Below, piece by piece: positions 1 to 46,652 of a stretch of 46,652 nucleotides of DNA. A program made the translations under genes and the position numbers. Under the pieces are notes generated by a model. It saw only the letters and a program-made list of their open reading frames with translations, was not told the origin of the DNA and ran no database searches. This stretch comes from an uncultured Treponemataceae bacterium (lineage in GTDB: Bacteria; Spirochaetota; Spirochaetia; Treponematales; UBA12059), in the NCBI GenBank assembly GCA_964571545.1, contig CAZNCK010000003.1, forward strand, positions 11,455 through 58,106, written 5' to 3'. Each line of letters begins with the position of its first letter. Position 1 is the stretch's first letter.

Positions 1-566
1 CTAGCGCTGATCCGGCGACGCTCCAGGTCAAGGATCCCTTCCTAGCCGAGAAAGCCGATGGCTCTCTGTACCTGTTCTTCTGCCACCACTCGTTCAACTG
101 GTCGTCCAGCAATACGGGTTACATCGAAATAGGCGCTGACGGAAAACCCCTGGGCAAACCGGTGTTCGACTGCTACCCGCGGGGGCCGGCCTGGGATGTC
201 GCGATAACGCGGGGCACCTGCATACTCCCGCTTCCGGAAGCTCTGGCGCCGGCGGGAACGGGGCTGGTGTTCTACGACGGCGGCGAATGCCTACGCAACC
301 TAGACGAACATGCCAGGGCCACGAAACGCCCCCGCGGCTATTCCTGCGAGGAACTGGGCGGACTCGGTTACTATTTCGATGAAGCCCCTACCCGCTTCAA
401 CCGGATTTCAGAATTATTCCCTGAATTTATCAGCCCCGACGGCACCGGCTGCCTGCGCTATGTAGACGTGCTCACGACGGTCGACGCCTACATCGCGACC
501 TGGCAACAATCAATGCCGGACGGTTCTCAGCCGCTGATGATAAACCGGGTAAAGCGCCTACAATAG
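1..566 (+). CDS. Hypothetical protein, C-terminal part (gene enters from the left window edge)
   Basis: Frame 3 is open from base 3 to the TAG at 564-566 (SADPATLQVKDPFLAEKADGSLYLFFCHH...). The listed GTG start at 162 is therefore internal. The VKDP...LYLFF pattern is reminiscent of beta-propeller glycosidases, but I cannot assign a family. Confidence 0.45.
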   Translation, partial: SADPATLQVKDPFLAEKADGSLYLFFCHHSFNWSSSNTGYIEIGADGKPLGKPVFDCYPRGPAWDVAITRGTCILPLPEALAPAGTGLVFYDGGECLRNLDEHARATKRPRGYSCEELGGLGYYFDEAPTRFNRISELFPEFISPDGTGCLRYVDVLTTVDAYIATWQQSMPDGSQPLMINRVKRLQ

Positions 567-577
567 ATCCTTAGCCG

Positions 578-618
578 ACATGCGCGTAGCGTCGATTCAC
601 AGCCGACGCCGCGTACAT
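578..618. terminator. Imperfect hairpin between convergent genes (possible bidirectional terminator)
   Basis: catgcgcgtagcgtcg (578-593) and cgacgccgcgtacatg (603-618) are partly complementary. The core is gcgtcg/cgacgc plus catg/catg ends, around a 9-nt loop. There is no clear U-tract. Confidence 0.25.
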
Positions 619-622
619 GCGC

Positions 623-3600
623 TTACCGCCCTAACGGAGGACTCCACGCGCGGAGGAATTCCCTAAGCGCACCGTGAGCAGCCTTGGGCCTTTGTTCGGC
701 CCTCAGGTCTTCCCAGCCTGACAGCGCTATGTGGAACGAACGCTCCGGAGTCGGCAGAAAGGCGGTAGGCGCGCCTGCGGGCGACACGGTGTATGCCCAG
801 ATACCGATATCGTCTATCACGGCCGTTTTGAGCGCATCGTGTTCCAGTACGGTTCGCGAGTCGCGGATAGGATCCAGTAATATGCGCCGCTCCGAAGGAT
901 CGGAGACGTTGATCCGGGACCAGGGCAGGCGAAACACTATTGAACCGTCAGACAGTGACTCGGCCAGGCCTCCAGGCCCCACAGGCAACACGCTGCCGTC
1001 CTCCCATGCCGACGAAAAGCTGCGCCCGTCCGCGGTGACCGACCGGGCGTTGACCAGATTCAGGATGCGGGTAAAGCCGCCGGCTTCAGAGTATCGGGGA
1101 AAGAGTCTGCCCCCGCCGCGGTTGTAGTCTGCCTGAACCAGGAGCGTAGCCTCGACCAACGCGCCTTCAGATAATTCAGCCTTTATCAGGAACTCGGAAC
1201 CCTGTGGCGCAAGCGGGCCGCCTGCCGAAAGCCTATATTCCCCGGTGCGACCAGGCACAAGATCGAGCCCTATTCTAAGCGTCGTACTGCCTGCAACCGG
1301 CACCCGCTCAGGTAAGTCAACCCGCAGGTATAGGAACGACGGGTCTCCCCAAGCCTCGAGCCCTTCATCGCCGCTAGCCGAAGAGACCGCCGTGGTCTGC
1401 CATGTCATGATGCCGTAGTTCTGCTCGGGGTCTATGGCGTTGTGCCATAGCGGGTTACGATCGAAGGGTATCATATAGGTTTCGGTTGTCCAGGTCTTCT
1501 TTGCCCATTCGTCGGCCCACTGGAACACCACGCCGCCCGAGGCTCCGCTTGAGGCCATGGCTTTGTACAGGCCGACGATGCCCGCCGCCTGTGCCCCCTC
1601 GCTGAGTCCGCCGTGGTCCAAGCCCTCAGGATGCTTGTGCGCGGTACCAAAACCGGTAGCCAGACCGAACTCGGCCACCACGAGAGGCACGCCGTCGAGC
1701 GCCTCAGTCAACGCTTTGACATAGGCCGCATACCGCAGGTAACCGCGTTCATCCACGGAGAGACTAGCGGCGGCGGCGCCTGGCGCCTCGTATTCTGCGG
1801 TTCTGAACATGAAGTCAGGATAGTTGGGATAGATATGGAAGGCCGCGAAGAATCCGGCCTCGTTACGAGCAGTCTTCTTGATGGCGGAAAAATCAACGGA
1901 CGCGCTGTCATGGTAAGGAGCCTCGGCTTCGCCCTCGGTTTCGCCCTCGGCCTTCCATTCGGCAGAATGGTACAAAGGATCAAGTGTAGGCCAGGAGACA
2001 AAGCCGACGGGCACCTGATCGCCGCCTATGTCGGCTATTCGTCCGGTGGCGCGCTCGGCCATGCTGGCAAGCACGCTCTCGACCGGATGCCCAGGCTCCG
2101 TGGTAAACCAGTCTCCCTTGAGTTGTTCTAACGGGCGCGCCGCCGCCGTGGCGATCGCCTCTTCCGGCAACAATTCGCGCCCTACCAGCACCGCGGCAAG
2201 CCACGGGCTCACGTCTGCCCTATACCGGCCCCAAGCACGGTAAGGGCGCTCGGTTATGTCGGCTCGGCCGTACAGCGCGTCTATCGTCAGGTCGGATTCA
2301 TTGAAATAGGCGGACAGATATTCCGTACCGCCGATGTCGCCGCCGGGAACTTCCTCCTCTGGCCAGATTTCCTGGATCAGGTACAGCGGCTGTTTTGAGA
2401 CCGCGTTCCAGGATGCGAAAGCCCGATAGAAGGCCGGGGGCAATAGTGTATAGACCCGTAACGAATCAAATCCGGCGGCGGACATTCCGTCGAACCAGGC
2501 CAGGTACGTGCCTTCGTCAGTAGGCGGTTCGCCGAACCAGTGGCCCGGCGTGGCAGGGCCCAGGTTGACGCCCTTGACGAACCAGGGACGCCAGGCGCCG
2601 TCAGGATCTCGCTTCTCAAGGTAGCTGTCCGCGGAGCGAAACGCTGATACTGCGCTCTCGGGCTTGGCTGCTCTGTCGGCCAGCACCGTCAGATTGAGCA
2701 CGCGCCAGACAGGCACGATTACCCTGGCTAACCTTGCATGAGCGTCGCTCGGTTCGTCCAGCGTTCGTAGCGCGTTCAGACGCGGCGTCGGATACAGGGT
2801 CGCGCCGGAACGCCCCGACGATGGTTCAAACGCGTCAAGAGCCAGAGCCCAGACCCTGCCCGCTCCGTAACGCCTTTCCGTCAACAACGGAAAGGTTTCG
2901 GGAATGCTATGGCGCTCCAGGAGCAAGCGTCCAGTCGCTTTCAGCCCGAACTGTCCGGTCAACAGAGTTGCGGCGCCGGCATTTCCTGGAACCGCCGCGG
3001 TGCCCGGACTTATGAGGAACCGCGAACCCACCAGAGAGCGAACCGGTATTCCGGCAAGCTCGCCCCGGACGGTCAAGAACCTATCTTCAAGTTCAATGCC
3101 GCGCCGCAACACTATCACGCTACGGTCAAAAGTAGACCGCAGGAGTACGCCCGGTCCTGCCAGATCCCAAGCGCGACGTTCCTGGGATTCCCAGACGGAC
3201 CTTATATCCGCAGACACGTCGGCACTCGACAAATCTTCTATATAAGCACCAACCCAGGCGGCAGGCGCAAGGCCAGTCCAGACGGCCAGCTCGTCAAGCA
3301 AGCGCCTATTTTCAGTACCGCTCAGAGATCGGAATCCGACAAGGACGGACAGGCCACTGATAGCCCTGTCGCGCAGCTCGTCCAGAGCCGGATCGAAGGG
3401 ACCGGCAGGCGCCTGGCCGCTGGCCAAGGTGCCGGCATAGCTCGCAACAAGCGGTTTGTCTATAACCAACAGGTCAGTACTGTTTTTGTCGCCCTCGCTA
3501 TATGAAGCAACACCGGCCTTGCGGGCGAGCATCGACAGGAATCTCGCATCCAGCGCAGGCGCATAGGCTTCGACCCTGAGACCAGGCAGTTCGCCGCGTA

Positions 3601-3679
3601 CTAGGACAGCGACGAACTGCGCGATGCCGATGGCGAGTGCGAGAAACAACATGACAAAGTATTTCAGGTACTTCTTCAT
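623..3679 (-). CDS. Large membrane-anchored protein with a glycoside-hydrolase-like (beta/alpha-barrel) central region; probable polysaccharide-processing partner of the upstream GT2 synthase
   Basis: 1018-aa ORF with an N-terminal hydrophobic anchor (MKKYLKYFVMLFLALAIGIAQFVAVLV). Central segments FVKGVNLGP, LRVYTLLPPAFY, VVAEFGLATGFG and FQWADEWAKKTW resemble barrel glycosidase strands. The ATG at 3679 overlaps the GT2 stop (ATGA, 3676-3679). Confidence 0.55.
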   Translation of the reverse strand: MKKYLKYFVMLFLALAIGIAQFVAVLVRGELPGLRVEAYAPALDARFLSMLARKAGVASYSEGDKNSTDLLVIDKPLVASYAGTLASGQAPAGPFDPALDELRDRAISGLSVLVGFRSLSGTENRRLLDELAVWTGLAPAAWVGAYIEDLSSADVSADIRSVWESQERRAWDLAGPGVLLRSTFDRSVIVLRRGIELEDRFLTVRGELAGIPVRSLVGSRFLISPGTAAVPGNAGAATLLTGQFGLKATGRLLLERHSIPETFPLLTERRYGAGRVWALALDAFEPSSGRSGATLYPTPRLNALRTLDEPSDAHARLARVIVPVWRVLNLTVLADRAAKPESAVSAFRSADSYLEKRDPDGAWRPWFVKGVNLGPATPGHWFGEPPTDEGTYLAWFDGMSAAGFDSLRVYTLLPPAFYRAFASWNAVSKQPLYLIQEIWPEEEVPGGDIGGTEYLSAYFNESDLTIDALYGRADITERPYRAWGRYRADVSPWLAAVLVGRELLPEEAIATAAARPLEQLKGDWFTTEPGHPVESVLASMAERATGRIADIGGDQVPVGFVSWPTLDPLYHSAEWKAEGETEGEAEAPYHDSASVDFSAIKKTARNEAGFFAAFHIYPNYPDFMFRTAEYEAPGAAAASLSVDERGYLRYAAYVKALTEALDGVPLVVAEFGLATGFGTAHKHPEGLDHGGLSEGAQAAGIVGLYKAMASSGASGGVVFQWADEWAKKTWTTETYMIPFDRNPLWHNAIDPEQNYGIMTWQTTAVSSASGDEGLEAWGDPSFLYLRVDLPERVPVAGSTTLRIGLDLVPGRTGEYRLSAGGPLAPQGSEFLIKAELSEGALVEATLLVQADYNRGGGRLFPRYSEAGGFTRILNLVNARSVTADGRSFSSAWEDGSVLPVGPGGLAESLSDGSIVFRLPWSRINVSDPSERRILLDPIRDSRTVLEHDALKTAVIDDIGIWAYTVSPAGAPTAFLPTPERSFHIALSGWEDLRAEQRPKAAHGALREFLRAWSPPLGR

Positions 3680-6531
3680 GCCGCGCCTCCCTTCCTCGCG
3701 AAGCCCTTGCGGGCGAACTTCTGCCAGCCCTTGGACCGGTAGAAAAACTGCGCGAAGGCCCAGACCCTGGACATGCTCATAATCTGCCTAAAGCCGAAAT
3801 TCTCCACGAAGGCAAGCAGGAGGAGGCCGAAGAAATCTTTGGGTTTGAAGTACAGCACCTGCCGTTCTGCGAGGAGTATCGAGCACAGTGAAATCATGAT
3901 GCCGAAGGCCACCGCTATCCCGAAGACGACGAGGCTGACTAATGGATCTATCAAGGCAAAGAAGAGTGATGCCGCGAGTACCAGGTAACCGGACAGCTCC
4001 AGCCATGGGCCAATAAGCTCGAACATGTAGAAATACGGAATGGAGAGCATGCCGCTCATGCCGTACCGGGGGCGAAAGGCCATCTTCCTGTGGTGAAGCA
4101 ATACCTCGATGAGGCCACGGTGCCAGCGATCCCGCTGGCGCATCAGGGTCTTGCCTTCTTCGGGCACCTCGGTCCAACAGTTGGCGTTGTAGCAGTAATC
4201 GACCATGCCGTCCCTGCCGCTCTCGCGTTCATGCCGCACCAACCTGACTACCAGTTCCATGTCCTCGCCTACGGTATCCTTGCGGTAGACGCCCCTGCCG
4301 GTCATGTAGCCGCCAACTTCCAGGAAACGGTCCTTGCGGAACATGCCAAAGGCGCCGGAGATGATGAGGAGTCCGTCGAGCAGCACCCAACCCAGGCGGC
4401 CCGACACGAACGAGCGCAGGTACTCCATGGTCTGGAAGGCCGCCAGCGGTTCGCCTGGCAGGCCGATGCGCTGCAGGTGCCCATGCTCCACCTCGCTGCC
4501 GTTGACTGGAAAGATGTTTCCGCCTATGGCTATGACGGCACGCCTGCTCGCAATTGTCTGCAGCATCGCCCTGAGCATCGATTGCGGGTCGAGCAGTGAA
4601 TCGGCATCGATGCTGCACAGGTACTCGCCCGTGGCGAAATTGGAGCCTGCGTTCAGCGCGTCCGCTTTGCCGCCGTTCGTCTTGTCCACCACGATAAGGT
4701 TGGAGATCGTCGTGGAGCGATAGACGGTTTTTACCGGCATGCACGGCAGGGTGCCTTCGATGCCAGGCGAAGCAGGAACCAGATTAAAGCCCGCAATTAG
4801 TTGCCCTATCGTATCGTCCTTTGAACCATCGTTGACCACGACCATCTGATAGTGAGGATACGCGAGCGCGAGCAGGCTCTCTACCGAATCGACTATGGTG
4901 CTCTCTTCGTTATACGCCGGCGCTATGACGGTGATGGGAGGCAATAGGCCACTGGAAAACAGAAAGTGCTTAAAGCCAGTCTCCCACAGTACTGACTGCG
5001 CCTGAAGCTTGATGGCGGACAGTACAAGCAGGGCCAGGTAGAACGCGTTGACCGCAAGGGTGTACCAGGCGAAAAGGAAATGGAACTCGAATATGAAGCG
5101 GTATAATAATTCTGAACCTGTCATGAAGGTCAGGGCTTGTCCCCAGCGTAGCACGAATACGGCGGGAAAAACCGCAAGTGCCAGGATGACCAGGAATCCT
5201 ATGAACACCTTGTCCATGCGCTTGACCGGAATCCGGGGACGATCCTCTTCGGGTGGCGGAGGCGGCAAATCCAGCTTTGCGCGCAGTTCGGGACCAGCGT
5301 TCCTTGAGAAGAAGTCGCGCTGCCTCGTCTGGACAGGCAGTTCCTCCGCTAGCCGCCGCGACATTTCGTCGCGTACCTCTTCAGGCAAAGGAGACTCAAG
5401 CGTAGACAGGATGGAGCCGCTCCGGTCGAGCGCCAGCAGGCAGGAGATCATACGCTTGAATCCAGCGCGCAGAGGCGTACCCGCGTGATAGGCTATGAAG
5501 TGCATGCGGTATTCAAGTGCCAGACTGATGCCCGCGGCCCGCTCAGCCGAACCGGTTTCGATGGCGTTCATCAGCGAAGCCGCGCCTTCTGGGTTGCGGC
5601 GGTCAATTTCGCGTACTGCCGCGACACCGGCATCGAGAAGAGACGGATCCTCAAACCATGGATCTAGTCGACCGACGTCCTCCGGCGCTAGCTGGCCGCC
5701 GAGGAGTCTGGCAGTCGGCAGCATGAAACGCCGCTCCCGCCGCGCCTTGAAGGCCCCCAGGAACCAGGAAGGCGGAAAGGCCGAAGCCTCGGCTGCCAAT
5801 GCACCCAGCTCATCATCGCGCGTTTCGGCTATCAGCGCAGCCTTGTCCCAGCCGTCCTGTGTCGGGCGCGCCTTGAGGCCCATGAGAAATAAGCGCAGCC
5901 CCGCATCGCCATGAGCGTGCCCGCTGCTTTCATTGTAAGAGGCAAAACGAGAAGCGAGCGGGGTCAGGGTGGAATACCCACGCTCATCGAGCGGAGGATC
6001 TAGCTGGCATAGCTTGTTTGCCAGTTCACCGATATCGAAGCCCGCGCTGATAAGAGCCAGTTGCCTTATCAACACCAAGCGCCCGAAATAGTCGCGTTCA
6101 AACGCAAGATTGTCCAGCAAGGCCCGGGAATCGTCCTCGTAGGAGCCCATCCCCAGGATCAGGTAAGCCCTCAGCCTCCGGTACCTGAACAGCGAGCGGC
6201 AATCCTTCTTGGCCATCGCGAACACGCCGCCCGCCTCGAACGCTTCCCTGACGAGCATCAGCGACGAGCCGCCGTCGGAGCAAGCCTCCAGGGCCAGCCG
6301 GGCAGACACCGCAAAATCAGCGGGATGCCGTCTGGCCAGCGCCTTCAGGGCCTCGCCATCCCTGCTCATCAAGGCTTGCCTGAGCGCTTTATTCCTCGCT
6401 GTCCTCTGAACAAAGGCTTTGCGCCGCCCATGCTTCACGAGCATGACGCCCAAGACCACCAGCGCATCCAGAGCCAGAAGCGCCGCCAGTGAGCGGATCA
6501 ACAGCAACAGACTAGTCGACATCGACGCCAT
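3676..6531 (-). CDS. Family 2 glycosyltransferase, processive membrane-embedded polysaccharide synthase (BcsA/PgaC/NodC-like core) with a long N-terminal extension
   Basis: 951-aa ORF. GT-A motifs are VIAPAYNEE, VVVNDGSKDDT, IDADSLLD and the processive-synthase motif QRDRWHRG (QxxRW). Transmembrane helices lie before and after the catalytic domain. About 450 N-terminal residues follow one TM helix and have no motif I recognise. Confidence 0.85.
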   Translation of the reverse strand: MASMSTSLLLLIRSLAALLALDALVVLGVMLVKHGRRKAFVQRTARNKALRQALMSRDGEALKALARRHPADFAVSARLALEACSDGGSSLMLVREAFEAGGVFAMAKKDCRSLFRYRRLRAYLILGMGSYEDDSRALLDNLAFERDYFGRLVLIRQLALISAGFDIGELANKLCQLDPPLDERGYSTLTPLASRFASYNESSGHAHGDAGLRLFLMGLKARPTQDGWDKAALIAETRDDELGALAAEASAFPPSWFLGAFKARRERRFMLPTARLLGGQLAPEDVGRLDPWFEDPSLLDAGVAAVREIDRRNPEGAASLMNAIETGSAERAAGISLALEYRMHFIAYHAGTPLRAGFKRMISCLLALDRSGSILSTLESPLPEEVRDEMSRRLAEELPVQTRQRDFFSRNAGPELRAKLDLPPPPPEEDRPRIPVKRMDKVFIGFLVILALAVFPAVFVLRWGQALTFMTGSELLYRFIFEFHFLFAWYTLAVNAFYLALLVLSAIKLQAQSVLWETGFKHFLFSSGLLPPITVIAPAYNEESTIVDSVESLLALAYPHYQMVVVNDGSKDDTIGQLIAGFNLVPASPGIEGTLPCMPVKTVYRSTTISNLIVVDKTNGGKADALNAGSNFATGEYLCSIDADSLLDPQSMLRAMLQTIASRRAVIAIGGNIFPVNGSEVEHGHLQRIGLPGEPLAAFQTMEYLRSFVSGRLGWVLLDGLLIISGAFGMFRKDRFLEVGGYMTGRGVYRKDTVGEDMELVVRLVRHERESGRDGMVDYCYNANCWTEVPEEGKTLMRQRDRWHRGLIEVLLHHRKMAFRPRYGMSGMLSIPYFYMFELIGPWLELSGYLVLAASLFFALIDPLVSLVVFGIAVAFGIMISLCSILLAERQVLYFKPKDFFGLLLLAFVENFGFRQIMSMSRVWAFAQFFYRSKGWQKFARKGFARKGGAA

Positions 6532-8218
6532 GCCCTACCAGGTAACGGATGACGCCGAGCAACTCGACAAGAGGAACCGGCTTTTCAAATATATGGAATA
6601 TTTTTAGCGTATGCGCCCGCTCCACCAACTCATCGGTTTTTGACTCGACAATGAGCACGAACGGAACGCGGTTCAGGTCCGCTGAGGCCAACATGCGGGC
6701 CCGAATCTGGAACGCGTCGAACTGCGGCAGGTAGACGTCGGCTATGACGACTTCAGGCTTGTACTGTTCCATCAACTCGAGGGCCTCGCCTCCCCGGGCA
6801 GTCCCGATGGCGGAGAATTCCCTGCGATTGAGGAATTCGACTATGTAATCGGTGCTGATGGCATCGCCGTCCATCACCAGGGCCATGGTCGTTTCGCGAA
6901 GGTCAGCATCGCGCAGGTCGGCGCCGCTCTGATCCAGCACCTCGTTGCCACCCCGCCGCTCCAGCAGCTTGAGCCTAGCCCTTGAAAAAGACTGCAGGCT
7001 AGCCATGCGCTGTTCGGAATCCTCGCCATGTAGCTCGTCACTACCTACAATCGCTATAGAAACGGTCACTGGTCTCGAAAATCGGCGTTCAGCCTCAAGC
7101 GCCGTGCGTATGCCTTCGGTAAGCGCGAAGGATTCTTCCCGGCCGCTCTCCAGCACAAGCAAAAAAACCGGCCCCGACCAACGGAACAGGAAGCCGCCAA
7201 AAGAATGCTCCAGAAGGAACCCCGCGACATCGGCGACCATGCGGTCTCCGCTGGCAAATCCAGCTTCGCGGTTGAGCTCCTTGAGCCTGTCCACCATGAT
7301 GAACACGCCGCAGAAGCGGCTACCCTGCTTCATAAGCGAGCGGAGGAATTCATCCGCGTACGAGCGGCCATACAGCCCGCTGATCCCGTCGCGAAGGGCA
7401 GCGTCGCTGGCAACCACCATTGAAGAACGTAGATCGATATTGTCCGATCGGAGTTTGTCGATTTCATCGAGTAGCGAAACGACATCGCCGGATGATTCCG
7501 CGCTGTTTGCGCCAGCGGCTGCTCCGGGTGTCCAGACGCTCGAGCCGACTATAGAATCCACCCTCATGCACGAACCCGATCTCGGGCATATAAGGACAGC
7601 CGCCTTGTCAAACCCCGCCATGACCTCGTCGAGGAGTGGTCCCGGCCGACCAAACGCCTGTATGAAGGAGCTGTTGGATCGCCCCGGAGCCTCCGCTACG
7701 ATAGGCAAGTCGCGGCCCATGGAGGACCCTATGGTTCCGGTGAACAGGCAACCCGTTCGGCAATGGTAGGCAAAAAGGTAGCCCGGATATCCGGAAAAGA
7801 TGCGGAACTCCAAGACAGAAGGCCCCTCGCAGGAGATGGCGTCGCGCTCCTGATGGACGTACCGGTAGGGTCCGGTCACACCAGCGGCGGCTATGCCCAG
7901 GGCGGACCTCCAATCGGCCACGATCTGACCAGAAAAGCCGCCGATCCGCCAGGCCGCTAGACCCGAAGCCGCAAAAGGAGTGTCGTCAAGAACGACGATG
8001 CGCTCGATGTTTCGTAGCGGGGTTATAGACGACACCGCGGCCAACAGGGCATCGACCTGGTTCGCGGGACCGGCATCCACCGCGATGAACGATTCGCCTT
8101 CCTTGAGGAGATAACAATTGACGCTGAGCACACCGCCCCTGGCTAAGCTGGCCAGCCGCCAGACGCCGTCGGCAATTGCCTCGACGCTTATTTCTTCTGA
8201 CATAGTAATCTCCCGCAC
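6512..8218 (-). CDS. Signal-transduction protein: degenerate metallo-beta-lactamase-like domain + degenerate GGDEF domain + C-terminal receiver (REC) domain
   Basis: The N-terminus has an MBL/flavodiiron-like fold (SVNCYLLKEGESFIAVDAG...VVLDDTPFAASG), where the HxHxDH site reads LDDTPF. The middle has GGDEF-fold landmarks (ISGLYGRSY..., VDRLKELNREAGFASGDRMV), but the GGDEF signature reads SGPVF. The C-terminus is REC (VVIADVYLPQFDAF...PFVLIV). It overlaps both neighbouring genes. Confidence 0.75.
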   Translation of the reverse strand: MREITMSEEISVEAIADGVWRLASLARGGVLSVNCYLLKEGESFIAVDAGPANQVDALLAAVSSITPLRNIERIVVLDDTPFAASGLAAWRIGGFSGQIVADWRSALGIAAAGVTGPYRYVHQERDAISCEGPSVLEFRIFSGYPGYLFAYHCRTGCLFTGTIGSSMGRDLPIVAEAPGRSNSSFIQAFGRPGPLLDEVMAGFDKAAVLICPRSGSCMRVDSIVGSSVWTPGAAAGANSAESSGDVVSLLDEIDKLRSDNIDLRSSMVVASDAALRDGISGLYGRSYADEFLRSLMKQGSRFCGVFIMVDRLKELNREAGFASGDRMVADVAGFLLEHSFGGFLFRWSGPVFLLVLESGREESFALTEGIRTALEAERRFSRPVTVSIAIVGSDELHGEDSEQRMASLQSFSRARLKLLERRGGNEVLDQSGADLRDADLRETTMALVMDGDAISTDYIVEFLNRREFSAIGTARGGEALELMEQYKPEVVIADVYLPQFDAFQIRARMLASADLNRVPFVLIVESKTDELVERAHTLKIFHIFEKPVPLVELLGVIRYLVGHGVDVD

Positions 8219-9845
8219 AGCACCAGAGTCTTCTCGTCTCCAAAACCCCTGCAGAGCAATACGCTGTCCATCGCGGCATGCATTATCTCGAGGCCATAAC
8301 CACGTCTGGCATAGTTCCCTATGGGCGACACGGGCGTAGCGAGCCAGTTGTAATCCGGCCCCTTGTAGCTAAACTCTACTGAAAACAGGCCTTGCCGAAT
8401 GCGCCACTCGACCAAGCAATGCCCCGAACGCCCGCCTAGGCCGTGTTCGGCAACGTTGGAAAGCGCTTCGACGCAGGCCAGCACGAGGCCGCCGTTTTCC
8501 ACCGGATCGACGCTGCCGGCCGCATCCAGCGCCCGCGCCAGCGTCAGGCGAAGCGTTTCGCTGGCTTTGTCCGAAGCCTGCCTGAGAAGCAGGTTCAGAG
8601 AGCCGGTCAGCTCGTCTATGGCAGTTTCCGGCTTCAACGCCTTGACGCAGACTATGCTCACATCGTCAACAAAGCCCGCTTCTGAAAACTCGAATCCAAG
8701 CCGTACAAGCGTATCGGCTATCTCCCTGGCGGTAAATCCGGCGCGGGAACGGGCCACGCGCATGATACGATCCTCGCTAAAAAATGCGCCGTCGTGGCCG
8801 GGGCATTCTGAGAGCCCGTCTGAAAACACGATGAAGAGGTCGCCCTCGCGGTACGGCAATAGGAATGATCTGAATGCCTGCTTCTCTACAAAACCAAGCG
8901 GCATGTCAGCGCCCTTGATGAGCCTGCAGGAATCGGTCGCCTTACGGTAGTGCACGATGGAGGTGTGCCCGAAATCAACGAACTCGGCGAACGCGGTAAG
9001 TTCATGCAGGCGCATATACGAGAACGTGGCTATGCTCCGCCGGTCCAGCAGATGCGGCGTGATGACCCGCTCGGTGGCGGCGCAGATCTCTCTCACAGAG
9101 GGAGCGCTACCCTCAGCCCGTGTCATCATCGCGAGAGACCTGAACAGCCCCACCTTTATCACGGCGCCCATGATCGCGGCATCCATACCCTTGCCCATCA
9201 CATCACCGAGCAGCACATCGACGATATCCGCCAGCAGGTCAACAAATACCACGACGCGCTCGAATCGACGATATCCGGCGCCAGTCTGATCACATCGAGA
9301 AAATCGCCGTCCACCAGCTTGCTCGGCATCGCGGAGCAGGCATATTCCAAATAGGAGGAATCGACATGGGTGCCGTTCACGAGTACGGCCGCCTGTAGCC
9401 TCGCGCTAGCGTCAGCGTCTATGGACTGAGCGCGCGCCAGCCGCTCGCGGCTTTCGGACAACTCCGTTTCATCCTTCAGGAATATGAGCCTCCGCCCAGG
9501 TGTTCCCGGAACCGGCGTATGCCTGACCCTGATCAGCCGTTTACCCCTACCGGGGAATAGACAGGATACGCTGTCCCCGCGAAGTCCTGCTTTCTCCGGA
9601 CCGGTGCCGCTGAACAGCATTGACCACGCCTCGGCGTCCAACACGCCCAACGCTTCCGCAAGCGTGCCCCGCACGACAGTTGAACCGGCGGGCAATCCAG
9701 ACAGGACGGCGAGATTTTTAGCACCCGAAAAGACAGCTTGCCCCGAGTCGTCGCATACCAGAAATGCTCCTTCAGCGACAATCGAGAACGAGGATTCTTC
9801 TACACCGTAGCTGTCGGGTCGCTTCAGTAGCTTCTGGTCATTCAT
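8188..9845 (-). pseudogene. PAS-like sensor + SpoIIE-type PP2C phosphatase + RsbW/SpoIIAB-like HATPase kinase (HsbR/RsbW-type partner-switching protein), split by a 47-nt insertion
   Basis: ORF 9198-9884 ends ...VDGDFLDVIRLAPDIVDSS... and ORF 8188-9252 continues in another frame as ...ADIVDVLLGDVMGKGMDAA...FSDGLSE...DDVSIVCVK. A kinase N-box (CVEALSNVAEHG) follows. A 14-nt direct repeat (9217-9230 and 9264-9277) brackets the frame break. The likely ATG at 9845 overlaps the STAS stop (ATGAATGA). Confidence 0.75.
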
Positions 9846-10185
9846 TATTCCGGGCCATTGCCGAGAGTGAAGCCGCCACGTCATCGTCTATGGCAACGAT
9901 GCTGCTCATGTGCACCATGTTGAAAAGAGCCTTGACTGTGGGCAACGACGAACACAGGCGAATCTGGCCACCTTTAAGCTCAACATCCCGTATCAGACCG
10001 ACTATGGCCCCAAGCCCGGCGCTGTTGATGAACTGCACCTTTGACAGGTCCAGCACGATTTTGCCGCCAGTATCGACCGCGGGGCGAAGCGGTTCGAAGA
10101 ACGCCGGCGCGTTGTTCTGATCGACGGTGCGCATGCCGGGCTTGAGCACGGTGACGCCGCCGGATTCGGCCATTTCATAATCCAT
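9838..10185 (-). CDS. STAS-domain anti-sigma-factor antagonist (SpoIIAA/RsbV/HsbA-like)
   Basis: 115 aa. It carries the hallmark LDLSKVQFINSAGLGAIVG with the phosphorylatable Ser, followed by GGQIRLC and VKALFNM. A GAGGAA ribosome-binding site precedes the ATG. Confidence 0.85.
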   Translation of the reverse strand: MDYEMAESGGVTVLKPGMRTVDQNNAPAFFEPLRPAVDTGGKIVLDLSKVQFINSAGLGAIVGLIRDVELKGGQIRLCSSLPTVKALFNMVHMSSIVAIDDDVAASLSAMARNNE

Positions 10186-10241
10186 AGAGGTTCCTCATCG
10201 ATAAAAGCCTTGAAACGATACAGGTACATACCTGCGTCCCT

Positions 10242-10270
10242 AGTATACTCTCCATTTTGCATCAGCGCAA
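10242..10270 (-). promoter_or_regulatory. Sigma70-like promoter for the STAS/PP2C/GGDEF*-REC/GT2/GH operon
   Basis: The minus strand reads TTGCGC-N17-TATACT (-35 at 10270-10265, -10 at 10247-10242). It sits about 55 nt upstream of the STAS ATG. Confidence 0.4.
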
Positions 10271-10288
10271 AATCATCCGGATCTATAG

Positions 10289-11035
10289 TCAGGGTCGTTG
10301 AAGCGGGGTAAAACTGAAGCGATCTATACAAATCCGGTCTGCTGACTCGGGCGCCCGTCCCTGGAACAACCAAAGGTTGAGCCCGACGCGCTCCCTACCC
10401 TTGGGCGGAGCGCCAAAGGGTTCAGGCTCGGAAACTCCGGATGGCGGATAGCCCCACGAAAATGAGCCTGTAACAGACTCTACGCTGAAACGCACAAGCC
10501 CCGGTTCCCATATAAAGACCAGGGTTGTAGGCATAGAGAAATCGAATTCGGCAAGGCCCGAGCGCTCGGGGCGGTCAGCTGACGGTTGCACGGTACAGTT
10601 GAGGTTAGGAGCCGCTGGTATCGCCCATCGGGCCAGTTCAATATCTATTTCGCGGTTGGCGTAGGCAGGATCATCGTCCCAAGTAAAGAATCCAAACACA
10701 GTCATATCATCCAGCGGCTTCTCCAACGGAGCAAGCACCAGCTCGTAGCGGCCGTAACCCAGGCTTTTCGTCAAGAACAGGTGCGCGCTCGTCCAGTTAC
10801 CAGCGGCAAGGCTGGTTTCCATAATGAGCCTACCCTCGTTATCTAACCGCACATTTCCGCGGCTGAACAGGTTGGGTCCCGGCCCGCGAGGCGTGGCGGA
10901 CTGTATCACCTGCCAGGTATATCCAGAGAACAATATTGTCGAACTCTGACGGATGGCGGGCGCGGTCCAAGCAGGTACACAGAAAAGAGCCGAAATTAAA
11001 GCGATCAGGAACCTGCGTAGACCAGAACTGGTCAC
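10289..11035 (-). CDS. Secreted glycoside hydrolase family 16-like beta-glucanase
   Basis: 248 aa with a signal peptide (LIALISALFCVPAWTAPA). It has the GH16 catalytic signature ExDxE as REIDIELARW. The GTG start overlaps the stop of the upstream gene. Confidence 0.65.
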   Translation of the reverse strand: MTSSGLRRFLIALISALFCVPAWTAPAIRQSSTILFSGYTWQVIQSATPRGPGPNLFSRGNVRLDNEGRLIMETSLAAGNWTSAHLFLTKSLGYGRYELVLAPLEKPLDDMTVFGFFTWDDDPAYANREIDIELARWAIPAAPNLNCTVQPSADRPERSGLAEFDFSMPTTLVFIWEPGLVRFSVESVTGSFSWGYPPSGVSEPEPFGAPPKGRERVGLNLWLFQGRAPESADRICIDRFSFTPLQRP

Positions 11036-11598
11036 TGCGACTCTCGGCGAGCTGTTTCCCGCAAGGCCTGGAACGCGGGCCCGTCTTCCCTCCAGGCATG
11101 GCAGGAATCCTTCAGGAACAGGGCGCCGGAGGCGGCACGCCCGCTTGCCGCGGCGCCGGACTCGCGGCTTTCAATATCGAGCAATGCCCAGTACCCCTGC
11201 AGGATGGCGGGCGCCATGGTCGTCAGCAAGTGGACCAGGTGCGTACACCCAACCTTGCCCCCGGCTAGATTCTTGATCACTCCCGTGAACCCCCGCCCTA
11301 TGGAAATACCCAGCACGGCATCCAAAGAATGCGCCAGAAAATTACAATCATCCATGGGCACGGTATTGATAGCGACCTCTATATCCTCGATAGTCAGCTC
11401 GGGTAATTTTAAAAGGACATGGATTTCAAGATTGTGCAGGTCCCCGGCCTCGAACCGGTAGCCGTTGAAGCCCACGCTCGGAGCGTGCCGCACATCCCTG
11501 AATTGCCCCGTGCACAGGATATGAGAGGCATCCACCGCAAACGTAGACATTTCGATAGTCCTGGTGTGGAACTGCATATAAGCATGAAAAAGCGGCAT
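11032..11598 (-). CDS. DUF2889-like hypothetical protein
   Basis: 188 aa. The GKVGCTHLVHLLTTMAP segment matches my recollection of the GCTHL motif of DUF2889. Its stop overlaps the GH16 start. Confidence 0.4.
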   Translation of the reverse strand: MPLFHAYMQFHTRTIEMSTFAVDASHILCTGQFRDVRHAPSVGFNGYRFEAGDLHNLEIHVLLKLPELTIEDIEVAINTVPMDDCNFLAHSLDAVLGISIGRGFTGVIKNLAGGKVGCTHLVHLLTTMAPAILQGYWALLDIESRESGAAASGRAASGALFLKDSCHAWREDGPAFQALRETARRESQ

Positions 11599-11617
11599 AA
11601 ATCCAGTAAAAACAGCC

Positions 11618-13558
11618 TTACGAAGCCAGCTCCATGATAAACCTCGAACCGTGAGCGCGGTCTATGCTGATGGTGCCGCCCATCTGCTGTACCAGCATAC
11701 CTATAAGTTCCATGCCAAAGCCGGTAGACGACTCCAAGGAAATGGAATCAGGCAGGCCGGGGCCATTGTCCGCATATATGATCGTGATCGTAGATCCGGT
11801 TTTAGTCGCTGTAATGGTTATAGTTCGTTCCGAGATTCCAGTGAAGGCGTATTTCATTGAATTGGATATCAGTTCATTGATGATTATTGCCAGCGGAGAA
11901 AGGATTTCTTCCTTTAATATAAAACCGCTGGTTTCGACGATGGCTTTGACCGCCGGGACGGCAGAGAAAACACCCATGATTTCATCGACCAAGGGAGGAA
12001 GAAAAACCTGTACATCGACTTCCTGGAGATTCTTGAATTGATAGAGTCTGTCATAGAGGCTGCTCATGCGCTTCAATCGCGCGGCGGCGTTCATAAGTAT
12101 CTCAGTGCACTTGTCGTCATTCTGCATCTGTGCCTGCAACGATAAAAGACCGTGTATGCTGCTCATGTTGTTCTTCAGGCGATGATGCGTCTCCCTGAGC
12201 AGTATATCCTTTTCCTTCAGCAGTCCTGTTATTTTATCTTCGGCAGCCTTGCGTTCAGTGATATCGGTAAAAACACCAAGCACGCACTTCTTCCCATCCA
12301 TTTCAACGGGGCACGTATTGATTATCGCAAGGAAGATGCCGCCGTCCTTTCTCAGCATCCTGATATCATTCACGGTAACGAATTCACCCCCAGCCAAGCG
12401 TTTGTAATATTCCTGAATTCTCTGAAACTCGGCTTCCGGATGGAGAGACAGCGGATGAAGCTCATACAGTTCTTCATTCGTGTAACCGAGCATCTGACGG
12501 ACAGCCTCGTTCACGAACAGAATCCTGCCGTTCCCGGAATCTACCGCGATGATGCCCTGGGGTATGGTCTCCAGCACCGTACGCATGCGAAGTTCTGATT
12601 TCTTTATGATTTCCTTTCTTTCAGATAATTCTCGCTTGGAACGCCGAAGCCTTGAAATAGCGACATACTGTCCAACGATACCGGCAAGAGCCACCATAAA
12701 CGCGATGATGATGGCTACGACTGTATTCCGTTCCATCCGTATCCATTGCTCGGAGGTCAGAAATACGACCTCTTTGGAGCGCCAAGAATCCAGGATCGTA
12801 TCGTAGATACCCTCATCCTTAATTTCAGCCAGGGCATTGTTGATCTCGGCCAGCAGCTGGACATTATCCTTGCTCACCGCTATGGCGGATGAACTCCTGC
12901 TTACGGGTTCTTCGACAATACGGACACCTCTGATCTCACTTTTCGCCAGCACATAGGAGCCAACCCAGCGATCCGCCAGCACGGCGTCGATCTGCCCCGC
13001 AAGCAGCAACTCGAATCCCCGTTCAAAATCAGGAATGATCTCCACGTTTATCAACGGCTCTTCCTTGAGTAACTGGACGGGCAATCCGCTTTTCTCTACG
13101 CCGACTTTCATCCCGTTCAGATCGTGCAGGGTTACGACGCCGTGCCGGTCGGCTTTTAGGAAAATCGAGAACTCGGACACCAGCAAGGGTCCTGAGAAGC
13201 TAAGCGTCTCCAGCCGTTCCGGAGTCTGGTTAATCTGCAGCAAGGCGTCTGCCCGCCCCTCCCGTACGAGGCGCTGCGCCTCGGTCCAGTTCATGGCGCG
13301 GATTTCAACGGGGCGTTTCATATGCTTGGAGATAGCCTTCATCAAATCAACAGCGATACCCGCTGGCTGTCCGCCGTCAAGGTAGACAATGGGTGGGAGC
13401 GTCTCGTTGCCCAGAAACAAGGCAGGAGCCGTAGAGGATATGGTGGAAGTCTGTTGAGCCGCCGGTTCCGCGGCAAAAACAACAGCCATAAGGAGGACAA
13501 TAGTCGCAATTTTGAATCTATTTTGCATACAATTACCTCGCAACAGCAATAATATCAC
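11618..13558 (-). CDS. Sensor histidine kinase: periplasmic solute-binding (SBP_bac_3-like) domain, TM, PAS, HisKA_2, HATPase_c
   Basis: 646 aa. Signal/TM, then an amino-acid-binding-protein-like region (GGQPAGIAVDLMKAI...DAVLADR). A TM helix and a PAS domain follow (IPQGIIAVDSGNGRILFVNEA). The H-box HHRLKNNMSSIHGLLSLQ is HisKA_2/HWE type. The ATPase motifs are INELISNSMKYAF and DNGPGLP. Confidence 0.85.
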   Translation of the reverse strand: MILLLLRGNCMQNRFKIATIVLLMAVVFAAEPAAQQTSTISSTAPALFLGNETLPPIVYLDGGQPAGIAVDLMKAISKHMKRPVEIRAMNWTEAQRLVREGRADALLQINQTPERLETLSFSGPLLVSEFSIFLKADRHGVVTLHDLNGMKVGVEKSGLPVQLLKEEPLINVEIIPDFERGFELLLAGQIDAVLADRWVGSYVLAKSEIRGVRIVEEPVSRSSSAIAVSKDNVQLLAEINNALAEIKDEGIYDTILDSWRSKEVVFLTSEQWIRMERNTVVAIIIAFMVALAGIVGQYVAISRLRRSKRELSERKEIIKKSELRMRTVLETIPQGIIAVDSGNGRILFVNEAVRQMLGYTNEELYELHPLSLHPEAEFQRIQEYYKRLAGGEFVTVNDIRMLRKDGGIFLAIINTCPVEMDGKKCVLGVFTDITERKAAEDKITGLLKEKDILLRETHHRLKNNMSSIHGLLSLQAQMQNDDKCTEILMNAAARLKRMSSLYDRLYQFKNLQEVDVQVFLPPLVDEIMGVFSAVPAVKAIVETSGFILKEEILSPLAIIINELISNSMKYAFTGISERTITITATKTGSTITIIYADNGPGLPDSISLESSTGFGMELIGMLVQQMGGTISIDRAHGSRFIMELAS

Positions 13559-13597
13559 ATATATTGGAGTAATTAAATGTAAAACGCTCAGGATTAT

Positions 13598-15226
13598 CTA
13601 CGCTGAACCTAGCTGTCCGGTCTTCTCGCTATAATACTGATAGTCCCCCTCGTACACCTTGAGGGCGCCGCGGTTCACCTCGAAGACCCGGTTGGCCAGG
13701 TGCTTGAGGAAATACCTGTCATGGCTGACTATCATGATGGTACCATCGAAGTCCTTGAGCGCTCCCAATAGCACTTCCCGGCTCGCTATATCCAGATGGT
13801 TGGTAGGCTCGTCAAGGACCAGGAAATTGACCGGCGAAGACAACAGACACGCAAGCATCACGCGCGTCTTCTCTCCGCCCGAGAGCACCGAGATGCGCTT
13901 GTCGGTATCGTCGCCCGAGAACTGGAACGAGCCCAGCAGGTTCTTTATCGTGCCCACCGACTCACGGGGGAGCCTGCTCTGCAGTTCCTCAAAAATGGTC
14001 ATGGACGCATTCAGCGTGTCACCGGAATACTGACTGAAGTAACCGACGTTGACACTCGCCCCCAACAGGCAGGAGCCGGAGGTAGCGTCCGTCTGCCCGG
14101 TAATCACCTTGAGCAGCGTGGACTTTCCGGCCCCGTTGATGCCTGTCACGGCTATCTTGTTGCCGCGCGCCACGATGCCGGAAATATTTGCGAACACCGG
14201 GTGCGCATTGCCGTCGGTCTTTAACCAGGACTTTGCTAGATCCTTTAACTCGACGACCACGTCGCCGCTACGCTTGACGGCGCCAAACTCAAACTTGATT
14301 GTCTTGACCTCGCGCGGAATTACGATGCGCTCTATCTTCTCAAGCATCTTTATCCTGGACTGCACCTGAGCCGCGTGCGAGGCACGGGCCGCGAAGCGCG
14401 CGATGAATTCCTCATCCTTCTCGAATGCCGCCTGTTGACGCTTGTGCGACGCTATCAATTGTTCACGCCGTATCTCGCGCTCACGCAGATAGAAGTCGTA
14501 GTCGCCCGTATACGAGGTAATCGTCCCGTCCGCCACTTCCACCGTACGCGAACAAATTCTCGTCATAAACTCGCGGTCGTGGCTCGTCATAACGAGCGCG
14601 CCTTTGAATTCCTTGAGCCAGTTTTCAAGCCACAGAATAGTCTCGATATCCAGGTGGTTGGTAGGTTCGTCTATCAGCAACCCGTGCGGATTGAGGAGCA
14701 GTATCTTGGCTAGTTCTATGCGCATCTTCCAGCCGCCGGAGAAGTTCTCCACCCGTTCGCCCCAACGCTCCCTGCCTATGCCCAGGCCAGACAGAATTGT
14801 CTGGGCGCGGTTCTCCAGATCATACCCGTCCAGGTGCTGAAACTCCATCTGCAGGTGGCCGTACCTGTCCATTTCCGCATCGCTGAGCGGCGCCCCGGCC
14901 GGGTCAGACATGCGGTGTTCCAGCGCTTGCAGCTCCAACCCGATGCCAAACACCGTGCCGGCCCCGGAGAGCACTTCTTCCAGCGCGGTCCTGCCTGACA
15001 TCTCTCCCACATCCTGAGAGAAGTAACCCACAACGATGCCAGGATCGACCAGCACCTCGCCGGAGTCCGGGTGCTCCAGAGCCGCTATGAGTTTAAACAC
15101 CGTCGTCTTGCCCGCCCCGTTCGGACCAACCAAGCCTATCTTGTCGCCAGGGCGAACGAGGAAATCAGCATCCTTGAACAGAATACGGTCACCGTATCCC
15201 ATCGTTACTTTTGCGAGGTTTATCAC
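13598..15226 (-). CDS. ABC-F family ATPase (two tandem ABC domains, no TM domain)
   Basis: 542 aa. Two Walker A motifs (GPNGAGKTT, GINGAGKST), two ABC signatures (FSGGWKMR, LSGGEKTR) and two Walker B motifs (LLIDEPTNHLD, LVLDEPTNHLD). It has a GTG start. Confidence 0.9.
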   Translation of the reverse strand: MINLAKVTMGYGDRILFKDADFLVRPGDKIGLVGPNGAGKTTVFKLIAALEHPDSGEVLVDPGIVVGYFSQDVGEMSGRTALEEVLSGAGTVFGIGLELQALEHRMSDPAGAPLSDAEMDRYGHLQMEFQHLDGYDLENRAQTILSGLGIGRERWGERVENFSGGWKMRIELAKILLLNPHGLLIDEPTNHLDIETILWLENWLKEFKGALVMTSHDREFMTRICSRTVEVADGTITSYTGDYDFYLREREIRREQLIASHKRQQAAFEKDEEFIARFAARASHAAQVQSRIKMLEKIERIVIPREVKTIKFEFGAVKRSGDVVVELKDLAKSWLKTDGNAHPVFANISGIVARGNKIAVTGINGAGKSTLLKVITGQTDATSGSCLLGASVNVGYFSQYSGDTLNASMTIFEELQSRLPRESVGTIKNLLGSFQFSGDDTDKRISVLSGGEKTRVMLACLLSSPVNFLVLDEPTNHLDIASREVLLGALKDFDGTIMIVSHDRYFLKHLANRVFEVNRGALKVYEGDYQYYSEKTGQLGSA

Positions 15227-15261
15227 GAAGTGTCCTTGATTGTATGGATGGCGCCGTGCGG

Positions 15262-16381
15262 CTAGAGCTTGTCCTTGTACATCAGCGCATCAGCTTCCGC
15301 GAGCAGAGCCTCGTAGGTCTTGCCGTCTCCCGGCTCGCGTATCGCGGCGCCCATGCTCGCGGCAAGCTGCCAACTCTTGCCGGAACCGCGATTAAACGCC
15401 GCAAACGATTCCCCTATCCGCGCGCAGGATATCGGCTTCCTCGCTCTTGCGTATATCCGCGATGACGACGAACTCGTCCCCAGCGTAACGCGCTATGAAG
15501 TCATTGGCATGCAGACAGCGTTTAAGCACGCCGGCCGTCTCCGCCAGGGCCTCGTCGCCCTGGGCATGCCCAAATCTGTCGTTGATGTGCTTGAAACCGT
15601 CAAGATCGAGCATGATAACGGTAAACAACTTGTCCGCGGAAGCAAACCGCAACTTTCGAGCTAAATAGCGGTTCAGGCTCCTCCTGTTGTGGAGCCCCGT
15701 CAGGTGGTCGGTAATCAGCAGATCGCTCTCGATGCTCAGGTACACCATGAGCAGCGAAAGCGCTACACCGGGCCAGAGCAATGTTACCCCAAAGAACATA
15801 CTCTGAATGATACCGCCCAGCATGGGTGGCACAGCGAAGAAAAGCAACGGGAGGCGGCTTCGCTGCGGAATATGCGACCAGTGCAAAGCGGCCGCAAGCA
15901 GGCCGTAGCCCAGGTATAAATACGGAATTGCCGCCGCGACGATGAACAGGCTACCCCTGGAATACACGTTCTCCGAATCGAGTCTGAATATCCAGCCTGT
16001 CTCGGGCGAAGCCAAGACCAGTAGCGAATGCGCGATAACAGGCGGCGACAGTACAAGAGCCAGCCGCTTCAAGCGTTTGCCGTCAAAAAAGGTCTGATAA
16101 TCGGCATACAGCGCCCAGAGAAACGTGACAAACGGCTGAATAAAGAAATAGAGTATATGTACAAGGTTCAGCGAAATACCCGAGCCCGGTTGGCCGTCAA
16201 GCCCCCAGGTCAGCATATCCAGCACCAGTTCGGCGATAGTCAGTATGAGCAGGCCTAGAAAAAGCCTGAAGCGGAGCATCGAGCGGTCATCGCCTATGGC
16301 GACCATGACCAAAACAATGCAGAGCATCGCGAGAGAGACCACGTTGGCGTCAATTCGATTCATGAACTGTATGATAGACAT
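15262..16381 (-). pseudogene. Multi-pass membrane diguanylate cyclase (GGDEF) with a frameshift in the last ~45 codons
   Basis: The ORF 15392-16381 has about 6-7 TM helices, then DHLTGLHNRR...DLDGFKHINDRFGHAQGDEAL...RYAGDEFVVI, and stops shortly after ADILRA. The +1 frame continues IGESFAAFNRGSGKSWQLAASMGAAIREPGDGKTYEALLAEADALMYKDKL* to the stop at 15262-15264. That is the canonical GGDEF C-terminus. Confidence 0.75.
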
Positions 16382-16455
16382 CGATACGCTATCTTATCGT
16401 CTTTTCAGGGTAAAAAGCAATGCCGCGGCTTTTGTAAGGATAAACAGAATATACG

Positions 16456-17001
16456 TTAAACCCTTAGCAAGCCACGGAACGCCCTGACGTTATAATACGA
16501 TTGCGCGCCGTTGTGATACACGAAGACAGTATCGTAGCGACGATCGGCAAAGAGGGCGCCGCCTAGTTTTCTAATGGAGGAAGGAGTCTTCACCCAGCTC
16601 GATGTTTTCGTGTCAAACTCTCCAAGCTTCTGAAGATCGCGATATTGTTCTTCAGTTAGGAGTTCAATGCCCATGGTAGCCGCCATATCGACGGCATTGG
16701 CTTCAGGCTTGAATTCCTTTCTTGATTCCTGCCCTTCCCTGTCGTAACAGATACTTCTACGACCCTTGGGGCTTTCAGCTGAGCAATCAATAAATATATA
16801 TTCGCCTGCCTTTGCGCCAAACCCGACAACATCGGGTTCGCCGCCGGTTATCTCCATTTCGTTGAGCGACCTAAGTTTATCTGAATTGGCCTCCAACTTT
16901 GCTTGTACGGCGGACCATTCAAGGTCCTTATGACGGTTCATGTTTTTGCCAAAACGTGTCTTTAATGCACCCACTAGTTCTTCGCGTTGTTTTGCATCCA
17001 T
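16456..17001 (-). CDS. DUF4256 domain-containing protein
   Basis: 181 aa. Strings typical of this family are present: RFGKNMNRHKDLEW, NEMEITGGEPDVVG, DCSAESPKGRRSICYDRE, LGEFDTKTSSWVKTP. Confidence 0.7.
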   Translation of the reverse strand: MDAKQREELVGALKTRFGKNMNRHKDLEWSAVQAKLEANSDKLRSLNEMEITGGEPDVVGFGAKAGEYIFIDCSAESPKGRRSICYDREGQESRKEFKPEANAVDMAATMGIELLTEEQYRDLQKLGEFDTKTSSWVKTPSSIRKLGGALFADRRYDTVFVYHNGAQSYYNVRAFRGLLRV

Positions 17002-17107
17002 GTTCTTGACTCCTTACAGTCCCGTCTTTATCGATTGCAACGCTAATCAGCAAGCGTCGTTCCAAAATATATCGATTACTACACGTACAATCAATAATGC
17101 AAGGTCC

Positions 17108-17476
17108 TTACTTTACAAGTTTTTCCGGACACATGATTTCTATAGGTCTTATATGATACATGATAACTTTTGGATCTGAGAAAAACGCATATTCCCAAGG
17201 ATTTTTTAGTACGAATTGATGTTGCACAATATCAAACGTTTTACTATTCCTGGGTATTTGGGTAGCTTCACCTTTTACTATGGTATAATTCCAATCATAG
17301 GCCTTTTCAAAATGATAATTAGCTCTGTGATCTATAGCAAAACCACAGCGCGCGTCTCTTGAAAGATTTTTTGATTTTAAAGTCCCGCTATGCGATATGA
17401 TAAAAATATCATCTTTGTCGCTAGATAAAAACGCCATTACAGTCGTATGAGGTTGCTCAAACCCTCTTGTAATCAA
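17108..17476 (-). CDS. Pyridoxamine 5'-phosphate oxidase-like (split-barrel) protein; start uncertain
   Basis: 122 aa from a TTG start. The frame stays open upstream to about 17600 without an ATG. The GVLITRG...TTVMAFLSSDKDDIFIISHSGTLKSKNL pattern resembles the first strands of PNPOx-fold proteins. Confidence 0.4.
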   Translation of the reverse strand: MITRGFEQPHTTVMAFLSSDKDDIFIISHSGTLKSKNLSRDARCGFAIDHRANYHFEKAYDWNYTIVKGEATQIPRNSKTFDIVQHQFVLKNPWEYAFFSDPKVIMYHIRPIEIMCPEKLVK

Positions 17477-17601
17477 GACGCCAAGCTTATTATCAAATTC
17501 TTTATCCTCAAACGTAATATTATCGCCTAGAACCGAGTTGACCGAATTCCTTTCAGGCCTAGTATCTTCAATAAAATGAAAGGAATTTGACCTATATTTT
17601 T

Positions 17602-17919
17602 CTACAACCTCATTTGAATATACACCAACTCGTATTCTTCAAGTTTAATAATTGATTTTTCTAAAGAATTCTCTTCTATCGTCGCCTTGACCGATGCGCG
17701 ATAGACTTTTAAATCTCTATCATAGGTTTCCATCCCCGTTCTGTTGTCCAAGTGCAATGTAATTTTTTGATTCTCTTTAAATGGATTAACCTTGGGATAA
17801 TACAAGACAATTTTATACGGTTCAAACAAAAAAGCGCCCGCGACAATTGAAACTATTTCCTCGTTTTCATAGCCTGAGACAATTGCGTAGGTGTGACGAG
17901 GTATAAAATTTGACAGCAT
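17602..17919 (-). CDS. Hypothetical protein
   Basis: 105-aa ORF in an AT-rich block. It is the only long frame here, and I recognise no motif. Confidence 0.4.
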   Translation of the reverse strand: MLSNFIPRHTYAIVSGYENEEIVSIVAGAFLFEPYKIVLYYPKVNPFKENQKITLHLDNRTGMETYDRDLKVYRASVKATIEENSLEKSIIKLEEYELVYIQMRL

Positions 17920-17972
17920 AGAAAAACTCCTTAGGCGTACCCGCGGGGTCCAGCCAATATACTGGGCTGAAT

Positions 17973-18788
17973 CTACCCAGCCGCTTTTTTACTGGCTATA
18001 AGAAACAACCTGTTCTTAAATACAACATATATAGAAATGCCGCATATTATTATTGAATATAGAACAAAATAGTGTCCATTCATTTTAGGAGAATACGCCA
18101 TGTTTGTTAAAGTCAAATTTGTTTGAAACAGTATTACTGCATTATTCATCATCCAATGAAAAAAGATGCCCGCAAGGAACAAATTTCTATTATTGCGTAT
18201 ATAAACATCTGTCATCAGGATTGATACGGCAATTTCAGAAAGAATAAAAAGCGGATAGTATTTTAAGCCAATAGCATATTGCGTTGATCCGGGTCTTAAA
18301 AACTCAACCAAATGCCACGCGCCAAAATAAAAACCGACAAAACAGGAACTAACTAGGGGAGACCATTTTTTTAGCAACTCTGGCAATACATACCCGCGTA
18401 AACCAAACACCTCTTCAACGATTGGTCCTCCGAGTAAAATTATGATCAATAAAAGCGGTATTTGCAAAGGCTCTGTTTTTACCATCTTGAACGATGGCAT
18501 GTCTCCAAACAGCAGAGCTGCTACTACTAGCGTTAAAATATTTGCAAGCACTAAAAGGAGTAGTATTTTAAAATATTCAACAATAGGCGCCTTGATAGCA
18601 ACAGCCGCTTTTATTTGATTTATTAATCCAGAAGGTCCTTTTAAATAAAGCGTCAAGAGTATTCCAGAAATAGGCATGCCATAGATAAACCACTGCGGTT
18701 TTCCGCTAATCAACCATGGACCGTATCCCAATATCGTTGTCAGAGTAAAAAATATTGCTACCTGAAATTTTTCAATACATTGACGCAT
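17973..18788 (-). CDS. CPBP family intramembrane glutamic endopeptidase (CAAX protease/Abi family)
   Basis: 271 aa, polytopic. Family motifs are GPIVEEVFGLRGY (EExxxR), FGAWH and FFHWMMN. Confidence 0.8.
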   Translation of the reverse strand: MRQCIEKFQVAIFFTLTTILGYGPWLISGKPQWFIYGMPISGILLTLYLKGPSGLINQIKAAVAIKAPIVEYFKILLLLVLANILTLVVAALLFGDMPSFKMVKTEPLQIPLLLIIILLGGPIVEEVFGLRGYVLPELLKKWSPLVSSCFVGFYFGAWHLVEFLRPGSTQYAIGLKYYPLFILSEIAVSILMTDVYIRNNRNLFLAGIFFHWMMNNAVILFQTNLTLTNMAYSPKMNGHYFVLYSIIICGISIYVVFKNRLFLIASKKAAG

Positions 18789-18789
18789 A

Positions 18790-19611
18790 TTACGGTTTCG
18801 GTTTTAATAAAATCGCCGAGATGGCGACCGGTATAACGGGAGCCGCAATCGAATATATCCAGTTTCCTTCACCCAGCATTAAAGACTGATAAAGCATTAG
18901 TGCGGAGGCAGAAACCGCATAAAGAAAGAGATGCTTTAACCAGAAAATTCTACCAGAAGGAATTAACGCCACAATAAAAGAAGCCAACAGCGGCAATGCA
19001 AATTGTCCCAACACTCGTAAATCAGCGCTGCTCTCGCTTATTTTTGCTTTTGCCAGTAGCGCAAATGCAATTGAGACAACCGTATAGCCGATAAAGGAGA
19101 TGCAGGCGGTACTAACAGCTCGCAGAACAGCCTTTGACTTTTCAGATGCGATCAGTTTATGTGGGCTTATCTTATTATGCACCAACATACTAAAAACCAA
19201 TGTCTGCAAGAGTATTTCCGGAAAGCCTATCGCATGAAACCATAGCGGAATTCTTGAGTAGACAATTCCTTCTATAGATGAAGGCGCGGCGGCGGGCGTT
19301 CCAAGGATGCCCACTCCAACAAAAATCATCCAGATATAGACCCAGCCATTTTTTGAGTCTTCCAACAGTTTCTTGAACGGCAATAAAACCAAACCAATAA
19401 GTAGCCCACGAAGTATCTGGATCATTGGCCCAAACACGGTGGAGACGGACCCAAATGGCTTGTAGTACTCTTTTATGATTGGCATCTCGAAAAGAACCTG
19501 GTACTTCAAGATTGACGATGCGAGGAAACCAAAAATAAAATAGGTAACGACATGAAATATCATAACTGTCAGAAGAAAGGAAAAAACCTGCTTTGATCTT
19601 GATTGTTCCAC
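18790..19611 (-). CDS. Polytopic membrane protein of unknown function
   Basis: 273 aa with about 8 hydrophobic helices. Its stop is 2 nt from the CPBP start, which suggests co-transcription. Confidence 0.55.
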   Translation of the reverse strand: MEQSRSKQVFSFLLTVMIFHVVTYFIFGFLASSILKYQVLFEMPIIKEYYKPFGSVSTVFGPMIQILRGLLIGLVLLPFKKLLEDSKNGWVYIWMIFVGVGILGTPAAAPSSIEGIVYSRIPLWFHAIGFPEILLQTLVFSMLVHNKISPHKLIASEKSKAVLRAVSTACISFIGYTVVSIAFALLAKAKISESSADLRVLGQFALPLLASFIVALIPSGRIFWLKHLFLYAVSASALMLYQSLMLGEGNWIYSIAAPVIPVAISAILLKPKP

Positions 19612-19673
19612 TGAATACTCCTCGAAAAATATACAATAATGAATTAGTCGTTTTTTCTTGCGCCAAGCACGTT

Positions 19674-20255
19674 TCAGGCTCTGCTTTCTTTATTCGCATA
19701 GAGCACCTTATAGTGCGTCATATATATACCGCTGGCAAATTCTACAGCATCCAATAGTTTTAATCGCAACGCCTTCTCGGTGGTAATCCATTTTTTTCCT
19801 GATCCAATCAAGACAGGAAAGGTAAAAAGATATATCTCGTCAATCAATTCAAAGAATAACGCCTGTGAGGCCAGGGCAGCGCCTCCAATACCTATGGTAT
19901 TTTTTTCCTTACGCTTTAAATCCGCTATTTCATTCTTATCAAAGGACCGCCTTAGACTCGTTTGCGAGGTATCAACAGAAGTCAGTGAAGCACTGTAGAC
20001 AATTTTCCTCGCCTTTTTCCAGACACCCTCATACTCTTGTATATAATCCGGCAACGCTTCTCTATCCGGTAAATTCTCCCAGACTCTTAGTATTTGGTAC
20101 ATATTTTTTCCTAACAGAAAAACGCTATTCTCTTTTTCCAGCTTGTTTATGAATCTATGCACATCTTCCTGAGGCTCGGCCCAGTCGAAATTACCCGCCG
20201 CATCGGCAATATAACCGTCCAATGAAGTCAAAATTGCATAGTGCAAGGCGCCCAT
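19674..20255 (-). CDS. Dihydrofolate reductase family protein (RibD C-terminal domain-like)
   Basis: MGALHYAILTSLDGYIADAAGNFDW...FLLGKNMY...GGAALASQALFFELIDEIYLFTFPVLIGSGKKW. I chose the ATG at 20255 because a GAGGAGG ribosome-binding site precedes it. The longer ORF start at 20327 lacks one. Confidence 0.75.
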   Translation of the reverse strand: MGALHYAILTSLDGYIADAAGNFDWAEPQEDVHRFINKLEKENSVFLLGKNMYQILRVWENLPDREALPDYIQEYEGVWKKARKIVYSASLTSVDTSQTSLRRSFDKNEIADLKRKEKNTIGIGGAALASQALFFELIDEIYLFTFPVLIGSGKKWITTEKALRLKLLDAVEFASGIYMTHYKVLYANKESRA

Positions 20256-20302
20256 TACGACCTCCTCGATCAAACATGCGATATTAGCCACTATATGGTC
20301 AG

Positions 20303-20881
20303 CTACATAAAATCTTTCATGCTCCATTCAGTATCATGTATAATAATAGAAAACAATCGATTTTCCGCCGGGTATAATCCTGGAACGCCAAGCTTTTGGA
20401 TATAGCCTTCCTTGCCATAGTCAACCGGCACGTTTATCCTGCTGATAAAATCATTAGTACACTTCGCGTTTCTTTCCTCGACCTCAAGGAGAACATCAAC
20501 GCCGGGCCGGGCAAAATAAACAGCTTTATGTTCTGAATAGTTCTTGAGGCTTATAGTATGCAGGAGCCAGCCGATACGTCCCATGAATGATGAAAATTCC
20601 AGCAGATCATCCACGTCCAAAGCGATATGGTGTAATCCGGCTCCTCTTTTTTTGAACGCCGCCAGGTAGGGGCCAGTCTTAAGGGGGGCCTGAAGAAGCA
20701 GTCTGGAACAAGATTCTGAAGGCCCGATATAGGTTTCCTCAGTTCCTTCTGATTCAAACCTCTCGATTTCACCGACTAAACAGCCTACTGTTTTAAATTT
20801 TTCTGATATTTTTTTTATATCAGAAACCAAAATAGAAACATGATTAACGCTCACCCTCATGCGCGCCTCCGAAATAGCCAT
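20303..20881 (-). CDS. VOC (glyoxalase/bleomycin-resistance/dioxygenase) family protein
   Basis: 192 aa. VNHVSILVSDIKK and GLHHIALDVDD are typical VOC beta-alpha-beta-beta-beta module strings. Confidence 0.6.
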   Translation of the reverse strand: MAISEARMRVSVNHVSILVSDIKKISEKFKTVGCLVGEIERFESEGTEETYIGPSESCSRLLLQAPLKTGPYLAAFKKRGAGLHHIALDVDDLLEFSSFMGRIGWLLHTISLKNYSEHKAVYFARPGVDVLLEVEERNAKCTNDFISRINVPVDYGKEGYIQKLGVPGLYPAENRLFSIIIHDTEWSMKDFM

Positions 20882-20974
20882 AGAAACGCCGGCTCTCTTG
20901 CTCCGTCTTCTGCACGCACTGTCATAGATATGTCTCCTTGGCTAAAAATGCATAGTCTCACCAACTCACCGCGC

Positions 20975-21508
20975 TCATTCTACTAAAAAAACATTCCAGC
21001 ATATGTCATTTCTATTTTTCTGATCGTCTAATACCAGTTCCTTTATTTCTACCGGCAATTGGTCATGTTGCCATGCGCATTCTTTCCGGCCATTTTCAGT
21101 TTTATTTCCGCCCTCGCTAGCGGCCAGTACCGCCCTAATCGCGTATGCCGCCGCTCCCAATTCATGCGCCGCTACGTGTGCTACGGCGGCGGCCTGGCCA
21201 GCCGACAGCGCTGCCAGCCTAGCGGCTGACAGCCTTGCGGCTCCAACTACGTCACGAGCGGCGGCATTAGCGTCGAACGCCGCTTTTTTTGCCTCGGTCA
21301 CTGTTATTTCCCCACTGGCCCACGCCCGTGTTGATTCTATGGCTTTACGAGGTCTATTATCGCCTGTACGTTCATTTTCAAAATAATGAAGAACATGTTC
21401 TGAACACCTTGCCGCCCATAGCGCCAACACATGGTGATCCGTATCTGTCAGGGTTCCTCCGCGCCTGATCGTTATAAATCTTGAATCTCTTATTCTTGGT
21501 AAAATCAT
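20975..21508 (-). CDS. Hypothetical protein (resembles putative immunity-protein, Imm5-like, family)
   Basis: 177 aa. HHVLALWAARCSEHVLHYFE...PRKAIESTRAWASGE and an Ala-rich helical repeat match a family I recall being annotated as putative immunity protein. The call rests on memory only. Confidence 0.35.
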   Translation of the reverse strand: MILPRIRDSRFITIRRGGTLTDTDHHVLALWAARCSEHVLHYFENERTGDNRPRKAIESTRAWASGEITVTEAKKAAFDANAAARDVVGAARLSAARLAALSAGQAAAVAHVAAHELGAAAYAIRAVLAASEGGNKTENGRKECAWQHDQLPVEIKELVLDDQKNRNDICWNVFLVE

Positions 21509-21576
21509 AAAGTCCCTTATCTTGACTCAGAGGCAGGGCTCCGTGATTGGACAGTTTGAAGCTCTTTATGCGCGCC

Positions 21577-22068
21577 TCACCCCATGTATTTCTTGCCGAT
21601 ACTTGAGTCGATGCTCATTTTAATGATCGTGACGCCATCATACGAATGGTCATCCTTGATGTTCCTGTCAAAAATCGGTTGCGGGTCCTTTTCCAGATGA
21701 TTCAGGATTATCTGCAGGCCGTGCTTTTTCTCTGCGAGCTCATCAACGATACACATAGCACCGCGTATGACGAGCGATTCGTAATCATGATCGCATCTGG
21801 TTTCAAGATATCCATTATCTTTGATGAGGGTTGCGCAGGCATTGGCATTCTTCCTGATGAAGTCCAGCTTGTCGCCCTTGTTTGCACAATGGAAGTACAG
21901 CACATTACATTCAGCGTCCAGCCCATAGCTCATGGTGACAATATATGGGATATTATTATCGCAGAGTGCTATGGTTACGTGATTGCCTGCCTTAAGCAAC
22001 GCCGTCTTTTCGCCTTCACTGATAATCTCATTTCTTTTTCTTTTGGGGTGGTACTGATCCATTGGCAA
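21577..22068 (-). CDS. Pyridoxamine 5'-phosphate oxidase family (FMN-binding split barrel) protein
   Basis: 163 aa. The pattern is VTIALCDNNIPYIVTMSYGLD...LYFHCANKGDKLDFIRKN...ACATLI...YESLVIRGAMCIV. Confidence 0.65.
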   Translation of the reverse strand: MPMDQYHPKRKRNEIISEGEKTALLKAGNHVTIALCDNNIPYIVTMSYGLDAECNVLYFHCANKGDKLDFIRKNANACATLIKDNGYLETRCDHDYESLVIRGAMCIVDELAEKKHGLQIILNHLEKDPQPIFDRNIKDDHSYDGVTIIKMSIDSSIGKKYMG

Positions 22069-22173
22069 ACTCCTTATAGATTGGTACTAATCGTAACAGG
22101 CCTAATTATACTCTTAATACCAATCTTATGGAGGGGTCAGCGAAGAAATTTCAACACGGCCCCTGCCGCATTA

Positions 22174-22593
22174 TTATTTCCACACCGCCAGTATTCCGCC
22201 GTACAGTACGTAGCTGAGCAGGAACAGCCCGTTGTTAATGACGAGCACTATCGACTTCCGGCCTTCCCACAGGGTATTAAGGCTATGGGTCAAGGCGAAA
22301 CCGGCCCAGACCACGAGGCCGACGAGGGAGCCCTGCGCGAAGCTGGCGGCGCCTATGCTGTTCACCAGTACCATCATGCCATAGACGACAAGGAGCGACG
22401 CAACGAAGCCGTTTACGAAGAGCCAGGGCATAGCCTTCTTTTCAGCCTCGCTCATCTCGTGCTTTCCGTCCATGCCGAGCGCCTTCATCCAGGGCGTGGC
22501 GAACAACAAGGGCGAGTACCATACCCAGCTCAGTACGAAGTTGACGAGGGACAATACGACCAGAGGCGCAATGGCCACGCTAAAATCCAGCAT
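22174..22593 (-). CDS. DUF1761 family membrane protein
   Basis: 139 aa with 4 TM helices. The N-terminal LVNFVLSWVWYSPLLFATPWMKALG is typical of DUF1761. Confidence 0.65.
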   Translation of the reverse strand: MLDFSVAIAPLVVLSLVNFVLSWVWYSPLLFATPWMKALGMDGKHEMSEAEKKAMPWLFVNGFVASLLVVYGMMVLVNSIGAASFAQGSLVGLVVWAGFALTHSLNTLWEGRKSIVLVINNGLFLLSYVLYGGILAVWK

Positions 22594-22620
22594 ACAGACT
22601 CCTTGTTAGGCAGAAATACA

Positions 22621-23502
22621 TCACGCGCCTTCAAAGGCGCGCGTCAGCTCGGCAATATCGAATTTCTTCATCTTAAGGAAGGCCTGGGTAACCCTGGCCA
22701 TTGCGTCGCCGTCGCCAGAGGTCATCATAGTGTCCATGGCGGTCGGCACGATCTGCCATGACACGCCGTAGCGATCCTTGAGCCAGCCGCATTGTTCCGC
22801 CTCGGGCTGAGCGGAGAGCGCATTCCAGTACCGGTCCAGCTCCGCCTGGGTATCGCAGTACAGCATGAGGGAGATAGCCTCGTTGAAGGTAAAGGCGTGT
22901 TCATAGGCGCTGTCCATCGCGGCAAATGACTGCCCGGCCAAGCTGAACGCTCCGTGCTTAACGGTGCCGGCCGCATCAGGCGCCTCATCGCTTCCGTATC
23001 TCATAGTCGGCCCCAGCTTGGAGCCTGCCACCAGCCCCGTGTACAGCTTCATAGCGTCTTCCGCGCGCCCGCAGTGCTCGCCTACAAACATCAGCGTCGG
23101 GGTTATTTTTTGCTCATACGGAATATCGCCCATCCGCATGATCTGCCACGAAAGACCGAAACGGTCTTCTATCCATGCGTAGCGCTCGCTGAAGGGATAG
23201 GTTCCGAGCGGCATCAGCTCGGCGCCTCCACGCAGACCGGCGTACAGACGATCCACTTCCTCGTTCGTGTCGCAGGCTACCAGAAACGAAATGGCTGGAG
23301 TGAACGTGAAAAATGGCCCGCCAGACATCAGCATGAAGCGCTGACCGGCCAGCTCTATGGTGAGCAACTCCACAGTCCCCGAAGGCGTGTCGCCTATAGT
23401 AGAACGGCTGAGTATGGAAGAGCCGGGAAACAGCGAGGTGTACAGCTCCGCGGCCTCGCCCGCTTCCTTGTCGTACCAGAGATGGGGAACGATTTTCTGC
23501 AT
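22621..23502 (-). CDS. Two-domain VOC/PhnB-like protein (3-demethylubiquinone-9 3-methyltransferase-domain family)
   Basis: MQKIVPHLWYDKEAGEAAELYTSLFPGS... is repeated in the second half (ITPTLMFVGEHCGRAEDAMKLYTGLVAGS...). The ATG at 23502 follows an AGGAGGTC ribosome-binding site. The longer ORF N-terminus (to 23661) looks non-coding. Confidence 0.75.
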   Translation of the reverse strand: MQKIVPHLWYDKEAGEAAELYTSLFPGSSILSRSTIGDTPSGTVELLTIELAGQRFMLMSGGPFFTFTPAISFLVACDTNEEVDRLYAGLRGGAELMPLGTYPFSERYAWIEDRFGLSWQIMRMGDIPYEQKITPTLMFVGEHCGRAEDAMKLYTGLVAGSKLGPTMRYGSDEAPDAAGTVKHGAFSLAGQSFAAMDSAYEHAFTFNEAISLMLYCDTQAELDRYWNALSAQPEAEQCGWLKDRYGVSWQIVPTAMDTMMTSGDGDAMARVTQAFLKMKKFDIAELTRAFEGA

Positions 23503-23649
23503 GCTGACCTCCTGATATGCGTCCTCTAAATATAGCGATATTCGGCGCCGCATTGGCAAGAAACCCCTCAAAAAATCGCGACAAGACCTCCTGAAGTGGT
23601 GAAGTCTAGAACAACACGATTTCGGGCGAGGAATCCAGCGCCTGATTTC

Positions 23650-23678
23650 TTGACATACCATGATCTGCTATGTATAGT
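23650..23678 (+). promoter_or_regulatory. Sigma70-like promoter of the padR operon
   Basis: TTGACA (23650-23655), a 17-nt spacer, then TATAGT (23673-23678). It lies 30 nt upstream of the padR ATG. Confidence 0.5.
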
Positions 23679-23707
23679 AGCTCTAGCTATCAGCGAGGCA
23701 AGGCTTC

Positions 23708-24067
23708 ATGGACATCAATAAGGATCTCATAGCTGCTTCTTCCACCCCTCTCGTACTGGCCATCCTGGCTGAAGCGGACAGTTACGGCTACGCCATACTA
23801 CAGCGAGTCCAAGAAATATCCGGAGGGCATCTGGAGTGGACAGACGGCATGCTCTATCCCGTGCTCCATAGACTCGAGAGGCTTGGCTACGTAGCGGCAC
23901 GCTGGGAAGTCGCCGAGAGCGGCCGTCGACGCAAGTATTACGGGCTAACACCTCAGGGTCGGGCTCAGCTCGCAACGGAACGGGAACAGTGGCAAGCGGT
24001 AGACGCCACGCTGCGGGGTATCTGGCAACTGCTCATCCTCGATCCATCACGCTTACAGGGAGTCTGA
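23708..24067 (+). CDS. PadR family transcriptional regulator
   Basis: 119 aa. Winged-helix strings are PLVLAILAEADSYGYAILQRV and GMLYPVLHRLERLGYVAARWE...RRKYYGLTPQG. Confidence 0.9.
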   Translation: MDINKDLIAASSTPLVLAILAEADSYGYAILQRVQEISGGHLEWTDGMLYPVLHRLERLGYVAARWEVAESGRRRKYYGLTPQGRAQLATEREQWQAVDATLRGIWQLLILDPSRLQGV

Positions 24068-24070
24068 ACA

Positions 24071-25441
24071 ATGATGCATACATATACAGTGGCGCTCGAA
24101 GAGCAAATCGACCAGTGGCGCGGTTACCTGCGAAAGCGCCAGGCCATCCACACCGTGGACATAGCGGAGCTTGAAGACCATCTACGCGAACAGGTCTCAG
24201 GCCTGGTGGAGGCAGGACTAGCCGCGGATGAAGCGTTCCTGGTAGCGGTCAAGCGCATGGGTAATCTGGACGCCCTCTCGCGGGAGTTTGCGCGCGAACA
24301 CTCAGACCGCCTCTGGAAGCAGCTTGTCCTTGTTTCAACAGATGCGGAAACGCGGAGATCCGGGGGCCAAAAAGAAATGATTGTAGCCTTCTGCATCGCC
24401 GCGGCCGCGGCCCTGGCCATAAAGGCGCCGGCGCTCTTTGGTATGCCTATCGACGACGGAGTTGCCGGATTCTATATGCGTAACTTGAGTCTGTTTATAC
24501 TCCCCCTCCTGTCAGTCTATTTCGTCTGGAAGAGAAAAACTGCCCCACGAACTATCATGTACCTTGCGGGAACATTCATCGTAGCGGCCATCGTCGCCAA
24601 CATCACTCCGGTAACACCGGGCGGCAGCACTGAGGCACTCATGGCACTGCATCTGCCCATTTCGCTTTGGCTTGTCGTGGGCATAGCGTATGCGGGAACC
24701 CGGTGGGACCAGTCGGCCGGTCGCATGGACTTCATCCGGTTCTCAGGCGAGCTGTTCATTTACTACGTGCTGATAGCGCTCGGCGGCGGCGTGCTCTTCG
24801 GGTTCATGTCTATGATATTCAATGCCATAGGCATCGATATCGAGCCCCTCTTCGAGTCATGGCTACTGCCCTGCGGCGCCATGGGAGCGGTGGTCATAGC
24901 CTCATGGCTGGTGGAAGCAAAACAGAACGTCATAGAAAACATGGCTCCTGTACTAACGCGCCTCTTTACACCGCTGTTCGCCCTCATGCTGGTGATATTT
25001 CTATCAGTAATGATCTGGACCGGACGCGGGTTCGATATAGATCGTAACGTGCTCATCGCCTTTGACCTGCTGCTGGTGGTGGTCCTGGCGCTGCTCTTAT
25101 ATTCCATCTCCGCCCGTGATCCCCACGCACGCCCCGGCATCTTTGACATTGCCCAGATTGTATTGGTGCTCAGCGCTCTCATCGCCGACGCTGTCGCGCT
25201 CTGGGCCATAGCGACACGCATATCTGACTTAGGCGTTAGCCCCAACCGCGTCGCGGCCCTGGGCGTCAACATTATGCTACTCGTGAACCTGACAGGGTCC
25301 GCCGCGCTCTACCTCGGATTCATCCGAGGTCGCGGATCGTTCACGCGCCTCGAACGCTGGCAGACACGGTACCTGCCGGTCTATGCCGCATGGGCGGCTA
25401 TAGTCGTGCTGGCATTTCCGCCATTGTTCGGGTATATCTGA
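24071..25441 (+). CDS. Polytopic membrane protein with a cytoplasmic N-terminal helical domain (DUF4153-like; typical PadR-linked partner)
   Basis: 456 aa. It starts 3 nt after the padR stop. The N-terminus (IDQWRGYLRKRQAIHTVDIAELEDHLREQV...DEAFLVAVKRMGN) matches the permease-prefix domain seen after PadR genes. About 10 TM helices follow. Confidence 0.6.
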   Translation: MMHTYTVALEEQIDQWRGYLRKRQAIHTVDIAELEDHLREQVSGLVEAGLAADEAFLVAVKRMGNLDALSREFAREHSDRLWKQLVLVSTDAETRRSGGQKEMIVAFCIAAAAALAIKAPALFGMPIDDGVAGFYMRNLSLFILPLLSVYFVWKRKTAPRTIMYLAGTFIVAAIVANITPVTPGGSTEALMALHLPISLWLVVGIAYAGTRWDQSAGRMDFIRFSGELFIYYVLIALGGGVLFGFMSMIFNAIGIDIEPLFESWLLPCGAMGAVVIASWLVEAKQNVIENMAPVLTRLFTPLFALMLVIFLSVMIWTGRGFDIDRNVLIAFDLLLVVVLALLLYSISARDPHARPGIFDIAQIVLVLSALIADAVALWAIATRISDLGVSPNRVAALGVNIMLLVNLTGSAALYLGFIRGRGSFTRLERWQTRYLPVYAAWAAIVVLAFPPLFGYI

Positions 25442-25531
25442 ACACGGTATGTATGCCGCATCCTTGAGTAGTAACGCTTGGACAGAGTCTGTGCCACACG
25501 ATATTCCTTAGCTGGAACAGTCGCCAATATC

Positions 25532-25978
25532 TTATTTTTCCATTAGTTCTATTCCGCTATTTCTTACCTCAAATCCATATTTTTTGTATAGTTTTTTAGC
25601 TAGCGTATTATCAGCCCCTACTTCTACATTAAAAGCGCTTATAGTCTTTTCTTTTGCGACCCGCAGAACCTTCTCGATTAACATTGATCCAATTTTATTG
25701 CTCCGATATTTTTTATCGACGAAGAGATCATCTATTGAACAAACAAAGCCATAATTGCCCATTGCATAATAATATTTAACGACCACGTATCCAATAATTA
25801 GATTCTCACTTTTTGCGCAAAATACATTACCTACTAGCTCATTTGATATAAATACAGTGAATGCTTTGGTTGCTTTCTCTATATTAACCGTATAGCCGGA
25901 TTCAGAGTAGAATGCTTTCATCAATTCAAGCAGGCCAGGAATATCCGATAGCGTTGCCTTGCGTACTGACGAGACCAT
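25532..25978 (-). CDS. GNAT family N-acetyltransferase
   Basis: It has the acetyl-CoA motif A (DLFVDKKYRSNKIGSMLIEKV) and a C-terminal KLYKKYGF. I chose the ATG at 25978 because a GGAGAAAGG ribosome-binding site precedes it. Confidence 0.8.
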   Translation of the reverse strand: MVSSVRKATLSDIPGLLELMKAFYSESGYTVNIEKATKAFTVFISNELVGNVFCAKSENLIIGYVVVKYYYAMGNYGFVCSIDDLFVDKKYRSNKIGSMLIEKVLRVAKEKTISAFNVEVGADNTLAKKLYKKYGFEVRNSGIELMEK

Positions 25979-26067
25979 ACGTTCCCTTTCTCCAAAATCG
26001 CATTGTATTGTTCTGAGCAATTAGCATAACTAAAAATCTATTTTACGCGTTTAAACATTAAATTATT

Positions 26068-26583
26068 CTACCTAATCAATTTCTTTATTGGCTTTATTGT
26101 TTTTAACGCCCAGTCATAATGACTGGATGTTGCTGAAACAAGATACGCTCCTAATGATGTCGTTCCAGTCCATACATATTTTTTCTTTGTGAATAGATCG
26201 TCATCGGTATGGCTTTTAATTATATCAGTTATTTCCTTATGGCTTTTATTTAATAAGTGCAATGCCGCATTCAATTCTGTACCCTTATACTTTTCATAGA
26301 TTCTATGATTCAACACTGGTAACGTTGCCCATGTCACATCCTCTGCCGGTATAGCGGGCTTCTTTCCACTCATTCCAATTTCATACCAATTCTTCATCAT
26401 TACATGCCATTCATGTAGATGGCAAATCACATCAGCTATTGTTTTATCTCTATCATTAAGCTCATTATTGCTATAAATAATTTCTTGATATTCTTTGGGC
26501 AATGTTTCAATAAACCCAAATAATTTCTTTAAGTTTTCATCGCCAAGCGACAGCAACTCTGATTTATCAACTGGTCTAGGCAT
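26068..26583 (-). CDS. ClbS/DfsB family four-helix-bundle protein (DUF1706)
   Basis: 171 aa. The layout is RPVDKSELL...CHLHEWHVMMKNWYEIGMSGKKPAIPAEDVTWATLPVLNHRIYEKY...SHYDWALKTI. This matches the family built around the colibactin self-resistance protein ClbS. Confidence 0.65.
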   Translation of the reverse strand: MPRPVDKSELLSLGDENLKKLFGFIETLPKEYQEIIYSNNELNDRDKTIADVICHLHEWHVMMKNWYEIGMSGKKPAIPAEDVTWATLPVLNHRIYEKYKGTELNAALHLLNKSHKEITDIIKSHTDDDLFTKKKYVWTGTTSLGAYLVSATSSHYDWALKTIKPIKKLIR

Positions 26584-26862
26584 CGTTCCTCCTTCTATTC
26601 TGCGCCGACTGTGTTACAAGAATCATACCTACATCATTTTTATTTAACTATAAAATGCTTTCTATTTGATCCGCCAAACACATCAATGCATCTCGACGTT
26701 CCTGTACACTTTTTTATACCTACTTTTTTACAAAACTCAGTATACAATCAGTCTAGCGCAAATTCCATAGGAAATTTCATCCATTTTGATTCGATTTCGA
26801 TCTAGATGTGGACATTTTTGGAGTTATCGATCCGTACATCTGTTTGGTTTATTAGCCCGCAA

Positions 26863-26891
26863 TTGACGCCGGCATGGCATTGCCTTACCAT
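26863..26891 (+). promoter_or_regulatory. Sigma70-like promoter upstream of the DDAH gene
   Basis: TTGACG (26863-26868), a 17-nt spacer, then TACCAT (26886-26891). An AGGAG ribosome-binding site at 26909-26913 precedes the ATG at 26922. Confidence 0.4.
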
Positions 26892-26921
26892 AGGCGCAAT
26901 TCAATGCCCAGGAGCCCATCA

Positions 26922-27698
26922 ATGACTAGTCTTATGTTCACCAAAGCCATAACACGCAAGCCTGCCAGATCACTGGTACACGGCATAACAACACACCCCG
27001 AATTCGGCATGCCCGACTATGAACTGGCCCTGCGCCAGCACGAGGCCTACGTCAAGGCACTGGAGCGTTGCGGACTAGCGGTACAGGTATTGCCGGCGCT
27101 TGAAGCGTTCCCTGACTCCTGTTTCGTCGAAGACGTAGCCGTCTGCACAAAACGCTTCGCGCTCATAACTCTCCCCGGCGCGGCCTCGCGCGCAGGGGAG
27201 ATTGCGGGTATACCTGAACTCCTGGCCACGCACTACCGAGTTATAGAGGAAATCAAGGCGCCCGGTACGCTTGAAGGCGGTGACGTTATGATGGTAGGCG
27301 ACCAGTTCTACATCGGCCTGTCATCGCGCACCAACGCTGAAGGTTGCGCCCAGTTCATCAAGGCGCTGGAACGCAACGGTTTTACCGGCACGGGCGTCAA
27401 GATGCCCCCTACGCTACACCTGAAAACCGGCTGTTCTTATATGGAAGAAAATGTACTGCTCGTCGATGCGGCGTTTGCCGGTTATTCCGAATTCAAAGCG
27501 TTCAGGCACATCGACATCATGCCTGAAGAAACCTACGCGGCCAACTGCCTGCGCGTCAACGATTACGTCATCGTCCCCGCGGGCTGCCCAAAGGCTCTCG
27601 CCGCGATCAAGGCTCAAGGCATGAAGACCATAGAGTTGGATATGAGCGAATACCGCAAAATAGACGGCGGGCTTTCATGCCTGTCACTGCGTTTCTGA
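26922..27698 (+). CDS. ddaH: N(G),N(G)-dimethylarginine dimethylaminohydrolase (amidinotransferase superfamily)
   Basis: Family strings are FVEDVAV, LEGGDVMMVGDQFYIGLSSRTN and LHLKTGCSYM, plus the C-terminal catalytic-Cys motif IDGGLSCLSLRF. I picked the start at 26922 for its ribosome-binding site; the ORF is open from 26874. Confidence 0.8.
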   Translation: MTSLMFTKAITRKPARSLVHGITTHPEFGMPDYELALRQHEAYVKALERCGLAVQVLPALEAFPDSCFVEDVAVCTKRFALITLPGAASRAGEIAGIPELLATHYRVIEEIKAPGTLEGGDVMMVGDQFYIGLSSRTNAEGCAQFIKALERNGFTGTGVKMPPTLHLKTGCSYMEENVLLVDAAFAGYSEFKAFRHIDIMPEETYAANCLRVNDYVIVPAGCPKALAAIKAQGMKTIELDMSEYRKIDGGLSCLSLRF

Positions 27699-27722
27699 AG
27701 GTTCACCGGCCCTGCGCGGCCG

Positions 27723-27751
27723 TTGACGCTCGCACGCCGCGAGCATACGAT
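27723..27751 (+). promoter_or_regulatory. Sigma70-like promoter upstream of the LapA-family gene
   Basis: TTGACG (27723-27728), a 17-nt spacer, then TACGAT (27746-27751). An AAGGAG ribosome-binding site precedes the GTG at 27794. Confidence 0.4.
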
Positions 27752-27793
27752 AGTCCATGATGCACTGCGATCATCAACCTTAAGGAGCGTGCC

Positions 27794-28159
27794 GTGAAGA
27801 TACTCTACCTGGTCATAGTCCTGCTCGTAGCCATACTCGCCGTTATGTTCGCGGCCCAGAACAGCGCGACGGTAGCCATAACGTTCTTTGCGTGGAGCAG
27901 CTCCGGGTCGCTGTCGCTCGTGCTCATCCTAACGCTCACCCTGGGCATACTCATCGGCGTGCTGATAATGGCGCCTTCGGTATTCAAGCGCTCCGTCCAA
28001 TCCTCCGGCCTCAAGCGCCGCCTGCACCGGCTGGAGAAGGAGAAGACGAGCCTCAACGAGAAGATAGCGGCTACCGAGGAGAAGGACGCGGAGACATCAA
28101 AGCAGGCGGATCCTCCCACAGGAAATAGCGCCAAGTCGCCCGATTCCAGACCGAACTGA
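27794..28159 (+). CDS. LapA-family (DUF1049) small inner-membrane protein
   Basis: 121 aa with two TM helices (ILYLVIVLLVAILAVMFAAQN; SLSLVLILTLTLGILIGVLI). A charged coiled tail follows. Confidence 0.65.
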   Translation: MKILYLVIVLLVAILAVMFAAQNSATVAITFFAWSSSGSLSLVLILTLTLGILIGVLIMAPSVFKRSVQSSGLKRRLHRLEKEKTSLNEKIAATEEKDAETSKQADPPTGNSAKSPDSRPN

Positions 28160-28222
28160 GCTTCAACCGCGGGTGTTCGGCTTTGGCTCCTCGGACTGTT
28201 CTCTTGGCAATCTTGCTTCGGC

Positions 28223-29830
28223 TCATTTCAACAAGGGCAACCCAAGCTCTTTCAGGTACTTATTGTGCTTCTTGGTTGCGTCTTTTATTTTCTCTTCGAT
28301 AATCGCCAGATCTTGATTGACTCTATTCAGGTCAATCCCCTCTTCAGCCACGGCGGTGCTGATGTAACGAGAAATATTCAGGTTGTAGGCATTGCCCTTA
28401 ATTTCGTCCATGGAGACACGGCGGGAGTAGCGCTCCTCAACCTTGCGGAACTGGTAAGTATCGACGATCTTGGCGATGTGTTCTTCGGTCAGGCGGTTCT
28501 GGCGCTTGCCTTTCTCGAAATATTCGGCGGCGTTGATGAAGAGCACATCGTCGTACTTCTTGCATTTCTTCAAGACCAGTATGCACACAGGGATGCCGGT
28601 AGAGAAGAAGAGATTGGCGGGCAGGCCTATCACCGTGTCGATGTTGCCATCCTCAAGGAGTTTGGTTCTGATGCGCTCTTCGGCTCCGCCACGGAAGAGG
28701 ACGCCATGAGGCAGGATGATGGCCATGGTGCCTTCCTTGGCCAGGAAGTGAAAGCCGTGAAGCAGGAAGGCAAAATCGGCGGCGGACTTGGGGGCAAGAC
28801 CATAGTTCTTGAAACGGAAATCCTCTGCCAGGGCATAGTTGGGTTCCCATCGGTAGCTGAAGGGAGGATTGGCCACCACGGCGTCGAAGCGTGGCTCCCT
28901 GGCGGGGTTGAGCTCCCGCAGGTAGTCCCATTCGTTCAACAGGGAATCGCCATGGAAAATCTCGAACTGTGAATCCTTGACGCCGTGGAGCAGCATATTC
29001 ATCCGGGACAAGTTGTAGGTGGTAATATTCTTTTCCTGGCCGTAGATCTTGCCTATGCTGTGGGCGCCCAGGGACTTTCTGACATTCAAGAGCAAGGATC
29101 CTGAACCGCAGGCAAAGTCCAGGACTTTTTCAAGGTGCTTCTTCTTGCCCGTAGCCGGTTCCTGACTGTCCAGGGTGACTATGCCCGAGAGTATGCTGGA
29201 GATTTGTTGTGGTGTGTAGAACTCGCCTGCCTTCTTGCCTGAGCCAGCTGCGAATTGGCCAATCAGGTACTCGTAGGCGTCGCCCAAGATATCGCTCCGG
29301 GTTGAAAACCTGGCGATGCCCTCGGCTATCTTCTGGATGATGGTGCAGAGCTTGGCATTGCGGTCGGTGTAGTTCTTGCCAAGCTTCTCAGAACTCAGAT
29401 TGATTTCAGAGAACAGGCCCTGGAAGGTACTCTCGAAGGAGTCGTTCTCTATATGCTTGAACCCGGCCTCCAGACGGTGGAGGAGTTCGGCATCCTGGGT
29501 CCGCGCCATCTCCGCTATGTTTGACCACAGGAATTCAGGCTTTATCACATAGTGTACCTTGCGGCGCATCTGGTCTTCAAATTGCGCGGTATCGGCCTTA
29601 TTGGCCTTGTACCACGCCGAAAGCGGCGAATAGCCGTCGGTCTCGCTCTGGCGCGGATAATCGTTTCCTAACTCTTTTTTAGCGGCCAGTTCGTAATTGT
29701 CAGACAGGTAGCGCAGGAAGAGGAAGGACAGCATGTAGTCGCGGAAGTCGTCGGCGTTCATGGCCCCGCGCAGTTGGTCGGCTATGCCCCACAGGGTGTT
29801 GCCCAGTTCTTTCTGGTCGACGTCAGTCAT
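28223..29830 (-). CDS. hsdM: Type I restriction-modification system, DNA methyltransferase subunit M
   Basis: HsdM N-terminal domain (LWGIADQLRG...DYMLSFLFLRYLSD), an AdoMet motif (VLDFACGSGSLLL) and the N6-adenine catalytic motif NPPF (VVANPPFSYRW). I prefer the ATG at 29830 because a GGAG ribosome-binding site precedes it and it overlaps the MNT stop by 8 nt. The ORF is open to 29857. Confidence 0.92.
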   Translation of the reverse strand: MTDVDQKELGNTLWGIADQLRGAMNADDFRDYMLSFLFLRYLSDNYELAAKKELGNDYPRQSETDGYSPLSAWYKANKADTAQFEDQMRRKVHYVIKPEFLWSNIAEMARTQDAELLHRLEAGFKHIENDSFESTFQGLFSEINLSSEKLGKNYTDRNAKLCTIIQKIAEGIARFSTRSDILGDAYEYLIGQFAAGSGKKAGEFYTPQQISSILSGIVTLDSQEPATGKKKHLEKVLDFACGSGSLLLNVRKSLGAHSIGKIYGQEKNITTYNLSRMNMLLHGVKDSQFEIFHGDSLLNEWDYLRELNPAREPRFDAVVANPPFSYRWEPNYALAEDFRFKNYGLAPKSAADFAFLLHGFHFLAKEGTMAIILPHGVLFRGGAEERIRTKLLEDGNIDTVIGLPANLFFSTGIPVCILVLKKCKKYDDVLFINAAEYFEKGKRQNRLTEEHIAKIVDTYQFRKVEERYSRRVSMDEIKGNAYNLNISRYISTAVAEEGIDLNRVNQDLAIIEEKIKDATKKHNKYLKELGLPLLK

Positions 29831-30209
29831 GGTAAGCTCCGGCAGCGTCTGGATCATGCTCGGCTACCCACCCCTCGGCACTGTGCACAAACAAGGGTTT
29901 GGCAACCTGGTCGATGTGCTGCCGCAAGGGCAAATATACAATAGCGGAATATCTTTTAACATCCACTGAAAACGGCAAGGGGCTTTCCTGGAACAGCGTC
30001 CACAGGCGGTCAGCTGATTTTTCATCGAGCGGGCCATAGAGTACCAGATCAAGGTCTGAATTGGGCCGATAATTACCCTGTGCCCGGGAACCAAAAACGG
30101 CTACCCTTTCAAGCTCCGGGCCTGCCGTTTCAAGAATACCGCGGATTATGTCCAGCTCTTCTGTACGCAAGCCAAAGAGGGGCTGCATGGAATAGTTCAA
30201 GGCAAACAC
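29823..30209 (-). CDS. Nucleotidyltransferase-domain antitoxin (MNT, HI0073-like; type VII TA)
   Basis: 128 aa with the Pol-beta NTase motif VAVFGSRAQGNYRPNSDLDLVLYG. It overlaps the upstream HEPN gene by 13 nt. Confidence 0.8.
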   Translation of the reverse strand: MFALNYSMQPLFGLRTEELDIIRGILETAGPELERVAVFGSRAQGNYRPNSDLDLVLYGPLDEKSADRLWTLFQESPLPFSVDVKRYSAIVYLPLRQHIDQVAKPLFVHSAEGWVAEHDPDAAGAYHD

Positions 30210-30610
30210 CGCTCAAGCAGGAATTCATACCATGCATCAAAGGCCGACACATACCTTGCGCGTAGATCAGCGATGACCTGTTCAAAATCTTCAAAATTGT
30301 AGGTATGCGACATGCGGTTGCGGGCATCCAGTGCCTCTTGCCAGACGGCGCCTTGCTTGATGATGCCCGCCTCGAAGGCCCGACGAATAACCGTGCGGGG
30401 AGTCAGCTGGTCAAGCACGACATTCTCGCTTTCAAGATAATCCTTCATGGATTTCCAGGCCAGTTCCATGGTGCATTCAAAACGCTGGATAACGCCTTCC
30501 TTCTCCAGCTGAGTCAAGGGCTTTTCCTGGTCAAGCGCTTCACGCAGCAAGCTAAAAGCCCGGCGATAATTATCAAAGCGATACCTCCAACGGGGAGTCT
30601 GATCTGTCAT
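30197..30610 (-). CDS. HI0074-family nucleotidyltransferase substrate-binding (HEPN, HepT-like) toxin
   Basis: 137 aa. The HEPN Rx4HxY motif is present as ARNRMSHTY, and the length and helical character fit the family. Confidence 0.8.
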   Translation of the reverse strand: MTDQTPRWRYRFDNYRRAFSLLREALDQEKPLTQLEKEGVIQRFECTMELAWKSMKDYLESENVVLDQLTPRTVIRRAFEAGIIKQGAVWQEALDARNRMSHTYNFEDFEQVIADLRARYVSAFDAWYEFLLERCLP

Positions 30611-30635
30611 TGCGGATTCTCCTTTACATAATGCT

Positions 30636-31868
30636 TCATCGCTTCGCCTCTTCAGTCTGCGGAAAGAGCTGCTGCATGAGGCCCTTCTTGTGTAATTTGA
30701 GGGCTTCTATCTTCTGGGCTTGGGCGGAAATAAGGTTGTCAAGGAAAGACAGAAAGTCGGAGATCTTTTGTTGTTCTTGCGCTTCTACAGGTATCAAGAG
30801 TGGACAGTTTAATACATCTTCCTTACGCAAGTTTGTTTGCTTTACGCCATCATCAAAAGACAAATAGAAACTATTACGATCAAGAATAAAGAATAACAAT
30901 TTAGGAACAACTCCATTCGGCGTCAGTTTGCAGATTCGTTGGTTGACTGTGTACCGGTCGTCAGAATCCACTAGGAAACACTTAGCAATTGCTCTGCCAT
31001 TTGGGACATCACTCATGACCATTAGTAAATCATTGATATTCGTAGGACAAAAACATTTATCAGAATATTTCCTGATTTCGCCATCAGTAGAGATGAATTT
31101 TGAATTCACAAGAATATATGGGCCGAGATCGACGACATTATTTTCGTGTGCTTTGCCATTTTCAAAACCAACCACTTTTTCAAGAGTAGTTTCTTCCCAC
31201 TCCCCCTTATCCCTGAACTCCTTAAACCGCAGCCGTGGTACGCTCTCGCCTTCTGCGGGGAAGAGTTGCTGCATGAGGCCCTTCTTGTGGGTTTTGAGGG
31301 CGAAGAGCTTCTGGTTGTGGGCAGCGATCAGGTCGTCCAGGGAGGAGAGGCAATCGGCGATTTTTTGTTGCTCATTTTTCTTTGGAATGGCAAAAGAAAT
31401 CGAGAAGAAATCATCGGGTTTAATATTCAGTAATCCATCACTTCTTGCCCCACTTGTGATGAATTTCTTTAATTGACTACCGTGAGCATTGAACTCAAAG
31501 TATTGCTTGAGAAAATCAGCAATATAACCTAACTTGAGACGAAAACAAATGAAAGCATTAGGAGATGCTACTCGCTTGAACTCGACAAGCTTATAAATAC
31601 TACCTTGTGGATATCGTTTTGAATTGCCTTTGTTGTATGCAAATTCGCCTTCACTGAGTACAATATAGTTTTTATATTGCTCTCCTGAAATGTCACGTCC
31701 GAACTTTTCAAACTGAGATACAAATCCAAATCCAGCGGAAATACTTACAGAAGGGAGAACTTCAGTTCCGACCTTATCAATTATTCTGTCACTAATCATC
31801 CCTAGAGGAATTACTTCCCACTCCCCCGCGTCCTTGAACTCCGGAAATCTCAGTTTCGGCACGCTCAT
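30636..31868 (-). CDS. hsdS: Type I restriction-modification system, specificity subunit S
   Basis: 410 aa. Two target-recognition regions are separated by conserved helices: LKTHKKGLMQQLFPAEGESVPRLRFKEFRDKGEWEE centrally and LKLHKKGLMQQLFPQ at the C-terminus. The N-terminus is MSVPKLRFPEFKDAGEWE. Confidence 0.92.
   Translation of the reverse strand: MSVPKLRFPEFKDAGEWEVIPLGMISDRIIDKVGTEVLPSVSISAGFGFVSQFEKFGRDISGEQYKNYIVLSEGEFAYNKGNSKRYPQGSIYKLVEFKRVASPNAFICFRLKLGYIADFLKQYFEFNAHGSQLKKFITSGARSDGLLNIKPDDFFSISFAIPKKNEQQKIADCLSSLDDLIAAHNQKLFALKTHKKGLMQQLFPAEGESVPRLRFKEFRDKGEWEETTLEKVVGFENGKAHENNVVDLGPYILVNSKFISTDGEIRKYSDKCFCPTNINDLLMVMSDVPNGRAIAKCFLVDSDDRYTVNQRICKLTPNGVVPKLLFFILDRNSFYLSFDDGVKQTNLRKEDVLNCPLLIPVEAQEQQKISDFLSFLDNLISAQAQKIEALKLHKKGLMQQLFPQTEEAKR
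30657..30692. repeat. hsdS conserved-region direct repeat, copy 1
   Basis: ctgcggaaagagctgctgcatgaggcccttcttgtg. Its 23-nt core tgctgcatgaggcccttcttgtg is identical to 31275-31297. Confidence 0.9.
31261..31297. repeat. hsdS conserved-region direct repeat, copy 2
   Basis: ctgcggggaagagttgctgcatgaggcccttcttgtg. It pairs with 30657-30692 and encodes the KKGLMQQLFP helices. Confidence 0.9.
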
Positions 31869-32584
31869 AGATTTTCCGCATAAAACATCGATTTTTCAGG
31901 TTTATTCCAATCAGTTCTTAACCTAAACCAATAGACGGGAATTGAACCAGCTATTTTTTGAACGACCTTGCGTGACAAGGGGTCTGATCTGTCTCCTATA
32001 TAAATATTTCGTATTTGACCTTGGATTGTATATTTTTCCAAATTTGTTAATAGGCGATATTCTTCTTCATGTGCCCAGTGCTTTGATTTATTTGTGACGA
32101 TATCCAATAAGCTTGCCATTTGAGGATCAGAATTTATCATATTGAACTCATCATCAAAACTTGCTGCCTTATGGATATAAAATCCTTTGTAAGACACCTT
32201 GTTAAGTTTATCCATCTCCCGTACTTGTTCAGACGCTATCAAAGAATTGTCAAATTCAATTTCAACACAAATACCTTTAAACGCATCGGCATAATAGGCC
32301 CATAATAAATAATTTTCCTTGCAAGAGCTCAAAGAACAGATTTTTATTGTATCAAGATGAGGAAAGTCATAAACCGATCTAACCTCGGTATTACTACTAT
32401 CAACACTCATGCCGTTTCTGTATTTCGTTGTAACACCGCTGTAGACAAATTTACCTTCCCATAGATCGTTAAGGTCGTGCAAAGTAGAACAATGAATTTT
32501 TTGCTCACAGATCAATTCGGCAATATGTTGGATATTTGATAACGACTTGTATTTATAGAGCAACATAATGTTCTCTCCATTCAT
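31865..32584 (-). CDS. DUF2971 domain-containing protein
   Basis: 239 aa. The N-terminal LLYKYKSLSN...LHDLNDLWEG follows the DUF2971 pattern (YKY...NDP-E). Its stop overlaps the hsdS ATG (ATGA at 31865-31868). The gene is AT-rich relative to hsdS, hsdM and hsdR. Confidence 0.65.
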   Translation of the reverse strand: MNGENIMLLYKYKSLSNIQHIAELICEQKIHCSTLHDLNDLWEGKFVYSGVTTKYRNGMSVDSSNTEVRSVYDFPHLDTIKICSLSSCKENYLLWAYYADAFKGICVEIEFDNSLIASEQVREMDKLNKVSYKGFYIHKAASFDDEFNMINSDPQMASLLDIVTNKSKHWAHEEEYRLLTNLEKYTIQGQIRNIYIGDRSDPLSRKVVQKIAGSIPVYWFRLRTDWNKPEKSMFYAENL

Positions 32585-32666
32585 CGCTCTCCGCTACTAT
32601 ATGATTGATTTTGCAACCTTTGTTTTCTAGATTTCTGTGATTCAAATTTGTCCACGAGCTTATTAA

Positions 32667-32696
32667 CTCCGGGAATCGCAACTTCGGCATGCTCAT
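32667..32696 (-). pseudogene. Orphan hsdS 5' stub (first ~10 codons only)
   Basis: The minus strand reads ATGAGCATGCCGAAGTTGCGATTCCCGGAG (MSMPKLRFPE). The true hsdS start at 31868 reads ATGAGCGTGCCGAAACTGAGATTTCCGGAG (MSVPKLRFPE), giving 25/30 nt identity. It has the same ATGA overlap with the preceding stop, and similarity ends after about 30 nt. Confidence 0.7.
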
Positions 32697-33193
32697 GGTT
32701 GTTCATCGTCTCCAGCCAGGCTATCAGGTTTGCCCAATGCCTTTTTGTCTTCGGAACCAATCCGACGTTCCACTTTCTTGATATCCTCAGACGGGGAGAG
32801 GCTTTCGGGCCTTATTCCACGACTAAGCAGAGTGTCGCGCACCGCCCTGTTGTTGGTGAAGTGTTCCAACGAGATTTCTGACTCCTTATTCATGCTGTGC
32901 TCACGGGCATTGTGGATTGTAATCCGGGGGAGCATGATGTCTGGGACTTCCCTCTTACTTCCCGATCCAAGCTCGACCATTTTCCCGACGTCGGCAAAAT
33001 GGTCCCTTACCTCATGGGAGGAAATTTCGCATGCAGTCTTAGCTTTGATGACTACATTGAGGAAGTTGTCCCATTTGGCATAGCCTAGCAGGAATTGCAG
33101 ATCGCGGGCCAACCAGTACTCGATACCATCCTCGGTTGTTTGGGCATGACCTTCAAATGTTGCGGTAAGGGCAGTGATGACTTCATTTTCCAT
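32693..33193 (-). CDS. DNA-damage-inducible protein D (DinD)-like protein, apparently lacking the central third
   Basis: The N-terminus (WLARDLQFLLGYAKWDNFLNVVIKAKTACEISSHEVRDHFADVGKMVELGSGSKREVPDIML) parallels E. coli DinD. The C-terminus (HFTNNRAVRDTLLSRGIRPESLSPSEDIKKVERR) parallels the DinD tail. It is about 166 aa against about 270 aa expected. An AAGGAG ribosome-binding site precedes the ATG at 33193. Confidence 0.6.
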   Translation of the reverse strand: MENEVITALTATFEGHAQTTEDGIEYWLARDLQFLLGYAKWDNFLNVVIKAKTACEISSHEVRDHFADVGKMVELGSGSKREVPDIMLPRITIHNAREHSMNKESEISLEHFTNNRAVRDTLLSRGIRPESLSPSEDIKKVERRIGSEDKKALGKPDSLAGDDEQP

Positions 33194-33226
33194 AGCAGGT
33201 CTCCTTTGCGCCATGCATTGAACCAC

Positions 33227-33551
33227 TGGCGTGGGCCACGAGGAAATAGTCGCCTACCTGCACGAAGGTGCTGACGGCGGTCAAACTTGACGAAACCCGA
33301 TGAGGGGTATACGGTAACGGCAAGTCCTGGGTCAGTGAAAGTAGGCCACGAGCCTCGTGCGGTGCATTGCATCGCCTAGCTGCCGATAGGACTTTTTTAT
33401 TTTTCCCCATCGAAGCGCTCCTTGGTGATGGGGTTTGTTTAGTTAAAATATGTTTCATCAAACACGGTGAAGTCAAACCTGCTTTTATGAGATCCTTTTT
33501 CTTTTTTCCAAGAAAATCAGGATCGCCGGATTCGTCGACAAAGTAGTGCAT
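33227..33551 (-). pseudogene. DUF3800-family gene remnant
   Basis: The ATG at 33551 opens MHYFVDESGDPDFLGKKKKDLIK, the characteristic DUF3800 N-terminus (DESG motif). After about 25 codons no frame keeps a plausible protein. Only about 325 nt are available before the next gene. Confidence 0.4.
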
Positions 33552-33577
33552 ACGGGGGACTTCCTGGTGTGCATCAA

Positions 33578-34279
33578 TCATTTCCCGCCACCCAAGTTTT
33601 GTAGTTCTTCCACCAACTGGTAAACCGTGGTACAGGGGTTGGATTGATCTGGAGAAATACCCTGGGATTGGAAGCTGGAATATAGGCGTTTGGCGTTTCT
33701 CATTGCATCGCCAAGCTTTGCTCTGGTCAAGTCGAACATGCTGGAGGCGCGCTTATCATACCTGAAGCCAAGCTCCGTGGACAATTGCGTTATGATCAAG
33801 TCCCGATCCGTGCCGCTGTTCTGATAGCGAAAGTGCAGGAGATACCACAGCTCAAAACAAGGATTAGACCAGGCAACCTTTACGGGAGGCTTACTGCTGG
33901 CCGATTGCTGCAGCGCGGTGTTGAAATCTTCCAGGGTGTGTCCGCCGCCGTTCGTGCGTTCCGCGTCACGGTCGATGACAATCCATCGCTGGTCAAAGTC
34001 TTTGAACGTGATCCCGTCATCCTGATACGACTGAAGATCGGCCAATACGCCTGTCGGGTTGGTATGGGTGTGGGGAGCGATTATGCAAGACCGTGCGGAT
34101 ACCTGTCGTGAATCGCGCAGGCAGACAAACCACGATTCAAAATAAAAGCGCTCTGTCTTCTCCCCCTCGCAGGCGATGATAAACAACAAGCGCTGATCAA
34201 GCCGGTTTTCCTGTCGTTGAGTATGGCTTTGAAATCGTTTGCGGACTTGACGATTGGACTCGTTCTGGCGTCGAGCCAT
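33578..34279 (-). CDS. RloB-like protein (AbiLii-like, TOPRIM-like)
   Basis: 233 aa. RloB landmarks are FIIACEGEKTERFYF, WIVIDRDAE and VAWSNPCFELWYLLHF. Its ATG overlaps the ATPase stop (TGATG at 34277-34281). Confidence 0.8.
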   Translation of the reverse strand: MARRQNESNRQVRKRFQSHTQRQENRLDQRLLFIIACEGEKTERFYFESWFVCLRDSRQVSARSCIIAPHTHTNPTGVLADLQSYQDDGITFKDFDQRWIVIDRDAERTNGGGHTLEDFNTALQQSASSKPPVKVAWSNPCFELWYLLHFRYQNSGTDRDLIITQLSTELGFRYDKRASSMFDLTRAKLGDAMRNAKRLYSSFQSQGISPDQSNPCTTVYQLVEELQNLGGGK

Positions 34280-35544
34280 CAGTCAGCCCTTAGGGCAAAC
34301 GCGCCTAAGTAGGGAATGGCTCCGAACTTGCCCTGGATATAGTGCTTTTCGATATTGTCTGTGGGGCGGACGTTTTTATATTCCGCCAGGGAATGCACAT
34401 GGGATGCGCCTTGCGCGTCTTTTTCGGCAAACCATATCTGGGATTTATGGAACAGGCTCTGATCGAGCAGGTTGGTGTCGTGGGTGGCAAAGATCAACTG
34501 GGCGTGCCCGGGATTGCTCTCAGGGTCATTGAAGAGCTTGACCAGGGCCCTGGTCAGCATGGGGTGCAGGCTGGCGTCGAGTTCGTCTATTATAAGGATT
34601 CGGCCATGCAGCAGGGTATCGATAATAGGCGCGGAAAGACAGAAATACTTTTTGGTGCCTTCCGATTCGTCGCGGGCAAAATCAAACTCGGTAGTGCCGA
34701 TGGCCTTCCTGTCAGCGTCAAAGCGTTGGTGACTGGCTCGCAGGCCGAGCTTCCTGAGGGGAGACTCCGCCTGCCGCAATTGCTCGCGCAGTTCCGCCGG
34801 CAAGGGCATGGTGTCGATTTCTGTACGGCCCAGATCCTGTTCTTCTACCGACAGATCGCGGATGCCCAGATCGGCCGCCTGGATGAGCTTCATGATCTGG
34901 TCCCTAAAACGGTGCTGCTTCAGTTGCTGGATTGAATAGCCCAGGTAGGCCGATGCCTGCATGCCGTTTATGACATTGAGGTTCTGGAACCAGCCCAGGA
35001 TCGTGCGGGAAACGGGACCGCCTTCCTGGTCGCAACGCCACAAGAAGAGGCTGTTGGGTAGCGCCTTGACCCCCTTGCCTTCCCTGAACCGTTCCGGGTT
35101 CCAGTACAGTTCAGCCTCTTCTGTGTCGCGAAAGAAAAGCCTGGCTTCTTTGCCTTTCTCGTCGGCGAACAGCCATTCGGCATACACGGTCGTTGCATCG
35201 ACCTCGAACCCATAGCGGTACTTTATTCCTTCAACGATGAACACCATCTCGAATGAACTGGATGCGTCCATGGTATCGGTAGCCAGTCGATGGGGATCAT
35301 GCGGAATCGTGTCGGTGGACTGTATGATCTTGGGCTGGTTGAGCACCATCGACTTCATGTAGTCAAAAGCCCGTAAGATATTGCTTTTTCCGCTGGCATT
35401 GGCACCATACACAACCGCGGAGGTCAGGAGGGTCAGCCCCTTTGCCGCAAAACAGTTGCCCGTAGCACCCGAACCGGAGACCATGCTGAATTCAACGCGG
35501 TCCTTGATTGACCTGTAATTATCAAAGCTGAATTGAACAAGCAT
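34279..35544 (-). CDS. AAA_21/ABC-like ATPase (AbiLi/RloA-like)
   Basis: 421 aa. N-terminal FDNYRSIKD, Walker A GANASGKSN, ESEGTKK, Walker B ILIIDELDASLHP, and ATHD with FAEKD near the C-terminus. Confidence 0.8.
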   Translation of the reverse strand: MLVQFSFDNYRSIKDRVEFSMVSGSGATGNCFAAKGLTLLTSAVVYGANASGKSNILRAFDYMKSMVLNQPKIIQSTDTIPHDPHRLATDTMDASSSFEMVFIVEGIKYRYGFEVDATTVYAEWLFADEKGKEARLFFRDTEEAELYWNPERFREGKGVKALPNSLFLWRCDQEGGPVSRTILGWFQNLNVINGMQASAYLGYSIQQLKQHRFRDQIMKLIQAADLGIRDLSVEEQDLGRTEIDTMPLPAELREQLRQAESPLRKLGLRASHQRFDADRKAIGTTEFDFARDESEGTKKYFCLSAPIIDTLLHGRILIIDELDASLHPMLTRALVKLFNDPESNPGHAQLIFATHDTNLLDQSLFHKSQIWFAEKDAQGASHVHSLAEYKNVRPTDNIEKHYIQGKFGAIPYLGAFALRAD

Positions 35545-35620
35545 CCATATCCCCCGGTTTCAAGGGTAATATAGCACATATTTGTATAAATGTAGCAATA
35601 TTCGGTTTTATTTCCTCGAT

Positions 35621-38592
35621 ATCATGACTCATACGCCGTCAATCCCGATATTTCCCGTCCCTGGGCCAGGGTGTGCAGTATTGGCACGAGACGTTCCATT
35701 AAAGCCAGTTCCTTCTGGGTTCGGGCCTTCCAGCCCAGGTCCAGGGGGCCAGGAGGCGGGTCAGATCCTCACCATCAAAGACCATGCGTTCCAGGATGCC
35801 GTCTAAAAAATCTTGCAGGGCCTCGGGGTCGAGTCCTTGTTCCGCGGCCAGCTTGGTGAGTTCCATTCGATGCTTGGCGTTCTTGAAGGCATCGTAGCCT
35901 TGGCGGATGCTGGTTTCGCTCAAACCTTTTTTTGTGTCCAGGGTATCGATATAGGCGATTATATCTTCGCGCTCGTCCAGGAATTTGGCGTCGGACAGGA
36001 GATGAGGCTCACCAGTTGGTCTCGGGTCATCTTCTGCTTTTCAGGCGGGGCGTTGGTATACCCGGCGATGAGCCCCATGATGTAGTCATAGTCTATGAGA
36101 GCCGAGGCGAACAGTACGAACTCGAAGTCCAGCTGAGGCGTATCCATGGGTTGGTCGCCGAATCCTGGTTCATTGAATTTGAGCCGCTGGGCGGTTTCCA
36201 GGTATACGCCCCTGTAGGCCCAATGGTCTTCCGCGGGCAGTACCGCTTCTATCTGGATCCTGTCCTCGGGCGTAAGGTCGGTGTACTGATCCAGTTGGGT
36301 CTTGAGGCGCTGGACTTCCTTGAACAGTGTAATGAACTGGCCTCGGGCCGTATCGCCTTTGAGCTGGGGCACATCTTCCGGCCGGGACTGGAGCCCCTGG
36401 GAACTCATGAAGCTGCCCAGGTTGGTCATAGCCTCCTGTAGCTTGCCTATCACCGCCGGAGCGGGATCGACCAGCCAGATTTCCTTGGCGGATTGGGTGT
36501 CTTGCCCCGAGAATAACGCTATGGCGGTATCGACCGCTTCGTTTTGCCCCCTGAAGTCAAGGATGTTTCCATAGGGCTTGGTATCGTTGAGGACACGGTT
36601 GGTGCGGGAAAAGGCCTGGATCAGGCCGTGGAATTTCAGGTTCTTGTCTACGTACAGGGTGTTGAGGTACTTGGAATCGAAGCCGGTCAGGAGCATGTCA
36701 ACCACAATGACGACGTCTATTTTCTTGCCGTGGGACAGGTCCTGGTTGCTGTACTGTTGGTCCTTGATACGCTTCTGCACGTCCTGGTAATACAGGTCAA
36801 ATTCTCCGATGCCGTGGTTTGTTCCGTACTGGGTATTGTAGTCGGCGATGATGGCCTTGAGGGCGGCCTTCTTCTCTTCGGGGGCCTGCTGGTTGTCCTG
36901 CTTTTCCTGGGGCAGGTCTTCCTGAATCTGCTGGACATCCTTGTCACCCTCGGCGGGGGGAGAAAAGACGCAGGCGATGTTCAGTGGCCAGAACCCGGAG
37001 TCCGTTGCCCGCCGCTTGTCCTGCACTTCCTTGAACAGGCGGTAGTATTCGATTGCGTGGTTAATGGACTGGCAAGCCAGCACCGCGTTGAACTTGCGGT
37101 CATTGGTGGCGCCGTTGTGTTTGGCGACAATCGCCTCGACCACGGCTTTTTGCGTGAAGAACTCTCCTGGCTTGGGTTGGGCGGAACCTTCGGCTTTATA
37201 GTAGTCGATATGGAAACGCAGGACGTTGCGGTCCTCTATGGCGTGAGTAATGGTATAGGCGTGGAGTTGCTTCTGAAAAATGTCGTCTGTGGTTATGAGG
37301 GTCTTTTCTTCTCCGGTGATCTGCTTGTAGCTGGCGTTGTCGACAAAAATAGGTGTGCCGGTAAAGCCGAACAGCTGGGCATTGGGGAAGAATTCCTTGA
37401 TGGCCTTATGGTTATCGCCAAATTGGGAACGATGGCACTCATCGAAGATGAAGGCAATGCGCTTATCGCGTAAGGGTCCGAGGCGCTCCTTGTAGCCCCG
37501 CGTGCTGGTATCATCCAGGGCCAGTCCCAGCTTTTGAATAGTCGTGACTATGACCTTGTTGGCATAGTCGTCGGACAAAAGCCGTTTTACCAGGGTCTCG
37601 GTATTGGTGTTTTCCTCGACGCACCCCGCCTGAAACTTGTTAAACTCCTCGCGGGTCTGCCGGTCCAGATCCTTGCGGTCCACCACGAAGAGGCACTTGT
37701 CTATGTCGGGGTTATCCTTGAGCAGGGTGGATGTCTTGAACGACGTAAGGGTCTTGCCGCTACCGGTAGTGTGCCAGATATACCCGTTGCCCCGGTTCTG
37801 GTGGATGCACTCGACGATGGCTTGTACCGCGTACATCTGATACGGCCGCATCATGAGGAGTTTTTGTTCGCTGGCTACCAGTACCGTGTAGCGGCTGATC
37901 ATTTCCCCGAGCGTACACTTCGCGAGGAAGGCGCTCGCAAACGCGTCCAGCTGTGTAATTTTATTGTTGTTCGTATTAGCAAATTGGTAGAGCGGCAGAA
38001 AGCGTTCATCGGCGTCAAAGCTAAAATGCCTGGCATTATTATTGGCAAAATACCAGGTGTCGGTGCGGTTGGAGACGATGAACAGCTGGATAAAACACAA
38101 GAGAGTCTTGGTGTACCCGTTTCCTGGATCGTTCTTGTATTCCACGATCTGCTTCAGGGCCGTCCGAGGCGTGATCTTGAGACCCTTCAGTTCAATTTGA
38201 ACAACGGGCACGCCGTTTAAGAGCAGCATGACATCATAGCGATGGCTACTGTTATCTGTGTTGATTCTGAGTTGGTTGATTACTTCAAAGTTGTTCTTGC
38301 ACCAGTCCTTGATGTTGACCAGGGTGTAATGGAGGGCGGTACCATCTTCCCGCTCAAAGGTCTGCCGTTCCCGCAAGAGCCTCGCCGAGGAATATACGTC
38401 AGGGCTGATGATGTCATCCAGGAGCCGGGTCTTCTCATTCGGGGTAAGCCTGACCCTGTTGAGTTCCTCGAAGTTTTGAAAAAAGTTTGTCTCTAGGCCG
38501 GCGCGATCACGAATGTCAGACCGGTAGCTGTACTTGAGTTCCCTGAGCTTTTCGATGAGGTCATGCTCGATCTGACTTTCCAGTGGTGTCAT
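35621..38592 (-). pseudogene. hsdR: Type I restriction endonuclease subunit R, C-terminal region broken by two 1-nt frameshifts
   Basis: The 877-aa ORF (35959-38592) has a nuclease core (YDVMLLLNGVPVVQIELK), Walker A WHTTGSGKT and DEAH-type FDECHRSQ. Its C-terminus continues in a second frame (HLLSDAKFLDEREDIIAYIDTLD...GEDLTRLLAP, ORF 35699-35923). A third frame then reads PLDLGWKARTQKELALMERLVPILHTLAQGREISGLTAYES* to the stop at 35621-35623. Confidence 0.8.
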
Positions 38593-38632
38593 TGCGGCCC
38601 TGCCATTTTTTATGCTTCGTGAGGTAGTCGCG

Positions 38633-38662
38633 AGTATACATGGAAATACTTTGTAGCGTCAA
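38633..38662 (-). promoter_or_regulatory. Sigma70-like promoter upstream of hsdR
   Basis: The minus strand reads TTGACG (38662-38657), an 18-nt spacer, then TATACT (38638-38633). It sits about 40 nt before the hsdR ATG. Confidence 0.35.
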
Positions 38663-38734
38663 ATAATGTTAGCGAGCGTATTCCACATAACCATACCTGT
38701 CCAAGGTCAGGACGCGGTCAGGTTCCGCGCAACC

Positions 38735-39460
38735 CTATCCTATCCTGATGGACGCCGCCAGGCTGCCTTCACGCAGCGTGCCTGCTTTTGTAGCGGAGCG
38801 GACGAACAGCCGGTAGTCGCCTGGCTCCAGCTCGGGTGGTAGCTGGAATATGACGAGGCGCGGTTTGACGCTGGCATATATGGAAGCGCGGAGCGGCGGC
38901 ATGCCGGGTCGGGCTCCTGGCCGCGGATACGGCTCGAAGAAAATGCCAACGCTTCCGTCGGCCTGCTGGAAGCCAAGCCTGTAGCCCGAGAGTCTGGCAA
39001 ACGCCCCTGGTTTGAACCCGGCTTCCTCATCGACTGAAACCAGAACCGCCGGACAGGGCAGCAGCTGGAAGCTCTGGTCGTCGCGTTTTACCGACACAGG
39101 CGACATGATGCGCGCCTCGGCGTCACGGGCCGGCCTGAACCGCAACCGCAGTCCATGCCCGCTGGCTGTACGGTGCGGCTCGACGTGGTCCTGCCTGCTG
39201 TCCGCGGAACCCGTTGCCGTTACGCAATAGTCACCCAGTGGCGTCTTGACGAATTTGCCATCAGCCACGAGCCGCTCGACGGTCCCGGTCATAAGCATTA
39301 ATGCCGCGCTGAGGTCCGGCCCGGACAGCCTGATATGAGATTCCGCCATGATGCGCAGCAATTCGTCGAACTCGATTATCTCATCGTGGCTGGTGTGAAA
39401 GCGCCAGGCCTTCTTTGTACCCGCGAGCGTGTTCTTGCGTATGCCTACGGTCAGGGCCAT
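38735..39460 (-). CDS. HU-like DNA-binding domain protein with a C-terminal DUF4469 (Ig-like) domain
   Basis: From the ATG at 39460: MALTVGIRKNTLAGTKK...FDELLRIMAESHIRLSGPDLSAALMLMTGTVERLVADGKFVKTPLGDY (HU-like). The C-terminal half has a PGDYRLFV-type beta-rich tail, as in DUF4469 proteins. The longer ORF to 39556 is less plausible. Confidence 0.55.
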   Translation of the reverse strand: MALTVGIRKNTLAGTKKAWRFHTSHDEIIEFDELLRIMAESHIRLSGPDLSAALMLMTGTVERLVADGKFVKTPLGDYCVTATGSADSRQDHVEPHRTASGHGLRLRFRPARDAEARIMSPVSVKRDDQSFQLLPCPAVLVSVDEEAGFKPGAFARLSGYRLGFQQADGSVGIFFEPYPRPGARPGMPPLRASIYASVKPRLVIFQLPPELEPGDYRLFVRSATKAGTLREGSLAASIRIG

Positions 39461-39588
39461 GCCGACCCGCCTTCCAGCGCGCTTGCGTCTCCGAAACCCG
39501 ACTGGTTCCGTATCCGCAACCACACTGATTACAGTATCGACCTTTGTTGGAATCACTATGAAGACAAGCGTACAACGGAGTGTATCAA

Positions 39589-39639
39589 GCCAGATACGAA
39601 TAATATCCAGCTAGATACAGTCGGTATCTAGCCAGATAC
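39589..39639. repeat. Three 9-nt direct repeats (GCYAGATAC) at exact 21-nt spacing, with an embedded 8-bp inverted repeat
   Basis: gccagatac at 39589-39597, gctagatac at 39610-39618 and gccagatac at 39631-39639. ctagatac/gtatctag form a hairpin or palindrome at 39611-39631. The repeats lie in the gap between the ABM gene and the HU-DUF4469 gene. Confidence 0.6.
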
Positions 39640-39696
39640 CGACGTCAAAACGGCTGTCCTGCGGAAAGGAAGACAGGAACGTTCAGTGTCGAATGC

Positions 39697-39993
39697 TTAC
39701 TCCGGCCATATTCTCTCGAACTTGCGGGGAGACTTGCTTTCCACCCAGGGTGTGGTGGTCTCGGTGTAGCGTTTGAAGTACGCGGTGTTGCGGTGCGCCT
39801 CACTGAAGGCCGCCTCGTCGGTATACGCTTCTACCAGCGTAAAGCGGCAGGGATCGCCGGGAGCCTGCAGCACCTCGAAACGCTGGCAGTCCTCCTCGTT
39901 GAGCATTGACGCCTCCGCCTGGGCCAGTATGGCTATCCTGTACTGTTCGGCGAATTCCTTCTTTATGACCACATCGACGATCACTATGTACAT
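39697..39993 (-). CDS. Antibiotic biosynthesis monooxygenase (ABM) family / putative quinol monooxygenase
   Basis: 98 aa with a ferredoxin-like ABM pattern: IVIVDVVIKKEFAEQY...CQRFEVLQAPGDPCRFTLVEAYTDEAAFSEHRNTAYF. Confidence 0.7.
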   Translation of the reverse strand: MYIVIVDVVIKKEFAEQYRIAILAQAEASMLNEEDCQRFEVLQAPGDPCRFTLVEAYTDEAAFSEAHRNTAYFKRYTETTTPWVESKSPRKFERIWPE

Positions 39994-40023
39994 GGTTGAT
40001 TCCTTTCCTGATTCCAGATGATT

Positions 40024-41151
40024 CTAATACAGCCACACGAGTACGGCCAGCACCGCGAAAATAGCGGCCTGAGCGGCCTTTGCCGGTACGAGGCGCTTCT
40101 GGAAGTACGACCTGACGGCCTCCTGACTGATGCCTGCCAACGCGAGCGCCAGCACCGCCAAGAGCGGCGTGATGAAGGCCAGATTGTAAAGGAGCAGGCT
40201 GCCTATGCCTAGAACCGACGCGTAGCTCTGCACCATGAAGGAGATAGCCGGAAAGTACACCTGCCCCGTGCACGCCAGTTCTAAAACCGACACGAGTATG
40301 CCTGTACCGAACACGCCCGCTATGAAGGCCCTGGAGCCGAGCCCAGAACGTATGGACGCATGTATCCTCAGTCGCAGTTTATCAGGCAACTGAAGCGTCA
40401 AATCGGCTTGCCTGCCCTGCCGCAGCATGACGATGTCGCGCACGGTGAGCGCGCAGAATGCGGCCGTGATGACGCTTACGACGACGCGCAGAGCCAGCCT
40501 GAGCGACCGCAGCCTGCCGCCCAGCCTGAACGCGTTGAACAGGCCAAAACCTATCAGTAAGTACGACAGGAATACCCCGGCCGCGAAGGACAGGCCGGCC
40601 GCTGCGACGCGCTTCTTAGACCCGCCGCGCAGGGCCAAGTATGACATGAAGAATAGCAGCGTTGTGAACGCGCAGGGGTTGATGCCGTCAACGAGCCCGG
40701 CCATGAAAATGGGCAAGGCGGCCCACCGCATCGCCGCGGCAGGAGCCTGTGAAGCGGATACCGGCACAGCCTCTTGTCGCGGGCGAAAGGCCCCATGCTC
40801 GGCGTAGTATTGCAGCTCGGGGACGAGGTTGACTTCGATAGCTGAATTGCCCTGGTAGACGGACTCGCCTATGACGAGCACAGGGAAGACCCTGAACGAA
40901 TACCCGAGCCCTGCCAGCCGTTCTTCGCATTGCCTATAGCCTTCCGCGGAGAGTATGTCGACAAGCACAAGCTCCACTGTCACGCCGCTCGCCTGTTCAG
41001 CCGCGGGCAGATCCTTTGCCGCGAAGGTATCGCAGTGCGCGCAGCCTATTTCTCCGTAGTATTCGGCCGTGACGGACAGATTCTGTGCCAGAGCCAATGG
41101 GACAGAACTCAAGAGGATTATCAAAACGCTGATACGTATACGCAATGCCAT
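40024..41151 (-). CDS. Thiol-disulfide membrane protein: periplasmic CxxC domain fused to a CcdA/DsbD-family transmembrane domain
   Basis: From the ATG at 41151: signal peptide MALRIRISVLIILLSSVPLALAQ, a CxxC (GEIGCAHCDTF), then the DsbD_2-type TM domain (GLVDGINPCAFTTLLFFMSYL, ELACTGQVYFP). The first 169 codons of the listed 544-aa ORF overlap the next gene and look spurious. Confidence 0.7.
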   Translation of the reverse strand: MALRIRISVLIILLSSVPLALAQNLSVTAEYYGEIGCAHCDTFAAKDLPAAEQASGVTVELVLVDILSAEGYRQCEERLAGLGYSFRVFPVLVIGESVYQGNSAIEVNLVPELQYYAEHGAFRPRQEAVPVSASQAPAAAMRWAALPIFMAGLVDGINPCAFTTLLFFMSYLALRGGSKKRVAAAGLSFAAGVFLSYLLIGFGLFNAFRLGGRLRSLRLALRVVVSVITAAFCALTVRDIVMLRQGRQADLTLQLPDKLRLRIHASIRSGLGSRAFIAGVFGTGILVSVLELACTGQVYFPAISFMVQSYASVLGIGSLLLYNLAFITPLLAVLALALAGISQEAVRSYFQKRLVPAKAAQAAIFAVLAVLVWLY

Positions 41152-41207
41152 GCATTGACCATGCCTCATACCGATTTGAACTGTCAATGCGAATCGGTCA
41201 GCCGCGG

Positions 41208-42209
41208 CTATTCCCTGCCGTACCCGATGCGGGGGTCCAGCCAGGCGTAGGCTATGTCGAGCAACATGAATGACAGGCAGTAGACCGCCGTGACAAGGGC
41301 CAGGATACCGGTGTACAGCGCGACGTCGTTGGAGCTTATGGCTGAAAAGAGCGTGCGGCCCAGCCCCGGCCTGGACATGGCCTTCTCTACGAGCATGTCG
41401 CCCATGATGGACTGCGCGAAGGCCTGAGCCGCCATCACATAATCCTCCTGCAACGGCACGGTGATCATGGCCCGCGTCAGGTACGCGAAACTCCAGACCT
41501 TGACCAGCACAAGCGTCAACAAGGGTAGCGCCAGATACGACAGATAGTCGAGCGCCTGCAGGAAGGCTCCCGTTGGGGCAACCGGAGAGCGTAGCGCCCC
41601 TACCCTGAACAACGGTATCCAGAAGACGAAGAAAAGGATCATGAACGTGGCCACCCACCAGGTCGGCGTGCCGTAGAGCGCCATAGCCGCGAGGCTCGAA
41701 CCCCGGTCCAGAAGCCCTCCTGGCTTGCGCGCCATCGCCGTTCCCAGTGCTATGCCAAGGACTATGCTGATGAGGGTGCTAGAGCCAAACAGTATGAGCG
41801 TGTGCGGCAGGCGTTGCAGCAGTATCTTCCGCACCTCGCGGGACCGCTCCGGATACTCCGTCCTGTCCGTTTGCGAAAGGCCCAGGTCCAGCGTGATGAT
41901 GCGGAAGGTCTGGCCTATGATGCGCCGCAGCCGCGGCAGGTGGAGCCCATAAGACTCCTCCATGCCCGCGATCACGTCCTGTTTGAACTTCTGTATCTCG
42001 TCAGATGTCTTGAGGGATTTGTTTGCCATGACGGCACTCTGCGCGGCCTCGGCGATCTGGCCCTTCACCGTCACTTCAAGGGTCGCGTTGACCAGGGCTG
42101 ATAGGCAGAACATAGCTATCATGAACGCGGGTACCGTCCTGGCTACCCGCCGCAGTATGAATCGAAGCCGCCCCGGAATACCAGAGCGGCGAGAGTGTCC
42201 CTGAAACAT
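41208..42209 (-). CDS. ABC transporter permease (DppB/OppB-like), orphan and possibly defective
   Basis: N-terminal LRFILRRVARTVPAFMIAMF and the C-terminal SRPGLGRTLFSAI...LLDIAYAWLDPRIGY are typical of peptide/nickel permeases. The segment between QEDYVMAAQA and GDMLVE, which normally carries the EAA loop and one TM helix, is only 6 residues. No ATPase or binding-protein gene is adjacent. Confidence 0.6.
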   Translation of the reverse strand: MFQGHSRRSGIPGRLRFILRRVARTVPAFMIAMFCLSALVNATLEVTVKGQIAEAAQSAVMANKSLKTSDEIQKFKQDVIAGMEESYGLHLPRLRRIIGQTFRIITLDLGLSQTDRTEYPERSREVRKILLQRLPHTLILFGSSTLISIVLGIALGTAMARKPGGLLDRGSSLAAMALYGTPTWWVATFMILFFVFWIPLFRVGALRSPVAPTGAFLQALDYLSYLALPLLTLVLVKVWSFAYLTRAMITVPLQEDYVMAAQAFAQSIMGDMLVEKAMSRPGLGRTLFSAISSNDVALYTGILALVTAVYCLSFMLLDIAYAWLDPRIGYGRE

Positions 42210-42259
42210 GTCATCGATTGTATAGCGCAAGCACAGGTTGGAACAACGGCCTGGTATCA

Positions 42260-42441
42260 CGCCCGAGTCAGGCCGGAGGAACGGTTTTTAATTTTGTAAA
42301 GCCATGACATGAATTTTGCGTTGGGGCCCGCCTGGGCACAACACCCACCGTGCTAACGCGCGCGGCAGGTGTTGTGCCGCGGCGCCCAACGCAACCTTGC
42401 AGGAGATGGCCTTTAAGTCACACCCCGGCCTGACTCGGGCG
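42260..42441. ncRNA. ~182-nt extended irregular hairpin (nested inverted repeats); candidate structured RNA (6S-like architecture) or MITE/REP-like element
   Basis: Complementary pairs are 42260-42276/42425-42441 (17 bp, perfect), 42297-42305/42406-42415, 42318-42325/42385-42392 (8 bp), 42335-42345/42368-42378 (11 bp) and 42348-42353/42360-42365. These close a 6-nt loop. Internal loops are 20/9, 12/13 and 9/6 nt. There is no credible ORF. Confidence 0.3.
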
Positions 42442-42576
42442 ATATGCAAGGCTATCTGGTCAAGCTGGCTGGCGGTGCGATCGAATCCGGGCATAGGGAA
42501 GAGCGTGTGCATCATCTGATTTACAGCTGACTCATCCTACGGCCCCGACAATGCCCAAACAGCACGTCCGGACCGC

Positions 42577-42666
42577 TCGTCATCCATGACGTCATGGAGC
42601 AGAGCTCCACGATCCACCGTTCATACGCATGGAACGCGAAGCGTTCCGTAACGTCATGGATGACGA
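42577..42666. other. Second composite palindrome (16-bp outer stem enclosing two small hairpins)
   Basis: tcgtcatccatgacgt (42577-42592) is the exact reverse complement of acgtcatggatgacga (42651-42666). Inside are ggagc-aga-gctcc (42597-42609) and ggaacgc-gaa-gcgttcc (42631-42647). The palindrome ccatgacgtcatgg lies at the left arm. Confidence 0.5.
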
Positions 42667-42775
42667 AGCCTCTTTGAACATAGCGGGCAAGACGTGTTGT
42701 ACTTTTCTTAAATATCTCCATAATATAGTTGACAGAATGATATTAGAAACTAATAGAATACCATTGAGGTAGCGC

Positions 42776-43987
42776 ATGCCAGCAACAAGGAAGACTCTAC
42801 TCCTCGTAGAAGATGAAGCGGTCATCGCCATAACTGAAAAATTCGCCCTCGAGAGGTACGGATATTCCGTACTCCATGTAACTACCGGAGAAAAGGCGCT
42901 TGAGATAGTCGAAACAAACCCTGAAATCGAACTGATCCTCATGGATATCGACCTCGGAACAGGCATTGACGGGACACAGGCCGCTGAGACGATACTGGAA
43001 AGCCATGATATTCCTATTGTCTTTGTATCGAGCCACAGCGAGCGTGAGGTTGTCGAAAAGACTGAAAAAATCACGTCGTATGGGTATGTCCTGAAAAGCT
43101 CGTCGATTACCGTGCTCGATGCCTCCATCAAGATGGCCTTCAAGCTGTTCGATGCCCGCAAACAAGTTCAGAAACGTTCCGATGAGTTATACGAACGTAC
43201 GCAGCTCCTTGAAAACATCCTTGAGCATTTCCCCGGCTCGGTATTTTGGAAGGATACCGCATCGATATATCAGGGATGCAATACCGGTTTCGCTCTGGCG
43301 GCCGGCCTTGGGTGCGCCGCTGACATCGTGGGAAAAACTGATTTCGATCTACCTTGGAAGTCAAAAGAAGCTGCTGCGTACCGGGCCGATGATAGCCAGG
43401 TGATCAGTACCCAATTATCAAAACTGCACATTGAAGAGACGCAGCACCAGTCCGATGGAATAATCCATTGGTACGATACCTCCAAGATACCCTTGTTTGA
43501 TTCATGCAAGCATGTCATCGGCGTGCTGGGCGTCGCCACGGATGTTTCAGAAAAAAAACGTCAAGAAACCCACCTGCGTAAACTGATCCTGGCAATCGAG
43601 CAGAGCCCTACAACGATCTTGATTACTGATATCAACGGCAGCATCGAGTATGTAAATCCCAAATTTCTGGAACTTACTGGTTACTCCAGAGACGAGGTCA
43701 TGGGGAAGAATCCCAGGATCCTTAAAAGCGACACCACCCCTCCGAGCATCTATCCCGAACTCTGGAACACGATCAAGGATGGCGGAATATGGAAGGGGAT
43801 ATTCAGGAACAAGCGGAAGGACGGTTCTCTGTACATAGAAGAAGCGTTGATCGCCCCCGTTACCGACGAGAACGGAAAACAGATAGCCTACATCGCCGTC
43901 AAGGAAGACATTACAGAACGGGAAAGGATTCTGGGAGAACTACACGAAAGCAATGCTCGATATAGGCAGATGCTTGACTCGCAGTAG
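42776..43987 (+). CDS. Response regulator: REC domain followed by two PAS domains, no recognisable output domain
   Basis: REC: LLLVEDEAVIA...LILMDIDLGTGIDG...VFVSSH...YGYVLKS. PAS 1 is around FPGSVFWKDTASIYQGCNTGF. PAS 2 is QSPTTILITDINGSIEYVNPKFLELTGYSRDEVMGKNPRILKS...WKGIFRNKRKDGSLY. The ORF ends just after the linker ESNARYRQMLDSQ. Confidence 0.8.
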   Translation: MPATRKTLLLVEDEAVIAITEKFALERYGYSVLHVTTGEKALEIVETNPEIELILMDIDLGTGIDGTQAAETILESHDIPIVFVSSHSEREVVEKTEKITSYGYVLKSSSITVLDASIKMAFKLFDARKQVQKRSDELYERTQLLENILEHFPGSVFWKDTASIYQGCNTGFALAAGLGCAADIVGKTDFDLPWKSKEAAAYRADDSQVISTQLSKLHIEETQHQSDGIIHWYDTSKIPLFDSCKHVIGVLGVATDVSEKKRQETHLRKLILAIEQSPTTILITDINGSIEYVNPKFLELTGYSRDEVMGKNPRILKSDTTPPSIYPELWNTIKDGGIWKGIFRNKRKDGSLYIEEALIAPVTDENGKQIAYIAVKEDITERERILGELHESNARYRQMLDSQ

Positions 43988-44013
43988 GTTGCGCATATAG
44001 TAACGCATTGAAC

Positions 44014-45945
44014 TCAGCAGCCTTCCAAAAAGGGCTCCTGCGTTTGAGGAAATCGGATTCTATAACAAGTGCCGCGACTGCCGTCAATTTCACAGGTTCC
44101 CTTGAGTTGGTCCACCAGCACCTGCACCAGAGTTAATCCAAGCGTCTTGGGAACTACATTGCCGGAATTGACTGCACTTCCGATACCATCGTCTGCTATT
44201 GAAAGTATAAAATAATCATCCTTTTCTTTTCTGAAATCTACTTTTATTTTCCCCTTTCGTCCGTCGGGAAAGGCATGCTTGAATGCATTGGTAATAAGTT
44301 CATTAAGTATAATTCCGCAAGGTATTGACGCACTGACATTCAATAATACAGATTCAGCCTGCGTAAGGATTTCGACATCTCCACTCGACGTACCGTATGC
44401 AACAAGCAATTTTTTAGAAAGCCGGAACAAGTAGTCACTCATCTCCACATACGAAAACTCATTAGACATGTACAGGTCCTCATGCACCATAGCCATAGCA
44501 GAAATGCGGTCCGTACTCTTCCTGAACCCATCGAAGGCTTGAGCTGGTGTTTGGATTTCAAATGATTGCAAGGCGAGCATGCTCGATATGATGGTTAGAT
44601 TGTTTTTGACCCGGTGATGAAGCTCCCTCAGCAAATTCCTGTTTACCTCAAGGTTTTGCTTGAGTTTTTCTTCTATGCGCTTCCGTTCGGTAATATCCAA
44701 AACCACACCGACATAGTTGCTCAATGTATCATGCTCGTCTTTTACCGCTGCAATTGATACATGTTGAATGCATAGCTGAGCATTATGATTCACGGTAGTC
44801 ACTTCACCGGTCCAGGAATCTGTATGATTTAAAATCCGCCATATCTGTCTGTATAACTCCTGATCATCTTTCCCGAAATAAAGCATGCCAGGCTTCTTGC
44901 CAATGATCTTTTCACGGGTATAGCCGCATGATTTTTCAAACGTAGAATTGACCCAAACAATGCAACCCTTTGGATCAGTAATAAATACACCTTCTGACAT
45001 GTTTTCCAGCGCCCTGTGAAGAACACGTAGATCTTCTATTGTTTTATGCAGACCCTTTCTTGATTCTTTCAATTCTCCAAACAGCGCCTTGAATGATTCA
45101 GCCAGACGGGCCAGTTCCTCAGGCTGGATGACAGGGAACCTGACATCAGCGTCATTATCTGTACGTAAGGCCTCGATAGAATTCCGGAATAGTTTAAGGG
45201 GTTGAATGATTCCGCTTATCACCATCCATACAAATACACCAAGTAATAAAAGCCAAACGCAGGCCTCTATAACTTTACTCTTCAGGTCTTCACGGATCAG
45301 AGTATCCAGTTCGTCTATATAGATACCGGTACCAATCACCCAGCCCCATGGTTTGAATACCCTTATGTATGACAGTTTGGGAAAAGCAGTCTCTGTAGCC
45401 GTGCCGTCGGATAGCGGCTTGGGCCAGTCGTACTCTATGAATCCGGCTTCTGAGCGAGCGGTGAGTTCATTCATTGCGACAAATATATTCCGCCCGTTGA
45501 TGCTTGTATATTTACCGTCGAATCCCGAACGTATTGCCAATGGCATGCTTTCCTGCATGTCGACCAGTTGGGTGCCTTCAAGTTCTGGTGATATGGGATG
45601 CATTATCATACGGGGAACCGGGCTATCCTGATTGTGAATCCAGAAATATTCGTTGCCATCAAAGCTTAAATTCCTGATGGCTTCTATTGCGTCACGCTGG
45701 GCGGTTTCAGTACTGCTATTATCATCAACAGATTGTTGATGATAATAGACAAGCAGGGAGTAGGTCGCTTCAACGAGCTGTTCTAACTGTACTTCCTTGT
45801 CGAACCTGCAATGCTTTGCAAGAGTCTCAATCTCAGTCAGATTGTCCACGATAACCATGGATATGGATATGCCGATAAGGAGAAAAAGTTTCGAGGCGAT
45901 ACCCATGGATAGAATATAACGGGCTACCCGAGATAAAAATTTCAT
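44014..45945 (-). CDS. Sensor histidine kinase: TM, Cache-type extracytoplasmic domain, TM, HAMP, PAS, HisKA_2, HATPase_c
   Basis: 643 aa. Cache-like region (FDGNEYFWIHNQDSPVPRMIMHPISPELEG, WGWVIGTGIYID), then PAS (MSEGVFITDPKGCIVWVNSTFEKSCGYTREKIIGKKP). The H-box is LHHRVKNNLTIISSMLALQ. The ATPase motifs are LNELITNAFKHAF and DDGIG. Confidence 0.85.
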   Translation of the reverse strand: MKFLSRVARYILSMGIASKLFLLIGISISMVIVDNLTEIETLAKHCRFDKEVQLEQLVEATYSLLVYYHQQSVDDNSSTETAQRDAIEAIRNLSFDGNEYFWIHNQDSPVPRMIMHPISPELEGTQLVDMQESMPLAIRSGFDGKYTSINGRNIFVAMNELTARSEAGFIEYDWPKPLSDGTATETAFPKLSYIRVFKPWGWVIGTGIYIDELDTLIREDLKSKVIEACVWLLLLGVFVWMVISGIIQPLKLFRNSIEALRTDNDADVRFPVIQPEELARLAESFKALFGELKESRKGLHKTIEDLRVLHRALENMSEGVFITDPKGCIVWVNSTFEKSCGYTREKIIGKKPGMLYFGKDDQELYRQIWRILNHTDSWTGEVTTVNHNAQLCIQHVSIAAVKDEHDTLSNYVGVVLDITERKRIEEKLKQNLEVNRNLLRELHHRVKNNLTIISSMLALQSFEIQTPAQAFDGFRKSTDRISAMAMVHEDLYMSNEFSYVEMSDYLFRLSKKLLVAYGTSSGDVEILTQAESVLLNVSASIPCGIILNELITNAFKHAFPDGRKGKIKVDFRKEKDDYFILSIADDGIGSAVNSGNVVPKTLGLTLVQVLVDQLKGTCEIDGSRGTCYRIRFPQTQEPFLEGC

Positions 45946-46198
45946 TTCATTCCCTTATGGAAATTAATAAACAGCGAATAAGTGCAAAAAATTTCTCGCT
46001 TACAACTGCTTAAAAGCCGACATTGCTTGAAACATAATTCCAAGTAATGTCAAAATAGATTAACACATTTTTTCATAAATGCAATGGAATTTTTTATATA
46101 TATAATTTATATATATACATTAAGAGTTATATTTCTGTGTTGTGGTTGAATATTCAATGAAACCTGTATGCACTCGCCAGGGTTGTTCAGGTCGAGTC

Positions 46199-46235
46199 GA
46201 AACACCCACGCTTCTGCTTCAAGCGTGGGTGTTTC
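46199..46235 (-). terminator. Strong hairpin immediately downstream of cheW (putative terminator)
   Basis: gaaacacccacgctt (46199-46213) and aagcgtgggtgtttc (46221-46235) form a perfect 15-bp stem with a 7-nt loop. It lies 6 nt after the cheW stop. There is no long U-tract on either strand. Confidence 0.5.
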
Positions 46236-46240
46236 ATTAC

Positions 46241-46652
46241 CTAGTCTACTGCCTCAGTCTTGGCAATAGCCTGGACGTCTTCATCGCGTACCAGGGTCTC
46301 CACATCCAGCAGTATTTTTACATCTTCGTCGACCTTGCCCATGCCGGAGATATACCTATCCTTGCCCGACTGGGTGCGGAACTTGGGCGCTTCCTCGACA
46401 TTGTTCTCCGCTATCTCTATGACTTCCTCGACCGTGTCGACGATAAACCCCAGCGTGGTGCGCGATACGTCGGCTACCACGATACAGGTGCGGTCGTCGT
46501 AGACTCACTCGGGCAGGCCGAAACGCAGGCGCAGGTCCACCATCGGTATCACCTTGCCGCGGAGGTTGATGCCCCCTTCCTAGAACTTTCCAAAGTTGTC
46601 ATCGTCGAGCGCGATGACGTCGGCAGGATTCACCGGCTTGCGATCGGTCCTG
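46241..46652 (-). pseudogene. cheW: CheW-like chemotaxis coupling protein with two in-frame stop codons (runs off the right window edge)
   Basis: One frame reads ...NFGKF*EGGINLRGKVIPMVDLRLRFGLPE*VYDDRTCIVVADVSRTTLGFIVDTVEEVIEI...ISGMGKVDEDVKILLDVE, a canonical CheW domain. TAG lies at 46580-46582 and TGA at 46505-46507. The listed 79-aa ORF is only the tail after the second stop. Confidence 0.75.

Follow-up and report, generated by a model that had tools for sequence, protein, structure and literature searches.

Probable control of a synthase-dependent exopolysaccharide cassette by a STAS/PP2C-kinase phospho-switch: six genes of an uncultivated spirochaete

What do genes for a STAS-domain protein and a PP2C phosphatase/kinase do in one operon with a polysaccharide synthase, and on which target might they act? 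This question was raised by the left part of a 46,652-nucleotide stretch of DNA from an uncultured member of the Treponemataceae (hereafter, the window). We consider it probable that the six genes of this region form a synthase-dependent exopolysaccharide cassette, carried by an uncultivated groundwater spirochaete, and that a STAS/PP2C-kinase phospho-switch within it controls polymer production. The cassette genes are real (Table 1), and their content, tight operon structure, and conservation are established. A few other bacteria are known to control polysaccharide synthesis by a phospho-switch, though with other components, and our profile and literature searches found no curated family or paper describing the cassette.

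Table 1. Features of the cassette, listed in the direction of transcription with the coordinates of the window.
Feature	Coordinates	Strand	Remarks
Secreted GH16-like glycosidase, 248 aa, with signal peptide	10289..11035	-	Catalytic EIDIE; sixth conserved cassette gene
Probable sigma-70-type promoter, TTGCGC-N17-TATACT	10242..10270	-	Upstream of the STAS gene, in a gap of 103 nt
STAS-domain protein, 115 aa	9838..10185	-	Pfam STAS 1.7e-17
PP2C (SpoIIE) phosphatase/RsbW-type HATPase_c_2 kinase	8188..9845	-	One gene; SpoIIE 2.7e-29, HATPase_c_2 2.5e-9
47 extra bases	9230..9276	.	One copy of the repeat GGATATCGTCGAT plus 34 nt
Degenerate ODP (di-iron MBL-like), degenerate GGDEF, and atypical receiver protein	6512..8203	-	Homologue-supported start; ORF 6512-8218
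Processive family-2 glycosyltransferase (synthase)	3676..6522	-	Pfam GT2 1e-20; ORF 3676-6531
Membrane-anchored extracytoplasmic partner, 1018 aa	623..3679	-	TM helix, alpha/beta domain, clan GH-A (beta/alpha)8 barrel, beta-sandwich domains

The initial annotation of this DNA described five consecutive minus-strand genes. Four of them are intact ORFs, but the PP2C/kinase gene, which lies between the STAS and regulator genes, is not a single ORF in the window, and a sixth gene, encoding the GH16-like protein, had been missed. All four reported junction overlaps exist: ATGAATGA at 9838-9845 (STAS and PP2C/kinase) and ATGA at 3676-3679 (synthase and 1018-aa partner) were confirmed, but with homologue-supported starts, the other two shrink from 8188-8218 to 8188-8203 and from 6512-6531 to 6512-6522. 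The proposed promoter is present; because it matches only 8 of the 12 consensus positions, it is missing from the consensus scan listing. Both hexamers and the 17-nt spacing are conserved in three diverged relatives (L011, L097, and L009, the last with TTGCGC-N17-TACAAT), which supports a real promoter. The overlapping start and stop codons and the conserved promoter together support the operon reading of the cassette.

The second gene had been presented as one ORF behind this promoter, which the window does not bear out: the gene reads as two frames (9198-9884 and 8188-9252) because of the 47 extra bases, which are bounded by a 13-14-nt direct repeat. When these bases are removed, the repaired product is 549 aa long and can be aligned without gaps to intact homologues of 519-556 aa, and the closest relative (L011) lacks exactly these bases (47 gap columns). 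At this site, the source scaffold (L092) reads ...GGATATCGTCGAT-NNNNNNNNNN-TGCCTGACCGAT-TCGAGCG..., and exactly at the break its record shows divergent sequence and 10 consecutive N. This coincidence indicates that the break is an assembly artefact at a contig join and not a pseudogene. If the frameshift that the window carries were nevertheless genuine, the switch genes would be inactive passengers: the PP2C/kinase gene would be a true pseudogene, the STAS protein would be permanently unphosphorylated, and the polysaccharide would be made constitutively. A relative that lost the PP2C/kinase gene yet kept STAS (L007) fits such a reading, and natural frameshifts in sypE of Vibrio fischeri offer a parallel. 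We regard it as very unlikely, because of the position of the N run and because the extra 34 nt match nothing elsewhere and are flanked by a repeat of the type typical of overlapping contig ends. Moreover, this break is the only flaw in the reading frame, and no catalytic residue is lost. The scaffold gap within the PP2C/kinase sequence was itself counted against our preferred explanation of the locus, control by a working phospho-switch.

Three parts of a partner-switching set can be recognized by sequence: a single-domain STAS protein with a conserved Ser, an RsbW/SpoIIAB-type kinase, and a SpoIIE/RsbU-type phosphatase. Profile matches (Table 1) agree with the initial annotation in placing STAS first among its five genes and PP2C and HATPase domains in the second. 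The predicted phosphorylatable position of the STAS protein is Ser55 in QFINSAGLG, a motif conserved in all cassette homologues. The second protein consists of a cassette-specific N-terminal domain (∼190 aa) followed by PP2C and then the kinase. In the repaired alignment, the metal-binding Asp residues of PP2C (D192, D194, D212, D340, and D391/D392) and the ATP-binding boxes of the kinase, the N-box (E457, N461, and H465) and the G-box (G513-Y-G515), are invariant. The N-terminal part had been called PAS-like, but no PAS domain was detected in five homologues even at E ≤ 1; the profile search also gave no Response_reg match in this protein.

Some 14 distinct spirochaete loci whose flanks are unrelated share this gene order, with identities as low as ∼30% (L001, L003/4, L005, L006, L009/10, L011, L012, and L096-L102). 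Homologous loci keep the partner-switching genes next to the synthase, and in this respect the initial annotation withstood its own test. The switch genes are present beside all synthase relatives of ≥ 49% identity and, in the reverse test, all PP2C-kinase relatives of ≥ 30% identity were inside the cassette. Relatives of ≤ 29% identity are generic PP2C-HATPase and STAS pairs without the synthase and without the N-terminal domain. In L007, STAS was kept and the PP2C/kinase gene is absent from the locus, so the enzyme pair is either dispensable there or encoded elsewhere, a point against the preferred explanation.

The more distant PP2C-HATPase and STAS pairs are scattered over many unrelated contexts, which speaks for classical partner switching, in which the kinase would be an anti-sigma factor holding a sigma factor encoded elsewhere, and the module would regulate transcription of the operon or a regulon rather than synthase activity. 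The same reading is favored by the STAS protein, which scores above the cut-off of TIGR00377, the anti-sigma-factor-antagonist superfamily (59.3 bits; cut-off, 53.45), and by the HATPase_c_2 domain (37.7 bits; cut-off, 27.4), which is of the RsbW/SpoIIAB type. However, a sigma factor gene was found in or adjoining none of the ∼14 cassettes examined, the module lies within the operon, between structural genes and with overlapping codons, and the PP2C-kinase subfamily is exclusive to the cassette. We therefore consider transcriptional control unlikely. The exclusivity of the subfamily and the lack of a sigma factor gene, together with the precedents for partner switches acting on polysaccharide enzymes, support our preferred explanation, in which the STAS protein may act post-translationally on the synthase or its adaptor, with synteny as the sole pointer to this target.

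From its N-terminus, the synthase comprises a TM helix, a HEAT/ARM-like cytoplasmic alpha-solenoid of ∼370 aa, a TM hairpin, the GT2 domain, and further TM helices at the C-terminus. In the AF2 model, TM helices lie on both sides of the GT2 domain and residues 55-420 are all-helical (pLDDT ∼80-90); Foldseek matched the solenoid to karyopherin/armadillo folds at E∼1e-3. There are relatives in which a separate HEAT_2 protein is encoded upstream of a short GT2. The assignment as a QxxRW-type GT2 synthase was confirmed: DGS.D (D565/D569), D639-A-D641, G752-E-D754, and Q796-R-D-R-W800 do not vary among 16 homologues. The best curated match was TIGR03937 (PgaC_IcaA; 1.3e-31), with 110 bits against a cut-off of 422.3, and the cellulose synthase model TIGR03030 (CelA) gave 15 bits against a cut-off of 699. 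Together with the empty literature searches, these scores agree with the earlier statement that the gene set does not match the bcs, pga, pel, psl, alg, or curdlan layouts.

The third protein, which is soluble, had been read as a degenerate MBL, a degenerate GGDEF, and REC; its Pfam matches are ODP (9.7e-7), GGDEF (3e-10), and REC (2.6e-9). The ODP domain (PF19583) scores 29.3 bits in the window (cut-off, 27.2) and 117-227 bits in relatives without STAS; where the core lacks STAS, the match is strong (1e-33 to 1e-67). The segments SHQDPD, HWRT, SSDLFG, and PQHGS of the ODP-strong relatives, whose metal ligands we assign by analogy with flavodiiron proteins, read VLDDTPF, DWRS, GTIGSS, and PRSGS in the window, and all their conserved His/Asp positions are replaced (alignment A4). 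The GGDEF signature is SGPVF in the window and HGATF, DGYQF, QGVVF, or SGGVF in other members. In the window clade, the receiver has Asp at the acceptor position (IADV), K-P, Val at the Thr/Ser position, and a D-G-D pocket; in the wider family, Glu occupies the acceptor position. No conserved cognate kinase was found for this receiver.

A GGDEF-fold domain always accompanies the synthase, which raises the possibility of a c-di-GMP route: the degenerate protein could be a receptor for c-di-GMP (or GTP) that activates the synthase, like PelD, YdaK, and PssE, and the STAS protein could modulate a diguanylate cyclase or the receptor, as HsbA does with HsbD (PMC5085249). A separate GGDEF protein is encoded 5 kb away (15392-16381), but its gene is not conserved in the other loci and looks truncated. 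Both the RxxD inhibitory-site motif and the GG[DE]EF signature are absent from all 14 aligned regulator members, and profile searches of the synthase and the 1018-aa partner detected neither PilZ nor MshEN nor any other domain known to bind c-di-GMP. Based on these results, we consider a c-di-GMP route rather unlikely.

Under the preferred explanation, the unique N-terminal domain of the phosphatase/kinase would sense a signal and set the balance between phosphorylation and dephosphorylation of Ser55. One form of the STAS protein would then bind the ODP/GGDEF/REC adaptor, the HEAT domain of the synthase, or both, and would thereby start polymerisation with no need for transcription. The active form would most likely be the unphosphorylated one, as SypA and All4160 suggest by analogy. 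Outside the membrane, the GH16 and GH-A enzymes may trim, release, or remodel the nascent polymer.

With regard to these enzymes, the GH16-like protein of the window alone gave no Pfam match; its homologues in L007, L027, and L019 match Pfam GH16 (PF00722) at 1.9e-8 to 2.6e-22. E129-I-D131-I-E133 is invariant in 12 sequences, and the best solved-structure matches of the profile are bacterial 1,3-1,4-beta-glucanases (lichenases; E∼1e-17 to 1e-18). The gene adjoins the synthase in most loci. The 1018-aa partner was glycosidase-like in the earlier reading as well, and its AF2 model (pLDDT 90.5) contains a clan GH-A barrel. The top Foldseek match is a GH157 endo-beta-1,3-glucanase (5e-14), followed by GH2, GH164, and GH72. 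The protein has the features of a retaining glycosidase of clan GH-A, but at 11-12% identity and a TM of 0.47, membership of family GH157 itself is not established. R408, E502, H615-x-Y617, and E670 are invariant in 44 partner sequences; in the AF2 model, E502 follows strand 494-500 (strand 4, the acid/base position) and E670 lies in strand 666-671 (strand 7, the nucleophile position).

Under the preferred explanation, the polymer is most likely a beta-glucan with beta-1,3 and possibly also beta-1,4 links. In some relatives, a CE4 deacetylase-like gene lies nearby. Such CE4-like genes point away from a plain glucan, as does the resemblance of the GT2, whose closest match, although far below the cut-off, is to GlcNAc synthases of the PgaC/IcaA type. 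The product may instead be a periplasmic or cell-envelope beta-glucan made by the GT2 and a transglycosylase, with the switch answering osmotic or envelope stress, rather than a secreted biofilm polysaccharide. NdvB-type cyclic beta-1,3-glucan synthases combine GH17 and GT2, and a natural fusion of the GT2 and the clan GH-A partner exists as well (P0057, 1735 aa), which also favors the preferred explanation; the structural neighbours of the partner include the GH72 beta-1,3-glucanosyltransferase Gas2. However, the partner is not GH17 by any profile, and wall-less Mollicutes and monoderm Bacillota share the core, in many cases with no GH-A partner. An envelope glucan therefore appears rather improbable.

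The core, which consists of the GH16 enzyme, the ODP/GGDEF/REC regulator, the HEAT-GT2 synthase, and the ∼1000-aa clan GH-A enzyme, is widespread. In Treponemataceae, Leptospira, Sphaerochaeta, Bacillota, and Mollicutes, it lacks the switch, and its di-iron ODP sensor looks intact. In the loci examined, the regulator always accompanies the synthase, whereas the lichenase-like GH16 and the clan GH-A enzyme are usual but not constant companions. The STAS/PP2C-kinase pair is a lineage-specific add-on found in one spirochaete lineage only, where its genes are inserted between the GH16 and regulator genes. The initial annotation, to which the module appeared dedicated to control of the synthase, needs revision here: the pair serves as an accessory input. 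Loss of the ODP metal ligands is confined to the subclade of the window (relatives of ≥ 42% identity); this and the strong ODP domain of the STAS-less core favor the preferred explanation. L006 and L007 have STAS, yet keep part of the ligands, so replacement of the sensor is not a clean correlation. As a tentative possibility, the core may be an undescribed system of Spirochaetota, Bacillota, and Mollicutes, in which the ODP/dead GGDEF/pseudo-receiver protein gates the HEAT-GT2 synthase directly on O2 or iron, with no part for c-di-GMP. The STAS/PP2C-kinase switch, docking on the same adaptor, would then have functionally replaced the decayed ODP in one spirochaete lineage. If true, this would be a natural example of a polysaccharide machine whose sensory input was swapped, and a bacterial beta-1,3/1,4-glucan of a new kind could be its product.

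Two published cases in which a partner switch controls polysaccharide synthesis, Vibrio SypA/SypE and Anabaena HenR/All4160, went uncited in the initial annotation. In V. fischeri, SypA (STAS) and SypE (RsbW-type kinase-REC-PP2C) lie in the syp polysaccharide locus and control biofilm polysaccharide downstream of transcription, and the target of SypA is still unidentified (PMC4517449, PMC10120452). As in syp, a single-domain STAS protein and one kinase/PP2C polypeptide are encoded within the polysaccharide locus. However, the domain order here is N-domain-PP2C-kinase without a receiver, and syp, in contrast to the single processive GT2 here, is an 18-gene, multi-glycosyltransferase locus that has no ODP/GGDEF/REC protein and no GH16 or GH-A enzymes. 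In Anabaena, which has HenR (REC-SpoIIE), the kinase Alr3423, and All4160 (a STAS-glycosyltransferase fusion), with the related All2285 and XssP, STAS phosphorylation is proposed to regulate a polysaccharide glycosyltransferase directly, the unphosphorylated form being active (bioRxiv 10.64898/2026.04.08.717354; PMC13555669). The proposed direct control by STAS phospho-state is shared with our cassette. The Anabaena STAS is fused to the glycosyltransferase, and its kinase and phosphatase are separate, unlinked genes, whereas here STAS is free-standing, the kinase and phosphatase are fused, and the synthase has a HEAT-like domain instead of a fused STAS. In the HptB-HsbR-HsbA-HsbD pathway of Pseudomonas aeruginosa, the action of HsbA (STAS) extends beyond a sigma/anti-sigma pair to a GGDEF protein (PMC5085249). 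HsbR shares the PP2C-then-HATPase order with the cassette enzyme, but has an N-terminal receiver fed by HptB in place of the cassette's own N-domain; HsbD is an active cyclase working via c-di-GMP, whereas the GGDEF is degenerate in all cassette members, and the Hsb genes are not embedded in a synthase operon.

Among synthase-dependent systems, PgaABCD/IcaADBC likewise combine a membrane GT2, flanked by TM helices, with an extracytoplasmic enzyme dedicated to processing. In contrast, the window has no PgaD/IcaD, PgaA porin, or PgaB CE4 domain, and its synthase differs from PgaC/IcaA in an extra 470-aa N-terminal region with the HEAT-like domain and in its accessory enzymes. PelD-PelF, Bacillus YdaK-YdaM, and Listeria PssE-PssC are pairs of a degenerate-GGDEF receptor and a synthase, and these receptors keep RxxD and bind c-di-GMP. 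The cassette likewise encodes a catalytically dead GGDEF protein beside and dedicated to a polysaccharide synthase, but this regulator is a soluble protein with ODP and receiver domains and has no RxxD. Finally, BgsA of S. meliloti and RiGT2 of Romboutsia ilealis (PMC10374906) are BcsA-like, with PilZ or a C-terminal c-di-GMP site, unlike the window GT2 with its 15 bits on the cellulose synthase model and no PilZ. Both are GT2 synthases whose product, beta-1,3/1,4-glucan, forms the substrate class of the cassette's lichenase-like GH16.

We found six closely packed genes on the minus strand at window positions 623–11035, one more than in the initial annotation, which had overlooked the gene for a GH16-like protein. 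Two of the gene overlaps described there, ATGAATGA at 9838–9845 and ATGA at 3676–3679, were found in that form; the two remaining overlaps exist, but they measure only 16 and 11 nt when starts backed by homologues and by the gene calls of the source record are used. In this arrangement, translation of the switch genes is coupled to that of the synthase genes. The proposed promoter TTGCGC-N17-TATACT is present at 10242–10270, but it matches the consensus weakly and falls below the scan threshold, and in the consensus scan promoter-like sites were no more frequent in the region than in shuffled sequences. Because both hexamers and the 17-nt spacer persist in three relatives in which the intergenic sequence has otherwise diverged, we accept the site, probably as the promoter of the STAS-to-partner transcription unit.

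Features of the cassette, of related loci (L handles) and of the rest of the window. ODP, oxygen-binding di-iron protein domain.
Feature	Position	Strand	Match or remark
GH16-like protein, 248 aa, signal peptide	10289–11035	-	family match via homologues
STAS protein	9838–10185	-	Pfam STAS 1.7e-17; above cut-off for anti-sigma-antagonist superfamily
PP2C phosphatase/RsbW-type kinase	8188–9845	-	SpoIIE 2.7e-29; HATPase_c_2 2.5e-9
ODP/GGDEF/REC protein	6512–8203	-	weak ODP 9.7e-7; GGDEF-fold 3e-10; receiver 2.6e-9
Family-2 glycosyltransferase (GT2), 948–951 aa	3676–6522	-	GT2 synthase
Partner protein, 1018 aa	623–3679	-	no sequence-family match
CE4-like gene beside GH16 gene	L006 400–2802	-	polysaccharide-deacetylase-like
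CE4-like gene beside GH16 gene	L007 4154–6535	-	polysaccharide-deacetylase-like
CE4-like gene beside GH16 gene	L035 10202–11158	-	polysaccharide-deacetylase-like
CE4-like gene beside GH16 gene	L045 ~11176–11442		
hsdM, type I restriction-modification	28223–29857		
hsdS, type I restriction-modification	30636–31868		
AAA_21/AbiEii-like ATPase	34279–35544		inserted between S and R genes of type I system
hsdR, type I restriction-modification	35959–38592		

The PP2C/kinase gene, described at first as one open frame, is divided in the window into 9198–9884 and 8188–9252. The cause is 47 extra bases (9230–9276), which consist of a second copy of GGATATCGTCGAT and 34 nt that match no other place in the window. 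Removing them gives GDFLDVIRLAPDIVDVLLGDVMGKG and restores a 549-aa protein, which aligns without a gap at the site with intact homologues of 519–556 aa; the closest relative (L011) has exactly 47 bases fewer here. Reading the insertion as a true disruption, i.e., a pseudogene, was rejected in view of the ENA record of the source scaffold (L092; ANAN16-1_SAMN03202996 scaffold_169, 103 kb, groundwater metagenome), which reads ...GGATATCGTCGAT-NNNNNNNNNN-TGCCTGACCGAT-TCGAGCG... and has a run of N coinciding with the break. Because of this run, the break is placed on an unresolved contig join, and the disruption is an assembly artefact. At ~5233–5300, opposite window 9230–9276, the ENA record has 10 N and 12 nt that are absent from the window. 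Since the window also lacks 57 nt near ~11570 that are present in L092 (2871–2927), the two appear to be different versions of one assembly, the window being apparently gap-edited; therefore, other small frameshifts in it may be artefacts too. The 57-nt difference alters the predicted N-terminus of a DUF2889 gene (11032–11598; MGRLTSLAGEKV... vs. MPLFHAYMQF...). In the PP2C/kinase itself, an N-terminal region of ~190 aa, for which no family match was found, precedes the PP2C and kinase domains. A PAS-like fold had been proposed for this region and was rejected, because Pfam gave no match at E ≤ 1 in five homologues. In the alignment, the catalytic residues are kept in both enzymatic halves, and the phospho-serine motif is kept in the STAS protein. 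The first observation of the locus was thus largely right, except for the artefactual split, the unsupported PAS assignment and the sixth gene that had to be added.

Conservation of the cassette was analyzed in both directions. Among 5.8 billion protein clusters, the synthase had only 17 close relatives (938–991 aa), all from Spirochaetia MAGs. The order STAS, PP2C/kinase, ODP/GGDEF/REC, GT2, and a partner of ~1000–1090 aa was kept in every inspectable locus of these relatives, and the flanks were unrelated: nagA/nagB in L001, MCP genes in L003 and L004, and radical-SAM/DUF4130 genes in L009–L011. Even in L006 and L007, in which the partner is only 35–36% identical, the set is still present, without the PP2C/kinase in L007. 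On this long-read contig (7346–15208), the STAS gene lies directly upstream of the ODP/GGDEF/REC gene, with 85 nt and no PP2C/kinase gene between them; GT2 and partner are fused (1735 aa), and a separate 184-aa ORF occurs where the N-terminal part of the synthase is expected. For the reverse test, metagenome contigs were scanned with the phosphatase/kinase alignment. Relatives with at least 39% identity (L096–L101) and one at 30% (L102) all lay inside the cassette, whereas those with 29% or less were PP2C-HATPase genes of a generic kind, each with a STAS gene behind it and no synthase. Because of this division, the switch subfamily of the cassette is taken to be dedicated to the synthase operon. 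The N-terminal ~110 residues of the PP2C/kinase match in cassette copies only, and no sigma factor gene is encoded in any cassette. Such dedication to the synthase operon is what describing the module as “hard-wired” demands.

The synthase alignment was also scanned against one genome per species, which gave 557 relatives, and the best 80 of these loci were analyzed by tblastn with each window protein, followed by ORF calling and Pfam. A wider core consisting of GH16, ODP/GGDEF/REC (635–695 aa), GT2 (~955–1022 aa), and partner (~1045–1088 aa) was found in Treponemataceae, a Leptospira biflexa MAG, Sphaerochaeta, several Bacillota (among them Eubacteriaceae bacterium ES2, from its complete genome, CP130740), Acholeplasmataceae, and Izemoplasmatales. 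Among the best 80 loci, STAS and phosphatase/kinase were absent from all these carriers. The original reading of a module dedicated to the synthase is retained and refined on two points: the module has been added to an ODP/GGDEF/REC-HEAT-GT2 core that is itself widespread, and its principle has precedents. In the wider-core loci, the ODP domain matches strongly (1e-33 to 1e-67; L052, a Tenericutes MAG, has 3.8e-17), and its His/Asp positions are kept (SHQDPD, HWRT, SSDLFG, and PQHGS); in the window's subclade, all four are replaced. L019 and L027 are among the ODP-strong homologues. This loss of ligands suggests that the phospho-switch may have taken over a sensory input that originally came from the di-iron domain, although the correlation is imperfect: L006 and L007, in which STAS is present, retain some of the His/Asp positions.

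All 14 aligned members have a degenerate GGDEF signature. None of them has an RxxD site, and an I-site c-di-GMP receptor was rejected for this reason; the protein has the features of neither a cyclase nor such a receptor. At the acceptor position of the receiver, the wide family has Glu and the window clade Asp, and the receiver of this clade is without the conserved Thr/Ser. The DUF2889 gene overlaps the start of the GH16 gene by 4 nt, and upstream of it (within 11032–13558) lies a gene for an SBP_bac_3-PAS-HisKA_2-HATPase histidine kinase. Because these two genes occur only in L011 and L092, which are the closest relatives, they are placed outside the conserved cassette, and the kinase (11618–13558) was rejected as a conserved cognate kinase of the receiver; it could feed the Asp-containing receiver in the window's lineage.

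The D, DxD, GED, and QRDRW motifs that characterize processive inverting synthases are invariant in the synthase. The predicted model was of moderate quality (pLDDT 69), and because its catalytic half was poorly modelled, being built from 16 sequences, the fold search gave only weak matches (E ~1e-3). After an N-terminal TM helix comes a strongly basic stretch, and the domain behind it is therefore placed in the cytoplasm. This domain (residues ~55–420) is modelled as an all-helical, HEAT/armadillo-like solenoid (pLDDT 80–90), behind which come a TM hairpin, the GT domain, and C-terminal TM helices. It corresponds to a separate HEAT protein of distant relatives, and in the model it is the obvious candidate for a docking surface for cytoplasmic regulators. 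Assignment to the Pga, Bcs/curdlan, or NodC family was rejected, all scores being far under the cut-off, and identity with the Romboutsia mixed-linkage glucan synthase RiGT2 was ruled out because RiGT2 is BcsA-like with PilZ; the enzyme thus belongs to none of the Pga, Bcs/curdlan, Nod, and RiGT2/BgsA families.

Distant relatives (Acidobacteriota, Myxococcota, sphingomonads, Chryseobacterium, Mesorhizobium, and haloarchaea) have the GT2 domain alone in common, at 37–47% identity. Typically, a separate HEAT-repeat protein is encoded ahead of the GT2 and other regulators alongside; the companions include a hybrid kinase, receivers, an Hpt protein, and a YaiO-type outer-membrane barrel. In layouts that differ from the cassette and are so far uncharacterised, two receivers, a YaiO-family outer-membrane barrel, a HEAT-repeat protein, GT2, and an Hpt protein are encoded in Mesorhizobium ciceri pMESCI01 (L094, 2141–7686), and in Chryseobacterium gilvum (L085, 2462–11252) the GT2 carries a fused sulfatase-type domain and lies beside a large hybrid kinase. 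The impression is of a broad family of HEAT-plus-GT2 synthases with interchangeable regulators. GT2 homologues in the plasmid collection carried generic names only.

The window's GH16-like protein alone had no Pfam match, and its homologues in related loci matched GH16 at 1.9e-8 to 2.6e-22. The catalytic motif EIDIE is invariant in the family, and the best solved relatives of the family profile were bacterial 1,3-1,4-beta-glucanases (lichenases; E 1e-17 to 1e-18), with laminarinase at only 0.34. For the 1018-aa partner, a sequence search against solved structures found nothing, and fold comparison alone worked. Its high-confidence model (pLDDT 90.5) comprises a single TM helix, an alpha/beta domain, a (beta/alpha)8 barrel (~345–760), and beta-sandwich domains; the best Foldseek match was a GH157 endo-beta-1,3-glucanase (5e-14), followed by GH2, GH164, GH5, and GH72 enzymes. 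The clan GH-A landmarks, namely Arg after strand 2, Glu502 after strand 4, His615-x-Tyr617 after strand 6, and Glu670 ending strand 7, are invariant in 44 partner sequences. The natural fusion of GT2 and partner in P0057 (1735 aa) argues for physical coupling. More distant barrel relatives are fused to TPR repeats and do not adjoin GT2, as in Thermus amyloliquefaciens (L008, 10001–12382), where the TPR-fused GH-A barrel lies beside MurJ and LytR-CpsA-Psr genes; such fusions also occur in Terriglobales and others.

Both the GH16 and the GH-A enzyme tentatively suggest a beta-glucan containing beta-1,3 (and beta-1,4) links. Counting against it are the proximity of the GT2, among curated families, to GlcNAc-polymer synthases and the CE4-like neighbors in four relatives, and we regard a beta-glucan as an evenly balanced call. 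A CE4 deacetylase was rejected as a cassette member: the window has none, and L006, L007, L035, and L045 are the only loci with one. Its presence there hints at possible acetylation of the polymer in some lineages.

Elsewhere in the window, a 329-aa protein (15392–16381, minus strand) has a GGDEF match that covers the profile only as far as position 98 of 161, where the protein has its C-terminus; either a diguanylate cyclase gene has been truncated, or the assembly is faulty here too. The G+C content falls from ~0.60 in the cassette to 0.40–0.46 at 16000–22000, and this region and the type I restriction-modification region (28223–38592) may be a horizontally acquired defence island.

In the mechanism that we propose, the phosphatase/kinase would, by way of its cassette-specific N-terminal domain, set the phosphorylation state of Ser55 of STAS. 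One form of STAS, probably the unphosphorylated one by analogy with SypA and All4160, would then bind the degenerate ODP/GGDEF/REC adaptor and/or the HEAT domain and gate polymerization. Outside the membrane, the probable task of the GH16 and GH-A enzymes is to trim, release, or remodel the polymer, comparable to the role of BcsZ, PgaB, PslG, and PelA in other systems.

Post-translational activation of synthase-dependent exopolysaccharide machines is understood mainly for c-di-GMP receptors, and to our knowledge the direct target of partner-switch control (Syp, Hmp, and Anabaena) is mostly unknown. The cassette is compact, with one synthase, one STAS protein, one bifunctional enzyme, and one adaptor among its six genes. 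Its relatives form a natural series (the core with intact ODP; the core and STAS with partly intact ODP; the core and STAS with dead ODP), which also includes STAS without the kinase and a synthase-partner fusion; therefore, the question of the switch target is directly testable. In relatives of Treponema, Leptospira, and Sphaerochaeta, in gut and sediment Bacillota, and in Mollicutes, the results also point to a polysaccharide system that is so far unstudied and may be connected with the sensing of oxygen or iron. The most interesting leads, in our view, are this wider core and what appears to be a swap of sensors.

Neither the cassette nor the wider core was described in the curated models, the source annotation, or the literature searched. 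The source annotation names the cassette proteins only “glycosyltransferase” and “hypothetical protein,” and literature searches on ODP, GGDEF, and glycosyltransferase, on YaiO/YaiP, and on spirochaete STAS and glycosyltransferase gave no description of the cassette. The principle, a partner-switching module without a sigma factor that is dedicated to a polysaccharide machine, is the same as in SypA/SypE of V. fischeri, in which the target of SypA is unknown (PMC4517449, PMC10120452). The PP2C-then-kinase order of the cassette protein is shared with HsbR of Pseudomonas; there, the STAS partner has a GGDEF protein as its target (PMC5085249). Nostoc Hmp and S. meliloti are named as further examples in an Anabaena paper (bioRxiv 10.64898/2026.04.08.717354; PMC13555669). 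In Anabaena, a kinase together with the phosphatase HenR controls a glycosyltransferase-fused STAS domain (bioRxiv 10.64898/2026.04.08.717354; PMC13555669), and this fusion is the most direct precedent for the cassette.

Follow-up and report, generated by a model that had tools for sequence, protein, structure and literature searches.

Organization of the locus

The region at positions 28223-38592 of the window (the whole stretch of DNA analysed, 46,652 nucleotides) contains ten ORFs, all co-oriented on the minus strand. In the direction of reading, the gene order is hsdR, an abiLi/abiLii (RloB) pair, a 132-codon ORF, a shortened DinD-like gene, a DUF2971 gene, hsdS, hepT, mnt, and hsdM. The following features were distinguished:

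38633..38662, minus strand: TTGACG-18-TATACT, a site resembling a promoter, 40 nt ahead of hsdR (consensus scan only)
35622..38592, minus strand: hsdR, type I restriction subunit, read as a pseudogene (Pfam, PADLOC, tblastn, and read-through to 989 aa)
34279..35544, minus strand: abiLi, rloA-like ABC (AAA_21) ATPase, 421 aa (Pfam AAA_21 3.9e-43, full length; PADLOC AbiLi 3.3e-98)
33578..34279, minus strand: abiLii, RloB (TOPRIM/OLD-like partner), 233 aa (Pfam RloB 7.6e-41 over 1-195/195; PADLOC AbiLii 2.5e-30)
33193..33581, minus strand: degenerate stretch read as a 132-codon ORF, formerly called a DUF3800 remnant (then given as 33183-33581)
32693..33192, minus strand: DinD-like/Bro-N gene lacking ~118 internal codons, frame preserved (PADLOC PDC-S13 5.2e-49, matched as two separate segments)
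32665..32696, minus strand: ghost hsdS start MSMPKLRFPEL, 11 codons, sharing 27 of 32 nt with the true hsdS start (31837-31868)
31865..32566, minus strand: DUF2971 gene, 233 aa from the ATG at 32566 (Pfam PF11185 30.4 bits; PADLOC PDC-S31 1.6e-41)
30636..31868, minus strand: hsdS, 410-aa specificity subunit (two separate Methylase_S stretches in Pfam; PADLOC Specificity_I at 3.7e-95, residues 3-403)
30197..30610, minus strand: hepT, HEPN RNase toxin (NTase_sub_bind), 137 aa (Pfam PF08780 1.9e-41)
29823..30209, minus strand: mnt, minimal nucleotidyltransferase antitoxin, 121-128 aa (Pfam NTP_transf_2 1e-08, Polbeta 6.8e-08)
28223..29830, minus strand: hsdM, methyltransferase of 535 aa when read from the ATG at 29830 (Pfam N6_Mtase 2.6e-103, HsdM_N)

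The non-hsd genes are nested between the hsd core genes, with short or overlapping junctions. The earlier note had described such co-orientation and overlaps, and its strings were found on the minus strand: TGATG at 34277-34281, ATGA at 31865-31868 and at 32693-32696, and an 8-nt string, ATGACTGA, at 29823-29830. Its gene families were likewise recovered, with the exception of DUF3800. When PADLOC was run on the region, as that note had asked, the REase_I, AbiLi, AbiLii, PDC-S13, PDC-S31, and Specificity_I models were matched. In the R-S slot are an intact AbiL pair, debris, the internally deleted DinD-like gene, the 11-codon hsdS ghost, and a DUF2971 gene that is intact and low in GC; a HepT/MNT pair, likewise intact, occupies the S-M slot. 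GC content is 35% (GC3 34%) in DUF2971 and 42% in hsdS, while GC3 is 72% in hsdR and hsdM. The promoter-like site upstream of hsdR is a possible operon promoter; the scan that located it returned 14 sites in the region, which is not above the shuffled expectation of 9.8 ± 2.9.

The restriction subunit gene

The hsdR product exhibits HSDR_N, SWI2_SNF2, T1R_D3, and EcoR124_C domains (Pfam), together with a PADLOC REase_I match of 1018 bits. Codons 1-864 are uninterrupted, and the ORF as written stops at 35959 after 877 aa. The gene does not end there: in a tblastn search with full-length relatives (984-1000 aa long), similarity ran on in two further frames to 35628. Two indels were located, one a +2 insertion (TC) at 35999-36000, the other the loss of one nucleotide (-1) from the C-run at 35744-35748; when the TC was dropped and one extra C was placed in the run, a 989-aa ORF was obtained, which aligned without gaps to the 989-aa HsdR of L001, a relative. 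The ancestral stop is at 35622-35624, so that the apparent 414-nt gap before abiLi is in fact the 3' end of hsdR. The N-terminal nuclease, the SF2 helicase motor, and the C-terminal assembly region are represented, but not in one intact ORF, since the two frameshifts cut it short at 877 of ~989 codons.

Three samples belonging to two studies yielded Logan contigs that were each identical to the window where they covered it and that jointly reach across both frameshift sites; in a fourth sample, one contig carries C6, the in-frame state, at the C-run. Word depth at the frameshift sites was 2.5-5.6x, taken from contigs rather than raw reads, which leaves a small residual chance of assembly error. 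On the evidence of its reading frame, hsdR is a pseudogene. The description of the locus as a compact defence island, in the sense of a working one, was therefore overstated: with hsdR frameshifted twice, the locus is decaying.

Genes between hsdR and hsdS

The AAA_21 ATPase and RloB pair proposed in the earlier note was confirmed by both Pfam and PADLOC. AbiLi contains a Walker A motif (GANASGKS) and a Walker B motif (ILIIDELD), and the start of the adjacent abiLii, encoding the RloB-family partner, overlaps the abiLi stop within TGATG. AbiL, RloAB, and PARIS share one common architecture (PMC13064643). As in AbiL of Lactococcus, RloAB of Campylobacter, and PARIS-type systems, the pair consists of two overlapping genes for an ABC ATPase and its RloB-family partner, and it adjoins hsdR, as does the Campylobacter RloAB pair.

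The 132-codon ORF did not match DUF3800 in Pfam at E<=10, and its designation as a DUF3800 remnant could not be verified. Only an 11-residue motif, MHYFVDESGDP, resembles the DUF3800 N-terminus. Its sole Pfam match, bHLH_HIF1A (E=0.11), is at chance level; its relatives were confined to the upstream portions of other degraded DinD loci, with P0152 as the sole match to residues 40-109; and the stretch gave no Rfam match and no significant fold. It probably represents a leader in front of DinD or debris with no coding role.

The DinD-like gene is indeed shortened, as had been noted, and the shortening is an internal in-frame deletion. Compared with the 280-aa DinD of L016, only residues 1-94 and 210-278 could be aligned (70% identity), residues ~95-209 being absent, so that a full-length (~280 aa) DinD-like/PDC-S13 protein is not encoded. 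As read from this alignment, the gene is likely non-functional.

The ATGA at 32693-32696 is present as described, but it joins DinD to an hsdS ghost and not to DUF2971. Its ATG opens a 47-codon ORF that begins MSMPKLRFPEL, in a frame other than that of DUF2971. When the whole window was translated in six frames, PKLRFPE-type motifs occurred only twice, at this ghost and at the real hsdS start. ATGA coupling of DinD to hsdS was also observed in two relatives, L039 and L068. Moreover, the ghost start codons are GC-richer than those of the real start, as expected of a true recombination scar. The ghost is read as the recombination scar of an older R-DinD-S arrangement.

The DUF2971 gene starts at 32566 (or 32584), ~108-126 nt from the DinD stop, and its stop overlaps the hsdS start (ATGA 31865-31868). 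Its Pfam score exceeds the gathering cut-off of 22 bits. Relatives formed 2277 clusters in a library of 1.8 billion representatives, the best identity being 34%, and all 13 family-invariant residues are kept (N33, D34, E37, G38, W89, Y92, G98, K160, W164, E167, E169, R171, and G191), among which E167-x-E169 forms an ExE-type motif. The AF2 model (pLDDT 85.5) had DarT1, DarT, pierisin, and cholera toxin as top Foldseek matches, all non-significant (best E 0.21, TM ~0.4), and a profile search of PDB sequences returned nothing. The product is predicted to be an ADP-ribosyltransferase (ART)-like effector, the model lending weak support to an ART fold.

DUF2971 has been described as an ART-like family that includes the anti-phage system Aristaios (PMC12522546, PMC11381338), whose activity has been validated (PMC11381338). 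Like Aristaios/PDC-S31, the window protein belongs to Pfam DUF2971 and PDC-S31, is encoded by a single gene, and has a conserved ExE-type motif; its non-significant structural neighbours include DNA-targeting ARTs (DarT). It differs in length (233 aa versus 316 aa for Aristaios), and for the DUF2971 family as a whole ART activity is a prediction. The suggestion that DUF2971 and the DinD-like gene are new defence candidates does not hold, as they already correspond to PDC-S31 and PDC-S13.

hsdS, the HepT/MNT pair, and hsdM

Both hsdS and hsdM are intact. HsdS has two TRDs together with N-terminal, central, and C-terminal conserved repeats, and HsdM is an N6-adenine methyltransferase, 86% identical to that of L001; alignments with relatives begin at residue ~9-10 of the longer ORF. 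The hsdM start overlaps the mnt stop by 8 nt.

The HepT/MNT pair previously placed between hsdS and hsdM was upheld by the Pfam matches and by both diagnostic motifs in adjacent genes: the Rx4HxY motif of HepT (RNRMSHTY, residues 97-104) and the GSx10DxD motif of MNT (GSRAQGNYRPNSDLD, residues 40-54). The pair therefore shares its motifs and its adjacent small genes with HepT/MNT (HEPN-MNT) type VII toxin-antitoxin (TA) systems. It differs in that the toxin gene precedes the antitoxin gene and the pair is embedded between two hsd genes; in the Shewanella HepT/MNT model system, the gene order is reversed, with the antitoxin first.

Comparison with related loci

We compared the window with 160 related loci, 110 of which were complete R-S-M loci. 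The R-S-M order seen in the earlier note is present, but it is not a distinctive feature, since it is the norm for this hsdR family, whose standard layout is R-S-[cargo]-M. Among the 110 complete relatives, the R-S slot was empty in 74 (median R-S gap, 41 nt) and the S-M slot was occupied in 107, by PrrC in 80 (PADLOC PrrC 6.1e-134). PrrC (an ABC ATPase-HEPN protein between hsd genes) is absent from the window, where HepT/MNT sits in that slot. Cargo differed in both intervals and, across the relatives, comprised PrrC, RhuM/PDC-S05, YhcG/PDC-S02, DinD/PDC-S13, zeta toxin, Schlafen-like, Ppl-like, and Dsr2 proteins. None of the 160 related loci carried the AbiL, DUF2971, or HepT/MNT of the window, and the search for a donor locus in which DUF2971 adjoins hsdS was negative.

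The proposal that the locus acts as a landing pad thus survives the test of invariance, the inserts varying among complete relatives. As for the at least five unrelated cargo modules counted earlier, four were verifiable, the DinD-like one as a deletion derivative, whereas the fifth, DUF3800, had no match.

Embedded genes were described earlier in Campylobacter jejuni, as the rlo/mlo ORFs of its hsd loci. Type I RM loci have since been surveyed for nested defence genes under the term guilt-by-embedding (Payne et al. 2024, bioRxiv 10.1101/2024.01.29.577857), and PDC-S31 and PDC-S13 were derived from such embedding (same reference). The landing pad is an instance of this published phenomenon: in those loci, too, co-oriented non-hsd genes lie between hsdR, hsdS, and hsdM, cargo varies between related loci, and known systems (AbiL, PrrC, TA pairs) are mixed with candidate PDC families. 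The survey left out pseudogene-containing systems, whereas the window locus has a frameshifted hsdR and keeps debris (the deleted DinD and the ghost hsdS start) that records cargo exchange. EcoprrI-PrrC, a type IC RM system with an embedded anticodon nuclease, has the same HsdR/HsdM family type (EcoR124_C domain), and most relatives of the window locus likewise have a PrrC homologue between two hsd genes; its order is M-S-prrC-R, compared with R-S-x-M here, where PrrC is missing.

Interpretation and alternatives

Overall, we consider this region, with a probability of about 0.8, to be a chromosomal type I (EcoR124/EcoprrI-like) R-M locus of a groundwater MAG (GCA_001829165.1), partly decayed, whose inter-subunit slots house embedded defence cassettes.

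The embedded genes might instead be guardians wired to the type I enzyme, with AbiL and HepT/MNT held inactive by the Hsd complex, or monitoring it, and firing upon phage inhibition. The models for this would be PrrC in its association with EcoprrI and PARIS, which senses anti-restriction proteins. PrrC, which occupies the same S-M slot in most complete relatives, has been described with PARIS as an RM guardian (PMC12707154); its nuclease is a HEPN domain, the RNase chemistry also found in HepT, and links with RM extend to more than 16 HEPN clades (PMC3710099); and AbiL has the PARIS architecture. Nevertheless, the cassettes are intact beside a frameshifted hsdR and so are apparently maintained without a working restriction subunit, HepT already has a dedicated antitoxin in MNT, and both AbiL and HepT/MNT function as stand-alone systems in other contexts in the literature. 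We therefore regard such wiring as rather improbable here.

Two further explanations concern the DNA itself. The mosaic of a low-GC DUF2971-hsdS block and a frameshifted hsdR could be an assembly artefact, whether through chimeric joining or through indel errors: the sequence comes from a MAG, runs of N interrupt abiLi and hsdM in its NCBI record, depth is low, and GC drops abruptly from ~54% to 35%. This seems very improbable given that the window is matched at 100% identity by an independent ENA assembly from 29408 to 34759, across all junctions, that the Logan contigs agree exactly where they cover the window and together reach both frameshifts, and that the junctions are translationally coupled (ATGA), with a ghost start richer in GC than its counterpart. 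Alternatively, the hsdR indels could reflect phase variation, a reversible switching of the gene on and off, instead of decay, one being in a C homopolymer for which another sample has the in-frame C6 allele and the second being a TC dinucleotide duplication. The tracts are, however, very short (C5/C6 and two TC units), far under typical phase-variable repeat lengths, and two independent frameshifts would both have to revert; the C6 contig moreover differs at further positions, which marks it as a diverged relative and not a switching variant. Switching is, in our view, highly unlikely.

Proposed history and function

Within the reading as a partly decayed locus with embedded cassettes, we infer an ancestral R-DinD-S-x-M arrangement in which a low-GC DUF2971-hsdS block would have taken the place of the resident hsdS beyond its first codons, from codon 11. 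In this tentative order of events, AbiL would have entered between R and DinD, and DinD and hsdR would have degraded later. Cassettes would be swapped by recombination in the hsd flanks and the 5' motif of hsdS, both of them conserved, and would be co-transcribed with the hsd genes as a putative operon.

All activities are assigned by homology. The M2S enzyme would still methylate, and restriction would be lost or crippled, as the truncated HsdR is without its last ~125 residues; work on the C-terminal domain of EcoR124I HsdR is the ground for expecting this loss. AbiL may act in abortive infection as an ATPase-nuclease system of the PARIS/RloAB type, DUF2971 as a toxic effector that is ART-like and of the Aristaios/PDC-S31 type, and HepT/MNT as an RNase toxin-antitoxin back-up in the slot and role of PrrC.

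More speculatively, the hsdS 5' motif (PKLRFPEF) may anchor recombination, so that defence cargo moves with a new specificity subunit and the ghost start is left as the scar, and the embedded HepT/MNT and AbiL may keep the locus under selection after HsdR loss; we put this forward as a tentative idea of low likelihood. If true, a type I locus would persist as a platform for a methylase and abortive infection, and no longer as a restriction system.

Gene content of the hsd locus

The interval 28223-38592 is filled by ten ORFs, all on the minus strand, whose families were assigned by Pfam and PADLOC.

Genes of the hsd locus in their order along it
35959-38592 (as open frame), minus strand: HsdR; HSDR_N, SWI2_SNF2, T1R_D3 and EcoR124_C; PADLOC REase_I, 1018 bits
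34279-35544, minus strand: AbiLi; AAA_21 (3.9e-43); PADLOC AbiLi (3.3e-98)
33578-34279, minus strand: AbiLii/RloB; full-length RloB match (7.6e-41)
33183-33581, minus strand: 132-codon ORF without family match
32693-33226, minus strand: DinD-like; PADLOC PDC-S13 (5.2e-49) in two stretches; weak Bro-N
31865-32584, minus strand: DUF2971; Pfam 30.4 bits against a cut-off of 22; PADLOC PDC-S31 (1.6e-41)
30636-31868, minus strand: HsdS; Methylase_S; PADLOC Specificity_I
30197-30610, minus strand: HepT; NTase_sub_bind (1.9e-41)
29823-30209, minus strand: MNT; NTP_transf_2 and Polbeta
28223-29857, minus strand: HsdM; N6_Mtase (2.6e-103)

The four junction strings quoted in the earlier note were all found on the minus strand which, together with these ORFs and family matches, bears out the gene content and co-orientation that it described. 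HsdS has kept both target recognition domains (TRDs) and all three conserved repeats, and HsdM is full length. AbiLi carries Walker A (GANASGKS) and Walker B (ILIIDELD) motifs, HepT the RNRMSHTY form of Rx4HxY, and MNT a GSx10DxD motif. A promoter and terminator scan gave a count not above shuffled expectation, and Rfam at E ≤ 1 identified no RNA family over 28000-39000. There were no tRNA genes anywhere in the window and no integrase among the window ORFs scanned against Pfam, so the locus shows no sign of being a discrete integrative element. Two PADLOC "Specificity_I" models, PDLC03083 and PDLC03138, matched the DinD-like N-terminus (1.1e-22) and the MNT protein (1.4e-5), which implies DinD-HsdS and MNT-HsdS fusions or read-throughs in the PADLOC training data.

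Frameshifts in hsdR

HsdR proteins of relatives are 984-1000 aa long, a few being longer; the window ORF ends at residue 877. In tblastn with four full-length relatives, similarity extended beyond the stop, first in another frame as far as ~35720 and then in a third down to 35628. In the hsdR sequence, TC at 35999-36000 is surplus, and the C run at 35744-35748 has five bases where six are needed. With TC removed and C added, it gives a 989-aa product that aligns without gaps to the 989-aa HsdR of the related locus L001 (75.6% identity). Read in this way, hsdR is a pseudogene, twice frameshifted. Its ancestral stop lies at 35622-35624, and the apparent 414-nt spacer ahead of AbiLi is, in the restored frame, the hsdR 3' end.

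Logan contigs, assembled from sequencing samples, were identical to the window over the whole frameshift stretch in the source sample, across the first frameshift site in another sample from the source study, and across the second site in a different study; a contig from a fourth sample had the in-frame C6 allele. Given these matches, at shallow depth and in contigs only, the indels look genuine. With short tracts and two indels, phase variation of hsdR was judged unlikely.

Cargo of related hsd loci

Scans with HsdR yielded 80 genomic and 80 metagenomic loci (69-80% identity), and no relative closer than 80% came from either the genomic or the metagenomic scan. These loci span numerous phyla, and at least one is archaeal, so the hsd module has been widely transferred. 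The R-S-M order pointed out by the earlier note is present; it is the norm of the family and no peculiarity of this locus, as hsdS lies between hsdR and hsdM in 110 of the 117 loci having R and M on one contig. The R-S interval (median 41 nt) was empty in 74 of these 110 loci and occupied (>300 nt) in 34, and the S-M interval was occupied in 107.

Cargo of the relatives, identified by Pfam and PADLOC, included PrrC (PADLOC 6.1e-134; 80 loci), RhuM (PDC-S05), YhcG/DUF1016 (PDC-S02), DinD (PDC-S13), zeta toxin, Schlafen/AlbA_2, DUF559, PIN, a Ppl-like 880-aa ATPase and Dsr2. Relatives of the window AbiLi, AbiLii, DUF2971, HepT and MNT at E ≤ 1e-4 were found in none of the 160 loci. The cargo space of the window, about 3.75 kb (R-S) and 0.8 kb (S-M), ranks within the upper tenth of the set without being the largest. 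Inserts thus vary among related loci and are defence-associated elsewhere, and in this sense the locus fits the landing-pad reading that had been proposed.

Among individual loci, L074 (14377-18318) has a complete Dsr2 of 1313 aa (PADLOC 1473 bits) in its S-M slot, and in L028, L029, L124 and L147 the R-S slot contains the Ppl-like 880-aa ATPase and a Schlafen/AlbA_2 protein. The hsdM match of L042 (5929-11550), a Pseudanabaena MAG, is in three pieces over 5.6 kb, which suggests insertions within hsdM itself.

A remnant of an older hsdS start

The ATGA at 32693-32696, listed earlier among the overlapping junctions, does not link DinD to DUF2971: it supplies the ATG of a 47-codon frame that reads MSMPKLRFPEL at its start, and DUF2971 begins 108-126 nt beyond it. 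The first 32 nt of this frame (32665-32696, minus strand) are identical at 27 positions to the true hsdS start (31837-31868, MSVPKLRFPEF), and six-frame translation of the window gave just these two PKLRFPE-type motifs. In relatives with DinD in the R-S slot, hsdS directly follows DinD, and the ATGA overlap likewise occurs in two of them (L039 and L068). This adjacency and the hsdS-like motif mark the ATGA string as a scar of an older R-DinD-S arrangement.

The codons of this ghost start are GC-richer than those of the real one. GC3 is 72% in hsdR and hsdM, 61-68% in AbiLi/AbiLii and 55-58% in HepT/MNT; DUF2971 has a GC content of 35% (GC3 34%) and hsdS one of 42%. On the simplest reading, a low-GC DUF2971-hsdS block, in which DUF2971 was already coupled to hsdS by ATGA, would have taken the place of the resident hsdS from codon 11 on. 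AbiL is positioned between hsdR and the DinD leader. A chimeric join in the assembly was ruled out, since 29408-34759 is 100% identical in an independent ENA assembly. The NCBI source-contig record MIAQ01000178.1 has N runs at window positions 34755-34787 (AbiLi) and 29168-29487 (hsdM), whereas the window is real sequence at both; these gaps are the probable reason why public gene calls lack or truncate the two genes.

The DinD-like gene has lost about 118 codons in frame; what is left corresponds to residues 1-94 and 210-278 of a 280-aa relative. For the 132-codon ORF upstream of it, described earlier as a DUF3800 remnant, Pfam gave no DUF3800 match at E ≤ 10, and that identity could not be verified. 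A tblastn search against plasmids returned a chance match only, and a homology search two partial relatives only, both lying in the upstream portions of further degraded DinD loci. One of these, the protein P0152, is an internally deleted DinD carrying the same upstream stretch. The segment 33300-33400 (ORF residues ~62-87) encodes KKVLSAARRCNAPHEARGLLSLTQDL, which is conserved on the P0152 contig and is there fused to DinD with a different internal deletion; it may be a leader, the end of an element or a former ORF. RNA folding of 33200-33480 was not significant (z = -1.1).

The DUF2971 protein

The best start of DUF2971 is 32566, which is preceded by GGAGAG and fits the family N-terminus MxLYKF. 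The intact 233-aa protein is a very divergent family member that has kept 13 of 13 invariant residues, including E167-x-E169, in a 70-sequence family alignment. A word-indexed homology search returned only the protein itself, and exhaustive HMMER searching was needed to recover relatives; phmmer and profile searches against PDB sequences gave nothing. The top Foldseek matches of an AF2 model (pLDDT 85.5) were DarT1, DarT, pierisin, cholera toxin, mosquitocidal toxin and Tpt1, all non-significant (E ≥ 0.21, TM ~0.4). DUF2971 has been predicted to be ART-like (PMC12522546), and the ART-like Aristaios is the family's one protein with experimentally validated anti-phage activity (PMC11381338). The modelled structural neighbours agree with both; non-significant matches alone are inconclusive.

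Three informative contexts were recovered for related short DUF2971 proteins: one adjoins a type I RM system and an integrase, one immediately precedes an MmeI-type RM enzyme, and one adjoins a Tle1-like gene. Short DUF2971 proteins of the same subfamily were also present on 16 viral or proviral IMG/VR contigs (L172-L187), several of them no more than a few kb from a contig end. The window protein is a reasonable, though not unique, candidate for probing the proposed ADP-ribosyltransferase mechanism.

Putative function of the locus

Methylation would persist at this locus, and restriction would be lost or crippled, as work on EcoR124I would lead one to expect for loss of the HsdR C-terminus. 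The three intact cassettes may act as abortive-infection or toxin modules. AbiL is placed alongside RloAB and PARIS among systems that pair an ATPase with a TOPRIM/OLD-like protein (PMC13064643). PrrC acts as a nuclease through a HEPN domain, and RM operons harbour many HEPN clades as embedded genes (PMC3710099); as the occupant of the PrrC slot, HepT/MNT is thus a like-for-like swap in chemistry. It is also possible that the cassettes are guardians sensing inhibition of the Hsd complex (PMC12707154), although a dead hsdR and the dedicated antitoxin of HepT weaken this explanation.

Earlier cases of nesting are the Campylobacter rlo genes and EcoprrI-PrrC. All modules of the locus belong to named families, and it is no new kind of system; what is specific to it is the combination, the extent of decay and the legible recombination scar. 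Defence genes nested in type I RM, BREX and DISARM loci were described by Payne et al., who also derived the PDC models (10.1101/2024.01.29.577857), so that PDC-S31 (DUF2971) and PDC-S13 (DinD-like) stem from exactly such nesting. The locus exemplifies this published principle for type I RM loci, to which its debris (the ghost hsdS start, the deleted DinD and the twice-frameshifted hsdR) adds, modestly, a readable record of cargo gain and then decay.

Other features of the window

A low-GC block at 17000-21600 (37-44% versus ~58% around it) contains small minus-strand genes, among them an Imm-5-like immunity protein (20975-21508), an Rce1-like CAAX protease (17973-18788), and RibD_C and glyoxalase-family proteins, and may be a separately acquired islet. 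A second low-GC patch (25500-26900; 37%), just outside the hsd locus, encodes a GNAT acetyltransferase and a DUF1706 protein. The 1018-aa ORF at 623-3679, for which Pfam gave no match, is placed immediately downstream of a 951-aa family-2 glycosyltransferase and has GGDEF/response-regulator and SpoIIE-like genes nearby.
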